A stretch of 64,000 nt of DNA from Candidatus Latescibacterota bacterium (lineage in GTDB: Bacteria; Latescibacterota; UBA2968): positions 4,160,001 to 4,224,000 of the forward strand of contig OZ242311.1 in NCBI GenBank assembly GCA_965207885.1. Reading direction: 5' to 3'. Of this stretch, positions 1 through 64,000 are shown piece after piece (positions within the stretch are counted from its first letter, which is position 1; each line of letters starts with the position of its first letter). The notes under the pieces are model-generated. The model ran no database searches, had not been told where the DNA came from, and worked only from the letters and a program-made list of their open reading frames with translations. A program made the position numbers and the translations under genes.

Positions 1-2
1 TG

Positions 3-983
3 AATTTCTCTGAGAATACAGCGATCCATGAATCTCTGTTTATTGCGCGTCGGTCTGATGCGGAGAAAAAGCCTACCCGATTTATTTCTTTAGGTCGAAT
101 GCCTGCGGATGCTCATGAGGCGATGTTGTTGGCAAATATGATTAACGGTGGCAAAATTTCTGGTGAATGGGGCAGGGAATGTGAATGGCCGTGGGAACGG
201 GTGAGAAACGGTGATTGGCAAGCCGCGTTGTTTTACGATGAGGAACTGGCTGAAGCGTATTACGACCTTGCCGCGCTCAATGGCACGCGACTACAAATTG
301 TTGGCAACGCCTGTGCCATAGAACCGGAGGGACGACGTGTGCGAGACGCTTTTTCTCGTAATTCAAAGTTAGATACCCCCTGGAAAACACCGGTTCTGTG
401 GGATCATCAGACAGATGTCCGTACGACGATGGCTACAAAGCCTGATGTGGTAGCAACACCGAAGCGAGGTAGAGAGAAGTATGCACAGAGTTTGGTAAAG
501 AAAGCCAGCCGATTGGTTATCTCAGGACGGCTTTATACATACGCCGTGCGAACGGCAGCATGTTATACAGAGGAGCCAGTTCTTGGCTCTGCTTGGGTGC
601 CTGTCACCCCACTATCAAAAACACCTCACTTTGAGCACGCGCTGTGTGCGTGGTGGAACTCGACGCCTGGGATACTGACGATGCTTCATGCCAGGTCCAA
701 AAAGTTGACATATCCAGCATATTCTTTGGATCTGCTACGCAAGTTGCTCATCCCCAACCCGCGCAATGTCGATGTCTCCCCGCTCATTGATGTTTTCGCT
801 AAAACCCACCAGCGAGTACTCAAACCTTGGAAAGAGATGGACACCTGTCCTGTACGCGCCCTTATCGACGAAGCAGCAGCACAGGTTCTTCACATAGATG
901 GGGCAAAGATTGCGGACTGGCGCAAGCGGATCACGCTTGAACCTACCGTCTCTAACCGTCCGGCAGTGGAACGTTTTGGCTAA
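3..983 (+). CDS. 3' part of a probable type IIG/IIL restriction-modification enzyme (N6-methyltransferase C-terminal half plus target-recognition region); begins before the window
   Basis: Frame is open from base 3 (NFSENTAIHESLFIARR...), resembling the late motif region of gamma-class N6-MTases; C-terminal 'LCAWWNSTPGIL...LRKLLIPNP' is TRD-like; next to TA and CBASS genes. Confidence 0.6.
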   Translation, partial: NFSENTAIHESLFIARRSDAEKKPTRFISLGRMPADAHEAMLLANMINGGKISGEWGRECEWPWERVRNGDWQAALFYDEELAEAYYDLAALNGTRLQIVGNACAIEPEGRRVRDAFSRNSKLDTPWKTPVLWDHQTDVRTTMATKPDVVATPKRGREKYAQSLVKKASRLVISGRLYTYAVRTAACYTEEPVLGSAWVPVTPLSKTPHFEHALCAWWNSTPGILTMLHARSKKLTYPAYSLDLLRKLLIPNPRNVDVSPLIDVFAKTHQRVLKPWKEMDTCPVRALIDEAAAQVLHIDGAKIADWRKRITLEPTVSNRPAVERFG

Positions 984-1064
984 CTTATTGACAAAAAGTG
1001 GGGCGCCGCACGCCACAGGCATGGCGTAGCCAAAAAACTGGCCAGGCAATTGGAGGATCGAGTT

Positions 1065-1346
1065 ATGGCAGATAATACGACTCGCTGGGATTCAGCAGAG
1101 TACCTCAAAACAGAAGAAGATGTGCGCCTATACCTGGAAGCGTGTCTTGAAGAAGCAGGAGATGACCCCGCCTTTATGGCCCATGCATTAGACGTAATCG
1201 CTCGAGCCAAAAAAAGGATTCTCTTCGAGAGCATCAAACAAGGATTAACAGAGGCGATTGAACACGCGGCAGGCCAGGAAAGTGAGGCGGTTGTGCATTT
1301 CCCACGCACCCCTGATGTAAAATCGAAAAATAAAAAAGCCCGATGA
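1065..1346 (+). pseudogene. Chimeric/truncated addiction-module antitoxin (HI1420-type N-terminus fused to the N-terminus of a second XRE antitoxin; no HTH)
   Basis: 'TTRWDSAEYLKTEEDVRLYLEACLEEAGDDPAFMAHALDVIARAK' is the HI1420-family antidote N-terminus; 'LFESIKQGLTEAIEHA' is typical of another antitoxin N-terminus; GGAGG RBS before ATG 1065. Confidence 0.6.
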
Positions 1347-1366
1347 CCAAATAGGTCCTCGGGCTT
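1336..1366. terminator. Hairpin between convergent genes, probable bidirectional terminator
   Basis: AAGCCCGA-t-GACC-aaata-GGTC-c-TCGGGCTT with an A-tract on the left and a T-rich stretch on the right. Confidence 0.65.
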
Positions 1367-1390
1367 AATAGTTTTGGTTTCATCTATCAG

Positions 1391-1618
1391 CTATATCTCA
1401 GTCAATTCAGGAACATGTTCTTCCTCATATTTCTCAATCAGCACACCAATGACTTCCATCATTGAGGCGAGGGGATGATCTTCATTCTCGCCTACCACAT
1501 CAATCAAATCGTCCAGTATAGCCACAAGCCGTTGATATTCGCTCTCTTCATGGGGGACGAACACAACAGGGGTTAGAACGGGCCATACATCTTGAGCGGT
1601 TTGTATTTCTGCTACCAT
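1391..1618 (-). CDS. higA: HigA-like antitoxin, short form without HTH
   Basis: 'EYQRLVAILDDLIDVVGENEDHPLASMMEVIGVLIEKYEEEH' is the HigA N-terminal signature; directly downstream of higB. Confidence 0.7.
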   Translation of the reverse strand: MVAEIQTAQDVWPVLTPVVFVPHEESEYQRLVAILDDLIDVVGENEDHPLASMMEVIGVLIEKYEEEHVPELTEI

Positions 1619-1621
1619 AAT

Positions 1622-1909
1622 CTACTCTTTCCATTTCCCTCTATCATACTCGTCGTGCGTTAGAACCTCACGAATGTAGATTTTCTGTCGGTTGTAATGT
1701 ATTGCCTCGATAAGACGTGCTTTGTTACCACCAATATTGAAAACGGTTAAATTTTTTACCTGATCAGCATGGGGAAACGCCGTATGCAAATCGACAAACG
1801 AACGAAAATAGCCTCGCTTCATTAATCTATACCAATGTTCGAGTGATACTTTGGTATTGGGATGTCTCTGGGCAAACTCGTTCAAGCGTTTTCGGGTGAT
1901 GATATGCAC
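1622..1909 (-). CDS. higB: HigB-family mRNA interferase toxin
   Basis: '(M)HIITRKRLNEF...FPHADQV...TVFNIGGNKARLI..IHY....IYIREVLTHDEYDRGKWK'; likely GTG start at 1909. Confidence 0.85.
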   Translation of the reverse strand: MHIITRKRLNEFAQRHPNTKVSLEHWYRLMKRGYFRSFVDLHTAFPHADQVKNLTVFNIGGNKARLIEAIHYNRQKIYIREVLTHDEYDRGKWKE

Positions 1910-1988
1910 GGAGTGTCCTGCCGACAAGTTGTTCTATTTGCCTGTACCGAAGGCAGATCGGCATACCGACACAAGCAGGATGGTCAAG

Positions 1989-2489
1989 TCAGAGCATCCG
2001 TAGCCTCATGAGGCGGTAGGTCATCGCCAAGGTGCTCACTTTGAACTTCTCAGCAAGCATTTCAAGAACATCGTCTTCGGTTAGATCAAAGGGCTGTTGA
2101 TAGAAGGCTTCCCTGACCCACTCAGCGGGCATAAGGAGTGCAGCGGCAAATGCATTAGCCGCCATCTCTTCATGCTTGGTGCCGGAACCGGACTCAAGGT
2201 CTCGGAAATGTACATGATACCCCTTATCGATGTACGTATCGCCTTTATGAAGAACAAAGTGGCCGATCTCATGCGCGATGCTAAAGCGTTGCCGGTTGGG
2301 GTGGTGTTCTCGGTTGACACCAATAACAGCGCGGTCCCCGTTACGGACAAGTACCCCCGAACAATCTTCTCCGAGGTCTGCCAACTTGATCTTTATGCCT
2401 AGGTGAGCAGCGACTTGCGCCATAGGAACTGGAGCAGTATTCAGTCCCACATCTGCGAGCAACTGCTCAGCTCTTCTCTCCAACGACAT
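1989..2489 (-). CDS. ImmA/IrrE-family metallopeptidase (CapP-like)
   Basis: 'RQRFSIAHEIGHF' HExxH and 'EMAANAFAAALLMP'; overlaps the upstream XRE gene; divergent from CBASS. Confidence 0.9.
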   Translation of the reverse strand: MSLERRAEQLLADVGLNTAPVPMAQVAAHLGIKIKLADLGEDCSGVLVRNGDRAVIGVNREHHPNRQRFSIAHEIGHFVLHKGDTYIDKGYHVHFRDLESGSGTKHEEMAANAFAAALLMPAEWVREAFYQQPFDLTEDDVLEMLAEKFKVSTLAMTYRLMRLRML

Positions 2490-2844
2490 TATGACTTTCC
2501 TCTACATTACTAGCGATAAAGGAAGTAACTTGCGCTTGGCTTTTTCCTGCCTCCTCCTTCAACCAACCTGTGATTTTAGGCCTTGCGGTCCCAGCTTCGC
2601 TTTTTGGGAATTCATCTCGCGAGGGCAAAAGCAAGCGCATGTCAACATCAAGCGCATCGGCAAGTGCCCAGAGGGTGTGAAGCGTCGGTCGCTGATTTCC
2701 GCTCTCAATATTGGCAATTGATCCTCGAGCAAGGCCACAACGCTGCGCAAGTTGGGTTTGTGTGAGCCCCGCTTCGCGTCGCTTTCGTTCCACCTTCTGC
2801 CCTACGAGTTGGTAGAGCCTCTCTGAGTCAGGTCGCCGTCGCAT
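2467..2844 (-). CDS. XRE-family HTH repressor (CapH-like)
   Basis: 'RREAGLTQTQLAQRCGLARGSIANIESGNQRPTLHTLWALADALDV' Cro/C1 HTH; paired with the peptidase and divergent from the CD-NTase. Confidence 0.88.
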   Translation of the reverse strand: MRRRPDSERLYQLVGQKVERKRREAGLTQTQLAQRCGLARGSIANIESGNQRPTLHTLWALADALDVDMRLLLPSRDEFPKSEAGTARPKITGWLKEEAGKSQAQVTSFIASNVEESHNVVGEKS

Positions 2845-2852
2845 ATATACTT

Positions 2853-2882
2853 TAGATAGGATCTTGAGTATAAAATGTCAAG
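2853..2882 (-). promoter_or_regulatory. Sigma70-type promoter for the XRE/peptidase operon (probably leaderless), overlapped by an inverted repeat
   Basis: Minus strand TTGACA (2881-2876)-N17-TATCTA (2858-2853), 8 nt before ATG; CTTGA-N10-TCAAG at 2863-2882. Confidence 0.55.
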
Positions 2883-2982
2883 CAATAAAAAGCAAACAAG
2901 AGAATCTATATACTTATTAAATGGAATAACAGTGAAAAAGTTTTTAATACAAAGCAGAATTATAATATATACCTTTTATTCA

Positions 2983-3011
2983 TTGACAAAAATATAAGCT
3001 TATACTATACT
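2983..3011 (+). promoter_or_regulatory. Near-consensus sigma70 promoter of the CBASS operon with a palindromic operator candidate
   Basis: TTGACA (2983-2988)-N17-TATACT (3006-3011); perfect palindrome TATAAGCTTATA at 2993-3004. Confidence 0.75.
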
Positions 3012-3216
3012 ATGATCACCGATGCCCAAAGTCTTGCCGTGGGCGGTTGAAGGCAGTTCCGCCACCCGCTTCAGGTATATGGAGACAGGGTCTGTTACGC
3101 AAATCTATTATCTTCAAAGCTGGCGGATGAGACATAAAGAGGATCCCACTCCTCGAAGGGGAAAAACGCCTTCAAGGAGGTGTTAATCTATATATACATA
3201 TTGGAGGCCCTACGTC

Positions 3217-4164
3217 GTGGAATATACAAACCAACAACTCAACAACTATGTCAAACGGATTAAGCTCACTCAAGAAAAAAAATCGTCTTATAAGAGCCAA
3301 ATTGATAATCTGAGGGACAATGTTCGCAAGGCCATAAGCGATATGGAAAACACTAAATTAACAAAGGTCAAAATCGCAGGATCGTGGAGGAAAGGCACTG
3401 CCTTAGCACCAAAAGGAGAATATCCCCTCGATATAGACCTGGTATTCTACTTGGCCCTCGAAGAAGATATTTCCTTTGATGCCGAGGAGCTTCGGGAGGA
3501 GATCATTGACGTATTATGTGAGGCATACCCTACCAAGGAGAGATCAGACTTTACTGATGGGAAAAAAACCATCGGCATTGTGTTCAGAGGGTCTGGCCTT
3601 GAGGTTGATATTGTGCCGTTTATACCAGAAAAAGGTAATACGACTTATGGAAGACAACCAGAAAAAAAACTCAATTCAGGTGAGTTCAAAACCAGCGTCG
3701 ATAAGCAATTGGATTTTACAAAAAAAATAAAATCCAAGTGTTCTAATTTCACTTCCATTGTGCGCATTCTGAAAAGTTGGAAAAATTATAAAGAACTGGA
3801 ACTTTCCTCTTTTTCTCTTGAATTGGCAGTAGCTAAATTGATTGAGGAGGGGAGAATATCTGGTGCTTCAATAAACCAATCAATTATCAATTTTTTCGAG
3901 TTTTTCGGTAATGGTAATCCTGTCGAAGTGTATTTTTCAGGTGCGATTGGACCGCAAACGGGCAATGCACCCTGGATAGCAGATCCAACGAATAATGAGA
4001 ACAATTCGATCAGATTATCTGATAGTGAATGGGATGAAGTCATAGAAGAGGCAGAATGCGGCTTTGAAACTATTTCCTATGCACAAACCGTGCAAGAGAC
4101 TGGAAAAACATTAGACTTATGGAAAGAAGTTTTTGGACCAAGTTTCAATATTAAGGAGGTGTAA
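3217..4164 (+). CDS. CBASS cGAS/DncV-like nucleotidyltransferase (CD-NTase/SMODS)
   Basis: 'GSWRKGTAL...DIDLV...EVDIVP' Pol-beta NTase motifs, 'IADPTNNENN', C-terminal 'WKEVFGPSF'; followed by HORMA and ATPase genes. Confidence 0.93.
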   Translation: MEYTNQQLNNYVKRIKLTQEKKSSYKSQIDNLRDNVRKAISDMENTKLTKVKIAGSWRKGTALAPKGEYPLDIDLVFYLALEEDISFDAEELREEIIDVLCEAYPTKERSDFTDGKKTIGIVFRGSGLEVDIVPFIPEKGNTTYGRQPEKKLNSGEFKTSVDKQLDFTKKIKSKCSNFTSIVRILKSWKNYKELELSSFSLELAVAKLIEEGRISGASINQSIINFFEFFGNGNPVEVYFSGAIGPQTGNAPWIADPTNNENNSIRLSDSEWDEVIEEAECGFETISYAQTVQETGKTLDLWKEVFGPSFNIKEV

Positions 4165-4169
4165 TACCA

Positions 4170-4652
4170 ATGAGCACTATGACACAAACATATACCAGAA
4201 CAGATATCCGTAAAGTTTTTGAAAACTTCCAGGCAGATCTACAAATGCTTGCTGTAAGAACGCGGGCAATGGAATTAGATCATGCACAAGACTGTGCCCA
4301 TGATGTCTGTTTAATGGCTAGAGAAGAGTGCTTGACGCGCGTCCATATACAATTGTATGACTCTTTTGGAAGTCTGGTAAAAGTCCACCGGTATTCCGTG
4401 GAAGAAGATATATTATCAGATTCGCAAAGGCCAGGAGACAATAGATGGCCATGCTTACCTGACGGCACACTACGTGTGATTGTTGAATACTCTGATATAC
4501 AAAAATCGGAAGATCTCAAAAAATCAGGTAAGTTAAAAATTCCTTGGGGTCCCTCATCCTTATCAACCGATTACTCTGGAATGCACAGTAATGGCGGCAG
4601 ACTCTATTCCAGTAATAGCTATGGATTACAGCGCGAAACATTCGTGAACTAA
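4170..4652 (+). CDS. Bacterial HORMA-domain protein (Cap7-like)
   Basis: T/S-rich start 'MSTMTQTYTRTDIRKVFENFQADL' and C-terminal 'RLYSSNSYGLQRETF' typical of CBASS HORMA proteins; lies between CD-NTase and ATPase. Confidence 0.85.
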   Translation: MSTMTQTYTRTDIRKVFENFQADLQMLAVRTRAMELDHAQDCAHDVCLMAREECLTRVHIQLYDSFGSLVKVHRYSVEEDILSDSQRPGDNRWPCLPDGTLRVIVEYSDIQKSEDLKKSGKLKIPWGPSSLSTDYSGMHSNGGRLYSSNSYGLQRETFVN

Positions 4653-4664
4653 ACAGGACAAGAA

Positions 4665-5555
4665 ATGGCACAAGATACGTTTGATACTCAACGAGAACTC
4701 CCATCAAGTGATCTAAAAAATATTGCTGAAACACTTGTCGGCTTCGAGCGGCATTATGAAGCGTTGAAAAACCATCTAACGATAATGTTAATGCCTGATC
4801 ATATAGATAAGTGGAGCAAGCAATACCACAAACAAATTCTTCCATTATGCGAGGTAATCCGACAAAGATATCCACTTTTTCTTTTTAGCGGAGATGTCGG
4901 AACAGGAAAAACCGTTACGGCTGAGTGTGCTGCTGACCGGCTGACAAGAGAAATGAGCAAAGAAGGATTTCTGCTCAAGTTGAGTACCCGCGTGAGAGGT
5001 AAGGGTTTGCATGGAGAAATGAGTCAGCTTATCCAAGACGCTTTTGAAAATTTGACAACTCAAGCAGGCAAAAAACGTCTGTCCTTTCTATTGATAGACG
5101 AGGCAGATTCCATAGCATCTCTTCGATCCACCGAACAGATGCACCAGGAAGAAAAGGCGGCTGTCAACACGCTGATACAGAAAATTGATGAAATTCGCCA
5201 AGTAGGTGGTCGAGCGGTTGTATTTCTGTGTACTAATAGATCAAATGTCATTGATCAAGCTATCGTTAGGCGTGCTGCATTACATATAGAATTTTCTCGA
5301 CCAAATAAAGAAGAATGTATAGAATTACTGACAAATGATCTGCAAGGAGTAGGATTGACATCGCAAGAGCTAAATGAATTAGCATCCTTGATCTCAGGGA
5401 ATGGACAGAAAAAAGAAAATGGTTATTCATTTTCAGATTTTCGGTTGCGATTCCTTCCAGAGGCTCTTGCTCGGGCCTTTCCAGATCAGGCACTAACATT
5501 TGATATTCTAAGAGAAACAGCTTTGGCCGTGAAACCAAGCCCTCGGATTGTCTAA
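4665..5555 (+). CDS. Trip13/Pch2-like AAA+ ATPase (Cap6-like)
   Basis: Walker A 'GDVGTGKT', 'RVRGKGLHGEM' pore loop, Walker B 'LLIDEADS', 'TNR...DQAIVRRA'. Confidence 0.92.
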   Translation: MAQDTFDTQRELPSSDLKNIAETLVGFERHYEALKNHLTIMLMPDHIDKWSKQYHKQILPLCEVIRQRYPLFLFSGDVGTGKTVTAECAADRLTREMSKEGFLLKLSTRVRGKGLHGEMSQLIQDAFENLTTQAGKKRLSFLLIDEADSIASLRSTEQMHQEEKAAVNTLIQKIDEIRQVGGRAVVFLCTNRSNVIDQAIVRRAALHIEFSRPNKEECIELLTNDLQGVGLTSQELNELASLISGNGQKKENGYSFSDFRLRFLPEALARAFPDQALTFDILRETALAVKPSPRIV

Positions 5556-5556
5556 A

Positions 5557-6105
5557 ATGCAAAACAACGATGTTCAATTAAATCAGAAATTGCTCAAAAA
5601 ATTGAGTAAAAAAGCGGACTTTTGCCGATTTTCTCATTCGGAGCTAAAAGAAAAATATACCACCTGTCGAAATTGGAAAGAATTTTCTGTTGTGTTATTG
5701 TCGGTAGTTTCCGCCGCGCTAATCGGTTTTTACTATCGAGGAATATTGGAAGGTGATTGGACATTGTCGCTTATTTTTTGTTTACCTTTTACCATAATGA
5801 TAGTACAGGCACTGGATCACACTGTGTTTCAGTGGACACAGAAAGCAGCACGGCACGAGTCCGCAGTAGCAATTTGGGGGGATTGGATCAGAGAGGCAGA
5901 CTTTCTTGAGCAGCATATCCTTCAGTATTCAAGTGATTTAGTCGATGAAAAGATGCACAACATACAGGAAAAATACAGAAATTGTATGGGTAGTACAGAA
6001 CAAGTACCCAATAGCAAATTCCTAAAATACAAAAAGAAATTCAAAATACAGGTATTGGAATCTAAAAAAATGGATGACATGTCTTTGGAAGATCTAAAAA
6101 AATAA
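5557..6105 (+). CDS. Two-transmembrane CBASS effector, SLATT-like
   Basis: Two hydrophobic helices (FSVVLLSVVSAALIGFYY; WTLSLIFCLPFTIMIVQAL) flanked by 'FSH' and 'AARHESA' and a charged helical tail; starts 1 nt after the ATPase stop. Confidence 0.7.
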   Translation: MQNNDVQLNQKLLKKLSKKADFCRFSHSELKEKYTTCRNWKEFSVVLLSVVSAALIGFYYRGILEGDWTLSLIFCLPFTIMIVQALDHTVFQWTQKAARHESAVAIWGDWIREADFLEQHILQYSSDLVDEKMHNIQEKYRNCMGSTEQVPNSKFLKYKKKFKIQVLESKKMDDMSLEDLKK

Positions 6106-6120
6106 AATAACGTTTCAGAT

Positions 6121-6669
6121 ATGGCTATCCCAAATCCTCTCATTAAATTTACTTACGATGACTACCTGAATACGCCCGAAGACAAGCGTTATGAACTTCT
6201 GGACGGGGATTTAGTTGCGCTCTCTTCACCGGAAGAATTTCATCAACGTGTTTCCATCCTATTAGGGACGAAATTGGTTCAGTTCGCAGTTGAAAATCGC
6301 CTGGGGAGGGTCTATCACACGCCCTTCGACGTGGTGCTGTCGGATATGGACGTGGTGCAGCCCGATCTGATCTTCGTCTCCAATGAACGCGCCGATATCA
6401 TCACCCCTGCGAATATTCAGGGCGCGCCGGACCTCGTCGTCGAAATCCTATCTCCTTCCACAGCCGCACGCGATAAGACCATCAAGCGCAGTCTATATGC
6501 CAGGCACGGCATAACCGAGTACTGGATGGTCGATCTAACCGAAAAAACCATAACGGTTCTGCGTCTCGGCGAGCGCGGATTCGAGGTTGTCGATACCTAC
6601 GGCGAAGGGGAAATATTGACTTCGCCCACATTGCAAGGATTCACTTTGAGCCTCGGCGACATATTTTAA
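6121..6669 (+). CDS. Uma2-family (DUF820) putative endonuclease
   Basis: 'RYELLDG...HQ...VVQPDLIFV...GAPDLVVEILSPST...DK..KR.LYARHGITEYWMVD'. Confidence 0.92.
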   Translation: MAIPNPLIKFTYDDYLNTPEDKRYELLDGDLVALSSPEEFHQRVSILLGTKLVQFAVENRLGRVYHTPFDVVLSDMDVVQPDLIFVSNERADIITPANIQGAPDLVVEILSPSTAARDKTIKRSLYARHGITEYWMVDLTEKTITVLRLGERGFEVVDTYGEGEILTSPTLQGFTLSLGDIF

Positions 6670-6806
6670 GACAGCCTTGACAACATTAAAAAGTTCGGCT
6701 ATTTTGCAATCCCACTGCAAAATAGCCGCTTTTTTCTACCCCAAATGTATATTACCCGCACTCTTGAATCCTTTGTCGCATCTTCTCAATTTCCCTTCTC
6801 ATCTTA

Positions 6807-7766
6807 ATGATACCCGACCTCTTACCCCTAAAACCCTACCTCCGCGAAACCGTCTGGGGAGGGCGCAGCCTGGGGACACACTACAACAAAGCACTTCCCC
6901 CGGATGTACCCATTGGCGAATCGTGGGAAGTCTCGGCATACAAAGGGATGGAAAGCATTGTCGCAGACGGTCCCCTTGCCGGACAAAACCTCGCCGACCT
7001 CGTCGCAATTTACGGCGCAGACCTCCTCGGACAGCGCGTTATCCAGCGTTATGGCACTGAATTCCCATTGCTCATCAAATTCCTCGATGCACGCGACGAC
7101 CTCTCCATCCAGGTACACCCCGACGACACCTATACCCGTACAGAAAACCTGGGCACCTATGGCAAAACAGAAGCGTGGTACATACTCAAATCAGACCAGG
7201 GGCGCGTGGCTTGTGGCCTGAAAGACGGCGTAGATAAACACAGCTTGAAATTATCCATCCGCGAAAACCGCGTACAGGACACCGTGCAATTCTTCGATGT
7301 ACAGGAAGGCGATGTAATCTTTGTACCGCCCGGCACAGTACACGCCCTGTGCCAGAACGTCATGATCTACGAAGTACAACAATCCAGCGACCTCACCTTT
7401 CGCATCTACGACTACAACCGCCCCGGCACCGACGGCAAGCCGCGCGAACTGCACATTGACCGCGCCCTCGACGTCATCGCCTTTGACGCACCCGCGCCAG
7501 AACCGCGGAACTCACGTCACGAGGCAAACGCCACACTCATCGGAGCAGAAGACACCGAATACTTCCGTCTCGAACGCTTCGCCCCTGCTGGCATCGTCCA
7601 GCACGCCTATCCCACATTTGCGGCACTCACCGTCCTCGCCGGTCAAGCCCAATTAAACAAAACCTTCACCGCTCAAACAGGCGATACCTTCTTCATCCCG
7701 GCCAATCGCACCGTCACCGTCTCACCAGAAGAAAACGTGGAATATTTAATCTCATCCTGTGGGTAG
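6807..7766 (+). CDS. manA: Type I mannose-6-phosphate isomerase
   Basis: 'VWGG...GESWE...FPLLIKFLDA...LSIQVHP...KTEAW...PGTVHA...EVQQSSDLTFRIYDY'. Confidence 0.9.
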   Translation: MIPDLLPLKPYLRETVWGGRSLGTHYNKALPPDVPIGESWEVSAYKGMESIVADGPLAGQNLADLVAIYGADLLGQRVIQRYGTEFPLLIKFLDARDDLSIQVHPDDTYTRTENLGTYGKTEAWYILKSDQGRVACGLKDGVDKHSLKLSIRENRVQDTVQFFDVQEGDVIFVPPGTVHALCQNVMIYEVQQSSDLTFRIYDYNRPGTDGKPRELHIDRALDVIAFDAPAPEPRNSRHEANATLIGAEDTEYFRLERFAPAGIVQHAYPTFAALTVLAGQAQLNKTFTAQTGDTFFIPANRTVTVSPEENVEYLISSCG

Positions 7767-7770
7767 ATCG

Positions 7771-8037
7771 CTAAACCTGTGCTTCGCCGTAGAGGTCAAT
7801 GCGGGCGCGGAGGGAGGGTTTGATGAAAACATCATCGAGGGGCAATTGGGAAAAGGCGTGTGCGAGAATATCCACCTGCGTGGGCACATCGAGGCGGTAA
7901 TCGAGAATCAGGCGCTGTTCGCCGCGCACGACACACAGGCCACCGGTACCCCCCATGAGATCTTCGCGAAATAAGGGAATATTCAGGCGATGGGCAAGGG
8001 CTTCAAATTCTTGCAGAAGCTGGGAATCGGTCATCAT
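7771..8037 (-). CDS. Small hypothetical protein
   Basis: Compact ORF 'MMTDSQLLQEFEALAHRLNI...GGLCVVRGE...LAHAFSQLPLDDVFIKPSLR'; the ORF-track start at 8058 lies inside the IS. Confidence 0.65.
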   Translation of the reverse strand: MMTDSQLLQEFEALAHRLNIPLFREDLMGGTGGLCVVRGEQRLILDYRLDVPTQVDILAHAFSQLPLDDVFIKPSLRARIDLYGEAQV

Positions 8038-8048
8038 ATAAAAATTGG

Positions 8049-9246
8049 CATGGTACACGACAAAACTTAAATTGTTTTAAACAGTGGCGGATTACTCAGT
8101 AAACGAATGCATATGAGGAACTGTTGGGTTTGTTGGTTTATATTGAGCAGGACATACTGCAAATAGTCCAACCCATATCGGAAGAGACTTTTCTCCATCC
8201 GCCCGTGATTTTTGATCGTCAAAGGATTTGTTTTTGCTATCCATTCGCCGATGATATGCGCCCAGATGCAGGCAATGGCCAAAAGCGCGATGAGTTTCTC
8301 AATGCGGTCTTGATGTATAAGATGGGTCTCTTCCAGATTAAATCCTCGACTTTTAAGATTGGCAAAAAGGACTTCAATGCCCCATCGTTTTTTATAGGTA
8401 TCCAATGCGGCTTGACCTTTTTGGTTGCTGGCAAGAATGAGGTATTGGTCCTTCAATCTTAGTGCAGACAGATATACAGGCAGGTCATAAACGCGGTGGC
8501 GTTTGCACAAGTTGACCTGCTGATGGATATTAAGATTTTCAAACCGTTTTCTTATGGGGATCTCTCTACCGCCTGATGAGACAAGAGCGTTTTCCTTGAT
8601 GCGAATAACAAAGGGTATATTTTGTGTGTCTAACCACCTAAACCATTCTCTTCCAATAAATTCTCTGTCTGCGACGACAACGCGGATATGCGATTTGCAG
8701 ATGCAGTTGAGCATTTCTTGCATCAAATGGATACGCTCATCACTATTGGAATTGCCCCGTTTTTTTAACAAGTGCCAACAGATAGGAAAGGCGACCCCTT
8801 CATAGATAATGCCTGCGGTTAGGATGTTGATATTGAATTTTCCCAACTTCCAATTGGTGCGATCTATTGAGACTATAAAATCCGACTTTATAGGTAATAA
8901 GTGCAAGATCAATTGTCTCACACACGCATAGGGTAAGGCAAAGTGGGCAAAGAAGCGTTGGATACGACGATAATTAGATTTCTGCTTGACGGTTCCATTG
9001 AGTGCGTTTGCCAGTTTCATAAAATTGACGCTACGCAATTTTATCAGCGACAATATGAACGCAGCGGTAAACGTTATTCGGGCTTTATGCCAGTGAAAAT
9101 ATCCTTGCATAATCGTTTGAAGTTCAATAGTTTCAGGAGACATAGACCTGTGCCTTGTTAAGATGAGAAAGGTTTGTCTTGGGACATTCAAACCTAACTC
9201 TTTTTAGCTTTTTTCACAGGTCTTTTATTTTTTGTCGTGTACTATG
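8049..9246 (-). mobile_element. IS4-family insertion sequence, copy 1 (1198 bp)
   Basis: 17-bp terminal IRs CATGGTACACGACAAAA / CATAGTACACGACAAAA; 9-bp target duplication AAAAATTGG (8040-8048, 9247-9255). Confidence 0.95.
8067..9143 (-). CDS. IS4-family DDE transposase
   Basis: 'IDRTNWKLG','ADREFIG','Y..RWGIEVLFANLKSRGFNLEETH' (YREK-like); likely start MSPETIEL. Confidence 0.93.
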   Translation of the reverse strand: MSPETIELQTIMQGYFHWHKARITFTAAFILSLIKLRSVNFMKLANALNGTVKQKSNYRRIQRFFAHFALPYACVRQLILHLLPIKSDFIVSIDRTNWKLGKFNINILTAGIIYEGVAFPICWHLLKKRGNSNSDERIHLMQEMLNCICKSHIRVVVADREFIGREWFRWLDTQNIPFVIRIKENALVSSGGREIPIRKRFENLNIHQQVNLCKRHRVYDLPVYLSALRLKDQYLILASNQKGQAALDTYKKRWGIEVLFANLKSRGFNLEETHLIHQDRIEKLIALLAIACIWAHIIGEWIAKTNPLTIKNHGRMEKSLFRYGLDYLQYVLLNINQQTQQFLICIRLLSNPPLFKTI

Positions 9247-9347
9247 AAAAATTGGGAAAGAAACTGGAGAAAAGTCACATCTGATATTTGCAAATATAGC
9301 GAAAAAAAAGAAATGCACAACCGGATCGGCGAAGGTCGGTCCAGTTT

Positions 9348-10940
9348 TTATGAAAGAATATGCTCTTTGATATATTCTTTCAGGGCAGATAACGTATTTG
9401 CATCCCCCGGCAAGAGCGGGAGGCCACCGATTCCATAAGACAGACTGGTATAAAAAGCGTGGGTCTGGTACGCGGAATCCACCTGAGCGGGAAACAGGAC
9501 AACGGCACTTTTGAGAATGCGTTGAAAATCTGTATCTATCACCTGCCCAATAGCGTCCCGATAAGCGTGCATCTTATCAATATCTTCGCGCATGGGAATC
9601 CACGTCCCATTGTAATCTTCGCGGCGATATTTAGCGTCAAATGCATAAATAGCGCGTTCCCCTTTCGAGTTGTTGATCTCGATAATCATATCGGGCCTCA
9701 GATCATGGGTGAGCGCGCGTCCCGACGAGGTAGTATAAGTCATATTGTAGAGACAACGAATGCGGCGCTCACCGCGCTGAAGATATATCGCAGAGGATTC
9801 GCCCTGCGCGGGAGAAACGCTCAAACCGCGGTTGGTCAGGTGAAAAAGGTTATCATCGCGGATCGGAACAAAGCCGATATCGCACAAAGTGTGAACGAGC
9901 GTAAAATAGACCCAGTATTCGTAAAGCGCGTGTGTATCGCGAAAGGACAGATCAAATGGGCCACCCGTACAGGGCGCGAGCGCGCAGTTGAGATCTCGGA
10001 TAAGCGCAAAAGCCGTCTGGTAACGCACATCGACATGAACGGGCAAAGCGTCATCGCGTCGCGCAGGTGGCAAAGGGAGCAAACGCAAGCAGCGATCCAC
10101 GTATATTTTCAGGCGATGTCCCAAATCGGTATGTGCAATAGATCTCGCGCGCAGTGACAGACGCTTTAAGCGTGCAACGAGATGGCGATTGAGCGATGTA
10201 TCAATATCGGAATGGCGATGGGTCTCGCGCAAATGCGTACAGACGACATCGTCCGCTATAGGCAAATGCGGGAGATCAGTCTCGCTATGCGTCCAGAATT
10301 GTGGCGAGCGAATCATATCGACAATCGCATCGGGGTCGCGGCCCTGTGCGCGATCAACCGCGCGGATGTGTTGAACGGTTTTGAGATGGCGATGCGGACG
10401 TTTGAGTATCGCATGCAAAGTGCGGACGAGTTGATTCAAAAGACGATCCAGCACTTGATGAAAATCTAAATTGCTACCCTTATCATCTGTCAGACGCGTT
10501 GAGATACGAGTTTGATCGGGCAAAAGGTAAACGAGTTCGCGGCTGATGCGCTCGAGATCGGCGCGCATGATTTGATAATCGGTTTCGTAGTCGAGATGCG
10601 AGGGACGCACATCGAGTTCGGCATAGAGCAGATCGACATTATCTGAGCGAATACAAAAACGGATATGCCCCGGATGATCGCCCGTAGCGAGCCGCCCCCA
10701 CAGCGCGTGCCCGTCGCGGAGAAAACCAAGGGTCTCGACGGGTTGATCGTCGATATAGACCGAAATATCTTTCTCATTGAGCGGACGAATGAGGCAGTTG
10801 CATTCAGTAGCTTCAACCAGATGATCAGCAATTACATTACCTTGCACGGGAGAGAGCAAAATGCGGGCATAATCATTTTCCGCAACAAGACCATCGGATG
10901 TTTTCGAAAAGGAAGCGCGGATGTGTTGACCTGAGTCCAT
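9348..10940 (-). CDS. DUF2357 + PD-(D/E)XK nuclease (McrC-like)
   Basis: 'LYEYWVYF','LRPDMII','FDAKYR','EDIDKMHAYRDAI','IGGLPLLPG'. Confidence 0.85.
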   Translation of the reverse strand: MDSGQHIRASFSKTSDGLVAENDYARILLSPVQGNVIADHLVEATECNCLIRPLNEKDISVYIDDQPVETLGFLRDGHALWGRLATGDHPGHIRFCIRSDNVDLLYAELDVRPSHLDYETDYQIMRADLERISRELVYLLPDQTRISTRLTDDKGSNLDFHQVLDRLLNQLVRTLHAILKRPHRHLKTVQHIRAVDRAQGRDPDAIVDMIRSPQFWTHSETDLPHLPIADDVVCTHLRETHRHSDIDTSLNRHLVARLKRLSLRARSIAHTDLGHRLKIYVDRCLRLLPLPPARRDDALPVHVDVRYQTAFALIRDLNCALAPCTGGPFDLSFRDTHALYEYWVYFTLVHTLCDIGFVPIRDDNLFHLTNRGLSVSPAQGESSAIYLQRGERRIRCLYNMTYTTSSGRALTHDLRPDMIIEINNSKGERAIYAFDAKYRREDYNGTWIPMREDIDKMHAYRDAIGQVIDTDFQRILKSAVVLFPAQVDSAYQTHAFYTSLSYGIGGLPLLPGDANTLSALKEYIKEHILS

Positions 10941-11019
10941 TGTTCGCGTAGATTTCAAAAGGGTTTGTCTTCAACCATTTTACGGAGGTCGCCTGCAGTA
11001 GTAAATATAAGGAGGAGTT

Positions 11020-11658
11020 GTGATTCGTGCAATTTTGTGGGATAACGATGGGGTGCTGGTAGATACCGAAGGTCTGTACTTTCAGGCAGGACATGAGGTA
11101 TTGGCAACACAAGGAGTGGAACTAACGCATAAAGATTTTGCCGAACAGTCGCTACAAAAAGGGCTTAGCGTATTCGATTTTCTGCCCGATCAAAATGCCG
11201 AATTGATTGAGGAACTGCGCTTGAAACGCAATGCGCGATACAGCGCCTTATTAGCTGAAGGCGTGCAGGTCGTGGATGGCGTAATAGAAACACTCGAAAC
11301 ATTCCATGGCCGCGTACAAATGGGCATTGTAACGGGTTCTCGCAGAGATCACTTTGACATTGTTCACGCAAAGACGGATTTACTCCCATTCTTCGATTTT
11401 GTGCTGGCAAGAGAAGATTACGAAGAAGCAAAACCACATCCAGATGCGTATTTGAAGGCCATGCGATTGCACGGACTACAACCCGATGACTGTGTAGTTG
11501 TGGAAGATTCTGAACGCGGATGTGTCGCGGCAGCAGCGGCTGGTTTGCGCGTACTCGCCGTGCCAAATGCCTTATCGAAATACGGAGATTTTTCATCTGC
11601 GTATAAAATACTGAACTCGGTGCGAGATGTCGTAGAGGAGATAGAGAAGTTGGATTGA
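11020..11658 (+). CDS. HAD-superfamily hydrolase (IA variant 3)
   Basis: 'WDNDGVLVDTE','KPHPDAY','VVEDSERG'. Confidence 0.9.
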   Translation: MIRAILWDNDGVLVDTEGLYFQAGHEVLATQGVELTHKDFAEQSLQKGLSVFDFLPDQNAELIEELRLKRNARYSALLAEGVQVVDGVIETLETFHGRVQMGIVTGSRRDHFDIVHAKTDLLPFFDFVLAREDYEEAKPHPDAYLKAMRLHGLQPDDCVVVEDSERGCVAAAAAGLRVLAVPNALSKYGDFSSAYKILNSVRDVVEEIEKLD

Positions 11659-11670
11659 AAAGGATAAAAT

Positions 11671-11695
11671 GTAGGGGCGACTCTCGTGGTCGCCC
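11671..11695 (+). repeat. GTAG-type REP-like palindrome
   Basis: GTAG followed by hairpin GGGCGAC-tctcgtg-GTCGCCC in an intergenic gap. Confidence 0.65.
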
Positions 11696-11727
11696 GCACA
11701 CTTAACAAACAAAATGAGGTATGTGTG

Positions 11728-13800
11728 ATGAGTGAATTAAAAAACAATCCCCTGCTGGTCAAAGAGGGATTGCCGAGGTACGACGAAATTGAGCCAAAGC
11801 ACGTTGTACCGGGCGTAAAACATATGCTATCAGAAGCAGAGAAACAGATTGCGGCATTGGAGCAAAACATGACCCCATCGTGGAATGGGTTGCTCGTCCC
11901 GCTCGAAGAACTCGACGTGCCCTTTTCTTATGCCTGGGGACCAGTGGGCCATTTGCTCAGCGTAAAAAATTCCGATGACTTGCGCGAAGCACACGAGGTA
12001 GTCCTGCAAGACGTCGTGGCATTTGGTCTGCGCGTGCAGCAAAGCCGTCCCATTTACGAAGGCCTGGTGGCAATTCGAGACGGCGAGGAATGGGCAAAGA
12101 TAGATGAGGCTCAAAAGCGATGTATCGATCTGAAAATTCGCGCAGCCGAACACGCCGGAGTGGGATTAGAAGGCACAGCAAAAGAACGCTTTAATGAAAT
12201 CGCCAAAGAATTGTCGCAAATTAGTACAGATTTTTCCAATCATGTACTGGATGCGACCAAAGCCTATGAACTAATTATTGAAAATAAAAAAGATATAGAA
12301 GACTGGCCGAACAGTTTGCGACAAGTAGCCGCACAATCTTATGCACAGGCCAATGAAGGCAGCGAAGCCACACCGGAAAATGGTCCCTGGCGTATTACAC
12401 TGGATTTCCCGAGCTTTTATCCCTTTATGCAACACCACCGCGTGCGCGACCACCGCGAGCAAGTTTACAAAGCATATATCCAGCGCGCATCCTCTGGCGA
12501 ATGGGACAACAGCAAATTGATAGCACGCACCTTAAAATTGCGCAAAGAGCAATCTGCACTCCTGGGTTTTGAGACCTATGCTGACAGGAGCCTGAATGTC
12601 AAAATGGCCCCCGATGTAGCATCTGTCGAGCGCATGATCGGTGAATTGCAAGCGGCTTCGCAGCCCCATAGCGAAAAGGATTTCGGCGCGCTGGAAGCAC
12701 TGGCAAAGGCAAGTGGTCAGGAAGAGCCAGTCATGCACTGGGATACGTCCTTCTGGTCAGAGCGGTTGCGCGAGCAAAAATTCGATTATACCGACGACCA
12801 GTTGCGCCCTTATTTCCCGCTACCCAAAGTACTCGATGGCATGTTTGCATTGGCAGAACGCCTTTTTGATATTGAGATCGCGCGGGCAGATGATGAAAAC
12901 GCGCACAAATGGCATGAAGATGTGCAATTCTTCAAAGTACTCCGCGATGGCGAGCGCATAGCATCGTTTTATCTGGACCCCTATTCGCGTCCAGCAGAAA
13001 AGCGTGGTGGCGCGTGGATGAACGACTGTCTGGGACGGCGATGGCTCAACGGCGAACTTCGCTTGCCCGTAGTACATCTCGTGTGCAATGGCACGCCGCC
13101 CGTGGGTGACACGCCATCGCTGATGAGTTTTTCAGAAGTGGAAACCCTGTTTCACGAGTTTGGACACGGATTGCAGGGCATGTTGACGACCGTTGATTAT
13201 GCCGATGTGGCGGGATTGCACGGTGTGGAATGGGATGCCGTGGAAATTGCCAGCCAGTTCATGGAAAACTGGTGTTATCAAAAACCCACACTAATTGGAA
13301 TGACCGCACACGTAGAAACGGATGAACCCTTGCCAGATGACCTGTTTGAGAAAATCGTCGCCGCGCGCACATTTCAGGCGGGGTCTTTGATGATGCGCCA
13401 GTTGTCCTTTGGAAAAACAGACATACTGCTGCATTCCACCTACGATCCAGATGGCGGTGAAACGGCTTTTGATGTAGAGCGCAGGGTAACCGAAGAAATG
13501 TCCGTATTGCCCCCCCTGCCAGAAAGTCGCTTCTTGTGCTCATTTTCCCATATTTTTGCCGGAGGCTATGCCGCCGGGTATTACAGCTACAAATGGTCAG
13601 AGGTATTGAGCGCAGATGCATTCGGCGCATTTGAAGACGCCGGACTGGATGACGAAGAAGCCGTGAAAGCAACCGGACGCAAATTCCGCGACACAATTCT
13701 CGCACTGGGCGGCAGCAAACATCCTATGGATGTGTACCGAGAATTTCGCGGGCGAGAACCGAGCACAGAGGCATTGCTGCGGCACAATGACCTGTTGTAA
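11728..13800 (+). CDS. prlC: Oligopeptidase A (M3 family)
   Basis: 'NNPLL','KRGGAWM','LFHEFGHGL','WDAVEIASQFMENW','GGYAAGYYSYKWSEVLSAD'. Confidence 0.93.
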   Translation: MSELKNNPLLVKEGLPRYDEIEPKHVVPGVKHMLSEAEKQIAALEQNMTPSWNGLLVPLEELDVPFSYAWGPVGHLLSVKNSDDLREAHEVVLQDVVAFGLRVQQSRPIYEGLVAIRDGEEWAKIDEAQKRCIDLKIRAAEHAGVGLEGTAKERFNEIAKELSQISTDFSNHVLDATKAYELIIENKKDIEDWPNSLRQVAAQSYAQANEGSEATPENGPWRITLDFPSFYPFMQHHRVRDHREQVYKAYIQRASSGEWDNSKLIARTLKLRKEQSALLGFETYADRSLNVKMAPDVASVERMIGELQAASQPHSEKDFGALEALAKASGQEEPVMHWDTSFWSERLREQKFDYTDDQLRPYFPLPKVLDGMFALAERLFDIEIARADDENAHKWHEDVQFFKVLRDGERIASFYLDPYSRPAEKRGGAWMNDCLGRRWLNGELRLPVVHLVCNGTPPVGDTPSLMSFSEVETLFHEFGHGLQGMLTTVDYADVAGLHGVEWDAVEIASQFMENWCYQKPTLIGMTAHVETDEPLPDDLFEKIVAARTFQAGSLMMRQLSFGKTDILLHSTYDPDGGETAFDVERRVTEEMSVLPPLPESRFLCSFSHIFAGGYAAGYYSYKWSEVLSADAFGAFEDAGLDDEEAVKATGRKFRDTILALGGSKHPMDVYREFRGREPSTEALLRHNDLL

Positions 13801-13823
13801 AGTTAAAAACGAAGGAAATCATT

Positions 13824-15116
13824 ATGCTGGAGTTCTTCTATAACTGGTTGCTCAGCCTCGGTGTCGAGTCAGAGATGGCTAAAAATTGGACTGCACCACT
13901 ATTGGTGGGCCTGTGCATTCTGGCACTCAGTGTGATTGCCGATTTTATCGTAAAGCGCATAGCCCTGCGAACGCTAAAGTACGTGATTGAAAAAACGACA
14001 ACACCCTGGGACGATGCATTTGTGGAGCATCGGGTTCTGGACCGGTTGGCGCACATGGCTCCAGCAGTGGTCATCTACCTATTGGCCGATTTGCCATTTG
14101 CGGGAATGACAGAAATAGATCGGAATTATTGCGTAGCGATTGTTCGGGATGCTGTGCAGATTTTTGTCGTAATCATCAGTATCTGGAGCATTGCGGCATT
14201 TCTCAATGCCGCACTATCTGTTTATCAGACATTTGAGATCTCTCGCGAAGTCCCCGGCAGGGGTTTTGTGCAGGTCTTGAAAATTCTGACGTATTTTGTA
14301 GGCGGCATTTTGATTTTATCAATTTTGTTAGATCGCAATCCCGTATATTTTTTGAGCGGATTGGGCGCATTGATGGCCGTGCTTTTGCTGGTATTCAAAG
14401 ATGCCATCCTGGGACTGGTCGCGGGCATACAACTGAGTGCGAATAAAATGGTCGCCGTGGGCGATTGGATTGAAATGCCAAAATACGGCGCAGATGGGGA
14501 TGTGATCGAAGTGGCATTGACCACCATAAAGGTACAAAATTGGGACAAAACGATTACCTCGATCCCCGCGTATTCATTGATCAGCGAATCATTTAAGAAC
14601 TGGCGCGGCATGCAGGAATCGGGTGGCCGTCGGATCAAGCGGTCAATTTTAATCGATATTCAAACAATCAAATTTTGTGACGAAGAGATGTTGGCGCGAT
14701 TTTCAAAAATCAAATATATCGCTGCCTATATCGAACACAAGAAAGACGAGTTGGCAAAATTCAACCAGACGCAAGAGATAGATGAGTCGAGTCTGGTAAA
14801 TGGGCGGCGCATGACCAACGTAGGTACGTTTCGGGCATACATCGTCGCGTATTTGAAAAATCATCCAAAAGTCAATCTGGAGATGACATTTTTGGTGCGA
14901 CAACTGCCGCCGCAAGAACACGGCTTGCCAATAGAAATTTACGTCTTCTGTAGCGATACGGTATGGGCGAACTACGAAGCGATTCAGGCGGATATTTTCG
15001 ACCACATCCTATCCGTAGTACCCGAATTTGACCTCAGTGTATTCCAGGCACCAACAGGACATGATTTTAAGCATCTCAGTAAAAGATTTATACCGCCACC
15101 GGGCCGAAGAGGCTAA
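13824..15116 (+). CDS. MscS-family mechanosensitive channel (YbdG-like)
   Basis: 'LLVFKDAILGLVAGIQLSAN...GDWIEMPKYGADGDV...KVQNWDKTI...NWRGMQESGGRRIKRS'. Confidence 0.92.
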   Translation: MLEFFYNWLLSLGVESEMAKNWTAPLLVGLCILALSVIADFIVKRIALRTLKYVIEKTTTPWDDAFVEHRVLDRLAHMAPAVVIYLLADLPFAGMTEIDRNYCVAIVRDAVQIFVVIISIWSIAAFLNAALSVYQTFEISREVPGRGFVQVLKILTYFVGGILILSILLDRNPVYFLSGLGALMAVLLLVFKDAILGLVAGIQLSANKMVAVGDWIEMPKYGADGDVIEVALTTIKVQNWDKTITSIPAYSLISESFKNWRGMQESGGRRIKRSILIDIQTIKFCDEEMLARFSKIKYIAAYIEHKKDELAKFNQTQEIDESSLVNGRRMTNVGTFRAYIVAYLKNHPKVNLEMTFLVRQLPPQEHGLPIEIYVFCSDTVWANYEAIQADIFDHILSVVPEFDLSVFQAPTGHDFKHLSKRFIPPPGRRG

Positions 15117-15143
15117 AAACCCAATTCGCAAATATTAAATCGT

Positions 15144-15174
15144 TTTATCTGTGTTCATCTGCGTTCATCTGCGG
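15144..15174 (+). repeat. Short intergenic tandem repeat (3 x 10 bp, TTCATCTGCG consensus)
   Basis: tttatctgtg-ttcatctgcg-ttcatctgcg-g. Confidence 0.6.
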
Positions 15175-15182
15175 ATACTTTT

Positions 15183-16328
15183 ATGTCAGACCAACTCAAA
15201 CAACGCAATCGCGAACTCTCAATCCTCAACGCGATTGCCCATGCGCTCAACCAATCCGTCAATCTCGATCAAGCCCTCGAAACAGCACTTGAAAAAGTAG
15301 CTGCATTGCTCGGCTTGAGCACGAGTTGGATCTGGCTCATGCACGAAGACACCCACCAACCCTATCTGGCTGCCGCACAAAACCTGCCCCCCGTACTGCG
15401 CGACAACCCGAGCAAAATGGGTGGCTGGTGCTATTGCCTGGACACCTACCAAAAAGGCGACTTGAAGGGTGCGGCAAATGTAAATGTCGTGGCCTGTAGC
15501 CGCCTGAAAGGACTTGTAGAAGGCACAGATGGCTTGCAGTATCACGCGAGTATCCCGCTATACGCGCAGGAAAAAAAAGTGGGCGTATTAAATGTGGGCA
15601 GTGCAGAATGGCGTGAACTCTCGGAAGAAGACCTGCGCTTGCTCAATACAGTGGGCGACTTGATGAGCATTGCAATTGAACGCGCGCGTCTATACGAAAA
15701 AAGTGTTGAAATTGGCGCAGTGGATGAGCGTTTCAGACTCGCGCGGGAATTACACGACACTCTGGGTCAGAATCTGGTGGCGATCTTGATGCGTCTGGAA
15801 ACTCTGGATGCCTTGCTCGACGGCAATACAGATCGCAAAATCCTGTCCGAAACCGTGCGCGATGCCATAGCTCTGGCACGCGACAACCTGGAAGAGGCGC
15901 GGCGGGCAGTGCTGGATTTGCGCGCTGCCCCACTTGAAAATCGCACGTTGATTGAAGCATTGAAAACTCTGGGACAAAATATCGGTGGCGCAGCGAGTGT
16001 ACGCGTAAAAAGTATTGGCGAACATCCCCTATCCGTCAGAATAGAAGCGAGCTTATATCGCATGGCACAAGAGGCGTTGAACAACATCGCGCAGCATGCA
16101 GATGCCCAAAAAGTCCTCATCGAACTGACATCAACACCTCAATACGTCCAACTCGTAGTCGAAGACGACGGTCGCGGATTTGATCCCGAAAACGTGCGGG
16201 AAGATCGATACGGCCTCATTGGCCTGAATGAGCGGGCGCATTTGCTGGGCGGTTCATTTGCAATTGAAAGCGCGCCCGACCGCGGCACGCGTTTGGAAAT
16301 CCACATCCCACTGGAGCGCGAGATATGA
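15183..16328 (+). CDS. GAF-domain sensor histidine kinase (HisKA_3/NarX-like)
   Basis: N-terminal GAF; 'ERFRLARELHDTLGQ','QEALNNIAQHA','DDGRGFD','GLIGLNERA'. Confidence 0.92.
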   Translation: MSDQLKQRNRELSILNAIAHALNQSVNLDQALETALEKVAALLGLSTSWIWLMHEDTHQPYLAAAQNLPPVLRDNPSKMGGWCYCLDTYQKGDLKGAANVNVVACSRLKGLVEGTDGLQYHASIPLYAQEKKVGVLNVGSAEWRELSEEDLRLLNTVGDLMSIAIERARLYEKSVEIGAVDERFRLARELHDTLGQNLVAILMRLETLDALLDGNTDRKILSETVRDAIALARDNLEEARRAVLDLRAAPLENRTLIEALKTLGQNIGGAASVRVKSIGEHPLSVRIEASLYRMAQEALNNIAQHADAQKVLIELTSTPQYVQLVVEDDGRGFDPENVREDRYGLIGLNERAHLLGGSFAIESAPDRGTRLEIHIPLEREI

Positions 16329-16945
16329 GCAAACCCATTCGCATTGTCGTTGCAGACGATCACCCCGTTGTGCGCGATGGCCTGATTGCCATGCTACAGA
16401 CCCAACCCGATTTTGAGGTCGTGGGAGAAGCTGGCGACGGCTCAGAAGCATTGCACCTGGTCGCCGAACGCACCCCCGATGTGCTATTGCTCGATCTGGA
16501 GATGCCGCGCGTGGATGGTATAGAGACGCTCCAGCGACTGGGAGAGCAGAGAAGCAGCGTGCGGGTAATCGTATTTACAGTCTTTGATACGGACGAGCGC
16601 ATCGTATCGGCAATGCGGGCTGGCGCAAAAGGCTATCTGCTCAAAGGCGCGCCCCGAGATGATGTGTTTCGCGCCGTGCGCGTGGTGAACGAAGGCGGAT
16701 CCCTACTCGAACCCCTCATCGCTTCCAAACTATTGGACAGCGTGAACAATCCCGATGCATTGACCGCACGGCAAAAAGAAGTGCTACACCTGTTGGCAAC
16801 GGGACTGTTGAACAAAGAAATCGCCGATCAACTCAACATTTCCGAACGCACGGTAAAATTTCACGTCAGCGAAATCCTGGGCAAACTCGGCGCGGGCAAC
16901 CGCACAGAAGCCGCCGCAATTGCGATGCAGAGGGGATTGATATAG
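16325..16945 (+). CDS. NarL/LuxR-family response regulator
   Basis: 'VADDHPVVRDG','LLDLEMP', LuxR HTH 'LTARQKEVL...NKEIA..LNISERTVKFH'. Confidence 0.93.
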   Translation: MSKPIRIVVADDHPVVRDGLIAMLQTQPDFEVVGEAGDGSEALHLVAERTPDVLLLDLEMPRVDGIETLQRLGEQRSSVRVIVFTVFDTDERIVSAMRAGAKGYLLKGAPRDDVFRAVRVVNEGGSLLEPLIASKLLDSVNNPDALTARQKEVLHLLATGLLNKEIADQLNISERTVKFHVSEILGKLGAGNRTEAAAIAMQRGLI

Positions 16946-16980
16946 AACTGAAAAGAGTTGGATTCCATTTATATTTTTTC

Positions 16981-17012
16981 AAGCCCTGCTTGCTTAAGCA
17001 GGGCTTTTATTT
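16981..17012 (+). terminator. Rho-independent terminator
   Basis: AAGCCCTGCTT-gctt-AAGCAGGGCTT followed by a T-rich tail. Confidence 0.8.
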
Positions 17013-17224
17013 TTGGGATTCTATCCCAATATCGCAAAAAAATGGAAACTGGGACAAATTTTGAACTTCAGGACAAACTTACGAGGTTGACATATAAGGG
17101 CGAATAGGGCCTATTTTTTAGAACGATATATCGTCTATAAGGACGCGGTAGTTCAAACCGTGTGCAGGACATACACCTGTTGAGATCGCTCTCAACACAA
17201 CCATTTTTCAAAGGAGTTGCAGCT

Positions 17225-17854
17225 ATGAAACACCTGCGTAGATCTATCGTTATAGGCATCATAGCTCTGGTAGCTATGAACTTCCCCACCTCTATTTTCG
17301 GCCAGACCACAATCGGCATTCGGGGTGGCATGAGTCGGGCGTCTGCAAGTGGGAACTTTGATGGCGCAGATGTGGATGCGCGAACCGGCATCAAACTCGG
17401 TGCTTCTGCGACTATCCCAATACAGGACAAATTCAGCCTTCGACTCGGTGGCGACTATGTGCAGAAGGGTTACGGTCTTAGTGCAAATTTAGAGGGTCTT
17501 AGTATCAGTGCAGATGTAAGTTTGGATTACATCGAACTTTCGGGCCTGGGTGTCGTCAACCTCACGCCGCCCGAGAGCGCAGCTTCTGTGTATGTGCTTG
17601 CCGGACCGGCGATGGGGATCAATGTCAAGTGCGAAGCCGCAGGTGAGGATTGCGGTGATGATGGAGATGGACCAAAGACCACGGACCTTGGTATTACAGG
17701 AGGGATCGGTACTGAGATGGCGATGTCCGAAGGAATGACATTCTCAGTCGAGTTACTGTACACTTTGGGGATCCTATCGATTGCCGAAGGAGAGGATGTT
17801 AAGAAACGAGCCATTGCTCTCCAGGTCGGTGTCGGCTTTCCTATCGGAAAATAG
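17225..17854 (+). CDS. Outer-membrane beta-barrel (porin-family/OmpA-like) protein
   Basis: AAGGAG RBS, signal peptide, 'GIRGG','YVQKG','LDYIEL','AGP', terminal strand 'LQVGVGFPI'. Confidence 0.8.
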   Translation: MKHLRRSIVIGIIALVAMNFPTSIFGQTTIGIRGGMSRASASGNFDGADVDARTGIKLGASATIPIQDKFSLRLGGDYVQKGYGLSANLEGLSISADVSLDYIELSGLGVVNLTPPESAASVYVLAGPAMGINVKCEAAGEDCGDDGDGPKTTDLGITGGIGTEMAMSEGMTFSVELLYTLGILSIAEGEDVKKRAIALQVGVGFPIGK

Positions 17855-18881
17855 TGACAGGCAAAATTTAAAAAAGGCGATCCATTACGCAATGGACTTG
17901 GATCGCCTTTTTGTAAATGTCAATCACTCAGGCGCGCCACAATTCACCGTAGATATTAACTTCAAAATCGGACATTCTATTGATAAATTTCCGACCTGCA
18001 AAAATCATAAGTCTCTATAATACGACTTATAGAATTGTCATTTTTTTTGAAACTTTATACGGGACAAAGCGTGAGAAACGGAACAGAGGCAGATGGCAAA
18101 GTTGACAGACAAGCCCTATCGCGCCTTTCCTACCATATCAGCAGCGTTGTCGTTTTTTTCGTATCCTTTCGGGAGGGAATTGCCACGATCAATAGTGTGA
18201 ACGGTTTTCTTTAAGCTGTTGACAAACAAATATTTATGCAACTTGGAATTCGGAGTCTGTAAGTTGTCCAGACAAATCCTTACAAATCCAATTTGCAAAA
18301 TTATTCACACGGTTGGTCATGGCACTTTCTCTCAAATTCTTTCCCTTCGCGCTCGGCTTCACCAGTCTGCTGAGCCGGATATCCTCGTTTTACCCGCGGT
18401 CGCTTTCCCCCCAGACCAGCAGCTTTTCCCCTTCTCTGGATCTGGATAGTTCTGAAAGCGATCGAGCAGTATCCTCTCTCGATGTACCTCCCGATCACGC
18501 TGTTTTCCTTCATATTTCTCGCATAGATATTCCAGGCATGTACCACATGGACTTGTCTCGTAATGACGCTACACGGGACAGGTCTATGCGGTATATCAGC
18601 GGTATTTCTGCGTGTATTGAATCCGATGTAACTCAGTGCATCGTGGCAAGAAGCGCATATCGATTTTGCTGTCGTCATTGCGAAGTAATCCACAGGTGAA
18701 CCTGCCTGGACTCCTGACTCCGCAGAGCCTGCCCTTGCATGCTTTAAGCAAGGGAATGACGGCAATCGATATGAAATACGCCCTGATGTAACTCAGAGTG
18801 TTTGCAAAGGATCTGATGCAGGCGATGTATTGCCCAATGCCCGGTCTCTTTCACAGCGAAATTCAACAATGCGGGGAATAT

Positions 18882-19610
18882 ATGGACAAGCAGAAAATTC
18901 TGATTGTAGATCATGAGCCACATGTAATCTCAGCACTTGAAAGGTTCCTGAGAGACAAATCGTATGAAATATTCACTGCTGAAAATGGGCACAAAAGCCT
19001 TGAAATTTTGCACAAGGAGAAAATTGACCTCGCTGTAGTTGAGGCACAGGTAGAGGATATGGATGGGATAACACTGCTGACGCATGTGCAGGCAGAGAAA
19101 ATTCAGACAGCTATACTGATCATGACGAGTTTGGGATCCGCAGAATTGGGCGAGCAACTGATCAAGGCCGGTGCTGTGAGTGTACTTGATAAACCCATAG
19201 CAAGGGATAGATTTTTGACCAAAGTAAAAAGATATATGCCATCACAGTATATGTGGAAAGACCGATTGGAATCATTTCTGGAAGACAATTACACCAATCC
19301 AGACCTGAAATTTGAAGACATCATGCACTATTTCAGGTTCTCTAAGACCTATGGATATGCATTGTTCAAAAAATATTTTGGCGAATCATTCAGGATGTGC
19401 CTGCGGAATGTGCGCCTGACAAAGGCTGAAGAAGCGTTAAAGAACACATCGGACTCCATTTCAGAAATAGCCTATCAGTGTGGCTTTGCGTACTTATCGA
19501 CATTTAGCAGAGTTTTCAAAGCGACGTATGGAAATAACCCAACCACATATCGGAAATTCCATTTCAGAAACTACTTATCTATGTGGTTTTACGTCCTTAT
19601 CGACTTTTAA
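18882..19610 (+). CDS. Receiver + AraC HTH regulator with an atypical receiver
   Basis: 'KILIVDHEPH...IDLAVVEAQV..MDG...KP' receiver; 'RLTKAEEALKNTSDSISEIAYQCGF..LSTFSRVFK..YG..PTTYR' AraC. Confidence 0.85.
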   Translation: MDKQKILIVDHEPHVISALERFLRDKSYEIFTAENGHKSLEILHKEKIDLAVVEAQVEDMDGITLLTHVQAEKIQTAILIMTSLGSAELGEQLIKAGAVSVLDKPIARDRFLTKVKRYMPSQYMWKDRLESFLEDNYTNPDLKFEDIMHYFRFSKTYGYALFKKYFGESFRMCLRNVRLTKAEEALKNTSDSISEIAYQCGFAYLSTFSRVFKATYGNNPTTYRKFHFRNYLSMWFYVLIDF

Positions 19611-19760
19611 CAAGGTTTCAATGGAAATAATCCGATCTCATAAGAAAAAAATGGAAACTGGAACAAATTTTGAACATTAGGACAAATTTTACAACTTGAT
19701 TCTCTCTAATTTGGAGCAATATATTTTTATAATGCAAAATCTGCTCAAACGGCTGCTGCC

Positions 19761-20174
19761 GTGAGTGTATTTGATAAACCAATAGAGAGAGACCAATTCT
19801 TGGCCAGAGTTAAGAGATATATGCTTCCACAGGATATGTGGAAGAACCAATTGGAATCATTTCTGGAAGACAATTACACCAATCCAGACCTGAAATTTGA
19901 AGACATCATGCACTATTTCAGGTTCTCTAAGACCTATGGATATGCATTGTTCAAAAAATATTTTGGCGAATCATTCAGGATGTGCCTGCGGAATGTGCGC
20001 CTGACAAAGGCTGAAGAAGCGTTAAAGAACACATCGGACTCCATTTCAGAAATAGCCTATCAGTGTGGCTTTGCGTACTTATCGACATTTAGCAGAGTTT
20101 TCAAAGCGACATATGGGGAAAATCCAACGACATATCGCAGAAAATGGAAACTGGAACAAATTTCGAAACAGTAG
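19761..20174 (+). pseudogene. 5'-truncated tandem duplicate of the AraC regulator (AraC domain only)
   Basis: ~260 bp at 19851-20110 reads identical to 19266-19525; receiver domain missing. Confidence 0.75.
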
Positions 20175-20276
20175 GACAAATTTGCAATTGAGATAGCACT
20201 TATCGCCCTCTAATAAGGGCCATATATTGCCCTAATGAGGGGTAAGCAAATCAGGTGAGATGCTTGATTACAACTT

Positions 20277-20675
20277 TCACGTACCAAACAAACGGTCAAT
20301 TTCATCCTGAGCTTTTCGCAATACCTTGTGACACCAAAGGGTCAGATGTAGCTTGCGGCCTGGAGGGGGCGGCTGGTCTGCTTCCCGAACGGTTACCCGC
20401 AATGCTTCTCTAAATTCTTCTGGCAATTGCTCCAATTCTGACGATAGGAGAGCGGTACTGCTGGCCTTCTGTTTTTTGACGTAAATGGCTCCTTCACCGG
20501 TCAATACCCAGTTGATATTGATTCCTCTATATGCCAGAGAGGTCAAAAAGTTAGCAGAAGGGGGTCGCCCTTTTTCATATCGATGGATATTTTGCGGGGT
20601 TGTCTGGTGTTCTCTTGCAAATTGGGTAAGGGTTTTTTGCCCGCGTAATAATGCGATGCGTTTAGCTACAGACAT
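20277..20675 (-). CDS. XRE/phage CI-like HTH regulator
   Basis: 'IALLRGQKTLTQFARE...IHRYEKGRPPSANFL...ININWVLTGEG'. Confidence 0.85.
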   Translation of the reverse strand: MSVAKRIALLRGQKTLTQFAREHQTTPQNIHRYEKGRPPSANFLTSLAYRGININWVLTGEGAIYVKKQKASSTALLSSELEQLPEEFREALRVTVREADQPPPPGRKLHLTLWCHKVLRKAQDEIDRLFGT

Positions 20676-20799
20676 ATTTAACCGATAGGTAAAAAATACT
20701 TGACTTTAACCAAAACGGAGTTACCATAAAGTACAAATCAGGTATAGATCTTGCGCTTTATACCACTCCTCGTCCTGATGGGGATCTGAACTTATATAA

Positions 20800-20816
20800 T
20801 GCAAAAAGCGTGCCAA
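20800..20816 (-). promoter_or_regulatory. Sigma-54 (-24/-12) promoter facing the XRE gene
   Basis: Minus strand TTGGCACGCTTTTTGCA matches TGGCACG-N4-TTGCW. Confidence 0.7.
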
Positions 20817-21123
20817 TGTGTGAATTGATCCAGACAATGATACTCGTAAGGATAAACGCAGGCGTCTATTGAGTGCGCCTGTGTGACGGCGGAGGGCCTG
20901 TATTGGGTTGGCAAACCTGTGGCCCTCCCGCCGCAGAATACATACAGAGACAGTTACGGTTTGGTAGTCGTAACTTGCTCTATTTGAAAATGTAAAGTTT
21001 TACAACCACTAAATCAAGTTGCATTTCTATCCAGAAGAGAGGGTAGAAGATGCCACACAAATCCTGTTGATTTTTCTCGCAGTCAGTCAAGCAGGGCTTG
21101 ATTTTTCACATAAAGGAGGAGGT

Positions 21124-23307
21124 ATGAGACGTTACTATTTGCAATCCGGGTTATGGATGGGTGTGATAGCAGTGCTGATTTTAGGAGGCCTGTACGTTGC
21201 GGCCGACCTCAATGCGACCGATAGGCCCTCAAATGCCTTAAATAGCGAAGACGGATTCTGGAGTGGTCCTGGCTTTGCGTCAGGTAAGATGTCAGGTCGA
21301 AGCACAAAAATTGCACTTGGTCCCAATGCCAATGCCACAGTGTCGATAGATCTGATTGCGGATGGTGGGGCAGGTAATCAGATGGACGACGGCGTTACAT
21401 CGGGAACCGTGTCTGGACAGGGCACAAAAATTGCCGTTGAGGTTTTCGCCAGGGGCGTGACCACATCGCTGATTGGTGTGCAGATTACATTTGATTTTAA
21501 AGCTGAAGAGTTAAAGCTCGATAAGGTCGAGAATAGTGCGTTTCTGTTTGCTATTCCAGAACCGACGGGCGTAAGTTTTGCAGCGACCGCGCCTGTTACA
21601 CTGCCGGCGTCCGGTTTTATTGGACGCGCTGAGTTTTCTACTGTCGCGGATGTTACAGGTCAGGAGTTTACGCTTGGCATTAAGGCGGTTACGCTTGCTG
21701 AAAGCGCGGCGTCAAGCGATGTTGTCACAACAACAGATGTAATCTCGTTTAATGCTACCTCTTCCCCCGACTTTGACGGCGATGGGACGGTTGGCTTTTC
21801 CGACTTTTTGCAATTTGCAGGCCAGTACGGGGCACGTCAAGGTGATGGGCAGTACGAAGCAAGGTATGATCTGGATAGCGATGGCGCGATCTCATTTAGC
21901 GATTTTCTGGCTTTTGCGAGTAGTTATGGCACACAGGTTTCACCCTCTGGTAGCGGCGGTGGTGGCGGTGGTGGCAGTACGGGGATAGTTGACATTCCAG
22001 ATGCAAACCTTCGTGCGGTGATCGCAGACAGTCTGGGCAAGTCGAGTGGTGCATCGATTACCCGGGCAGAGATGGCGACCTTGACAAGCATTCGTGCGCC
22101 CAATAAGGGCATTCGCAATCTGACAGGGCTTGAGCATGCAACCAATTTGCAAGAGCTGCGGCTTGGTTATGTGCAGGTGAATAATAGGCCGGTCAACAGC
22201 AACGATATCTCTAATCTCTCGCCTCTTTCCAACTTGACAAACCTGGAAAGGCTGTCTCTTGACTTTAACAGCATCTCTGATATATCCGCGCTGTCCAACT
22301 TGACAAACCTGGAAAGGCTGTATCTTTGGAACAACAGTATCTCCGATATATCCGCGCTGTCCAACTTGACCAATCTGACATACCTCGATCTTGACAACAA
22401 CAGCATCTCTGATATATCCGCGCTGTCCAACTTGACAAACCTGGAAAGGCTGTCTCTTAGCAACAACAGTATCTCTGATATATCCGCGCTGTCCAACTTG
22501 ACAAACCTGGAAGTGATGTCTCTTAGCAACAACAGTATCTCTGATATATCCGCGCTGTCCAACTTGACAAACCTGGAAGTGATGTCTCTTCGCAACAACA
22601 GTATCTCTGATATATCCGCGCTGTCCAACTTGACAAACCTGGAAATTCTGTATCTTTGGAACAACAGTATCTCTGATATATCCGCGCTGTCCAACTTGAC
22701 AAACCTGGAAATTCTGTATCTTTGGAACAACAGTATCTCTGATATATCCGCGCTGTCCAACTTGACAAACCTGGAAGTGATGTCTCTTCGCAACAACAGT
22801 ATCTCTGATATATCCGCGCTGTCCAACTTGACAAACCTGGAAGTGATGTCTCTTAGCTCCAACAGTATCTCGTCTATATCCGCGCTGTCCAACTTGACAA
22901 ACCTGGAAATTCTGTATCTTACCTCCAACAGTATCTCTGATATTTCGCCATTAGTGGCAAATACGGGATTGGGCAGTGGTGACGAAGTTTATTTGAAAAG
23001 CAATCCGTTGAGCAGTACATCCATCAATACGCACATTCCAACCCTTCAGCGCAGAGGCGTTACAGTAGAATTTGACAGTAGCGGTGGAAGTAGCCAAACA
23101 TGCACTGTAGGATTGACACTGAATCCAGGAGACGGATGCAGTGGTTCTACTTACAGTCTTCAAAACGATTCCGGTGTTTTGGTCTTGGATGGTAATATTG
23201 GTGGCCTCAGGATGGGCAATACGCGCATTTCTGGGAACAATGTCAACTTGAACGGACTAATTTTGACCAGAAGTGGCAATGTCTGGACCATTGTTAGCCT
23301 ACCCTAA
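21124..23307 (+). CDS. Exported multidomain protein: cohesin-like domain, paired EF-hand (dockerin-like) module, internalin-type LRR array
   Basis: AAAGGAGGAGG RBS; N-terminal hydrophobic segment; 'DFDGDGTVGFSDFL...YDLDSDGAISFSDFL'; Gly linker; 'IPDANLRAVI' LRR cap; 22-aa LRRs. Confidence 0.85.
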   Translation: MRRYYLQSGLWMGVIAVLILGGLYVAADLNATDRPSNALNSEDGFWSGPGFASGKMSGRSTKIALGPNANATVSIDLIADGGAGNQMDDGVTSGTVSGQGTKIAVEVFARGVTTSLIGVQITFDFKAEELKLDKVENSAFLFAIPEPTGVSFAATAPVTLPASGFIGRAEFSTVADVTGQEFTLGIKAVTLAESAASSDVVTTTDVISFNATSSPDFDGDGTVGFSDFLQFAGQYGARQGDGQYEARYDLDSDGAISFSDFLAFASSYGTQVSPSGSGGGGGGGSTGIVDIPDANLRAVIADSLGKSSGASITRAEMATLTSIRAPNKGIRNLTGLEHATNLQELRLGYVQVNNRPVNSNDISNLSPLSNLTNLERLSLDFNSISDISALSNLTNLERLYLWNNSISDISALSNLTNLTYLDLDNNSISDISALSNLTNLERLSLSNNSISDISALSNLTNLEVMSLSNNSISDISALSNLTNLEVMSLRNNSISDISALSNLTNLEILYLWNNSISDISALSNLTNLEILYLWNNSISDISALSNLTNLEVMSLRNNSISDISALSNLTNLEVMSLSSNSISSISALSNLTNLEILYLTSNSISDISPLVANTGLGSGDEVYLKSNPLSSTSINTHIPTLQRRGVTVEFDSSGGSSQTCTVGLTLNPGDGCSGSTYSLQNDSGVLVLDGNIGGLRMGNTRISGNNVNLNGLILTRSGNVWTIVSLP
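22201..22926 (+). repeat. Eleven tandem 66-bp coding repeats (LRR units)
   Basis: Framework aacagtatctctgatatatccgcgctgtccaacttgacaaacctg recurs with exact 66-bp periodicity. Confidence 0.95.
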
Positions 23308-23407
23308 GTAGTAGATCAATACACTGTGTGATATCCGTTTTTAAGGCAGGTAAATCGCAAATTTTCAGAACTGTTCCATAGAATATTTTTCAACAGGAGG
23401 AAGTGTT

Positions 23408-24214
23408 ATGAAGCGTTTAATTCTTACGACATGTTTGGGACTGGGGTTGGTTGGCTCGGTCATTGCTGGCCCTTTGACGCAGGGGATAGAATTTACAGGT
23501 GGTGAAAATAGCCTATCAAGTCTGGTGCTGCAGCGCACGCAAAATATTGTTGCAGAAGATGGTGTTTTGCAGTTGCAGGTCGCGATTAATCACGCGCAGA
23601 AATTGAAGGGCTATGGCTTTGTGCTTCAATACGATCAATCAAAGTACGAGTTTGTCGAAGCACGTCAGGTCGATCACAATCTGCTCGATGCGAACAGCGG
23701 GCAACCCGCGCTTTTTCTCGCGTCTAATAAGACGCCCGGGCAAGTGGCTGTTGGCGCAATGAAGGTCGATGGTCAGGCTGTCAGTGGCGATGGTGCTCTG
23801 GTTGAGTTTGTGTTTAGAACCACACACACACCCCTTGCCTCTGATTTTCAGATTCTCGACGGCGTGATGGTCGATTTGGCCGGTGGTATTGATGCGATTA
23901 CCAATATTGAAATTGGTGCCCTTGAGCCGCTGCCCACAGATTATGCCCTTGAACAAAATGTCCCCAATCCTTTTAACCCGTCCACGACGATTGCATATCG
24001 GTTGCCCGAAGCCGGTGACGTCCAAATAGTGATCTACAACCTGCTGGGGCAGGAAGTCCGCACTCTGATTCAAGAGACCATGGATGCGGGTTTTCACTCG
24101 GTCGTTTGGGATGGCACAGATGAGTTTGGCAAGCAAGTGGCCAGTGGGATTTACATTTATCGCCTGAGTGTGGGCGATTTTACCCAGGTTCAGCGTATGA
24201 TGTTGTTGAAGTAA
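23408..24214 (+). CDS. Exported cohesin-like domain + FlgD-Ig C-terminal domain protein
   Basis: Signal peptide; 'LKGYGFVLQYDQSKYEFV...GDGALVEFVF' cohesin-like; 'LEQNVPNPFNPSTTIAY...IYNLLGQEVRTL...WDGTDEFGKQVASGIYIYRL'. Confidence 0.82.
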   Translation: MKRLILTTCLGLGLVGSVIAGPLTQGIEFTGGENSLSSLVLQRTQNIVAEDGVLQLQVAINHAQKLKGYGFVLQYDQSKYEFVEARQVDHNLLDANSGQPALFLASNKTPGQVAVGAMKVDGQAVSGDGALVEFVFRTTHTPLASDFQILDGVMVDLAGGIDAITNIEIGALEPLPTDYALEQNVPNPFNPSTTIAYRLPEAGDVQIVIYNLLGQEVRTLIQETMDAGFHSVVWDGTDEFGKQVASGIYIYRLSVGDFTQVQRMMLLK

Positions 24215-24236
24215 TGGCAAATGAGGAGATGATAAC

Positions 24237-25649
24237 ATGTCCTATCAAAAGTGTTTGAAATATATAACCTTCCTCACGCTGGTGCTGCTGGTATTTGTCT
24301 GTGAACAAACGATGGGTTCCAGTATGGATAAGGATGCTACGACAACACTTGCGGTTACATCCCATACCGATGGAGAGGACACCGCGTCTCTTCCCGACTT
24401 CGACGACGATGGGACAGTCGGTGTCTCCGATTTTCTGATCTTTACGCGCGTGTTTGGGTCAAGTCAAGGTGATGGGAAATACGAAGCCCGATATGATCTG
24501 GATGCGGATGGCAAAATTGGACTTTCCGACTTTTTTATCTTTATTCAGCACTTCGGGAAACAGGTACCTTCTGATGGCGGTGATGGTGGTGGGAGTAGCA
24601 CTAACCCTCGCACGGTGCGGATGATCTACTTCTTGCCCAATGACCGGCCGTATCGCGCCGAGGTGGTGCGTTGGATGAAAGAAGATATTCGCAATGTTCA
24701 AACCTTCTTTGCCGAGCAGATGCAGGCGCACGGTTACGGCAACATGTCCTTCCGCTTTGAAACCGATACACAGGGTGAGCCGTTGGTGCATCGCGTCGAC
24801 GCACAATACCCTGAGAGTCACTATTACTCAACGGTAGACAACCAGAGAGTCTGGCAGTATCGACACTTTGACGAATTGGAACAGGTGTTTGATTTTTATC
24901 GGAATACTTATGTCATCTATAGTGATACTGACCTTTCTTGGGGGGGTAGTATAACTGGGGGCTACACTTGGAAAGAGACCGGCTGGGTAGATTATCGTAA
25001 ATTGCGTTATACGGGCTGGCCGGACTGGAAAACTTTGGCCCATGAATTAGGACACGCCTTCGGCCTCGCACACGACTTCCGCGATGGTGCCTACCTCATG
25101 TCCTACGGTGGGCCGAGCCAATTCCCGGATGCAGAGAAGCCTGACAGAATCTCCGCGTGCGCTGCGAAGCTTCTGTCCGTACATCCCTCCTTCAATTCCG
25201 ATATCCCAATTGGAGAGTTGTCCCCAGCTACCATCGAACAACAGCGCAGCTCGTCTATTCTTGAAAAAAACCATCCACCGGTCGATCTTCAAGACTTTTC
25301 CCCACCCACCATCGAAATCCTTTCCCCAACTGAATACCCGGCCGGCTCAAGAAACGTTTTCATCAAGTTCCAAATCAGCGATTCAGACGGACTTCATCAA
25401 GTTTTATTGTATACTACCCCAGGCATTGGGGTCCCTTGGGCAACCGGGGGCTTGAGGGAATGTCGTGTATTAGAGAGTGAGATAAATATTGTCGTTGAGT
25501 TTGATTACGACGGGTCGTTGCCTCTTGCGGATCCTTCTTTTTTGGGCACAAAATCGAGCCTGATCAACCCTCTTCATTTGATTTTGGTCAGGGTAGTTGA
25601 TAGGGATGGGAACTCGCGTTTTATGCAGTTTAGCCTTACGAAAGCCTGA
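24237..25649 (+). CDS. Exported dockerin-like + zinc metallopeptidase (metzincin-type) protein
   Basis: 'PDFDDDGTVGVSDFL...YDLDADGKIGLSDFF'; 'HELGHAFGLAHDF...YLMSY' (HExxHxxGxxH + Met-turn). Confidence 0.82.
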   Translation: MSYQKCLKYITFLTLVLLVFVCEQTMGSSMDKDATTTLAVTSHTDGEDTASLPDFDDDGTVGVSDFLIFTRVFGSSQGDGKYEARYDLDADGKIGLSDFFIFIQHFGKQVPSDGGDGGGSSTNPRTVRMIYFLPNDRPYRAEVVRWMKEDIRNVQTFFAEQMQAHGYGNMSFRFETDTQGEPLVHRVDAQYPESHYYSTVDNQRVWQYRHFDELEQVFDFYRNTYVIYSDTDLSWGGSITGGYTWKETGWVDYRKLRYTGWPDWKTLAHELGHAFGLAHDFRDGAYLMSYGGPSQFPDAEKPDRISACAAKLLSVHPSFNSDIPIGELSPATIEQQRSSSILEKNHPPVDLQDFSPPTIEILSPTEYPAGSRNVFIKFQISDSDGLHQVLLYTTPGIGVPWATGGLRECRVLESEINIVVEFDYDGSLPLADPSFLGTKSSLINPLHLILVRVVDRDGNSRFMQFSLTKA

Positions 25650-26214
25650 TCCGCAAAAGCCAGGTCGATTCAGGTTATTGACCCGTAGAAACGCACCCTG
25701 ATCAACTGAGTCAGAAAAATTTTCGTGCAGCCGTTATTCTGCTAATTAGTGAGGATTACCCTACGGACACAAGAATGCTGGACCTGCTATCCGAAGACGT
25801 ATCTTTTATGAGCCATGCGGGTTACGATCAAAACGACGAGTTTTACAATTTTTACGAGGCAACCGGTGGCCGGGCTACAATCACCATGGACGGCCTGTCG
25901 AATTTCAGACGCCAAGGTGCCGGAAAGAGACTGGTGCCGAGTTCGTATGGAACGCCACCACCCATCGTAGAATGCGAGATTGACCACCCTGGGCTATTGC
26001 AGCCTCATATTCATTAGCATGTCGCCAGCCATATCGTTTTTAGCCCGACTAATTCACGAATTTGCCAAAAATTTCCATAATTTTATTTTTTACAACCAGT
26101 TATACAATTTAGTCCAAAAATCTTTGTTTCGATGCAATAAATGGCAAGTCCAGTATTTACGCCAATTTCTCAGATTTTATGAATTATCCGGATTAGCAAT
26201 TAGGAGGATTTCCA

Positions 26215-26952
26215 ATGTTACCCAAATTGAGTTTATTAAGGTTCTCCGCATCCTTCATAAGCGTCATGGCCGGGACGGCTATTTTGATTTCCAGTCCCCT
26301 ATTTGGTCAGAGCATCGGAGATACACCGCCAGTCAATCCGGAACGCGGGACGGCTCAGAACGGCCAGAACAATGCCAAAGGCGAAGCCTTCGCATATCTC
26401 AGTCTTGCCGACCCCGTGGGCGAGTTCCAGAACCATGTGAACTGGGGCTATGGAGTCGGGTTCGGCGGCCTGCTGTTCCTGGGCCAATACAGACTCTGGG
26501 GGCTGCGCGCCGAGGCAACCTATGTCGCGTACGGTCGAGAGTCCAGTTCCTCCAGATCCTTAGGATCCCTCATCTCCACGGATGTCAAAACCACCTACTC
26601 CATATTTTCTGCAGGATTGGGGCCGCAATTCTGCCTGGGGAGTGGGCCGATCAGGCCGTACCTCTATGGGACTATCGGCTTCTCCGTCTTCAGCACCAGG
26701 ACGGAGGAAGACATGGACTTCCTTTTTATAGATATAGATGACGATGAAACATTCGATACCAACGACTTCCAGATAGCTTTCACCGGGGGCGGTGGACTCT
26801 CCGTGGAGGTGCGGTCAATACTCATAGATCTGTCCGTCTCCTACCAACACAACGGACTGACGAAGTACCTGACCGAGAGAGTTGACCACCCCATCCACAG
26901 CCAGGCGAATCTCATATACTACCGGGTAGGGATCAGCGTCCCCATCCCTTGA
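26215..26952 (+). CDS. Outer-membrane beta-barrel protein
   Basis: AGGAGG RBS, signal peptide, 'GLGPQF...IRPYLYG','GGGG', terminal 'YRVGISVP'. Confidence 0.75.
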   Translation: MLPKLSLLRFSASFISVMAGTAILISSPLFGQSIGDTPPVNPERGTAQNGQNNAKGEAFAYLSLADPVGEFQNHVNWGYGVGFGGLLFLGQYRLWGLRAEATYVAYGRESSSSRSLGSLISTDVKTTYSIFSAGLGPQFCLGSGPIRPYLYGTIGFSVFSTRTEEDMDFLFIDIDDDETFDTNDFQIAFTGGGGLSVEVRSILIDLSVSYQHNGLTKYLTERVDHPIHSQANLIYYRVGISVPIP

Positions 26953-27085
26953 ATGGACTTGACCCGTTTCGGTGCGTACCCTCTCAGTAGTTAGAAAGGG
27001 GACTGACGCGACCTTCAGCAAATCTTCGCGTTAGTCAAAGTGCACCAGGCACTTTAGCATCCAAAGCGGGGTAAGTCAAGGAGCT

Positions 27086-29069
27086 ATGGAGTATGATGCA
27101 CGATACGATCTGGATGGGGATGGCACAATTGGGGTGAGTGATTTTCTGATCTTTGTCAATGCCTTTGGCAAAGCAGGATCCTCGAATTAACCACTGCTCT
27201 AATCGCGTTCTACAGAACCAAAAACCAGCCCTGCGTGGCAAAACTATCCACTCCAGTGCTGTCACTGTGACCGTGGGCGGCACAACCCCTCCACCTACCC
27301 TCAATCAGCCCCCAGTATTCACCGAAGGAACGAACACAACCCGCAGCATAGCAGAGAACACAGGCGCAGGACAGAACATCGGAAATCCAATCAGCGCGAC
27401 AGATGGCGACGGAGACCGCCTCACCTACAGCCTTGAAGGGAGAGAGGCCAGAGCATTCACCATAATCTCAGGTAGCGGTCAACTCAGGACCCGATCAGGT
27501 GTGACGTATGACTATGAGACACAGAACAGCTATTCGGTAACCGTACGAGTACAGGACGGCAAAGGCGGCAGTGCGACCATTGCCGTGACCATCACCCTCA
27601 CCGATGAGAATGAAACGCCGAGCAGACCAGATTCGCCCACAGTCACAGCCTCGATATTGACAGCCTGAGTGTGCGCTGGACAGCACCGGAGAATACAGGC
27701 CCCACCATCAGCGACTACGACGTGCAATACAGAGCAACAGGAGGCAATTTCATCGATTGGTCCCATATTGGGCCTGGTCTGAGCACAAAAATCACGGGCT
27801 TGATGTCTGAGACCACTTACGAGGTACAGGTGCGGGCGACCAATGACGAAGGCACGAGCGACTGGTCGCCATCAGGCAGTGGCACGACCAGTCGTCCCGC
27901 GCCCGGCTTTGCCCCGGTAGATCAGAATGCATTCAATACATTTGTTACGGACAAAATCCTATCCGTAGAATCCTATTATATCGAATTCTTGTCTGCTGAC
28001 CGCTTTGAGGAAAACAATGCATATCCGGGAAGCTATACATTTTCAAATACCGGATCGAATACTGGCATATTTACGCAAAACTATGATGGAGGGCATTGGG
28101 GTGGTACCTGTACAATCGAAATGACCTTCTCTTCAACAACCACAGGTACTTTACGCGCCAAATGTGGTAGCGAACAAAACTACGATTCACCCCAGGAATG
28201 GCGGTTTTCCGATCCGCCCGATCCCAACGCCTTTAATATCGAAGTCATTTGGGTCGGCAGCGAACCATCTGCAGCTCACCAGGCAGCCTTCAATGCCGCG
28301 ATTACGCGTTCGGAGAGCATCATCACGAGCGACATCCCCGATGTTTTTGCCAGTTCAGATGAGGGGGGTACAATAGACGGCGTTAAGGTCTTTGGTCTTG
28401 TAGATGATCTACAAATCTACGCAAGCCTCACTAATATTGACGGTCCAGGAGAAACCCTGGGGAGTGCGAATGACATTCGACACATCTGACCTGGGCGATT
28501 TTACGCTTGAAGCTCTGCAAGATCTCTATCTGCATGAGATGGGTCATTGTTTGGGAATCGGTACTGTGTGGAAACGCCTCGGCTTGCTAAAAGATCCGTC
28601 AATCAAATACCAATTTTTTATCATCCCTGTAGAGGTAGATGGTGCCGATACGCATTTCGCTGGTGCAAGTGCAATTGAGGCGTTCAATGACGCAGGCGGA
28701 ACGAACTACGCGGATGGGAAGGTACCGGTGGAGAATGAGAAAGGAGGACCGGGTACACGAGACGGGCATTGGCGGCAGTCCGTGTTCGGTCCCCATGAAC
28801 TCATGGAGGGATTCGCTTCTCCCAGTGCTGCGATGCGTCAACCGTTGAGCGCGATCACCATCCAGTCTCTGTCCGATCTGGGCTACAGCGTCAATGTCAC
28901 CCAGGCTGACGCTTACACGCTACCCTCACCTACCGCTGCTAAATTGGCGATAGCATCTGAGCACCTGATCCCGATCAACTGCCTCCTGATAGAACCCATC
29001 GGTGAGATCGATGAATACAAGCAAATCGAGTTGAAGCCCAGGCGCTTGAAGATACAGGATGATCAATAA
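27086..29069 (+). pseudogene. Fragmented surface-protein gene: dockerin-like EF-hand, cadherin, FN3, leishmanolysin (M8)-like peptidase
   Basis: 27086-27190 'YDARYDLDGDGTIGVSDFLIFVNAFG'; cadherin 'NQPPVF...AEN...ATDGDGDRLTYSL...DYE'; FN3 'WTAP..TYEVQVRATNDEG.SDWS'; 'HEMGHCLGIG...GHW...ELM...TIQSLSDLGY'; frame changes near 27190, 27660 and 28480. Confidence 0.8.
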
Positions 29070-29265
29070 CACTCAACCTTCTACCTTAAGGAGAACTCTC
29101 AGACCGAATAAGCCTTGTTCCTCTTTAATAAGGGCGATATATTGGCTTTAAAAGGATATATCGCCTTTTTTAAAATTCTGTAATTCATTGAGATATGGGA
29201 ATAAAATGATTTGATTTGCCATAAGTGGGCTGAGAGCGGATCGATCTTTCAAAGCCGGAAATTAG

Positions 29266-31497
29266 ATGACGAACAAAAAATTATACGCAACCAAATGCGG
29301 GACAGTTCAAAGCCTACTTGTTTTTTTATTCTGTTTCGGTTTTGTCCTGTTCAGCACGCTTCCTGCTTTTGCAAAACAAAAGCCCAAAGTCGCACTGGTG
29401 CTCAGTGGGGGAGGTGCGCGTGGCGGGGCACATATCGGCGTGTTGCGCGTGCTCGAGCGCGAAGGCATACCCATTGATTTGATTGTGGGCGTGAGTTATG
29501 GCGCTCTGGTGGGAGGATTGTACGCCGCTGGATATTCTGTTGATAATCTCGAACGCATTATTGTAGGAACAGATTGGTGGGAAATAACCAACAATCACCC
29601 CAACCGTCGCCTGTCGAATTTGAATCGCAAACCAATAGCTGATCGCCAGATGCTTGCATTGCGCCTCGATAAATTCGATCTAAAATTGCCTTATGGGGTT
29701 TTTGCCGGACAAAAAATTCAGCATTTTCTCAATCAATTGACCCTTGGCGCAATTTATCGGGCGCGAAACGATTTTGATCGGCTGCCAACGCCTTTCCGCG
29801 CAATAGCAACAGATATTTTATCAGGCGAACAGGTCGTGATAAAAAATGGCTCACTTGGCACGGCAATCAGAGCGAGTATTTCTGTCCCGGGGGTATTTGC
29901 GCCGATAAGTACAGAACAAACCCATCTCGTAGATGGTGGCATTGTCAATAATCTGCCTGTCGATGTCGCCTTAGACGCTGGTACTGATTTTGTTATTGCC
30001 GTGGATTGTGCCACGCCTTTGCGCACTCAAAAGCACGAAGTTGAAGATCTCATTGACGTCATTGATCAAGCCGTTAGTTTTCGAATCGAAGAAAATAAAA
30101 GAGCAAATCGAAAACTTGCCCATGTGCTAATATCGCCAGATTTAAAAAAATTTGATGCAGATGATTTTAACCGGTCATATACTTTGATCCCGGTTGGAGA
30201 AAAAGAAGCCGAAAAATATATAGATGCGATCTGGAAGTCTCTGCAAAAGCTCGGAATTTCAAAACGCGTTGAAAAGTCGAGACCGTCAATATTGCCAGAT
30301 GATTTTGATTTCAGAACCTGGGTAGATATACCATCGGATATTGTAATTGACCGGGTTCGGATTGAGGGTTTAGAGCGCTATTCACAAGAGGTATTTACAT
30401 CGCGGTTGGAAAAGTTCGTCAATAAGCCGATATCGTTTCGGAAACTGGAAAACGAATCTGGCCGATTCTATGCGACCGGATTATTTCAAACGGTAGATTA
30501 CGAAGTTATCTACCACGAAGACTACACCGAATTGGTTTTTCAAGTACTTGAAAACCCCCCCAGTGAATTGAAAATAGGACTTCATTACGACAATGATTTT
30601 GGGGTTGCGGCACTGACCGAGTTTGCACATCAAAATGCTTATGGCCCCGTAGCAGAGTTTTATTTTCGCGGCCTATTGGGCAATTTGAAGCTTGCTGAAA
30701 TGAATTTAATTTTTCGCTCATCCAGGCGCCTGAGTTTCCCCGGGGAGATTCGAGTATGGAATCAAGACCGATTGTATTTTCAAAATGGGCAACACCAAGA
30801 CACGTATAACGAGAAGCGTTTTCGCGCGCGATTGGGCATGCAGGTTTTGTTCCACAGTTGGGGAGGTTTCAAAGTGGGGTATCAAGTTGAGCATGTCCGC
30901 ATTCGCGGTGCGGACAGTTCAATAGGCAATGCGTCTAAAGATCTCCCCGCCTTGTGGCTATCTGCAGGCATTGACACCCGAGACGATGCGTTTTTGACAA
31001 GACACGGAATCTATTTTCAAACGCAAGCAAAATGGGTTCATCGGACATTTTCACATAAGCAGGTGCAAACACAACTCGCGTACTTCACCAGCCCCCATCC
31101 GCAATTGAGTGTGGGCCTCTGGTCTCACGGAGGCTATATGACACAGTCCGCGCCAATTTATGAACACTTCTCATTAGGTGGTGCGGGACACTTTAGTAAC
31201 ACAGCACTGCGCGTTGTCGGTCTCAAACGCGACAAACTGAGAGCTTTCAAGTTCGTATCGGCGGGCATTTCTATTTGGAGCCACATGAAATTTTGGGGAT
31301 CCATACCGCTCAGTGCTATTGGAATTTTCTATCAGGGCGGCCTGTACAACAATCCGGATCAACCAAATACCCGTATCCACGGTTTTGGTATTGGGGGTTA
31401 TATCAGCACAACGTTTTTAGGCCCCATTCGCATTGATATTGTGAGCACAGAAGAAAAGGATATCCGGATTTATACCTCAGTCGGATTTGCGTTTTGA
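29266..31497 (+). CDS. Patatin-like phospholipase + POTRA + beta-barrel (PlpD/type Vd-like)
   Basis: 'LSGGGARG','GVSYG','DGG', POTRA-like middle region, terminal 'YTSVGFAF'. Confidence 0.88.
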   Translation: MTNKKLYATKCGTVQSLLVFLFCFGFVLFSTLPAFAKQKPKVALVLSGGGARGGAHIGVLRVLEREGIPIDLIVGVSYGALVGGLYAAGYSVDNLERIIVGTDWWEITNNHPNRRLSNLNRKPIADRQMLALRLDKFDLKLPYGVFAGQKIQHFLNQLTLGAIYRARNDFDRLPTPFRAIATDILSGEQVVIKNGSLGTAIRASISVPGVFAPISTEQTHLVDGGIVNNLPVDVALDAGTDFVIAVDCATPLRTQKHEVEDLIDVIDQAVSFRIEENKRANRKLAHVLISPDLKKFDADDFNRSYTLIPVGEKEAEKYIDAIWKSLQKLGISKRVEKSRPSILPDDFDFRTWVDIPSDIVIDRVRIEGLERYSQEVFTSRLEKFVNKPISFRKLENESGRFYATGLFQTVDYEVIYHEDYTELVFQVLENPPSELKIGLHYDNDFGVAALTEFAHQNAYGPVAEFYFRGLLGNLKLAEMNLIFRSSRRLSFPGEIRVWNQDRLYFQNGQHQDTYNEKRFRARLGMQVLFHSWGGFKVGYQVEHVRIRGADSSIGNASKDLPALWLSAGIDTRDDAFLTRHGIYFQTQAKWVHRTFSHKQVQTQLAYFTSPHPQLSVGLWSHGGYMTQSAPIYEHFSLGGAGHFSNTALRVVGLKRDKLRAFKFVSAGISIWSHMKFWGSIPLSAIGIFYQGGLYNNPDQPNTRIHGFGIGGYISTTFLGPIRIDIVSTEEKDIRIYTSVGFAF

Positions 31498-31546
31498 TGC
31501 ATATTCATCTGTCTTATACAAATCACCTTGAAACGAAAGGAAAAGC

Positions 31547-34264
31547 ATGGTATTTTCCAGATGGAACGCCATTGTATTCTTACTGGTGCTCGCTTTTTCC
31601 GTTCCGATAGAATCCACATCTCAGGAGGATTCACCGCCACCAGGATACAGGATTCACCGATCTATTCCACCACCGGGTGCTAAGACTCACATGGTGGTTA
31701 TAGGAGAAAGATTCCGGGCCAGCGGGTTCAAACGCTGGTTCTACGGCAGCAATAACCGGGACCTCTGGACCACTCCTATCGAGGTTTCAGTCCTCGACCT
31801 CAACAGCGTAGGAAGTGGCTTGACACCGCTTCGCACCGGCGGATTCGGGCAGTCTATCTCGCTTCACTTTACAGGGGAAGACGGCCGCCGCTATACGGTC
31901 CGTTCCCTGGATAAAGATCCCACCAAAAGAATATGGGACGAACTCAAGGATACGATCGTAGATGACGTCCTCCAGGACTTGATCAGCGCGCTTCTACCAA
32001 CAGGGGCACTCGTGGCTGATCCGCTGATGGAAGCCACTGGTATCCTCCATTCCAAGCACACACTCGTAGTCATTCCGGATGATCCAGGGCTGGGAGAGTA
32101 CCGCAAAGAGTTTGCTGGCCTTATAGGAACGCTACAAGAACACCCGTCTGAAGGGCCGGACGATACGCCCGGCTTTGCGGGTTCCCGGAGGATCAGCGGA
32201 ACGGAGAGGCTATGGGAACACCTTGAAGAAAGTCCTTGCAACCGCGTCGATGCCCGCGCCTATCTAAAGGCGAAACTGATGGATCTTTTCATCGGCGACA
32301 AGGACCGGCATTACGGCCAGTGGAGATGGGCGCAATTCCCCGATGGCGATTGTTATACATGGCTTACAATACCCGAAGATCGCGACCAGGCTTTTATCGG
32401 CTTCAAGGGGTTTGCCATGGCAATGGCGCGCAAAAGGCTCCCCAGACAAATCACGTTCGGAGACAAATATCCAAGCCTGGTGGGTCTATCGACCACGGGT
32501 TGGGAGATGGACCGCGAGTTTCTGTCCGAACTCAATAAGACCGCGTGGGATTCGGTAGTAACAGCGTTTCGAAAGGACCTGCCCGACCAGGTTATCGAGA
32601 ATGCCGTGCGGAGACTTCCACCACCGTATTACAAAATGATTGGGGAAACGCTTACCCAAGCCCTCAAATCGAGGCGAGACGCATTGCCTGAATTTGCCAG
32701 CAGATACTATGAATTGATTACCCGCCAGGTCGAAATCCAGGCAACCGATAAGGACGAATACGCCCAGTGTGAACACCTGCCGAACGGTGATCTCGCAGTC
32801 CGTATCGGTCTGATAGAAGGTACTGGAGGAGAAAGGAAGACACCCTATTTCCAAAGAACTTTCCACCCTCAGGAAACCCGGGAAGTCCGAATATATCTCC
32901 GGGGCGGAGATGACCACGCGGAAATATCGGGGATAAAAGGACAGATTGTCGTTCGCATTGATGGTGGCGGTGGGGATGACACGCTTACAAACGCATCCCA
33001 ATCTGGTGCCTCAAAAACCCGGTTTTATGATTATCGTGGAAAAAATCAGTTTGCCAAAGGCAAGGGCGCGAAAATCGACGAACGCCCCTACAAGCGACCT
33101 CCCGCGCGGCTTCTCCGCGCAAGGTATGCACTGGACTGGGGCGGACAGGCTGCTACTGCTCCGATTATCAGGGTAAACCCGGATATGGATGTATTCGTGG
33201 GGGCGACCTACCATCGACAGCATTTCGGGTATCGAAAAGACCCTTTCTCTTCGCAACATTTTTTCAAGATCGGGCTGGCGAAAGACAGTGATCTCAAGGG
33301 GATCAAGCCCTTTGCTTCCTATACTGGAAACTTTCGCGAACTCCTGCGCGACTTCGACGCGAAAATCTACTTAAAGTACTCCGGATTCCAGACAATTCGG
33401 TTCAATGGATTCGGTAACAAAACGGAAATTCCGCGTCCGTCTTCCTTCTATAAGGTGGAACAAAGACATTTCGTTTTCGCACCTGCCCTCGAGTTTCGAG
33501 CGGGAGATCATAAAGAAGATATGCCTCATATTGGTATGGGATCGCTCCGCTCGAAATTAACCATTGACTTTGGGCCAATTATCAAGTATTCAAACACACC
33601 TCTCAGTTCCAATCAGGAAAAATATATCGGTTCGCTCGATCAACCACTTTACGGTACGGACTCCTTCGGTCAGGTAGGCGCACTGGGTGAAGTCGCGTAC
33701 GACACGCGCAACGGTTTAGGGTATCCCACTCAGGGGGTCAGGGTCAGGGTTGCCGGAGCCATCTATCCGGGCGTCTGGGATGTAGAATCGACCTTTGGCA
33801 GCATAGATGGGGAAGCCAGTACTTACCTGACTGCTCCTATACCGACTACCCCGACCCTTGCCTTAAGAGCAGGTGGCAAGAAGGTATGGGGAACCTTTCC
33901 CTTCCACGAAAGTGCCTTTCTGGGCGGGTCTGGTTTTGTCGGCGGTGGCATATCCAGTGGCAATTTGCGCGGTTTCAGGAAAAACAGGTTCGCTGGAGAA
34001 ACTGCGCTGTATGGAAATTCCGAACTGCGGCTGGTTCTGACAAAAATCAAGCTTCTGGTATCGGGAGAGTTGGGGGTGTTCGGTACGGCTGATGCCGGCC
34101 GGGTAATTTATGACAAAGATCCGGACAATGCCGATAAATGGCACACCAGTATCGGAGGTGGAATCTGGCTGTCTTTTCTCAAGCGCCAGCAGACCTTTAG
34201 CGCGGCAATCGTAAAAGGCGATGACCTGACGGGAGTATATCTGCGCGCTGGTTTTATGTTTTAG
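31547..34264 (+). CDS. Omp85/BamA-TamA-family outer-membrane protein with large N-terminal domain
   Basis: 'GG.GQSISL','IGDKDRHYGQWRW','IPEDRDQAF','LRGFRKNRFAGE', terminal 'AGFMF'. Confidence 0.8.
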   Translation: MVFSRWNAIVFLLVLAFSVPIESTSQEDSPPPGYRIHRSIPPPGAKTHMVVIGERFRASGFKRWFYGSNNRDLWTTPIEVSVLDLNSVGSGLTPLRTGGFGQSISLHFTGEDGRRYTVRSLDKDPTKRIWDELKDTIVDDVLQDLISALLPTGALVADPLMEATGILHSKHTLVVIPDDPGLGEYRKEFAGLIGTLQEHPSEGPDDTPGFAGSRRISGTERLWEHLEESPCNRVDARAYLKAKLMDLFIGDKDRHYGQWRWAQFPDGDCYTWLTIPEDRDQAFIGFKGFAMAMARKRLPRQITFGDKYPSLVGLSTTGWEMDREFLSELNKTAWDSVVTAFRKDLPDQVIENAVRRLPPPYYKMIGETLTQALKSRRDALPEFASRYYELITRQVEIQATDKDEYAQCEHLPNGDLAVRIGLIEGTGGERKTPYFQRTFHPQETREVRIYLRGGDDHAEISGIKGQIVVRIDGGGGDDTLTNASQSGASKTRFYDYRGKNQFAKGKGAKIDERPYKRPPARLLRARYALDWGGQAATAPIIRVNPDMDVFVGATYHRQHFGYRKDPFSSQHFFKIGLAKDSDLKGIKPFASYTGNFRELLRDFDAKIYLKYSGFQTIRFNGFGNKTEIPRPSSFYKVEQRHFVFAPALEFRAGDHKEDMPHIGMGSLRSKLTIDFGPIIKYSNTPLSSNQEKYIGSLDQPLYGTDSFGQVGALGEVAYDTRNGLGYPTQGVRVRVAGAIYPGVWDVESTFGSIDGEASTYLTAPIPTTPTLALRAGGKKVWGTFPFHESAFLGGSGFVGGGISSGNLRGFRKNRFAGETALYGNSELRLVLTKIKLLVSGELGVFGTADAGRVIYDKDPDNADKWHTSIGGGIWLSFLKRQQTFSAAIVKGDDLTGVYLRAGFMF

Positions 34265-34282
34265 CTAATAAAGGAGGATGCG

Positions 34283-35194
34283 ATGCTCAACAACATCATC
34301 ATACGTCTCGCCATTTACTATATCACGTGGCTTTTGATTCTCAATGCGATTTTTCACATATTCCCCGAAATTCTCTATTACGTCGCCCAGGAGCGAGAAC
34401 GCATCTTTGTAGGATCATCCCTTGACTCCGGGGCCGATCCGCCCATTCCGCTTGGAAACATCCAGGAAGGGGTAAATCGGATCGCCGATCCGGAACACAC
34501 GATTCCAGTTGTAGTCGCTTTGGTACTGGCCTTCGGGGTTACCCTCCCTATTACCTGGGTATATGCCTGGACGCATCCGCCCAAGAAATACAGTCAAGCC
34601 TTTGTACAAACTCTGCTCGTGATACCTGTCGCCATCTCACTGGTTGTTTTTTTGGTGAAGGGTAGTCTTGCCCTTGCGTTCAGTCTGGCGGGTATCGTGG
34701 CCGCTGTCACCTTTCGGCTCTCACTCAAATCGACCATAGAGGGTGTGTACATGTTTATGGTCATCGGGATAGGGCTGGCGGCTGGCACCCAGCTTACGAC
34801 TGTGGCCTACCTCGCATCGTTGGCTTTCGTCACCATAACACTCGGCGTGTGGAAAATCAATTATGGCGCGCAGCCACCAGTACTATCCGGCTGGAGAATT
34901 GTTTCACCTGATCACTCGGTCCAGACCTCTGGGACAAAGGCCACCGGGAATTCCTATGATGCCCGGATTGAAGTACACACAACGAAGGTCGAAACAGCGC
35001 AAAAAGCAACAGCTCAAATCCTGAAATCCGGTACCAAACAGTGGCAAGTGGCAGATGTGATCGAGAAAGAAGATGGAACGGCCATCGTTGTGTATGATGT
35101 TTCGTTAAAACAATCCGTCGATCTGCCTTCCCTCATCCAGGATATTGAAAAAAGCAAAAAAAGTATCACAAACGCAACGCTGACTAAAGTTTAA
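34283..35194 (+). CDS. DUF4956-family membrane protein
   Basis: 'FVQTLLVIP...LVKGSLALAFSLAGIVAAVTFR...MFMVIGIGLAAG'. Confidence 0.8.
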   Translation: MLNNIIIRLAIYYITWLLILNAIFHIFPEILYYVAQERERIFVGSSLDSGADPPIPLGNIQEGVNRIADPEHTIPVVVALVLAFGVTLPITWVYAWTHPPKKYSQAFVQTLLVIPVAISLVVFLVKGSLALAFSLAGIVAAVTFRLSLKSTIEGVYMFMVIGIGLAAGTQLTTVAYLASLAFVTITLGVWKINYGAQPPVLSGWRIVSPDHSVQTSGTKATGNSYDARIEVHTTKVETAQKATAQILKSGTKQWQVADVIEKEDGTAIVVYDVSLKQSVDLPSLIQDIEKSKKSITNATLTKV

Positions 35195-35266
35195 AATTGG
35201 TATTCTTAAAGCCTCCCTGTCACCAGAGAGATCAGGTAGGCACACTCATAAACGGTATAATTGCAC

Positions 35267-36439
35267 ATGAAGAATCACACAGATAAATTTCTGCTGGGCT
35301 TCCTTTGTTTTGGCATTCTTCTCTACCTGTTGTCGATGGTCTATGGAGGAGATCCATCCTCAGATTTTAGTGAAAATTCGTCAAACGCAGATACAGATAC
35401 TTCTATTTTAGACACTTCTACCGTCCTTCCTTTGGCGGACACAATGGCGGTATTAATATCTCCCGAAAGCTATACACCAAACGAAGAGACCGCTTCAGAC
35501 ACTTCTATCGTCTCCCCTTTGGCGGACACAATGGCTGTATTAGACTATGAAGAGGATTCATCCTCAAATTTTAGTAGAAATCCGTCAGACACAGATATAG
35601 ATACTTCTATTTTCCGCCCTCTGGCGGACACAATGGCAGTATTACAAAGGAAAATATCTCTTGAGAGCTATACACTAAACGAAGAGACCGCGACGCACTG
35701 GAAGCTCCCCACGTATCTTGAAGAGATCTCTGGTTTGGCAATGACCAGAGACGACCGACTCCTGGCGCACAATGATGAAAGAGGAGTCATTTTCGAGATC
35801 GATTATCAGAATGGATCAATCGTGAAATCATTCCAACTGACGGATATGAAAAACCCGGTTGCCAGTGATTTTGAGGGCATTGCAACAATTGACGACCAGA
35901 TCTATTTAGTCACGAGTTCAGGGCGACTATACGAGTGTCGTGAGGGAACTGCTGGCGAGTCCGTTCTCTTCAATGTCTATACGACCGGGGTCGGCAGAGA
36001 CTGCGAAATCGAGGGCCTGGCGTATGACGAGAGCAAGCGGGCACTCTTACTGATGTGCAAGGACGCTCGCAGCGCAGACATGGAGGGACAGTTGGCAGTA
36101 TATCACTGGTCAATTGACGAGAAACAGCTAATCGGAGATGCACATACCGCAATACCTGTCGTGGAATTCTCTCAACACATCAAAGGAAAAAAATTCCAGC
36201 CTTCGGGAATCGAGCGACACCCGATGTCGGGAAATTACTTTATCGTAGCTGCGCGTCAGGGGGCTATCGCGGAGATTACGCCGGGTGGCCAGGTTGTTGC
36301 GGTCAGAGAGTTTCCTGCCCAGTGGCATCGTCAGGCTGAAGGTATTACCTTCGCTGCGGACGGCACGCTAATAATTGCCGATGAAGGCGCGGGGAAGAGA
36401 GCGAGACTAACCCTTTATCCGGTCTCGGATAGTCAATAA
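35267..36439 (+). CDS. SdiA-regulated (YjiK-like) beta-propeller protein with a repetitive acidic N-terminal linker
   Basis: 'EISGL','HNDE','DFEGI','IEGL','QAEGITF...DEG'; 'PLADTMAVL' three times. Confidence 0.8.
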   Translation: MKNHTDKFLLGFLCFGILLYLLSMVYGGDPSSDFSENSSNADTDTSILDTSTVLPLADTMAVLISPESYTPNEETASDTSIVSPLADTMAVLDYEEDSSSNFSRNPSDTDIDTSIFRPLADTMAVLQRKISLESYTLNEETATHWKLPTYLEEISGLAMTRDDRLLAHNDERGVIFEIDYQNGSIVKSFQLTDMKNPVASDFEGIATIDDQIYLVTSSGRLYECREGTAGESVLFNVYTTGVGRDCEIEGLAYDESKRALLLMCKDARSADMEGQLAVYHWSIDEKQLIGDAHTAIPVVEFSQHIKGKKFQPSGIERHPMSGNYFIVAARQGAIAEITPGGQVVAVREFPAQWHRQAEGITFAADGTLIIADEGAGKRARLTLYPVSDSQ

Positions 36440-36497
36440 CAACAGTATAAACCCAACCTATTTCAAAGTCACTCATAACCAAAAAACAGGACACGCA

Positions 36498-37985
36498 ATG
36501 GCACATTCAAAACCCAACTTGCTCTACATCCACTCCGACCAGCACGACCCTTATGTGACGGGCTGTTATGGGGACAAAGTCGTACAAACCCCCCACCTCG
36601 ACAGCCTCGCGGCAAACGGCGTTATATTTGAAAACTGCTACTGCCCCTCGCCAATATGCGTGCCCTCGCGCATGTCCATGCTATCTGGGCGCTATCCCTT
36701 TGAAAACGAAGTGTGGACAAACTCCCATATTCTCGACTCGAGCATTCCCACATTTGCCCATGCAATGGGCGCAGGTGGTTACGATCCCGTACTCGTCGGA
36801 CGCATGCATTCCAACGGACCAGATCAGCTACACGGATATGCCCAGCGCCTCGTAGGCGATCACGGACCCAATCATTCCGGTGGTGGCGGCGTCAACCATG
36901 GGATGCTCTCGGGCACAGCAGGTCCCGCCCGCGTCAGCTTGACAAAATCGGGTATCGGGCAAAGTGCGTATCAGGTACACGACGAAGATGTAACCGCAGC
37001 AACCGTCGCGTATCTCGACCGCCTGGGCGTTAAAAAACGCGCGGGACAACCCTCAGAACCCTTCTCTCTAACCGTTGGGTTTATGCTTCCCCACCAGCCA
37101 TTTGTCGCGCGCCGCGCCGACTACAACCGCTACGACGGCCGCGTACCACCTCCCACTATCTCTGTCCCCTTCTCTGACGACCTGCATCCCCACATCAAAT
37201 CCTGGCGCGAACGCTGCGGCATTGCAACTGTCACAGAAGCCGAAATTCACCGCGCGCGCGCGGCATACTGGGCACTTGTGGATCGCATGGATTACATGAT
37301 CGGACAGATCCTCACAGCCCTCCGCCAAAACGATTTGTTCGAAAACACCCTCGTCATTTACATGTCAGACCACGGCGAACAAGCCGGCGAACACGGCCTG
37401 TGGTGGAAACAAACCTTCTACGAACACTCCGCCAAAGTACCCGCTATTCTCTCCTGGCCCGGTCACCTGTCCGAAGGCAAACGCTTTGACAACGTCATCT
37501 CTTCTCTCGACCTCAACGCCACCATGATCGACGCCATGCAATGTCCTGAACTCCCCCACTCTCGCGGGCGTTCGCTCCTGCCCCTTATGCGCGGCGAAAA
37601 CACATCCTGGGACAACCTCGCCTTCTCCGAATTTTGTCAGGATAGAGCAGGCGGTGGCGGACCCTTCTCCGCCGAAGGCGTGTACCAGCGCATGATTCGG
37701 CAGGACGAATGGAAATTCAATTATTACCACAATCAGCCCTGTCAACTCTTCAATCTGAAAGAAGACCCTAACGAATTGCACGACCACGCAAATGACCTCG
37801 CTTGTCAAAGCCTGATTAAAAATTTCACCACCCGCATCCTCGATGGCTGGGATCCCGACGCCATCGCATCTCAAATCGCCGCCCGAAACAGAGACACCCG
37901 CATCCTCACGGCCTGGGCACGCCACACCAAACCCGCAGATACGATCCGCTGGGACTTGCGCCCCGAAATGGATTATCTGGAATAG
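36498..37985 (+). CDS. Sulfatase (choline-sulfatase-like)
   Basis: 'PNLLYIHSDQH','CVPSR','SDHGE'. Confidence 0.92.
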   Translation: MAHSKPNLLYIHSDQHDPYVTGCYGDKVVQTPHLDSLAANGVIFENCYCPSPICVPSRMSMLSGRYPFENEVWTNSHILDSSIPTFAHAMGAGGYDPVLVGRMHSNGPDQLHGYAQRLVGDHGPNHSGGGGVNHGMLSGTAGPARVSLTKSGIGQSAYQVHDEDVTAATVAYLDRLGVKKRAGQPSEPFSLTVGFMLPHQPFVARRADYNRYDGRVPPPTISVPFSDDLHPHIKSWRERCGIATVTEAEIHRARAAYWALVDRMDYMIGQILTALRQNDLFENTLVIYMSDHGEQAGEHGLWWKQTFYEHSAKVPAILSWPGHLSEGKRFDNVISSLDLNATMIDAMQCPELPHSRGRSLLPLMRGENTSWDNLAFSEFCQDRAGGGGPFSAEGVYQRMIRQDEWKFNYYHNQPCQLFNLKEDPNELHDHANDLACQSLIKNFTTRILDGWDPDAIASQIAARNRDTRILTAWARHTKPADTIRWDLRPEMDYLE

Positions 37986-37993
37986 CGGTGCCT

Positions 37994-39136
37994 ATGAAAA
38001 CCGAACTCACCAGACTCGATTTGGCCTGCTGGGGCGGGTTTATGATGTTTGCCACCAGCGGTGTTGTCACCCCGATATGCCTGCCCGAAATATCCAGAAC
38101 CCTGTCCATCTCCCTCTCTGAAAGCGGCGGCCTGGAAACCGCGCGAACATGTCTTTTGCTCGTCGTCTTAATCCTGTCAGGCATCCTCGCGCGCAAATGG
38201 GGCAAAAAACATTTTGTGACCTATGGGCAATATCTCCTCGCCATCGGCCTTCTCATGATCAGCTATGCCGACAGCTATCCCATGCTCATCCTGTCCCTCA
38301 TGGTCACCGGCATTGGCGGTGGATTCACCGAAGCCCTCATCAATCCCCTGATCATCGACATTCACCCCAAAGACTCGGGCAAATACCTCAACATCACCAA
38401 CGCATTTTACCCCGTCGGCGTCCTGGTCTCCGCGCTCCTCTTTGGCGAACTCTTGACCCTCGGATATTCCTGGCGGCTCGTGTTTCGCATTGCCGCAGCA
38501 GGCGCGCTTTCCATGGGCATCTTATTCCACCTATTGCGCTTTCCCATACCCGTAGCAGATCAGCAATCATCCAAACACCTGATTGCACAAATCCTCAAAA
38601 CGCCCAAATTTTGGCTCTTTGCCATCGCCATATTTTTGGGCGCAGGTATCGAAGCGGCATTCACATTCTGGAGCCGCAGCTATGTGGAAACCTACCTCCA
38701 GGACATGCCCCGCGCCGGTGCAATTGCAGTTGTCCTCTTTGCGATCACAATGGCTCTGGGCCGCTTGCTTTCCGCAAAATTGTCCCAGATGATCAGCCTG
38801 AAAACCCTGATGCTCGGTTCCGCTATCCTCGGTGTCGTCGTCAGCAGCGGTATCCCCTTCTCCGAAAATCTGATCGGATTTTACATCCTGCTCCTTTTCG
38901 CTGGATTTGCAACCGCCTGCTTCTGGCCCACCATACTCGCCGAAGCCGCAGAACACCTGTCCTTTGACACCACTCTGCTCTTTGTCGTACTCGCCTGCTT
39001 TGGCATTGCCGGATTTGGCATCATCCCCTGGATCATGGGCGTTATCGGAGACACCGCCAGCCTGAAAGCGGGTTTCTCTGTTATTCCCGGCCTCTTTATC
39101 GGCTTAATCGTTGTACTCGCCATCACGAGGCGTTAA
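37994..39136 (+). CDS. MFS transporter
   Basis: About 12 hydrophobic helices; MFS motif-A-like 'SGILARKWGKK'. Confidence 0.85.
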   Translation: MKTELTRLDLACWGGFMMFATSGVVTPICLPEISRTLSISLSESGGLETARTCLLLVVLILSGILARKWGKKHFVTYGQYLLAIGLLMISYADSYPMLILSLMVTGIGGGFTEALINPLIIDIHPKDSGKYLNITNAFYPVGVLVSALLFGELLTLGYSWRLVFRIAAAGALSMGILFHLLRFPIPVADQQSSKHLIAQILKTPKFWLFAIAIFLGAGIEAAFTFWSRSYVETYLQDMPRAGAIAVVLFAITMALGRLLSAKLSQMISLKTLMLGSAILGVVVSSGIPFSENLIGFYILLLFAGFATACFWPTILAEAAEHLSFDTTLLFVVLACFGIAGFGIIPWIMGVIGDTASLKAGFSVIPGLFIGLIVVLAITRR

Positions 39137-40659
39137 TCACCTGGCGGCCAAACTGTTTTTTTCGTATATGCCTCTTTCAGATCGCGCCAATACCGTCTGC
39201 CTTTGTGAACCAGATTTGTCGGCGCAAACCGCTTGTTCAAACCCTTCTCGTGACTCGACCGCCCCGTATCGGTTCGATATTGCAACGTGAACCGCATCAA
39301 TTGTGCGAGCAAATCAAAACGCGCATCTGCATATTCTGGATCGGCCCAAACATTTTCGATCTCACCCGGATCATTGCGGTGATCGTACAACTCGCCCTCA
39401 TCCAGGCTCCCGTAAAATACCAGCCGAAAATCGCGCGTGCGAATCGCCGACACCTTGCCCCCGGGATTGCCCCAATCCCACTCGCAAAATGCCGCGTCTT
39501 TGCCATCTGCTGTACCATTTACAAAAGGAATCAAATCGCGCCCATCGCGCCCATTGGGAATGGGAATATCGCAGAGACGACACAGCGTGGGATACCAATC
39601 GACCGATTCGACAATAGCATCACATGTCGCGCTCGATGGACCACCCGGATAGCGCAAGACAAAAGGAATGCGGTGAATCGAATCGTAAATCCCAAAATTC
39701 TTGTGAAACAACCCGTGGTCACCCGCAAAATCCCCGTGATCCGCGCAATACAACACCACGGTATTTTCCAACTCCCCCACCTCGTCCAGATAATCCAGCA
39801 CCCGCCCAATCTCGGAATCAATCGCCGTAATCAGCGCGTAATAACTCGCCAAACAGCGCTTCAAGCGATCGGGATTGGGATCGGCCAATGGATACCCACA
39901 CCCATCGGCCAAGCGCTCTTGCATAAACTCGGGCTTGCCGGCAAAGCGACGCTGAAAATAATCAATCGCACTATTGGGCAACACCATCTCATCGGGATTG
40001 TACATATCAAAATGCTCTGCCGCAGGCGCAATCGGTGCGTGAGGCCTTTGAAAACTCATGTGCAAAAAAAATGGGCGCTCATCGTCTCGCTCCTTCAAAA
40101 ACGCCAGCGACTCATTGCCCGTATAATGCTCAATCGAATGCTGATATGGCAGTTTGGCCGGCGCACTGCCATCCATTGTATATTCCTGCCCGGGTCTGGC
40201 CGAGCCTTCTTCGTAAAAATTCGACAACCCCAGATCTTCCAGATACTTAAAATAGTGCGTCTCGGTTGGATCCAAATGCGTCGCATCGCACAAATCCGTA
40301 TATCTGATACGCTCAAAACCATCTTCATCCCAGCGGCGAACCATGTGCGCCTTGCCAATCACAGCCGTTTGATACCCATATCTCCGAAACTGACACGCCA
40401 GCGTATTGGGATTCGCCTCGGGAATCTCCGAATGATCATTGCCAAACATCCGATGTGTGTGACAATACTGCCCGGTCATAAAACAGATCCGAGATGGCGA
40501 ACAAATCGGATTATTGCAAAAAGCGCGTGTAAACACCACCCCCTCATCCGCAATGCGATCCATATTGGGCGTCCTGACATTTGGATGCGCTGCAAATCCT
40601 GTGCAATTGGCATTGTGCTGATCCGACATCAGCCACAAAACATTGGGTCTTCGCGCCAT
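39133..40659 (-). CDS. Sulfatase
   Basis: AAGGAG RBS; 'RPNVLWLMSDQH','CSPSR','GKAH','ADHGD'. Confidence 0.92.
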   Translation of the reverse strand: MARRPNVLWLMSDQHNANCTGFAAHPNVRTPNMDRIADEGVVFTRAFCNNPICSPSRICFMTGQYCHTHRMFGNDHSEIPEANPNTLACQFRRYGYQTAVIGKAHMVRRWDEDGFERIRYTDLCDATHLDPTETHYFKYLEDLGLSNFYEEGSARPGQEYTMDGSAPAKLPYQHSIEHYTGNESLAFLKERDDERPFFLHMSFQRPHAPIAPAAEHFDMYNPDEMVLPNSAIDYFQRRFAGKPEFMQERLADGCGYPLADPNPDRLKRCLASYYALITAIDSEIGRVLDYLDEVGELENTVVLYCADHGDFAGDHGLFHKNFGIYDSIHRIPFVLRYPGGPSSATCDAIVESVDWYPTLCRLCDIPIPNGRDGRDLIPFVNGTADGKDAAFCEWDWGNPGGKVSAIRTRDFRLVFYGSLDEGELYDHRNDPGEIENVWADPEYADARFDLLAQLMRFTLQYRTDTGRSSHEKGLNKRFAPTNLVHKGRRYWRDLKEAYTKKTVWPPGD

Positions 40660-40763
40660 AAATTTCTCCTTTCGCAGTGTATGTGTTTGCAGACTGTAAG
40701 ATAAAACATTAAATTGTTTCAAACTTGATCAGAATGAATCGATCTTTTGCATAGGAAAAAACC

Positions 40764-42098
40764 ATGTTTTTTGACAACATCGCGCTCGGCGTACCCAGCA
40801 TTTTGCTCCCAAACCCCGAAATCGACTGTAGCAAATGGGCTGTCATCGCTTGTGACCAGTATGTACACGACATATCGTATTGGGAAGAAGTCAAACGCAT
40901 TGTGGGAGACACGCCATCAACCCTGGACCTCATCTATCCCGAAGTCTATCTCTACGACGACGAACACGAAGAACGCATTACCCGCGTACACAACAACATG
41001 AAACGCTTTGTCACCGATGGCATTTTTTGCGACGAAATCGAAGGCTTTTTGCTCGTTGATCGCATGCTGCCCTCGGGAAAATCGCGCAAGGGCCTTGTCG
41101 TAACCCTCGACCTCGAGCATTACGACAGCCGCAGCCAGTCCAAAACCCTCATCCGCACAACCGAGGGCACCTATCCCAAAAACCTTGAAGCGCGTTTTGA
41201 AGTTCGGGGCAACGCCTCGCTCGAATCACCACATATTTTAGTACTCATCGACGACCCGAAAAAAGAAATTATCGAACCCCTCTTTGACGAAGGCCATCCC
41301 AAGATCGTCGATTCCGAACTCATGATGAACGGAGGACAACTCAAATATCACTTAATCGACGGCCAGAAAGACATTGCACGCATTGCCCAAAAACTCGCCA
41401 AACGCATTGAACTCGATTACATCCAGCAAAAATACGGCGTCGAAAACGAAACACTCCTCTACGCCATGGGGGATGGCAACCACTCATTTGCCGCCGCGCA
41501 AAAAGCCTGGGAAAAAACCAAATCAACACTCAATAACAAGTCAGCACGACATCCAGCCAGACATGCTATGGTCGAATTGATCAACCTGCACGACGACGCG
41601 ATAGATATAGAACCAATTCACAGACTGATCACCCGCGTTGATCCACACACCGCCTGCAACACCCTCATCGCATTGCTCAATACATCGGGCACCCGGGCGC
41701 ATCTGGAAAAAGTCTCATCCCCCGACGCGCAACATCAGCGCACCGCAGCCCTATCATCTGCATCCACCTATTGCCTCCCCTACCGCGCCGCGGGAGACCT
41801 GGGCATACTCGTAATTGAAAACCCATCTCAAAGAACCATACCCGAAACAATGGAAGCCGCGCTCGACCTGTTCACGCGAGAAAACACCGAAGCCGAAGTC
41901 GGATTCATCCACGGCGAAGACGTAATCGACGACCTGGGCAACAAACCCGACGCACTCGGTTTTTACATGCCACCCATTTCAAAAGACAGCGTATTCGAGT
42001 CTATTGTCCGCCACGGCGCATATCCCCGAAAATCCATATCCATTGGACACGCCGACGAAAAGCGTTACTATATGGAATGCCGAAGCCTTGCATACTAA
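40764..42098 (+). CDS. DUF1015-family protein
   Basis: 'KWAVIACDQY','IRTTEGT','LESPHI','AMGDGNHS','YPRKS.SIG.A.EKRYYME'. Confidence 0.85.
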   Translation: MFFDNIALGVPSILLPNPEIDCSKWAVIACDQYVHDISYWEEVKRIVGDTPSTLDLIYPEVYLYDDEHEERITRVHNNMKRFVTDGIFCDEIEGFLLVDRMLPSGKSRKGLVVTLDLEHYDSRSQSKTLIRTTEGTYPKNLEARFEVRGNASLESPHILVLIDDPKKEIIEPLFDEGHPKIVDSELMMNGGQLKYHLIDGQKDIARIAQKLAKRIELDYIQQKYGVENETLLYAMGDGNHSFAAAQKAWEKTKSTLNNKSARHPARHAMVELINLHDDAIDIEPIHRLITRVDPHTACNTLIALLNTSGTRAHLEKVSSPDAQHQRTAALSSASTYCLPYRAAGDLGILVIENPSQRTIPETMEAALDLFTRENTEAEVGFIHGEDVIDDLGNKPDALGFYMPPISKDSVFESIVRHGAYPRKSISIGHADEKRYYMECRSLAY

Positions 42099-42146
42099 AC
42101 CATAATTTATAACGACCTCAATAGCAATCTCGATATGAGGGGATGT

Positions 42147-43388
42147 ATGACTGAGATATACGACATGATCATTGTTGGCGCAGGACCAGCAGGCGCGACA
42201 GCAGCGTTATATGCCCATCGCGCGGGACTCAATGTCTGTCTGGTGGATAAAGCGCAATTCCCTCGGGATAAAATCTGTGGCGACGCACTATCGGGTAAAG
42301 TCGTATCGATTTTACACGAACTCGACTTATTCGATCAGATCGCGCGATTGCCTGGCGCGACTATTCGAGAAGTCGTATTTGGCAGCCCGAATCACGTAGA
42401 TGCGCGTGTGGATTTGCGGCGGTATGACCACCGGGATCAGGCCACGGGTAAAATACTGCCAATGGAAGGGTTTGTGATTCGGCGCGAGATACTGGATAAT
42501 TTTCTCTTTGAAGAAGCAAAAAAAGTTGTACGCACCTGTTATGAGGGATTTGCCGTTAAAGACCTGATACGAGAAAACGAGCAAATTGTAGGCGTGCGCG
42601 GCGTGGTGGATGGCAGAGAACGAGAAATACAGGCCCGCGTCGTGCTCGGTTGCGATGGTTTTAATTCAATGGTCGCACGCAAAGCGGGATTGTACGCCCA
42701 TGAATCCGTACATTGGGTCGTAGCGATTCGCTGCTATTACGAAAATGTGGCGGAATTGGGGAATCAAATCGAGTTGCATTTTGTAGATGAAGTCTTGCCG
42801 GGTTATTTCTGGATTTTCCCATTGGAAAATGGAACGGCAAATGTGGGCATTGGCATGCGTCACGATGTATTGAAAAAGCGACGTGTGGATTTGAAAGTAG
42901 CACTAAACGAAGTAATCAACCGCTCGCCTTATGCCCATCGGTTCAAAAATGCGCGACCAACAGAAGACCCGGTGGGATGGAATCTGCCTGTTGGAAGCAC
43001 CCGTCGAAAAAGTTATGGGAATGGCGTATTGCTTTTGGGCGATGCCGCGGGATTGATCGACCCCTTTACGGGCGAGGGAATTGGCAATGCGTTGTATTCC
43101 GCGCGTTTTGCCGTGGATGCCTTGCAAGAAGCCATTGCCGCAGACAATTATTCAGCAGCTTTTTTGAAGCAATATGAAGACCGATTATGGGATGCAATAG
43201 GCGATGAATTGGCGACAAGCACGCGAATGCAAAAATTGGGACAATGGCGTCCCCTGCTCAATTTTACCATCCAAAAAGCCGCACACAACGACAAAGTGCG
43301 CGATCTAATCTGCGGCATGATGGCCAATGCCGTCCCCAAAAAACAACTCACCAATCCCCTGTTTTATTTGAAACTGTTGTTCAGTTGA
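42147..43388 (+). CDS. Geranylgeranyl-reductase-family FAD oxidoreductase
   Basis: 'VGAGPAG','FPRDKICGD','GYFWIFP','GDAAGLIDPFTGEGI'. Confidence 0.9.
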   Translation: MTEIYDMIIVGAGPAGATAALYAHRAGLNVCLVDKAQFPRDKICGDALSGKVVSILHELDLFDQIARLPGATIREVVFGSPNHVDARVDLRRYDHRDQATGKILPMEGFVIRREILDNFLFEEAKKVVRTCYEGFAVKDLIRENEQIVGVRGVVDGREREIQARVVLGCDGFNSMVARKAGLYAHESVHWVVAIRCYYENVAELGNQIELHFVDEVLPGYFWIFPLENGTANVGIGMRHDVLKKRRVDLKVALNEVINRSPYAHRFKNARPTEDPVGWNLPVGSTRRKSYGNGVLLLGDAAGLIDPFTGEGIGNALYSARFAVDALQEAIAADNYSAAFLKQYEDRLWDAIGDELATSTRMQKLGQWRPLLNFTIQKAAHNDKVRDLICGMMANAVPKKQLTNPLFYLKLLFS

Positions 43389-43398
43389 ACAAGCTGAC

Positions 43399-44904
43399 CT
43401 AACCAAACGCCTTTTGCAAATACGCCAGATCGAGTTCGGGATAAACCGGGAATCGATCGAGAAGATTGGCGATCCTCTGTTGGGCGTCTTCGAGCACACC
43501 GTCCTGGACTCTGTATTGGATCTTGCTGTATTGCCCCGCACTTCTGCCCTTCGTAAACCGCAATGGCCGCGCCTGGGTGAGCACATTGCCCATAATCGCG
43601 CCGATCTCTCGCATCTCTTCCGCCCCCATACCAAGCGTCGTAAGCGCCGGAGTGCCCACCCTCAGACCACTGGTGTACCATGGACCATTGGGATCAAAGG
43701 GAATGGTATTTTTATTCAGAGTAATCCCGGCATCGCGGAGCAAGGTTTCGGCCTGGCGACCCGTGAGATTGAAAGGCGTAACATCAACCTGAAGCAAATG
43801 ATTGTCAGTACCCCCAGTAAGAACTGTAAGCCCCGCATCCATACACGCCTGGGCGAGCACCCGGGCATTATCGACAATACTGGCGGCATAAGCACAGAAT
43901 TCAGGCGTACTCGCCTCCTCAAACGCGACAGCTTTGGCCGCCATCACATGGGGCAGTGGACCGCCGAGCACCATCGGGCAACCCTTATCGACCTGCTCGG
44001 CAAATTCTTCCGTACACAAAACCATACCCCCCCGTGGCCCCCGCAGAGTTTTGTGCGTGGTCGTGGTAACGACATGGGCATGGGCAACCGAATCAAAATC
44101 GCCCGCAAAAACTTTACCGGCCACCAATCCGGCAAAATGCGCCATATCCACCATAAAAACAGCCCCCACTTCATCGGCAATTTCCCGGAAAATGCGGAAG
44201 TTAATTTTGCGCGGATAAGCACTATAACCCGATAGAAGAATCAAAGGTTTAACGGCTCTGGCCTGGTCGCGGACTTCATCGTAGTCGATCAGGCCAGATT
44301 CTTTATTCACCGTGTATGCATGCGCCTCAAACATGCGGCCGGACACATTGATGCGATAGCCATGCGTGAGATGTCCCCCGGATGAGAGATCCAGCCCCAG
44401 CAGCTTTTGGTTGCCCAATTGCGTGCGAAGTGCGCCCCATGCTTCATCCGAGAGATCAAATGGCGATTTTTCCCCCATTTTTTCGAGTGCGACATCTTGA
44501 ACGCGCCCCGAAAGAATCGCCCAAAAAGCGACCATATTGGCATCTGCACCCGAATGGGGTTGAACATAAGCGTGATCCGCACCAAAGAGATCGCACGCCA
44601 GTTTTGCAGCCTGGCTTTCAATCGCATCTACATTATCACAACCGGCGTAAAAGCGGTGATCGGGAATTCCCTCGGCGTATTTATCGGTCAGCAAATTGCC
44701 CATAGCCAGTTGCGTGGACAAAGAACAATAATTCTCGCTCGCAATCATCTTGAGATTCGAACGCTGGTCGGCCAACTCGCCCACGATATTTTTTGCCACA
44801 TCGGGCGATATGGAGGCGACTTGCTCCAACGCGGCCAAATAGGCGACAAATCCGGGATTTGGGATAGGATTTTGAGACAGATAGTTGGCAAGAGGGCTGG
44901 ACAT
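43399..44904 (-). CDS. glyA: Serine hydroxymethyltransferase
   Basis: 'IASENY','DKYAEG','VQPHSG','GGHLTHG','TTTTHKTLRGPRGG','GGTDNH'. Confidence 0.96.
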   Translation of the reverse strand: MSSPLANYLSQNPIPNPGFVAYLAALEQVASISPDVAKNIVGELADQRSNLKMIASENYCSLSTQLAMGNLLTDKYAEGIPDHRFYAGCDNVDAIESQAAKLACDLFGADHAYVQPHSGADANMVAFWAILSGRVQDVALEKMGEKSPFDLSDEAWGALRTQLGNQKLLGLDLSSGGHLTHGYRINVSGRMFEAHAYTVNKESGLIDYDEVRDQARAVKPLILLSGYSAYPRKINFRIFREIADEVGAVFMVDMAHFAGLVAGKVFAGDFDSVAHAHVVTTTTHKTLRGPRGGMVLCTEEFAEQVDKGCPMVLGGPLPHVMAAKAVAFEEASTPEFCAYAASIVDNARVLAQACMDAGLTVLTGGTDNHLLQVDVTPFNLTGRQAETLLRDAGITLNKNTIPFDPNGPWYTSGLRVGTPALTTLGMGAEEMREIGAIMGNVLTQARPLRFTKGRSAGQYSKIQYRVQDGVLEDAQQRIANLLDRFPVYPELDLAYLQKAFG

Positions 44905-44964
44905 GGGAATTCTCCTCGTGTTTTGCCCGATACAAAAATAGCCCGGGCTGTGTGGATTTTCATA

Positions 44965-45047
44965 AGCCCAGGCGATCGGCTATCGGATGAAGAGCGCTGC
45001 GCTTCCCCGTGGTCGATTCCACGTTCATTCGCCAGTCACGCAGATCC
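44965..45047 (-). ncRNA. ZMP/ZTP (pfl) riboswitch in the glyA leader
   Basis: Minus strand GCGUGACUGGCG...GUGG-aaucg-ACCACGGGGAAGCGC...GCCGAUCGCCUGGGC matches the pfl consensus; glyA is a canonical target. Confidence 0.9.
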
Positions 45048-45094
45048 TTATCGATAATCAATATACAGAATTGCACACCAAAGTCAACGGTTTG

Positions 45095-46510
45095 TTAGGA
45101 CGTAAAAAAGCGCCAGCCCCACAAAATGAGGGGATATCCCGCAACAAAAATGACACGCGCAATAACACCCTCTATTGACGTATCGTGAATATGAGGAGAT
45201 AAAACGATAAAAACAACCGCTCCCGCAACACATATCTTCCCCAAACGTCCGTACTCGTAGGGAATCGGATAAAATCGACGCACGATGAGAAAAAGCAAAA
45301 CCGTCATCAAAATATGCGCGATAAGCGTACTATAGGCAGCGGCAATAAATCCAATTTTGGGCAAAAGAAAAATATTGATAGCGATATTCACACACGCACC
45401 AGTCCCCACGATAAACGGCAAAGACCCCGCACGACCTTCGGCATATACACCTGCGGTGAGAATGATATAAAGACCGTGGAAGAAAAATGCCAGCCCCACT
45501 ATAGGCACAACCCGTATGCCTTCGAGATAAGTCGGTGCATTGTCACCGGCAATCAGAACGATAATTTCGCGTGCAAAAGTGGCTAAAATCAGACAGCCAA
45601 AAATGCCGAACAGCGTGAAATACGTGGTGACACGCGCACACATCTGCCGCGTCTCTTCTTCCTCTGTTTCGTCGAGCACGGCAGGTGCCCAGGCCGAGCG
45701 AAACGCTTTAACCACAAAAAAGATGGGCAAACCGAGTTTATAGGTAATACCGTAAATACCCAGATCGTCGAGATCTAAAAAAAATCGGATCAGAAAGCGG
45801 TCAGACAGACTGATGATGAGAAAAGCAAAGGCCGAGGGCACAAACGGCAGGCCAAAACGCAGAAGTTCGCGCAACGCACGCATATCAAAAGTTGGACGAA
45901 TTAACCGCAGACCAACGGGAAACATGACAATAAGTGCAAAGAGAGAACTGATGAGATTGGCTTCAAATACCGCGATTGGCCCGCGTCCGAGAATTGCGAT
46001 AAAATAAGCGGTAAGACCGAGTTGTAGCGTGTGTTGAATCACCCGCACAATCGCATAGTGAAAGGATCGCTGCCGAGCGCGACAAAGTGTGAAAAGGGGT
46101 TCTGACAGCGCGTCCAAAAGGACAACGGCGGCAATAAGTTCGAAGATCGCACTGTAATCCGAACTGCCCAAAAGATGATGCGCGAGACTCCCGGCATTGG
46201 TACAGACCAGACTCGACAGAATAACACCTGTGGCGAACAGTGCCCAAAATGCGGAGCTAAATGCGGCGCGATGTTTGCCGAGATCGGTCTTGCCAGATAA
46301 GAGACGGATCAGCGCGGGATTTAGACCGAGAGAATAAAAAACCGCACTAAACCCGATAAATGCGAATGCCAGAGACAAAATGCCATTATCAGCAGGCGTG
46401 AGATGTCTCGCATAGATGGGCACGAGCAAAATGGACACAGCGCGACCGAGCAGATCACCCATGCCATAGACCGCCGTGTGTTGCGCGAGAGATTTGATTC
46501 GAGAGAACAT
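45095..46510 (-). CDS. Wzx-like polysaccharide flippase
   Basis: 'TAVYG....RAVSILLVPIYARHL...G','FGLP','SDRFLI'; 12-14 TM segments. Confidence 0.85.
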   Translation of the reverse strand: MFSRIKSLAQHTAVYGMGDLLGRAVSILLVPIYARHLTPADNGILSLAFAFIGFSAVFYSLGLNPALIRLLSGKTDLGKHRAAFSSAFWALFATGVILSSLVCTNAGSLAHHLLGSSDYSAIFELIAAVVLLDALSEPLFTLCRARQRSFHYAIVRVIQHTLQLGLTAYFIAILGRGPIAVFEANLISSLFALIVMFPVGLRLIRPTFDMRALRELLRFGLPFVPSAFAFLIISLSDRFLIRFFLDLDDLGIYGITYKLGLPIFFVVKAFRSAWAPAVLDETEEEETRQMCARVTTYFTLFGIFGCLILATFAREIIVLIAGDNAPTYLEGIRVVPIVGLAFFFHGLYIILTAGVYAEGRAGSLPFIVGTGACVNIAINIFLLPKIGFIAAAYSTLIAHILMTVLLFLIVRRFYPIPYEYGRLGKICVAGAVVFIVLSPHIHDTSIEGVIARVIFVAGYPLILWGWRFFTS

Positions 46511-46520
46511 AATTCACCGC

Positions 46521-48965
46521 TCAAAGCATCGACATCGGATCGACATTGATCGCCAGGGTCACACCGCGAGACCGGCGTTTATTGGGAGCAAATTGCGTGG
46601 CGGCATTGCGGGCGGCGGCATTGAGATGGCTGTGCGAATCGGATTTGAGCAAAACCTGCCAGCGATAGGTGCTCTGGATACGTGCGAGAGGAGCCTGTAC
46701 AGGACCCAGAATTTCAACATCGGGGGGTGTTTGTTCGCGCAAAGCCTGAGCAATTATGCCAGCCGCGCGTGCGACTTCGTGTTCATCTTTGCCCTTAAAG
46801 AGCAAAAGCACCACGCGTCCAAAGGGCGGGTAACCCAGACTTTGACGCGCACTGAGTTCGCGCTGTGCAAAAGCTTCAAAATCGTGGCACTGTGCGCATT
46901 GCACGGCCTCGCCATCGGGCATATAAGTTTGAATAACGACTTCCCCCGGAATCTCGCCTCGTCCGGCGCGCCCACTGACCTGAGTCAGCAATTGGAATGT
47001 GCGTTCGCTGGCGCGAAAATCTGGCAAATGGATACTCGTATCCGCAGAAATAACGCCGACGAGTGTCACACCGGGAAAATCGAGGCCTTTGGCGATCATC
47101 TGCGTACCGAGCAAAATATCGGCCTCGCCTCGGGAAAAGCGACTGAGTATGCGGTCATGCGCGCCCTTGCGGCGCGTGGTATCCACATCCATTCGCAAAA
47201 CGCGCACACCGGGAAACTGCGCTTCGAGGGTCTCTTCAACGCGCTGCGTCCCCACACCGAGAAAATGAAAGTTGCTGCTGTGACACGATGGACACGCCGA
47301 GGGTGATGGCTCAATATAACCGCAATAATGACAGAGCATCAGGCGTCGGGTCGCGTGATAAGTCAGGGTAACCTGACAGTGATCGCACTGGAAACTTTCC
47401 CCACAGTCGGCGCATTGAACCGCAGGCGCGTACCCGCGCCGGTTTTGAAGCAAAATGGTGCGTTCGCCCTTTTCAATGCGTTCGCGCATCTTTTCTCGAA
47501 GCGGGCGAGAAAACAAACTGCCACCTTCGTGCCGCATATCCACGAGTGTGACAGTGGGCAATGGACGATTGTCGATGCGCTCTGGCAATATTAAAGTGCT
47601 GAATTTTCCCGTCTGTGCATTGTGATGCGACTCGAGAGAAGGGGTTGCCGAGCCCAGAACAATGGGCAGATTTTGCAGATGGGCGCGCATCACAGCGACA
47701 TCCCGCGCATTGTAACGAGGTGCGGGATCGTCTTGTTTGTAAGAACCATCGTGTTCTTCGTCGATGATGATAAGGCCCAGATTTTCGACAGGTGCAAAAA
47801 TAGCTGAGCGCGCACCAATAACAACGGCGCGTTTTCCTCTGCGAACCTCGCGCCAGGCATCGTAGCGTTCACCAGGGGACAATGCACTGTGCAAAACCGC
47901 GACGCGATCGCCAAAATGGGCGCGAAAGCGACGGACGGTCTGCGGCGTCAGAGTGATTTCCGGCACCAGAACAATTGCGCCTTTTCCCGATGCGAGCGCA
48001 TGTGCAACCGCCCGAATATAAACCAGTGTTTTGCCGCTACCCGTCACCCCGCGCAAAAGGTGAACCCGAAAGGCGTTTTCATCAATACTTTGTCCAATCG
48101 CCTTGATGGCCCCCGCTTGATGGGGCGTAAGCGTTACATCTTCAGGCGGGGGAAGATCGGTGTCGGCATAAGGATCGCGCACCACTTCGCGATTAATAAA
48201 ACAGATCAAATTGCGCTTGGCCATTTCTCTCAGTACGCCCGATGAAATCCCTTCTGCGGACAGCTGTGCGGTCAACAGGGGGCGATTTGCCGAACGCAGA
48301 AGGCGAATACACTGCGCCTGGCGGGGTGCGCGTTTTTCCAGTGTGGGCAATTCCAGGTCAAACCAGCGCGGATCATCGGGCACAAGTGCCACTGCACGCT
48401 GGGTCTTGGTTTTTACTTTAGGTGCTGACATCTTTTGAAACGCGACCAGAACACCCCGCCTCAAAAGGCCGTATATCGCGGGCTGTACACCCTGTTTTCC
48501 AAGTCGTTTTTGAAGTTGTCGCATCGATGCCGAACCGAGTTCGCCCAATACAGTGACGACCTCGCGCTGACGCGGCGAAAGCAGGCGACTGATCGCGTCG
48601 TCAAAGTTTTTTTCAAGGGCAAAATGCTGCCCACTATCCAGGTGAATACCCGATGGAAGAGCCGCAGAGATGACCTCCGAGAGACTGCACAGATAATACC
48701 AGACCATCCACTTGCACAATTCGAGCATCGGCGGTGTCACAAGAGGATGTGAATCCAGGATTTGGGCAATGGTCTTGACGCGATTGGAGGGCAGATCGCA
48801 CGTTTCGCAAAAGCCGACGACAATACCCGTAACCCAGCGTTCTCCAAAAGGGACAAGGACGCGGTAGCCCGTTTGGAGACCGTCCTGGAGATCGTCGGGA
48901 ATGCGGTAGGTAAATGTATTGAGGGATGTGCCCAGGGGAACGATTTGTGCGAAAGGATGCGCCAT
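46521..48965 (-). CDS. priA: Primosomal protein N'
   Basis: 'GVTGSGKT','DEEHD', four CxxC pairs, 'GTQMIAKGLDFP','QVSGRAGR'. Confidence 0.97.
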   Translation of the reverse strand: MAHPFAQIVPLGTSLNTFTYRIPDDLQDGLQTGYRVLVPFGERWVTGIVVGFCETCDLPSNRVKTIAQILDSHPLVTPPMLELCKWMVWYYLCSLSEVISAALPSGIHLDSGQHFALEKNFDDAISRLLSPRQREVVTVLGELGSASMRQLQKRLGKQGVQPAIYGLLRRGVLVAFQKMSAPKVKTKTQRAVALVPDDPRWFDLELPTLEKRAPRQAQCIRLLRSANRPLLTAQLSAEGISSGVLREMAKRNLICFINREVVRDPYADTDLPPPEDVTLTPHQAGAIKAIGQSIDENAFRVHLLRGVTGSGKTLVYIRAVAHALASGKGAIVLVPEITLTPQTVRRFRAHFGDRVAVLHSALSPGERYDAWREVRRGKRAVVIGARSAIFAPVENLGLIIIDEEHDGSYKQDDPAPRYNARDVAVMRAHLQNLPIVLGSATPSLESHHNAQTGKFSTLILPERIDNRPLPTVTLVDMRHEGGSLFSRPLREKMRERIEKGERTILLQNRRGYAPAVQCADCGESFQCDHCQVTLTYHATRRLMLCHYCGYIEPSPSACPSCHSSNFHFLGVGTQRVEETLEAQFPGVRVLRMDVDTTRRKGAHDRILSRFSRGEADILLGTQMIAKGLDFPGVTLVGVISADTSIHLPDFRASERTFQLLTQVSGRAGRGEIPGEVVIQTYMPDGEAVQCAQCHDFEAFAQRELSARQSLGYPPFGRVVLLLFKGKDEHEVARAAGIIAQALREQTPPDVEILGPVQAPLARIQSTYRWQVLLKSDSHSHLNAAARNAATQFAPNKRRSRGVTLAINVDPMSML

Positions 48966-48970
48966 AAAAA

Positions 48971-49927
48971 CTATCGGCCTATCTGTGGGCCAGAGGGCGT
49001 GTCGCCGAGTTCTTCGACTTTGATGAGGGTGCGAAAAATAGTCAGGCGAAGACCGCGATCGGGTGGGCTGGCAACTTCGAGAGGCTGGTCCTGCAGTGAA
49101 AGCGAAATCGAGCTGGCACGCTGTATCTCCACTTGAAACCGGTCATGTGCCAGCCAACGTTGCTGCCGTCCTACAGGAAGCACACCTGCAAAAACCCCGC
49201 GGTCATCGGCAGTAATGGATAGATGCGCGTTTTCTCTTGCAACGCCGGAAAGAATCATGATTTCTCCTTCGGCAATGACGCCGTGAATAGGCAAATTATA
49301 TGTGCTGAGTACAACAGGTGCGGGTTGAGAGGCTGGCGTCTCTGCCACAATATCCGATGGCATCATCTGATTTTCTGATAGGGATGGCATAACGGACTGT
49401 GTGCTGTCTCGCAGTTGCATCTCTTGTACGGATTTCGCGCTATCAGACGGCATCTCCTCTTCGGAAATGCTTATTTGTTCAGTTGAGATAACTGATTCCG
49501 TGCTATCTGGTATTGGAAGAGGTGATGTGGTTGTATCGAGGGGGGCTGTGAGCGGTGTTTCCCCACGCGAATTGAGAATGATGATCACCACTGCAATCAC
49601 CGCGAATGCGAGCAACGAGATAAATATTGCGCTGCGATTTATCCCGCGTTCTGGAGAGGGCAGTGCTGTGGCCCGCTCACGCGGCAGTACAACGCTTCTA
49701 TCAAAGAGAATAAGGATGTCTCGAACATTGAGATTGAGTGCTTGTGCATAAGTTTTGAGAAATAAACGCGCATAAGCTACGGGCAATAAATCGAATTGGC
49801 CCGCTTCAAGCACCTTGATAAACTCGGGATTGATCCGCGTGTGTTCGTAAATATCGCCGATACTCAGACCCAGATTCTCGCGCTGCGTTTTGAGTAACTC
49901 AGCAATTTCTTGTTTTTGATCTGACAT
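48971..49927 (-). CDS. RodZ-like protein (HTH, TM, DUF4115)
   Basis: N-terminal HTH 'YARLFLKTYAQAL', single TM, low-complexity linker. Confidence 0.75.
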   Translation of the reverse strand: MSDQKQEIAELLKTQRENLGLSIGDIYEHTRINPEFIKVLEAGQFDLLPVAYARLFLKTYAQALNLNVRDILILFDRSVVLPRERATALPSPERGINRSAIFISLLAFAVIAVVIIILNSRGETPLTAPLDTTTSPLPIPDSTESVISTEQISISEEEMPSDSAKSVQEMQLRDSTQSVMPSLSENQMMPSDIVAETPASQPAPVVLSTYNLPIHGVIAEGEIMILSGVARENAHLSITADDRGVFAGVLPVGRQQRWLAHDRFQVEIQRASSISLSLQDQPLEVASPPDRGLRLTIFRTLIKVEELGDTPSGPQIGR

Positions 49928-49953
49928 GGATAGTTGTATTTCCCGTTGTATTT

Positions 49954-50568
49954 TTAAATGTCTATCGCATCACTATTTTCGGGTATGATCGTCCAAAGCG
50001 ATTGCCCGACCAGACGATGATAAAGGCTCCAAAAGCACGCAAGCGGCAAGCCCACCACATTGTAGAAGCAACCGGATATAGATTGAATAAATGCAGATGC
50101 ACGCCCCTGCGCGCCATAAGCACCGGCTTTGTCCATAGAATCCCCAGTGGCGACATAGCGTGCGATATCCTCCGATGATAGCACGCGCATGGTGACGTAG
50201 GTAGTTGCAACTTCTGTCAGAGTCAGTCCGGTTTCCGTATCTGTGAGAGTCAACCCTGTATAGACCTGATGGGTTTTTCCCGAAAGTCGCGCCAGCATGT
50301 CTTCGGCGTGTTTGGCGTCATTCGGTTTCCCGAAAATTGCATCTTCCAATACCACAACTGTATCGGCTCCCAAAACGAGCGCGTGGTCAAAACGATGGAC
50401 AACCGCCTTTGTTTTTCGCTGTGCGATTTCCCGCACGTGTTCGGCAGGTGGCAAGATGGTATCCAGAGCCTCATTGGCATTGCTCGGCGCGATTTCAAAC
50501 GGAATATCCAACAAGCGCAATAAACTCGCACGCCTGGGTGAGGCAGAAGCGAGAATCAGTTTCTTCAT
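49954..50568 (-). CDS. maf: Maf-family nucleoside triphosphate pyrophosphatase
   Basis: '[10 protein letters not shown]','GADTVV','GKP','DKAGAYG','NVVGLP'. Confidence 0.94.
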
Positions 50569-51008
50569 ATCTCTGAGTCAATCATCAATGTAACGGGACC
50601 AGTGTTGTGAATTTCGACCTGCATATACGCGCCAAAAACGCCGGTTTCAGTGTGAATGCCAAAGGTGCGGAGGCGCTGGACAAATTGCTCGTATATAGAG
50701 TTGGCAATATCTGGTGGAGCTGCCCGATTAAAACTCGGGCGGCGGCCTTTGCGGGTATCGGCGTGCAGAGTAAATTGCGAAACCACCAGCGCCTGCCCAC
50801 CCGTGTCGAGCAAGGATCTGTTCATTTTGCCCTGATCGTCTTCAAAAATTCTCAAATTTACACATTTCTCGGCAACATATTCCATATCTGAAAGACCATC
50901 GGTATCGCTAATACCCAGCAAAATCAAAAGACCGCGGTCAATTTGACCAACGACTTGTTCTTCAACGCGAACCGTTGCCCTGCATACCCGCTGAATCAAT
51001 GCCCGCAC
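50565..51008 (-). CDS. dtd: D-aminoacyl-tRNA deacylase
   Basis: 'RALIQRV','SQFTL','KGRRPSF','FGAYMQV...GPVT'; GTG start after GGAGG. Confidence 0.95.
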
Positions 51009-51078
51009 GCTACCCTCCAATGCTAAAAACGCCTATACCATTTATAACCTATTTGCGGCATGTGTGCAAGGTGAAAGA

Positions 51079-51949
51079 TTAGGTAGTGTCTGAAAAGTAA
51101 GCTTTGAAGAGTTGTCTGATACAGGCCAGCTTGACCATAGTGAGAAAATGAGTCGCCTTTTTTTCAAATCGGGTCACAATCCGTCGGCAGTGTTTAAGCC
51201 AACCAAAGAGACGCTCCACGATATTGCGTTTGGCATATAATCTTTTATCACACTTAGGCCGTGGTCCTCTCTTACGCCGTTTTCTGCCTTTGGGAATCGC
51301 CTTGTTTGGGATAGCAGCCTTGATACCCCGTTTGCGTAGATAGACTCTGATGCGTGAGACATCATAAGATTTATCAGCTACCAGATACTTGGGTCGGTTT
51401 CTTGGACGCCCTCGTTTGGTGGGTATGCATACCTTTGACAGTAGCCTTTCAGCCTGTGTGGATTCTGACTGGTTACCAGGGAGAAGATCCACTGCTAAAG
51501 GATGCCCGACTGCATCGCAAAGAAGATGGATTTTCGTGGTCAAACCGCCACGAGAGCGTCCTAAAGCGTGATCTGGGGGCTCTTCTTCACCCTTTTTGCC
51601 CTTTTTTTTTCGCTCCTGCCGCGGCTTGTGTGGCTCGAATATGGGTTGCATCCATCATCCAGGTCGCATAATCTAAAAGACCATCTTCACCCAATTTGAG
51701 ATGTAGCTTTTCTACAATGCGATCAAAGGTGCCATCCTGTTTCCATTTGCAGAATCGGTCAAAGGCTGTCTGCCAAGGACCATATCGTTCTGGCAGGTCG
51801 CGCCAAGCTGCACCTGAACACAATATCCAGAAGATCCCGTTGAATAATGTACGATCATCCCGACGGGGACGACCCATCTTCTTCGGCGGTGGGAACAGGT
51901 CTTGGATCAGATGCCAAGCCTCGTCGCGCAGTTCATATCTCCGTTGCAT
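51079..51949 (-). CDS. IS5-family transposase in two overlapping ORFs joined by a probable programmed -1 frameshift
   Basis: ORF A 'WRDLPERYGPW...MDAT'; ORF B 'GRSRGGLTTKIH','ADKSYD','RNIVERLFGWLK..RRI.TRFEK'; A9G slippery run at 51601-51610. Confidence 0.9.
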
Positions 51950-52018
51950 ATCATACTCCTTGGTTTAGGGCGTATGCTGCAACTAAAATACATACTTTAC
52001 GACTTTTCAGACACTACC
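51082..52018 (-). mobile_element. IS5-family (IS427-like) insertion sequence, 937 bp
   Basis: Perfect 17-bp IRs GGTAGTGTCTGAAAAGT, each flanked by TA (probable target duplication). Confidence 0.92.
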
Positions 52019-52060
52019 TAGGAGAGGGGGTGTGGGTGCCCTTCGAACTTCTCACCGCCT

Positions 52061-54424
52061 TTATATCCCAAATCCCCCACGACGGTGTTCAAGTTTTATT
52101 TGCGGGATGTCCTTAATATTGATCTTAAAAAAGAACCCCTTATTAAAACCCGCGGGATACCACGAAAACCGCGCTTCCCAACAGTGCAGATCGCGGTAAA
52201 GCGATAGGCTTTGCGCCGAGATTTTGGCATCGGGCAGAACATCGATATTGATCGAATAGTCAATTCTTATAAATTGGCGAGGATTGATGCCAATATCTGC
52301 TTTGATCCAGGATGTTTTGCTCGTGGTATTGCCGAATCGCCGCATCGCAATATAATGAGAGAGATTGAATCGCCACGGCTGGCTGGCACCGCCAAAATCG
52401 CTGTACAAATCGCGTTCAAAGCCAAAATCTGCGCCATATCCCCCCCTGTATCCACCGCCATATCCAGCATCATATCCATCGTCATACCCAGGATCGTATC
52501 TATCAGGAAGAGCGGACTGGATAACCATATTGCCTCGTCCACCTTGACCACCGGAAAAACGGAAATTGGAGGTAATGGTCAGGTTCTGCAGACGCGGATG
52601 CAAAAGCGCCCGTTGGCCTGTGCTGTCATAGAGCGTATGGGTCATCGCAATGCGGACATCCACGCGGCGATCGGGTTTGAGAGACGCGCTGGTGCGAAGC
52701 GGTCGCCATTTTTGTCTCGGCGCGTCAAGATCGTATCCCGTTGACAAATTGAGCGTCGCCAGAGTAAAGCGACGCACATCGTCGTCGCGCTGAGTTTTGA
52801 GTTCAAAAGTATTGCCGATATTAAAATTTATGCTGCGTCTGGCATCGTCCCATCTGCGATTGCCTCCAAACCCCATTGTTCCTTGAAAGATGCTTCCCGA
52901 TTGGTTGTAATTGAAATTGAGCCGGGGCTGAAAGCGATGCCGAATGCCGCGCAACCGACCGATTTGCGGTTGGAATATGCCGTATAATGTCGTACCCGAA
53001 GTCAGCGCCGCGTTGTAAGACGTGCGTCGAGTTGTCGAATCGGTATCGCTATATATAAATTCTTCGCCAAAATTAAAGCCCGGCGTGAGATCGAGCCAGC
53101 CCAGAGGACGGTGTTGACTGTTGACAGTGACGCGATTTTGAATAGAGACGCGCTCTGTATTGGGTACCGGGTCGGGATTGCGCGCAAAATTATTGGATAG
53201 CGTACTCGAAAAACCATAGTAAAACGCGCGATACCACGGCCCCGTAACAGATGTGGGTTCATTACCTCCAAATATGCGGCGTCTGTTTTGTCGAAAGCTG
53301 AGGCGGGGAAAGCCCTGAAAGCTATTGTTTTTTGCCCTCAGGTCTCGGTAATACGTCAAGCTGCCGTCAATGCTGCGCCCGGATTCTGTCCAGCGTTTAT
53401 CAAAAGAAAAACTGGATCTCAATTGCCGATTGAGATAGCGATAGAGATTATTGCTATTGCGTCGGTCAAAATTGGTACTGGTGGAAAACTGCCCGCTCCC
53501 CCTGATATTGGTCGTGGCGTTGATGCGTTGCTGGTGTTGCAAATTGAAGCGCCAATTGTGGGCATTACCATCACCTGAAGTGTCGTGGTCGTATCCAATG
53601 TCCATTGAGCCGCTGAACCGATTGCGCCTGGCATAGGCAAATCGCGATTCGAGCAAAAATCCACCGCGCTCGCGCAAAGTGCTCTTAACCGTGGCATCCC
53701 AGTATTCACTCGGCGCAAAATAATATCCCACATTGTGAACAAAAATGCCATCGCGGCTGTTGCTGCCCACGCCCGGCGTGAGCAAGCCCGATTGCCGCCC
53801 GCGCTTGACTGGAAAAACGAAAAAGGGAACCCAGAAAATGGGAATCGGACCAATGCGAAAAGTAACAGACCGCCCAATCGCTTTGTCGTCTTGCAAAATA
53901 CGCACATTTTTGCACAAAAAATCGTAGTGTACATGGTCGCGATCACATGTGCTCAAAGAGAGATTCAGTGCATTTAATGCTTTTTGACCATCGAGTGCGA
54001 TATGGGCACCGCGATAGTGTTTGCGCTGATGTGACGCGCGTCCATCTCGCACGCTGCCGCGTTCTGTATCGAGGTCATAGACCATGTGCTCACCCGAAAT
54101 TTTCTCGCTACCGCGGGTAAATTGGGGTGGTCCCACGGTTTTTGCCCCAGTAGAATCGGGCAATGCGCGTGCTGTGACGTGCCGGGTGTTTTGATCGTAC
54201 GTGATATGATCGGCTTTGAGTTGCAGGTCGCGATAGCGCAAGGTGGCATTGCCGGTCAATTCCACGCGCCTGGTCTGCACGTGATAAACGACCTCGTCCG
54301 CGTCAAACCCTATAGAATCGCCAGCGGCTTTTTGCGGCAAAACAGGTTGGCACCATCCCGGCGCAATCGCAAATAACAGGAACAAAACGAGCCACACGGC
54401 TTGTGTTTTATTGTAGATATACAT
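52061..54424 (-). CDS. lptD: Putative LPS-assembly protein LptD
   Basis: Signal peptide, OstA-like domain 'STCD..HY', 'RQSGLLTP', barrel, 'RDLHCWE'; exact start uncertain (54424 or 54490). Confidence 0.8.
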   Translation of the reverse strand: MYIYNKTQAVWLVLFLLFAIAPGWCQPVLPQKAAGDSIGFDADEVVYHVQTRRVELTGNATLRYRDLQLKADHITYDQNTRHVTARALPDSTGAKTVGPPQFTRGSEKISGEHMVYDLDTERGSVRDGRASHQRKHYRGAHIALDGQKALNALNLSLSTCDRDHVHYDFLCKNVRILQDDKAIGRSVTFRIGPIPIFWVPFFVFPVKRGRQSGLLTPGVGSNSRDGIFVHNVGYYFAPSEYWDATVKSTLRERGGFLLESRFAYARRNRFSGSMDIGYDHDTSGDGNAHNWRFNLQHQQRINATTNIRGSGQFSTSTNFDRRNSNNLYRYLNRQLRSSFSFDKRWTESGRSIDGSLTYYRDLRAKNNSFQGFPRLSFRQNRRRIFGGNEPTSVTGPWYRAFYYGFSSTLSNNFARNPDPVPNTERVSIQNRVTVNSQHRPLGWLDLTPGFNFGEEFIYSDTDSTTRRTSYNAALTSGTTLYGIFQPQIGRLRGIRHRFQPRLNFNYNQSGSIFQGTMGFGGNRRWDDARRSINFNIGNTFELKTQRDDDVRRFTLATLNLSTGYDLDAPRQKWRPLRTSASLKPDRRVDVRIAMTHTLYDSTGQRALLHPRLQNLTITSNFRFSGGQGGRGNMVIQSALPDRYDPGYDDGYDAGYGGGYRGGYGADFGFERDLYSDFGGASQPWRFNLSHYIAMRRFGNTTSKTSWIKADIGINPRQFIRIDYSINIDVLPDAKISAQSLSLYRDLHCWEARFSWYPAGFNKGFFFKINIKDIPQIKLEHRRGGFGI

Positions 54425-54624
54425 AGTTTTTAGAAATGTGTTGCGGATTTTTTGGAGTACAAACGTAAATTCGAGAATTGGAAAAGTCAACAGGGGTTCC
54501 TCGACGGAACCACTGGATTAATGCCTGGCCTCCTATCCTCTATAAAGAAGAAAATACGTCAATGGTTCCGTTTTTATTGATATATTTCAGCGGAACCTGT
54601 ATCTTTACTTTTCGCGGCAAATAT

Positions 54625-54711
54625 GCGGACGTGGTGGAATTGGCAGACACGCCAGATTTAGGATCTGGTGGGGTAAAACCCGTGGGGGTTCGAGTCCCCC
54701 CGTCCGCACCA
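54625..54711 (+). tRNA. tRNA-Leu (TAG)
   Basis: Acceptor stem GCGGACG/CGTCCGC, anticodon arm CCAGA-ttTAGga-TCTGG, long variable arm, GGTTCGAG T-loop, encoded CCA. Confidence 0.97.
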
Positions 54712-54762
54712 AATAACAATCAGACGATGCGAGGCCCTACTCCTTGAATCGCTGGCGCGAGA

Positions 54763-54790
54763 ACTCCCTTTGGGGAGCTTTTTTATTTAT
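54763..54790 (+). terminator. Probable terminator after tRNA-Leu
   Basis: CTCCC-tttg-GGGAG followed by a T-run. Confidence 0.55.
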
Positions 54791-54839
54791 TGTTTAACAG
54801 ATCCGATACCAATAAAAACAACGTGAAAGCGAGGAATTT

Positions 54840-56111
54840 GTGGCAACATTTTTGAATCGCGATCAAGTAAGAGCAATTCGAGCAGAATTTGGTACCCCGG
54901 TTTATGTTTACGACCAGCGCACGCTGGAAGCACAGGCCAAGGCGGTGTTAAACTTCCCCAATGCCTTTGGACTTACTGCGCGCTATGCGATGAAAGCATT
55001 GCCCAACAGCACCGTAATTCGCATCTTAACGCAAAAGGGTTTGCATATCGATGCCAGTAGTGGATATGAAGCCGAGCGCGCCATGCGGGCCGGTGTGCCT
55101 GGCCATCACATCATGCTTACGGCACAGCAGATACCAAAAAATTTGAAATACCTGATCGAGCAAGGTGTGATCTTTAATGCGTGTTCCCTGAATCAACTGC
55201 GAACTTATGGCGACCTGTTCTCTGGACGATCCCTTTCCGTGCGTATCAATCCCGGTATGGGGTCTGGGCACAGCAAACGCACTAACGTGGGGGGACCTGC
55301 GGCGAGTTTTGGGATCTGGCATGAATATATCTCCGATGTCCATGAAATTTGCAAACAACGCGATTTGACAATAACGACCATGCATACGCATATCGGGTCG
55401 GGCAGCGATCCCGAAGTGTGGGAGCGCGTCGCGTTGATGTCATTGAAAATTTGCGTTGGATTTGAAAACACCACCACATTGAGCCTGGGAGGCGGGTACA
55501 AGATTGGGCGCATACCGGGCGAAGTATCGACGGATTTGCAGGTAATCGGGCAACATGTGGCCGAAGCCTTTGAAATGACCGCGAGACAAACAGGACGGCC
55601 GTTGCGTTTAGAAGTGGAACCCGGCACATATCTGGTCGCAAATGCCGGCGCAATCGTTGCAACGGCGATTGATGTGGTAGATACCGGAAAAGACGGGTAC
55701 AAATTTATCAAAACCGATACCGGGATGACCGAAGTGATTCGCCCGAGCATGTACGGGGCACAGCACCCTATTGCCGTGGTGCCCACCAAGGAAGAAGAAC
55801 GCGGAATGGACGAATATATCGTGGTAGGACATTGTTGTGAAAGTGGCGACGTATTAACTCCGGCACCCGACGATCCCGAAGGTTTGCAGCCCCGGATGTT
55901 GACACAGACAAAAGAGGGAGACGCAGTGGTCATTGACGGAGCGGGAGCGTATTGTGCGGGCATGTCGTCTAAAAATTACAACTCCTTTCCCGAAGCGGCC
56001 GAAGTATTATTGGACAGAGACGGCGCATTGCACTTAATTCGGAAACGCCAGACACTGGATCAGGTCCTGGAAAATGAAATTGTACCGGATTTTTTGACCA
56101 CTAAGAGCTAA
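54840..56111 (+). CDS. lysA: Diaminopimelate decarboxylase
   Basis: 'GTPVYVYD','YAMKA','HTHIGS','EPG','CCESGD','GAY','NYNS'. Confidence 0.93.
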   Translation: MATFLNRDQVRAIRAEFGTPVYVYDQRTLEAQAKAVLNFPNAFGLTARYAMKALPNSTVIRILTQKGLHIDASSGYEAERAMRAGVPGHHIMLTAQQIPKNLKYLIEQGVIFNACSLNQLRTYGDLFSGRSLSVRINPGMGSGHSKRTNVGGPAASFGIWHEYISDVHEICKQRDLTITTMHTHIGSGSDPEVWERVALMSLKICVGFENTTTLSLGGGYKIGRIPGEVSTDLQVIGQHVAEAFEMTARQTGRPLRLEVEPGTYLVANAGAIVATAIDVVDTGKDGYKFIKTDTGMTEVIRPSMYGAQHPIAVVPTKEEERGMDEYIVVGHCCESGDVLTPAPDDPEGLQPRMLTQTKEGDAVVIDGAGAYCAGMSSKNYNSFPEAAEVLLDRDGALHLIRKRQTLDQVLENEIVPDFLTTKS

Positions 56112-56114
56112 TCT

Positions 56115-57254
56115 ATGACTTATGACGCAATTGTATTGGGTGCAGGAATCAATGGATGCGGCATTGCGCGTGAACTCGCCGAACGCGGACAACGGGTGCT
56201 GGTGCTGGACAAGGGAGCGATTGGCGGGGGCACATCGTCCAAATCGTCGCGATTGATCCACGGTGGATTGCGCTATTTGGAAACGCGACAATTTGGGCTG
56301 GTGCGAGAGGCTTTGAGTGATCGACTGGAGCTTTTGGGACGCTATCCCGAACTGGTCTCAATGCGACCGTTTTATCTGCCAATCTATCGCAAGAGCCCGC
56401 GTCCCGTCTGGAGGTTGTGGACGGGTATCAAGCTCTACGACGCACTGGCTGGGCGGCACAATATCTATCGGTCACGTAAAGTCCCTCGAAAGCTATTTAC
56501 CCGCGAATTTCCCGCATTAAAGCGAGAAGGAATTCGGGCAGTACTGCGCTATTACGACGGCAAGACAAACGATCTCGCACTCACAAAGCGCGTGGCAGAA
56601 GATGCGCAAGAACTGGGATGCGTATTTCGCGAAGGGATAGACGTTCAACATGTGGCCTGGGATGAAAGTGGGTTTGCCGTGTTGGTCGAAGAAAAAAAAT
56701 ATCGCAGTCACACCCTGATCAATGCAACGGGACCGTGGATTGATGAAGTCATAGCGCGCTATCAGTTCCCCTCGCGATTTCAGATTCGTAAAGTGAGCGG
56801 TATTCACATTTTTGTAGATAAACTGCTCACACCCCACCCCTTGTTTTTACAAACCCAGGGCAAGCGCATCTTTTTTCTTATCCCCGAGCCAGAACGCGAC
56901 CAGACAATAATTGGCACAACCGAGCGCGAAGAGCGAGGACGCGTAGATGACGTCGTGATTCAGGAGGAAGATATCGATTATTTGATTCGGGCAGTAAATG
57001 CGTACCTGACGCCAAACTGCCAGCTTCAGCACGCGGATATCACAGATGCCACTGTGGGGGTTCGTCCCCTCGTAGAAAAAAAAGGCGACGCAACCGTGCT
57101 CTCGCGGGAATACGAACTGGATTTGCACACGCGCGGGCAAACCCAATTCCTCAATATATTCGGCGGAAAACTGACGACGTACTTATCGCTATCGCGCCGA
57201 GTCGCTAAAACACTCGGCATCAAAGAAATCGCATCGATGGCACTACGCGCTTAA
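56115..57254 (+). CDS. glpD: FAD-dependent glycerol-3-phosphate dehydrogenase (short form)
   Basis: 'GAGING','GTSSKSSRLIHGGLRYLE','NATGPW','GTT','GVRPL','GGKLTTY'. Confidence 0.85.
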   Translation: MTYDAIVLGAGINGCGIARELAERGQRVLVLDKGAIGGGTSSKSSRLIHGGLRYLETRQFGLVREALSDRLELLGRYPELVSMRPFYLPIYRKSPRPVWRLWTGIKLYDALAGRHNIYRSRKVPRKLFTREFPALKREGIRAVLRYYDGKTNDLALTKRVAEDAQELGCVFREGIDVQHVAWDESGFAVLVEEKKYRSHTLINATGPWIDEVIARYQFPSRFQIRKVSGIHIFVDKLLTPHPLFLQTQGKRIFFLIPEPERDQTIIGTTEREERGRVDDVVIQEEDIDYLIRAVNAYLTPNCQLQHADITDATVGVRPLVEKKGDATVLSREYELDLHTRGQTQFLNIFGGKLTTYLSLSRRVAKTLGIKEIASMALRA

Positions 57255-57267
57255 TCGGAGAAAATAG

Positions 57268-58683
57268 ATGCTCAAAAAATTAGACAACTTCAAAACAGCC
57301 GTTCTGCCCGAGCGCAAATTTGGCTTCTGGCAAATGGCGGGACCGGGTGCCATCCTGGTCGGGCTGTCCATCGGCGCAGGCGAGATCATTGTGTGGCCTC
57401 TTGTAGTCGCTGAATATGGGGCGAGTATGATCTGGGCTGCGGTACTCGGTGTGTTTTTGCAAATGTGGATCAACTTTGAGGTCGGGCGATGGACAATAGC
57501 CACGGGCGAGACAGTATATACGGGATTTGCGCGTGTGTGGCGCGGCTTTGCACCACTATTTATTTTAATCACATTATTCTCCTGGATCGCCCCGGGATGG
57601 GGACGCGCTTCGGGATTAGCCCTCAAAGCTCTGCTCGTCGGTCCTTATGGTTGGGGCTCGGATACATTTTGGACCGTGATTACATTTATCGGCGTCGCAC
57701 TAATTTTATTTGGCCCCAAGCTCATTTACAATTCAATGGAAAAAGCCGTTGAACTGATGGTGGCGATTGTCACCATAGGATTAATTATGGTGGCTTTTGC
57801 CGTGAGCACGGCAGAAACGTGGATCGACCTGGGAAAAGGAATCGCGAACATCGGTTACAAAGATCCAAATATGTCCGTAAAGGCACTATTCATCGCCATC
57901 GTATTTGCCGGAGCTGGGGGAACAGCAAATTTGTTTTACACCTTTTATTTGCGCGATAAACACATCGGCATGGGCGCACATGTGCCAATCATGCAAAATC
58001 CATTGCGGAGCCGCGCAGAAGCCATACCGTCAACCGGATTTGTATTTGAAGACACAGAAGAAAACGCGACGAGGTTCAAGGCGTGGTGGGATTATATAAA
58101 AAAAGATCAGATGTTGTTTTTCTGGGGATTAAACTCCATTACAATGATGTTATTCATCTTTGGATCCCTCGCAGTCCTGCATCCCCAGGGCATCGTGCCT
58201 GCGCAAGGCACGCTGATTTGGGACGAAGCCGCTATTCTGGGCGAAATTTGGGGCGACATGGGCCGCGTGATCTTTCTCCTGGTGGGGCTGGCAACGCTAT
58301 TTGGCACACAACTCGCCCTCGTGGATGGGGTCTCGCGATCAATAGCAGACATTGTATATACCAATTTTAAGGGCGCGCAAAAACGAGAACTGAGCTGGTG
58401 GTATCTTCTCGTCGCGGGAATATGGATTGTGGCAGGATGTGTGATCACTTTTGTGATGGAACAATACGGTGTAAGTGAGTTGGGCTTTCTATTCAATGCG
58501 GCCTATATGGGCGGATTTGCCATGGCGATTTACGTGCCACTGATGCTATACATCAATTATCGCTACTTGCCAAAAACCGCCCAACCTGGCAAAGGGTGTA
58601 CCGCGATGATGGTAATTGCATCACTGGTATATGTAGTATTTGCCATAGCCTGTATTTTGTGGGAAGTGGGTATTTTGGCTTAA
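57268..58683 (+). CDS. Nramp-related APC-superfamily membrane transporter
   Basis: 'GPGAILVGLSIGAGE...WP','EVGRWTIATGE'; about 11 TM segments. Confidence 0.8.
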   Translation: MLKKLDNFKTAVLPERKFGFWQMAGPGAILVGLSIGAGEIIVWPLVVAEYGASMIWAAVLGVFLQMWINFEVGRWTIATGETVYTGFARVWRGFAPLFILITLFSWIAPGWGRASGLALKALLVGPYGWGSDTFWTVITFIGVALILFGPKLIYNSMEKAVELMVAIVTIGLIMVAFAVSTAETWIDLGKGIANIGYKDPNMSVKALFIAIVFAGAGGTANLFYTFYLRDKHIGMGAHVPIMQNPLRSRAEAIPSTGFVFEDTEENATRFKAWWDYIKKDQMLFFWGLNSITMMLFIFGSLAVLHPQGIVPAQGTLIWDEAAILGEIWGDMGRVIFLLVGLATLFGTQLALVDGVSRSIADIVYTNFKGAQKRELSWWYLLVAGIWIVAGCVITFVMEQYGVSELGFLFNAAYMGGFAMAIYVPLMLYINYRYLPKTAQPGKGCTAMMVIASLVYVVFAIACILWEVGILA

Positions 58684-58697
58684 AAAGGAAGGGACCA

Positions 58698-59783
58698 ATG
58701 GACAGACGCAAACGCTTCTTCTCGCCTTATGAATCTATTTTTGCGTGGATGCGGGCGACAAAATCCGAACTAACTTTTGATGGACAGACTGTGGATGACT
58801 GGCGTCTGTGGCGTCGAAAATTCCGCGCGCGATTGACGAAAAATCTGGGACCAATGCCAGAACGCGTGCCCCTTCGGGCAGAAGTGCTACGCCGGGACGA
58901 CATGGGCGATTACGTGCGCGAAAAAGTCGCGTTTGACACAGAGCAGTTTGCCAGTGTCCCCGCATTTGTACTGGTGCCAAAGGGACTGAAGCGCGGCGAA
59001 AAGCGTCCGGGGATTCTGGCGGCACACGGCCATGGAATAGGCAAAAATCCACTCGTGGGTTTGGACGCAGATGAAAAGCCACACGAGGATTATCAGAAGC
59101 AGTTGGGTATCCAACTCGTGCAGCGAGGCTATGTGGTCATCGCACCGGATTGGCGCGGATTTGGCGAGCGGATGAGCCCCGAAGATTGGGTGCGCCAAAC
59201 GCGCGACAAGTGCAACGTAAATTACATGGCAGAAGGGTATCGCGGATATCACCTTTTGGCATTGCAAATCTGGGATGGGTTTCGCACACTGGATTATTTA
59301 CAGGCGCGCCGAGAAGTGAATGAAAAGCGAATCGGGTGTTTGGGCGTGTCATTTGGCGGCACAATGACGACCTATTTGACCGCTCTGGATCAGCGGATCA
59401 AATGCGCGTGTATCAGCGGATATCTCAGCACATTGCGAGAAGGCGCGATGCCCGGAAGAGCAAATTTTTGCGGTGCGCAATATATGCCGGGGTTGATGGC
59501 GATCGGCGATATTTCCGATGTTGCGGGTTTGATCGCGCCACGACCTCTGGTCGTGGAGATGGGCGAACGCGATCCGGGCTTTCAAATCGCAGATGCTGAA
59601 CGGGCATTTCGCCACCTGTCAAAAATCTATCGCGCGGCAGATGCACGCGATCAGTTGGTAAAAGATCGATTTGATGGGGTCCACGAATTTAGTGGCCACA
59701 AGTGTTTGGATATATTTGATAAATATCTGCATGGTACACGACAAAACTTAAATTGTTTTAAACAGTGGCGGATTACTCAGTAA
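58698..59783 (+). CDS. Alpha/beta hydrolase (dienelactone hydrolase-like); C-terminus altered by IS insertion
   Basis: 'HGHG','GVSFGG' nucleophile elbow, 'LIAPRPL','GVHEF'. Confidence 0.88.
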   Translation: MDRRKRFFSPYESIFAWMRATKSELTFDGQTVDDWRLWRRKFRARLTKNLGPMPERVPLRAEVLRRDDMGDYVREKVAFDTEQFASVPAFVLVPKGLKRGEKRPGILAAHGHGIGKNPLVGLDADEKPHEDYQKQLGIQLVQRGYVVIAPDWRGFGERMSPEDWVRQTRDKCNVNYMAEGYRGYHLLALQIWDGFRTLDYLQARREVNEKRIGCLGVSFGGTMTTYLTALDQRIKCACISGYLSTLREGAMPGRANFCGAQYMPGLMAIGDISDVAGLIAPRPLVVEMGERDPGFQIADAERAFRHLSKIYRAADARDQLVKDRFDGVHEFSGHKCLDIFDKYLHGTRQNLNCFKQWRITQ

Positions 59784-60927
59784 ACGAATGCATATGAGGA
59801 ACTGTTGGGTTTGTTGGTTTATATTGAGCAGGACATACTGCAAATAGTCCAACCCATATCGGAAGAGACTTTTCTCCATCCGCCCGTGATTTTTGATCGT
59901 CAAAGGATTTGTTTTTGCTATCCATTCGCCGATGATATGCGCCCAGATGCAGGCAATGGCCAAAAGCGCGATGAGTTTCTCAATGCGGTCTTGATGTATA
60001 AGATGGGTCTCTTCCAGATTAAATCCTCGACTTTTAAGATTGGCAAAAAGGACTTCAATGCCCCATCGTTTTTTATAGGTATCCAATGCGGCTTGACCTT
60101 TTTGGTTGCTGGCAAGAATGAGGTATTGGTCCTTCAATCTTAGTGCAGACAGATATACAGGCAGGTCATAAACGCGGTGGCGTTTGCACAAGTTGACCTG
60201 CTGATGGATATTAAGATTTTCAAACCGTTTTCTTATGGGGATCTCTCTACCGCCTGATGAGACAAGAGCGTTTTCCTTGATGCGAATAACAAAGGGTATA
60301 TTTTGTGTGTCTAACCACCTAAACCATTCTCTTCCAATAAATTCTCTGTCTGCGACGACAACGCGGATATGCGATTTGCAGATGCAGTTGAGCATTTCTT
60401 GCATCAAATGGATACGCTCATCACTATTGGAATTGCCCCGTTTTTTTAACAAGTGCCAACAGATAGGAAAGGCGACCCCTTCATAGATAATGCCTGCGGT
60501 TAGGATGTTGATATTGAATTTTCCCAACTTCCAATTGGTGCGATCTATTGAGACTATAAAATCCGACTTTATAGGTAATAAGTGCAAGATCAATTGTCTC
60601 ACACACGCATAGGGTAAGGCAAAGTGGGCAAAGAAGCGTTGGATACGACGATAATTAGATTTCTGCTTGACGGTTCCATTGAGTGCGTTTGCCAGTTTCA
60701 TAAAATTGACGCTACGCAATTTTATCAGCGACAATATGAACGCAGCGGTAAACGTTATTCGGGCTTTATGCCAGTGAAAATATCCTTGCATAATCGTTTG
60801 AAGTTCAATAGTTTCAGGAGACATAGACCTGTGCCTTGTTAAGATGAGAAAGGTTTGTCTTGGGACATTCAAACCTAACTCTTTTTAGCTTTTTTCACAG
60901 GTCTTTTATTTTTTGTCGTGTACTATG
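59730..60927 (-). mobile_element. IS4-family insertion sequence, copy 2 (1198 bp)
   Basis: Same IRs as copy 1; 9-bp target duplication AAATATCTG (59721-59729, 60928-60936). Confidence 0.95.
59748..60824 (-). CDS. IS4-family DDE transposase
   Basis: Translation identical to that of copy 1. Confidence 0.93.
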   Translation of the reverse strand: MSPETIELQTIMQGYFHWHKARITFTAAFILSLIKLRSVNFMKLANALNGTVKQKSNYRRIQRFFAHFALPYACVRQLILHLLPIKSDFIVSIDRTNWKLGKFNINILTAGIIYEGVAFPICWHLLKKRGNSNSDERIHLMQEMLNCICKSHIRVVVADREFIGREWFRWLDTQNIPFVIRIKENALVSSGGREIPIRKRFENLNIHQQVNLCKRHRVYDLPVYLSALRLKDQYLILASNQKGQAALDTYKKRWGIEVLFANLKSRGFNLEETHLIHQDRIEKLIALLAIACIWAHIIGEWIAKTNPLTIKNHGRMEKSLFRYGLDYLQYVLLNINQQTQQFLICIRLLSNPPLFKTI

Positions 60928-60993
60928 AAATATCTGAAGGAATAAGACAGCATATCGCGGTTTTCTTCCCTATTGATTTGCCGGGAGATCTTT

Positions 60994-62145
60994 ATGCCCA
61001 GAGAGCCAGAAGCATCGTGGGAAAATGGGATTCGCAGCGTACGCCGCGATGAAATGGGGCGTTTGTGTCAGCTACTCGACAACGTATTTTTTGAGGGGCT
61101 GTCAGATATGCAACCACACGCCTTCAACGACGATAATATGCACAATTTGCGCGTGGTCGTAGAAAACGGCGAAGTCGTATCACACATCGGCACAATTCGG
61201 CGGGACATATCCATTATGGGATGCACACTCCGCGTAGCGTCTCTGGGAGGGGTGGCGACTTACGAAGCCCATCGGGGTAAGGGCCATGCCACAGAACTCT
61301 TGCGAGATACCATGCATCACTGCCGCAAAGATGGCGTGGATTATATCCTGGTATCGGGATATCGCAACATGTACCACCGATATGGGTGTCGATATGTGGG
61401 CCGAGACTGGATATATCACATCGAGCATGAGCGGGCAAACGATTTTGACGATACAACCTGGACGATAACACAGGCATCAAAAGCAGATGTCGAAACAATT
61501 GGAGCCATTTACCGGCGTGAACCCGTACGCTGGTTGCGTCCGCCTTCGGATATCGCCTTTGGCATAGATGGATGGGTGCAGAACCGCCCGGCAAAAACCT
61601 ATCTGATCCATCGGGGTGATCAACCCGTTGCTTTTGGAGTTATACAACAGGCACGCGAACGAGATGCAGGACAAGTGTACTTGCTCGATTACGCGGGTGA
61701 GCGGTCTGCAATCGTCGGCGCATTGGGCAAATTTATCGACAATCAGCATTTGAATCAGTTGTCTTTGCACGTCAAGAGATTCGACACCGTATTGCGCGGC
61801 CTGCTCGAAGCGCGCGATTTGACTAGTGAACCAGCCAATCTGCCCGGCACGACCATGATCATTCACTTTGAACAGTTGCTCGAAAAAATGCGCCCCTATT
61901 TTGTCGAGCGCGTCGGAGAACACGCTGCCCAGGGGTTGGTATTTCGGGAAGTGGGTGATGAATATCACATCTACTACGGCGGCGACCGCGTGGTCGCCGA
62001 AAGCCGAGGTGCAGTGGCACAGCTAATTTTTGGAACCCTGGAAGAAACCGAGAACGCGATGTTAGATGCAGGCGGACGCGCTGGCGAGATCTTGCGCGCC
62101 TGCTTGCCGATCCCCGGGGTTTGGTACGGGGTGAATCATCTCTGA
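60994..62145 (+). CDS. GNAT acetyltransferase, Eis-like
   Basis: 'LGGVATYEAHRGKGHA' motif A, 'MYHRYG'; tandem GNAT-sized protein. Confidence 0.8.
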   Translation: MPREPEASWENGIRSVRRDEMGRLCQLLDNVFFEGLSDMQPHAFNDDNMHNLRVVVENGEVVSHIGTIRRDISIMGCTLRVASLGGVATYEAHRGKGHATELLRDTMHHCRKDGVDYILVSGYRNMYHRYGCRYVGRDWIYHIEHERANDFDDTTWTITQASKADVETIGAIYRREPVRWLRPPSDIAFGIDGWVQNRPAKTYLIHRGDQPVAFGVIQQARERDAGQVYLLDYAGERSAIVGALGKFIDNQHLNQLSLHVKRFDTVLRGLLEARDLTSEPANLPGTTMIIHFEQLLEKMRPYFVERVGEHAAQGLVFREVGDEYHIYYGGDRVVAESRGAVAQLIFGTLEETENAMLDAGGRAGEILRACLPIPGVWYGVNHL

Positions 62146-62258
62146 GTTCGCCAAATAACTGCTCCGCATCTCAAACTTTATTTTATCTTGCTATCTATTA
62201 TTGTGTGCCTTATACTTACGGTGCACATCGGATACTCACAAACAGTAAGGATATTTTC

Positions 62259-62666
62259 ATGACCGCTCCAGATGGTGATTCCGCAGATATACTCTATGAG
62301 CAAGTCCTCGATAATGCGCGTCGGGAAATTGAAGGTGCATTGACTATAATAGAAGAATTGCGCCAATCAATCCGTCAGGTGGAAGCTCGAGTTGAAGCCG
62401 CCCAATCGATTTATAACGCCGTTACCGCGAGATTGAATCTGGAAGATGAACTGGCCGAAGAAGAAATACACCTGGACACCCTACCACCTGTTGAGCCACC
62501 TGGAGTAGCTTCAGAACCGTCGCTACCATCCAAGCCGCCCGAACCGGAAGAACCCCTGGAGGTCAATGAGGCAGAATCCCCCTCCGAACAAGAGGATGCG
62601 CCAGTGCTCTCTGAGGCTGAGCGCGCGCTTATCAGTGAACATCTGCTATCAAAGCGCAGAGGATAA
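62259..62666 (+). CDS. Hypothetical coiled-coil protein with an acidic Pro-rich tail
   Basis: AAGGA RBS; heptad-like 'ARREIEGALTIIEELRQSIRQVEARVEAA'. Confidence 0.55.
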   Translation: MTAPDGDSADILYEQVLDNARREIEGALTIIEELRQSIRQVEARVEAAQSIYNAVTARLNLEDELAEEEIHLDTLPPVEPPGVASEPSLPSKPPEPEEPLEVNEAESPSEQEDAPVLSEAERALISEHLLSKRRG

Positions 62667-62689
62667 GCACCTACATACTTATCATTAAC

Positions 62690-62735
62690 AGAACAGGGCT
62701 TCGCATCTTGCAGAACTCCCTGTTCTTTGTATTTT
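62690..62735 (+). terminator. Possible terminator
   Basis: AGAACAGGG...CCCTGTTCT followed by a T-rich stretch. Confidence 0.45.
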
Positions 62736-62783
62736 AGGGGATGGATTTTAGAAAATGCAAACACGCCAATCGAAGGAATTTTT

Positions 62784-64000
62784 ATGAGCATGTGTGACAC
62801 GGAGAAATCCGTTGACGAGATGGACGCCCGGGAACGGGCACGCTATATTGACGATCTGACGCCCAGAGGTGGTTTATATACCGAAGTACAGCGCGAGGTA
62901 CATCCCCAGTCGAACAGCTCGTGGCGCGTATCGCCCGACCCGTGGTGGCTGCCGCCCCCAGTTCTATCACACCTTGAGGCATTGGGGCAGCATCTCTATC
63001 AGTTTTACAAAGCACTGAATCTATTGTATTCGCAAAGTATGAGGGGCATTCAGCCCGCATGGATTGCGCGGTATCTGGACCAGGGCAAATCTGAAGAAGT
63101 GATCAAATTTGGGCAAATGAGCCGATTCAAAAGCCATGTTCCCCTCGTAATTCGGCCCGATGTGATACCCACGCGAGCGGGAATGATTGCGACGGAATTG
63201 GATTCCGTGCCCGGTGGGATTGGATTTACGGCGAGCCTGGCCGAACGATATGCCACACTCGGCGATCAAATTGTGGGCGGTGCGAACGGGATGGTCACTG
63301 GATTTGCACAGATGATCCGTGACGTTGCCAGCACAGAAGCACCTGTTTTGGGCATAGTGGTCTCGGAAGAAGCATCGGCTTATCGGCCCGAAATGTCGTA
63401 TTTGAGCGACCGATTGAATGCCATTGGTCTGGAAACTCATGTCATTGGTCCCGAAGAAGTATCTTTTGTCGAAGATGGACTATTTGTCAATGGGGCAAAT
63501 GGTCGCCAGCGCATAGATGTGATATACAGGTTTTTTGAATTATTCGATTTGCGAAATCTGCCCCAAATCGATTTAATTTTTTACGCGGTACGCAAAGGCC
63601 TCGTCAAGCTCACACCCCCCTTAAAAGCGTATCACGAAGAAAAAATGATGATGGCGCTGTTTCACCATCCCCTGTTATCGGATTTCTGGCATCGACATTT
63701 GGGCAAAAAATCCGTGGCCTTTTTGCGGCAAACCTTTCCCAAGACGTGGGTCTTAGACCCCGCGCCTTTGCCCCCCCATGGCGTTATTGCGGGATTGGAA
63801 ATCGATGGGCAATCCTTTTCAGATTGGCGTGCGTTGGGGCACCTGGGACAAAAACACCGGCAACTGGTCATCAAACCCTCGGGATATTCCGAAATGGCCT
63901 GGGGCAGTCGCGGTGTAGCCATTGGGCACGACATGGCCGAACGAGATTGGCAAGGCGTGATCGACGAAGCGCTATGCGCTTTTGAACAAACACCCCATAT
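62784..64000 (+). CDS. Partial ORF running off the window, probable circularly permuted ATP-grasp-like ligase
   Basis: Hand translation: MSMCDTEK...SWRVSPDPW...IRPDVIP...TELDSVPGGIG...IYRFFELFDL...EEK...VIKPSGYSEMAWGSRGV; absent from the ORF track because it has no stop. Confidence 0.65.
   Translation, partial: MSMCDTEKSVDEMDARERARYIDDLTPRGGLYTEVQREVHPQSNSSWRVSPDPWWLPPPVLSHLEALGQHLYQFYKALNLLYSQSMRGIQPAWIARYLDQGKSEEVIKFGQMSRFKSHVPLVIRPDVIPTRAGMIATELDSVPGGIGFTASLAERYATLGDQIVGGANGMVTGFAQMIRDVASTEAPVLGIVVSEEASAYRPEMSYLSDRLNAIGLETHVIGPEEVSFVEDGLFVNGANGRQRIDVIYRFFELFDLRNLPQIDLIFYAVRKGLVKLTPPLKAYHEEKMMMALFHHPLLSDFWHRHLGKKSVAFLRQTFPKTWVLDPAPLPPHGVIAGLEIDGQSFSDWRALGHLGQKHRQLVIKPSGYSEMAWGSRGVAIGHDMAERDWQGVIDEALCAFEQTPH

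Follow-up and report, generated by a model that had tools for sequence, protein, structure and literature searches.

SLATT proteins are known from giant viruses as well as from CBASS and reverse-transcriptase defence systems. They were predicted in 2015 to be nucleotide-responsive pore formers, as cited in PMC7159879, and SLATT4, SLATT6, and 2TM proteins appear among the CBASS effector classes listed in PMC12480259. Type I CBASS operons with SLATT6 protect E. coli by at least 10,000-fold (10.1101/2023.05.21.541620). Cap15/OptE are two-pass effectors under cyclic nucleotide control that are described as acting through oligomerisation in the inner membrane (PMC12657218). The type III CBASS of E. 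coli MS115-1 has divergent capH and capP genes, followed by a CdnC-type cyclase, one HORMA protein (Cap7), Trip13 (Cap6), and the NucC nuclease. The regulatory logic of the MS115-1 capH/capP pair is described in 10.1101/2022.04.27.489752: CapH is a repressor that is cleaved by single-stranded DNA (ssDNA)-activated CapP. The same source reports that capP was dispensable for protection of the E. coli system against lambda, and that capH/capP accompany type I to type III CBASS, including those with 2TM effectors.

The locus described here lies in a window of 64,000 nucleotides, the whole stretch of DNA that was analysed (Table 1). It has the same arrangement as E. coli MS115-1 from the divergent capH/capP pair through Trip13 but encodes a 182-amino-acid SLATT-type membrane protein instead of NucC. 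A sequence-only reading of the window had called six open reading frames and interpreted them as a complete type III CBASS with a divergent capH/capP pair upstream of the cyclase. All six were found where that reading had placed them, with matches to capP, capH, a CdnC-like cyclase, HORMA, Trip13, and a CBASS '2TM' effector; the cyclase, the one HORMA, Trip13, the effector, and the divergent regulator pair are all present. However, the reading implied too much novelty: PADLOC already has CBASS '2TM' models that match the effector, and SLATT/2TM effectors and capH/capP control have been published. The locus is thus an already catalogued kind of system, with type III CBASS, SLATT/2TM effectors, and capH/capP control all known. 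Its interest is that it bears on how SLATT proteins without a recognisable sensor detect their signal.

Table 1. Features of the locus, with positions in the window.
Feature	Position	Strand	Length or remark
capP-like Zn metallopeptidase, short form	1989..2489	-	166 aa
capH-like XRE/HTH repressor	2467..2844	-	125 aa
Control region common to both operon halves, AT-rich	2845..3216	.	G+C 0.371
CD-NTase, CdnC-like	3217..4164	+	315 aa
Single HORMA protein, Cap7-like	4170..4652	+	160 aa
Trip13/Pch2-like AAA+ ATPase, Cap6-like	4665..5555	+	296 aa
Stand-alone 2TM effector, SLATT_4/5 type	5557..6105 (ORF open from 5548)	+	182 aa (185 aa from 5548)
Uma2 nuclease-like gene, adjoining effector	6121-6669		begins 15 nt past effector; PADLOC candidate PDC-S03 7e-40

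The predicted cyclase, HORMA protein, AAA+ ATPase, and SLATT-type two-pass protein are encoded by a compact cassette of four genes. The spaces between the four plus-strand genes are 5, 12, and 1 nt, with the effector beginning 1 nt past the Trip13 stop, at an ATG that its relatives use in preference to the position at 5548. The capP and capH genes overlap by 23 nt. The locus had also been described as AT-rich. This is correct for the intergenic region and the four core genes, to which G+C contents of 0.37 to 0.42 are confined, but not for capH and capP, whose G+C contents (0.529 and 0.523) are at the level of the flanks (whole window, 0.493). An IS element is located 2 kb from the locus.

The cassette has the genes expected of a type III CBASS, a CD-NTase with its catalytic residues, HORMA and Trip13 in one operon, and an adjoining effector gene. 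The cyclase matched the PADLOC Cyclase model PDLC00808 (2.4e-77) and passed the cut-off of NCBIfam CBASS_cyclase_a (2.7e-75; 253 bits versus 200). Its active-site residues G55-S56, D72-x-D74, and D131 align with the GS, DxD, and D motifs of E. coli CdnC, and its closest PDB chain, aligned over the full length, was CdnC of E. coli MS115-1 (6p80, 3.9e-20). The HORMA protein matched Pfam bacHORMA_1 (1e-28) and PADLOC HORMA PDLC00886 (2.2e-38), with no match to PDB sequences at E<=0.01. Trip13 matched the PADLOC TRIP13 model (8.6e-106), Rhizobiales Pch2 (6pb3, 4.9e-50), and the E. coli MS115-1 protein (6p8v, 5.1e-48), and Walker A (GDVGTGKT) and Walker B (LLIDEAD) motifs can be read from its translation.

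The two divergent upstream genes encode an HTH repressor and an M78 peptidase with an HExxH motif, the combination that defines a CapH/CapP pair, and they are placed as 10.1101/2022.04.27.489752 describes. CapH matched HTH_3 (1.3e-16), the PADLOC models capH (3e-10) and HTH_VI (9e-12), and the CapH HTH domain in the PDB (7t5u, 1.4e-5). CapP matched Pfam Peptidase_M78 (4e-24), has the motif HEIGH at residues 73 to 77 (H73-E74-I-G-H77), and matched PADLOC capP (2e-38) over profile positions 4 to 153 of 242, the N-terminal part. Unlike the solved Thauera CapP, with its peptidase, HTH, and GAF domains, the 166-residue protein has neither an HTH nor a GAF domain, and the Thauera Cys113 switch position aligns with V93 in the alignment to 7t5t, leaving no cysteine there. 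That 291-residue PDB protein could be aligned only at chain residues 88 to 177. The AF2 model of CapP (pLDDT 86.5) matched IrrE/PprI (4.5e-7) and CapP 7t5t (9.6e-7) by Foldseek, with TM scores to 7t5t of 0.68 by query length and 0.42 by target length. The peptidase had been called a minimal ImmA-like form, and a short, ImmA-sized form it is, one that is conserved: its best 120 sequence relatives are all 144 to 186 amino acids long. Activation by ssDNA, as in the solved CapP, may not apply to a CapP without HTH and GAF domains.

The effector matched PADLOC CBASS Effector '2TM' models (PDLC00681, 2.8e-14, and a second match at 5.2e-10). Several lines of evidence, from profiles, language-model features, and fold, point to remote homology with SLATT_4/5. 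The match to NCBIfam SLATT_4 (1e-7, 31.9 bits) falls under the cut-off of 55, and no curated SLATT model was matched above its cut-off. Among the 33 effector family members, none matched a Pfam SLATT family at E<=1 and all 33 matched NCBIfam SLATT_4 across the whole profile (best, 2.1e-10). A search with an effector profile yielded 99 relatives; Pfam SLATT_4 and/or SLATT_5 matched 27 of the 87 that were scanned, 6 of the 27 above the gathering score. Hhalign joined the effector to 25 of these 27 relatives at 99.8% (E 3e-30), a SLATT link that is transitive because the set came from the same effector profile. In addition, 28 of 30 Atlas matches were SLATT_4 clusters, and 7 of 14 BFVD fold matches at E<=1e-3 were named SLATT. 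By these comparisons, the effector is a distant SLATT_4/5 relative.

The sequence-only reading had proposed a SLATT-like 2TM effector without a sensor, and the searches bear this out. Searches of Pfam, PADLOC, and NCBIfam matched no SAVED, STING, or beta-barrel domain. The effector has no recognisable nucleotide-binding fold or motif, and 98 of the 99 relatives are 87 to 229 amino acids long, with no longer fused relatives found. PDB sequences gave nothing convincing (the best match, to an unrelated protein, covered 48 residues at E 0.051), and no solved structure resembled the model by Foldseek at E<=1e-3. The AF2 model (pLDDT 86.6) is all helix with zero beta strands. Therefore, although Cap15/OptE (S-2TM-beta) and the effector are alike in being two-pass membrane proteins, the effector does not belong to S-2TM-beta. 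It is similar to the effectors of SLATT4 and SLATT6 CBASS in being a small, stand-alone 2TM helical protein, coupled to a CD-NTase, that lacks a separate sensor domain. It differs from SLATT_6 in being nearest to SLATT_4/5, under the curated cut-offs. Furthermore, the tested EcCdnF04-SLATT6 operons, as described in 10.1101/2023.05.21.541620, are type I operons that have clade F cyclases and lack HORMA and Trip13, whereas the operon in the window is type III.

Hydropathy and charge predict an N-in/C-in topology, with a K/R-rich N terminus and an acidic loop. An N-terminal cytosolic helix leads into TM1 (hydrophobic segment 43-62), the short acidic loop, TM2 (68-90), and three further cytosolic helices. 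This is the two-TM hairpin flanked by cytosolic helices that is found in SLATT proteins. The cytosolic helices are better conserved than the TM helices. For example, 18 of 33 positions in helix 91-123 are conserved at 90% or more, compared with 5 of 20 and 6 of 23 in the TM helices, and the invariant cytosolic residues are R24, H27, E29, W107, G108, R112, Y140, P151, F155, and K159.

The effector is predicted to fold confidently both as a monomer and as an oligomer. Folding of four copies gave an ipSAE of 0.54 (median of three runs), compared with 0.00 for the best of three controls, with contact agreement of at least 88% between runs and partner pLDDT of at least 79. Of proteins solved as pairs of one chain, 20 of 30 reach this ipSAE, versus 1 of 23 solved as single chains; with four copies and a self-made alignment, these counts apply only roughly here. 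Each modelled copy offers two distinct faces, TM2 with helices 4 and 5 on one side and TM1 with the N-helix and helix 3 on the other, and the predicted contacts fit an open or ring-shaped array. The predicted interface takes in 10 of 21 invariant residues, versus 63 of all 182 residues, only a weak enrichment, and the oligomer model therefore does not single out a ligand pocket.

The effector profile was used to collect 24 related genome loci. The relatives of the cassette are all from uncultured MAGs. Trip13 and HORMA were directly upstream of the effector in all 24, and a SMODS cyclase was found in 23, the contig of the remaining one (L010) beginning inside HORMA. The 2TM protein is therefore the conserved effector of the system. 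This is also the answer to a check set beforehand, whether the effector is conserved next to homologous CD-NTases, as it is in every related locus where the contig allows. At least eight bacterial lineages have the four genes as a conserved unit, and pairwise distances of the four core proteins covary (Spearman rho 0.58 to 0.90; 19 rows). The effector evolves fastest, with a median identity to the protein in the window of 66%, versus 80% for Trip13. Cassette G+C is under that of both flanks in 18 of 20 loci and the upstream neighbours change between loci; the cassette therefore moves as a unit. Across the loci, no further conserved genes were found beside the cassette except a regulator.

The regulator is exchanged on an unchanged core. 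Only 5 of the 24 loci have the capH/capP pair, in a divergent upstream position, and the pair is thus optional; beyond capP, the gene differs in the four of these loci other than L001. In the other 19, a WYL (CapW-like) gene encoding 272 to 286 amino acids follows the effector and replaces capH/capP. The two regulators never occur together (0 of 24), and tblastn found no remnant of the WYL gene in the window. These WYL genes are counterparts of CapW, a wHTH-WYL-WCX repressor of CBASS, but are downstream and on the same strand, unlike the published capW genes, which are described as consistently upstream and on the opposite strand (PMC9122588). The effector can also be exchanged. A plasmid of Hymenobacter tibetensis (NZ_CP094671.1) has a PDLC00808 cyclase (39% identity to that in the window), HORMA, and Trip13 (51% identity) in the same order, followed by a '2TM' effector, but that effector has 269 amino acids and is of another 2TM family (PDLC00675, which matches RTasNUDIX too). 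The Hymenobacter locus shows that effectors are swapped on a single type III core.

The region is probably a type III CBASS abortive-infection operon that is intact and was acquired horizontally. By analogy with E. coli MS115-1 and with the published studies of capH/capP, CapH on the shared promoter would keep operon expression low until a damage or infection cue activated CapP, CapH was cleaved, and expression rose. HORMA would bind a phage-derived peptide and activate the cyclase, whose product would be a cyclic oligonucleotide by the same analogy, and Trip13 would strip HORMA off to keep the system quiet. The signal might then act on the cytosolic helices of the effector, and a head-to-tail oligomer would breach the inner membrane and kill the infected cell. 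The least well supported step is that the SLATT helices would sense the nucleotide directly; this idea of the sequence-only reading is the same as the 2015 prediction cited in PMC7159879. One joint reading, offered tentatively and on balance somewhat doubtful, is that the N-terminal helix, helix 91-123, and the two C-terminal helices constitute a new cyclic-oligonucleotide receptor without a Rossmann-like, STING, or beta-barrel fold, with ligand at or near the head-to-tail interface driving a membrane-breaching ring, and that, separately, the CapP without GAF and HTH domains answers a cue other than ssDNA. The effector subfamily is suited to the SLATT sensing question because it is 182 amino acids long, has conserved cytosolic helices, occurs strictly with one cyclase lineage, and yields confident models.

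It is possible that the operon is a CBASS whose 2TM protein does not read the nucleotide itself. Gating would then be indirect, through a host membrane factor, the HORMA-cyclase complex, or a holin-like dose effect after de-repression. No ligand-binding domain is recognisable in the effector, and expression level seems to matter, given the dedicated repressor module in every related locus. How SLATT proteins detect their signal is also still called 'a central open question' in a 2026 preprint on DRT10 (10.64898/2026.04.29.721553). However, the cyclase keeps its catalytic residues in the window and is full length in 21 of the 24 loci. An intact cyclase would be pointless without a receiver, and besides the core only regulators are conserved. 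Furthermore, conservation in the effector is highest in cytosolic helices, whose motifs recur in wider SLATT_4/5 relatives. Indirect gating is thus considered unlikely.

A type III CBASS in which a TM protein is required beside a separate effector has been described (PMC9122588), and the 2TM protein might likewise be an accessory membrane partner, comparable to the 3-TM Cap19 of E. coli upec-117, with killing by another gene. The Uma2 gene directly beyond the effector would be a candidate, but among the 24 loci only L001 shares it with the window. The neighbourhood of the cassette holds no other conserved effector-like gene, and the 2TM protein itself matches PADLOC CBASS effector models, making this alternative highly improbable. 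There is equally little reason to regard the locus as a defence-island passenger that has fallen silent or begun to decay. Broken relatives do occur (a cyclase split by ca. 1.5 kb in L018, an effector split by ca. 1.3 kb in L024, and a frameshifted HORMA with a truncated effector in L019), and the nearby IS element could also be taken as a sign of decay. However, all six reading frames in the window are full length with catalytic motifs intact, their proteins are 83 to 96% identical to those of L001, and ribosome-binding and promoter signals were found.

The intergenic region of the preferred type III CBASS operon contains a sigma-70-like promoter on the plus strand at 2983-3011 (TTGACA-17-TATACT), the best site of the scan with 11 of 12 positions. 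A leader of ca. 200 nt extends from it to the GTG start at 3217; its fold is not unusual (z -0.65), and the control region had no match in Rfam. Two copies of a box, AATAmAAAGCr, are located at 2884-2894 and 2946-2956 and are candidate CapH operators. They are the only two copies in the window, versus 0.14 expected, and none of 100 shuffles reached two, for a pattern that was derived post hoc from the same sequence. In the alignment of capH-type intergenic regions (the window, L001, L005, L011, and L014, with L009 left out), the boxes are kept in all five, and the -35 element is also common to them.

Sequence comparison establishes the identity and linkage of the six parts of a system that carries the gene set by which type III CBASS is defined and so belongs to that type. 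The six reading frames proposed in the sequence-only reading were found at their assigned positions, and the Pfam, PADLOC, and NCBIfam libraries concur on the identity of each (see table). On the plus strand, the gaps between genes are 5, 12, and 1 nt. Along its full length the cyclase can be aligned with E. coli MS115-1 CdnC (6p80; 3.9e-20), and it retains the GS, DxD, and D motifs, and the nearest PDB matches of Trip13 are Rhizobiales Pch2 and the E. coli MS115-1 ATPase. The description of the locus as AT-rich held for the intergenic region and the four core genes (G+C 0.37 to 0.42) but not for capP and capH (0.52 to 0.53, similar to the flanks).

Genes of the CBASS locus and of its surroundings (window positions; effector length counted from the ATG used by its relatives)
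Feature	Coordinates	Strand	Size and matches
capP-like	1989-2489	-	166 aa; Peptidase_M78 4e-24; PADLOC capP 2e-38
capH-like	2467-2844	-	125 aa; HTH_3 1e-16; PADLOC capH 3e-10
Cyclase	3217-4164	+	315 aa; PADLOC cyclase 2e-77; NCBIfam CBASS_cyclase_a 253 bits (cut-off 200)
HORMA	4170-4652	+	160 aa; bacHORMA_1 1e-28
Trip13	4665-5555	+	296 aa; PADLOC TRIP13 9e-106
Two-helix membrane protein (effector)	5557-6105	+	182 aa; PADLOC CBASS Effector '2TM' 2.8e-14
HigB-like toxin and 75-aa partner	1391-1927	-	HigB_toxin 3e-28; PADLOC PD-Lambda-2_A 6e-22
Uma2-family nuclease-like gene	6121-6669	+	Pfam 8e-37; PADLOC candidate PDC-S03 7e-40
DDE (IS4-like) transposase, two copies	8067-9191 and 59748-60872	both -	374/374 residues identical
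DUF2357 and PD-(D/E)XK nuclease, restriction-like	9348-10958	-	536 aa; adjoins IS copy
Leucine-rich-repeat protein	21019-23307	+	762 aa, for the most part leucine-rich repeats; LRR_4 5e-56

The cassette of cyclase, HORMA, Trip13, and effector recurs well beyond this genome. A search with the effector profile, taking one genome per species, recovered 24 further loci (L001 to L024), all in metagenome-assembled genomes, from Latescibacterota, Binatia, Nitrospirales, Arenicellales and other Gammaproteobacteria, Opitutales, Bdellovibrionales/Oligoflexia, and Oxydemutatoraceae. In every locus the effector immediately follows HORMA and Trip13. The possibility that the effector is not conserved next to homologous CD-NTases was not borne out, because the cyclase precedes HORMA and Trip13 in 23 of the 24 loci and the remaining contig starts inside HORMA. 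Three copies are damaged: the cyclase of L018 is interrupted by about 1.5 kb (3440-4946), the effector of L024 by about 1.3 kb (5721-7001), and in L019 (5964-5976 and 7456) HORMA is frameshifted, the effector truncated, and the WYL gene split. Median identity to the window is 80% for Trip13, 79% for the cyclase, 69% for HORMA, and 66% for the effector. Pairwise distances of the four core proteins correlate (rho 0.58 to 0.90; 19 rows), although kinship alone gives some correlation. The G+C content of the cassette is below that of both flanks in 18 of 20 loci (exceptions, L015 and L022), and its upstream neighbours vary (restriction-modification, toxin-antitoxin, RecQ, GlnE), indicating that the four genes are a mobile unit. 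Further defence genes adjoin the cassette directly in two loci: a second, divergent SMODS/DncV-like cyclase in L012 (3499-4617, minus strand) and, in L002 (2057-2954, plus strand), a ThsB-TIR gene together with an 8xMP membrane protein.

Two neighbours in the window were considered as further parts of the system. The Uma2-family gene might be the true effector, as it starts 15 nt past the two-helix protein, but outside the window it follows the cassette in L001 alone, at a distance of about 530 nt, and this possibility was rejected. Inclusion of the HigB-like pair in the unit was suggested by matches to PADLOC PD-Lambda-2_A/B, but it too lies beside capP only in the window and L001. Because it is syntenic in L001 only, the pair is regarded as a separate toxin-antitoxin module outside the CBASS unit. 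By these comparisons the two-helix membrane protein is the sole candidate effector of the four-gene mobile unit.

Hydropathy analysis of the effector placed hydrophobic segments at residues 43-62 and 68-90 with a short acidic loop between them. The N-terminus is rich in lysine and arginine, and thus both ends should be cytoplasmic. An AlphaFold2 model built from an alignment of 33 relatives (pLDDT 86.6, pTM 0.70) contains helices only: the N-terminal stretch and TM1 form a single long helix, and TM2 extends into a cytosolic helix that is followed by two more. The sequence-only reading recognised no SAVED, STING, or beta-barrel sensor, and the model offers neither room for nor any trace of one, or of a CARF sensor. 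Among 1.84 billion representatives, the effector profile found 99 relatives at E<=1e-3, 98 of them 87 to 229 aa long; the match to the sole long one, an archaeal flagellar protein, covers 47 residues. A word-index search restricted to longer proteins found no longer or fused relatives, which is weak evidence, and tblastn found no match in phage and plasmid collections.

Four lines of evidence indicate that the effector is a distant SLATT_4/5 member, though the curated models do 'not quite' claim it. It scores 31.9 bits against the curated NCBIfam SLATT_4 model, under the cut-off of 55, but all 33 aligned relatives match that model end to end (best, 2e-10). Pfam has no family for the effector or for any of these 33. 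When the Pfam scan was extended to 87 of the 99 profile relatives (3 already-known close members and 9 fragments shorter than 160 aa were omitted), 27 matched SLATT_4 and/or SLATT_5, 6 of them above the gathering score. A profile of 25 of these 27 matched the effector family profile with 99.8% probability over 176 columns, a link that is transitive rather than independent because the Pfam-positive set was recruited by the same profile. The motifs KAE..R..HS.L, H..A, and IP(N/D)..FLK.K are common to both. In the ESM Atlas, 28 of the 30 clusters nearest to the effector are SLATT_4 clusters. Comparison of the fold with viral proteins (BFVD) gave 14 matches at E<=1e-3, 7 of which are annotated SLATT and come from giant viruses; the viruses with such proteins include Fadolivirus, Marseillevirus, Klosneuvirus, Pyramimonas orientalis virus, and others. 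No similar solved structure was found in the PDB, where sequence searches returned only chance matches (best E, 0.051) and Foldseek returned generic coiled coils with none at E<=1e-3.

A working cycle can be proposed on the model of the E. coli MS115-1 type III CBASS, with a SLATT_4/5-type effector here. CapH repression would be lifted by CapP; the cyclase would be activated via HORMA and restrained by Trip13; the cyclic oligonucleotide made by the cyclase, for which E. coli CdnC suggests a cAAA-type cyclic trinucleotide, would be the signal; and the SLATT protein would disrupt the membrane. Conservation of the effector is highest in its cytosolic helices, with at least 90% conservation at 18 of 33 positions in helix 91-123 and at 4 of 5 in the 147-151 linker, and lower in the membrane helices (5 of 20 positions in TM1, 6 of 23 in TM2). 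R24, H27, R112, Y140, and K159 are among the cytosolic residues that do not vary. Four copies folded together gave an ipSAE of 0.54 (median of three runs), compared with 0.00 for the best of 3 controls, and the runs agreed in no fewer than 88% of contacts, with partner pLDDT of at least 79. In calibration, 20 of 30 proteins whose structures are pairs of one chain attained the ipSAE mark, as did 1 of 23 solved as single chains; these counts are only rough here, since the calibration was run on two copies and without the alignment of this analysis. The four-copy prediction supports self-association of the effector and has no bearing on any ligand. Each copy uses two faces, TM2 and helices 4-5 against TM1, the N-helix, and helix 3, which would fit an extendable or ring-shaped assembly. 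The predicted interface is weakly enriched in invariant residues (10 of 21, versus 63 of 182 for all residues).

The divergent capH/capP pair is not a constant companion of the cassette. Homologues lie beside it in only 5 of the 24 loci (L001, L005, L009, L011, and L014). The other 19 (L002-L004, L006-L008, L010, L012, L013, and L015-L024) have a conserved gene of 272 to 286 aa about 0 to 25 nt after the effector on the same strand (e.g., L002:7567-8406). It encodes a WYL-domain (CapW/BrxR-like) protein in all 6 loci scanned (Pfam WYL, 1e-9 to 1e-11; PADLOC WYL, 1e-14 to 3e-18), and the remaining 13 were assigned by blastp clustering. Loci with the WYL gene are exactly those that lack capH/capP, so that each of the 24 loci has one regulator module and never both. 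No WYL remnant was found in the window or the five capH/capP loci beyond a 30-residue chance match (E 8). On the Trip13 tree, 5 of the 6 capH/capP rows fall in one group (support 88/91), and the regulator label needs two changes (perhaps one) versus a mean of 5.5 when shuffled, with none of 500 shuffles as low. Because the tree is rooted at the midpoint only, no direction is claimed for the exchange. Both modules have published counterparts as CBASS regulators, capH/capP (preprint 10.1101/2022.04.27.489752) and CapW (PMC9122588). However, the published capW lies upstream on the opposite strand (PMC9122588), whereas the WYL gene is downstream on the same strand.

The neighbourhood's best match to a promoter, TTGACA-17-TATACT (2983-3011, plus strand), lies in the 372-nt intergenic region upstream of the cyclase. 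The box AATAmAAAGCr, a pattern defined post hoc, occurs at 2884 and 2946 and nowhere else in the 64-kb window (0.14 copies expected). Both copies recur, conserved, in each of the five capH-type regions that were aligned (window, L001, L005, L011, and L014; L009 was omitted). The second is just upstream of the -35 element, and the E. coli CapH site is likewise upstream of its -35 (preprint 10.1101/2022.04.27.489752). We infer that the boxes are candidate CapH operators. A riboswitch or structured leader was also considered, but this reading was dropped because an Rfam search of window positions 1-12000 at E<=1 found nothing and the 199-nt leader folds in an unremarkable way (z -0.65). In the WYL-type loci, an AT-rich promoter block is conserved some 100 nt ahead of the cyclase start (e.g., L006:4547-4659). 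In it, CTTGA is followed by a palindrome resembling ATTATGA-TAG-TCATAAT that overlaps a -10-like TATGAT, by a second repeat, ATAGTC, and by a GGAG ribosome site. This block is a putative operator of the WYL protein; for CapW, binding to palindromes over the -10 has been reported. The window (3166-3216) and L001 have a AAGGAGGTG ribosome site, then some 40 extra nt and another GGAGG ahead of the GTG start, and in WYL-type loci the same kind of site immediately precedes the cyclase start.

The CapP of the window had been described as a minimal form of the peptidase, which agrees with its best 120 relatives, all 144 to 186 aa long; 1407 proteins score E<=1e-10. With length conserved among relatives, the short CapP is not a truncation. 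It spans positions 4-153 of the 242-position PADLOC capP profile and aligns solely with residues 88-177 of the 291-aa solved CapP from Thauera. In structural comparison, its model (pLDDT 86.5) matches IrrE/PprI and CapP over their N-terminal part (TM 0.64 to 0.68 by query, 0.42 to 0.47 by target). The Thauera protein has peptidase, HTH, and GAF domains, whereas the window CapP covers the N-terminal part only, with no cysteine aligned at the Thauera switch residue. Activation by ssDNA was shown for E. coli MS115-1 CapP, and its authors tie it tentatively to the GAF domain (preprint 10.1101/2022.04.27.489752). Therefore, ssDNA activation is not simply transferable to the window CapP.

The combination of a type III CBASS with a SLATT-type effector is not new in kind. 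Existing PADLOC models already catch the effector; SLATT4, SLATT6, and 2TM are among the CBASS effector classes listed in PMC12480259; and capH/capP-associated CBASS have been tabulated by effector type, 2TM included (preprint 10.1101/2022.04.27.489752). An annotated Hymenobacter plasmid has the same core as the window but a different 2TM effector. SLATT6 type I operons protect E. coli (preprint 10.1101/2023.05.21.541620). No published test of a type III system with a SLATT effector was found in the literature searched, to which the defining catalogues did not belong. The main use of the present system is as a compact, well-conserved subject for asking how SLATT proteins sense their signal.

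The DUF2357/PD-(D/E)XK gene, together with the CBASS, HigBA, and Uma2 genes, suggests a small defence island. About 50 kb of the window lies between the two identical transposase copies, which share one orientation. The leucine-rich-repeat protein has eukaryote-like repeats that are unusual for a bacterium.
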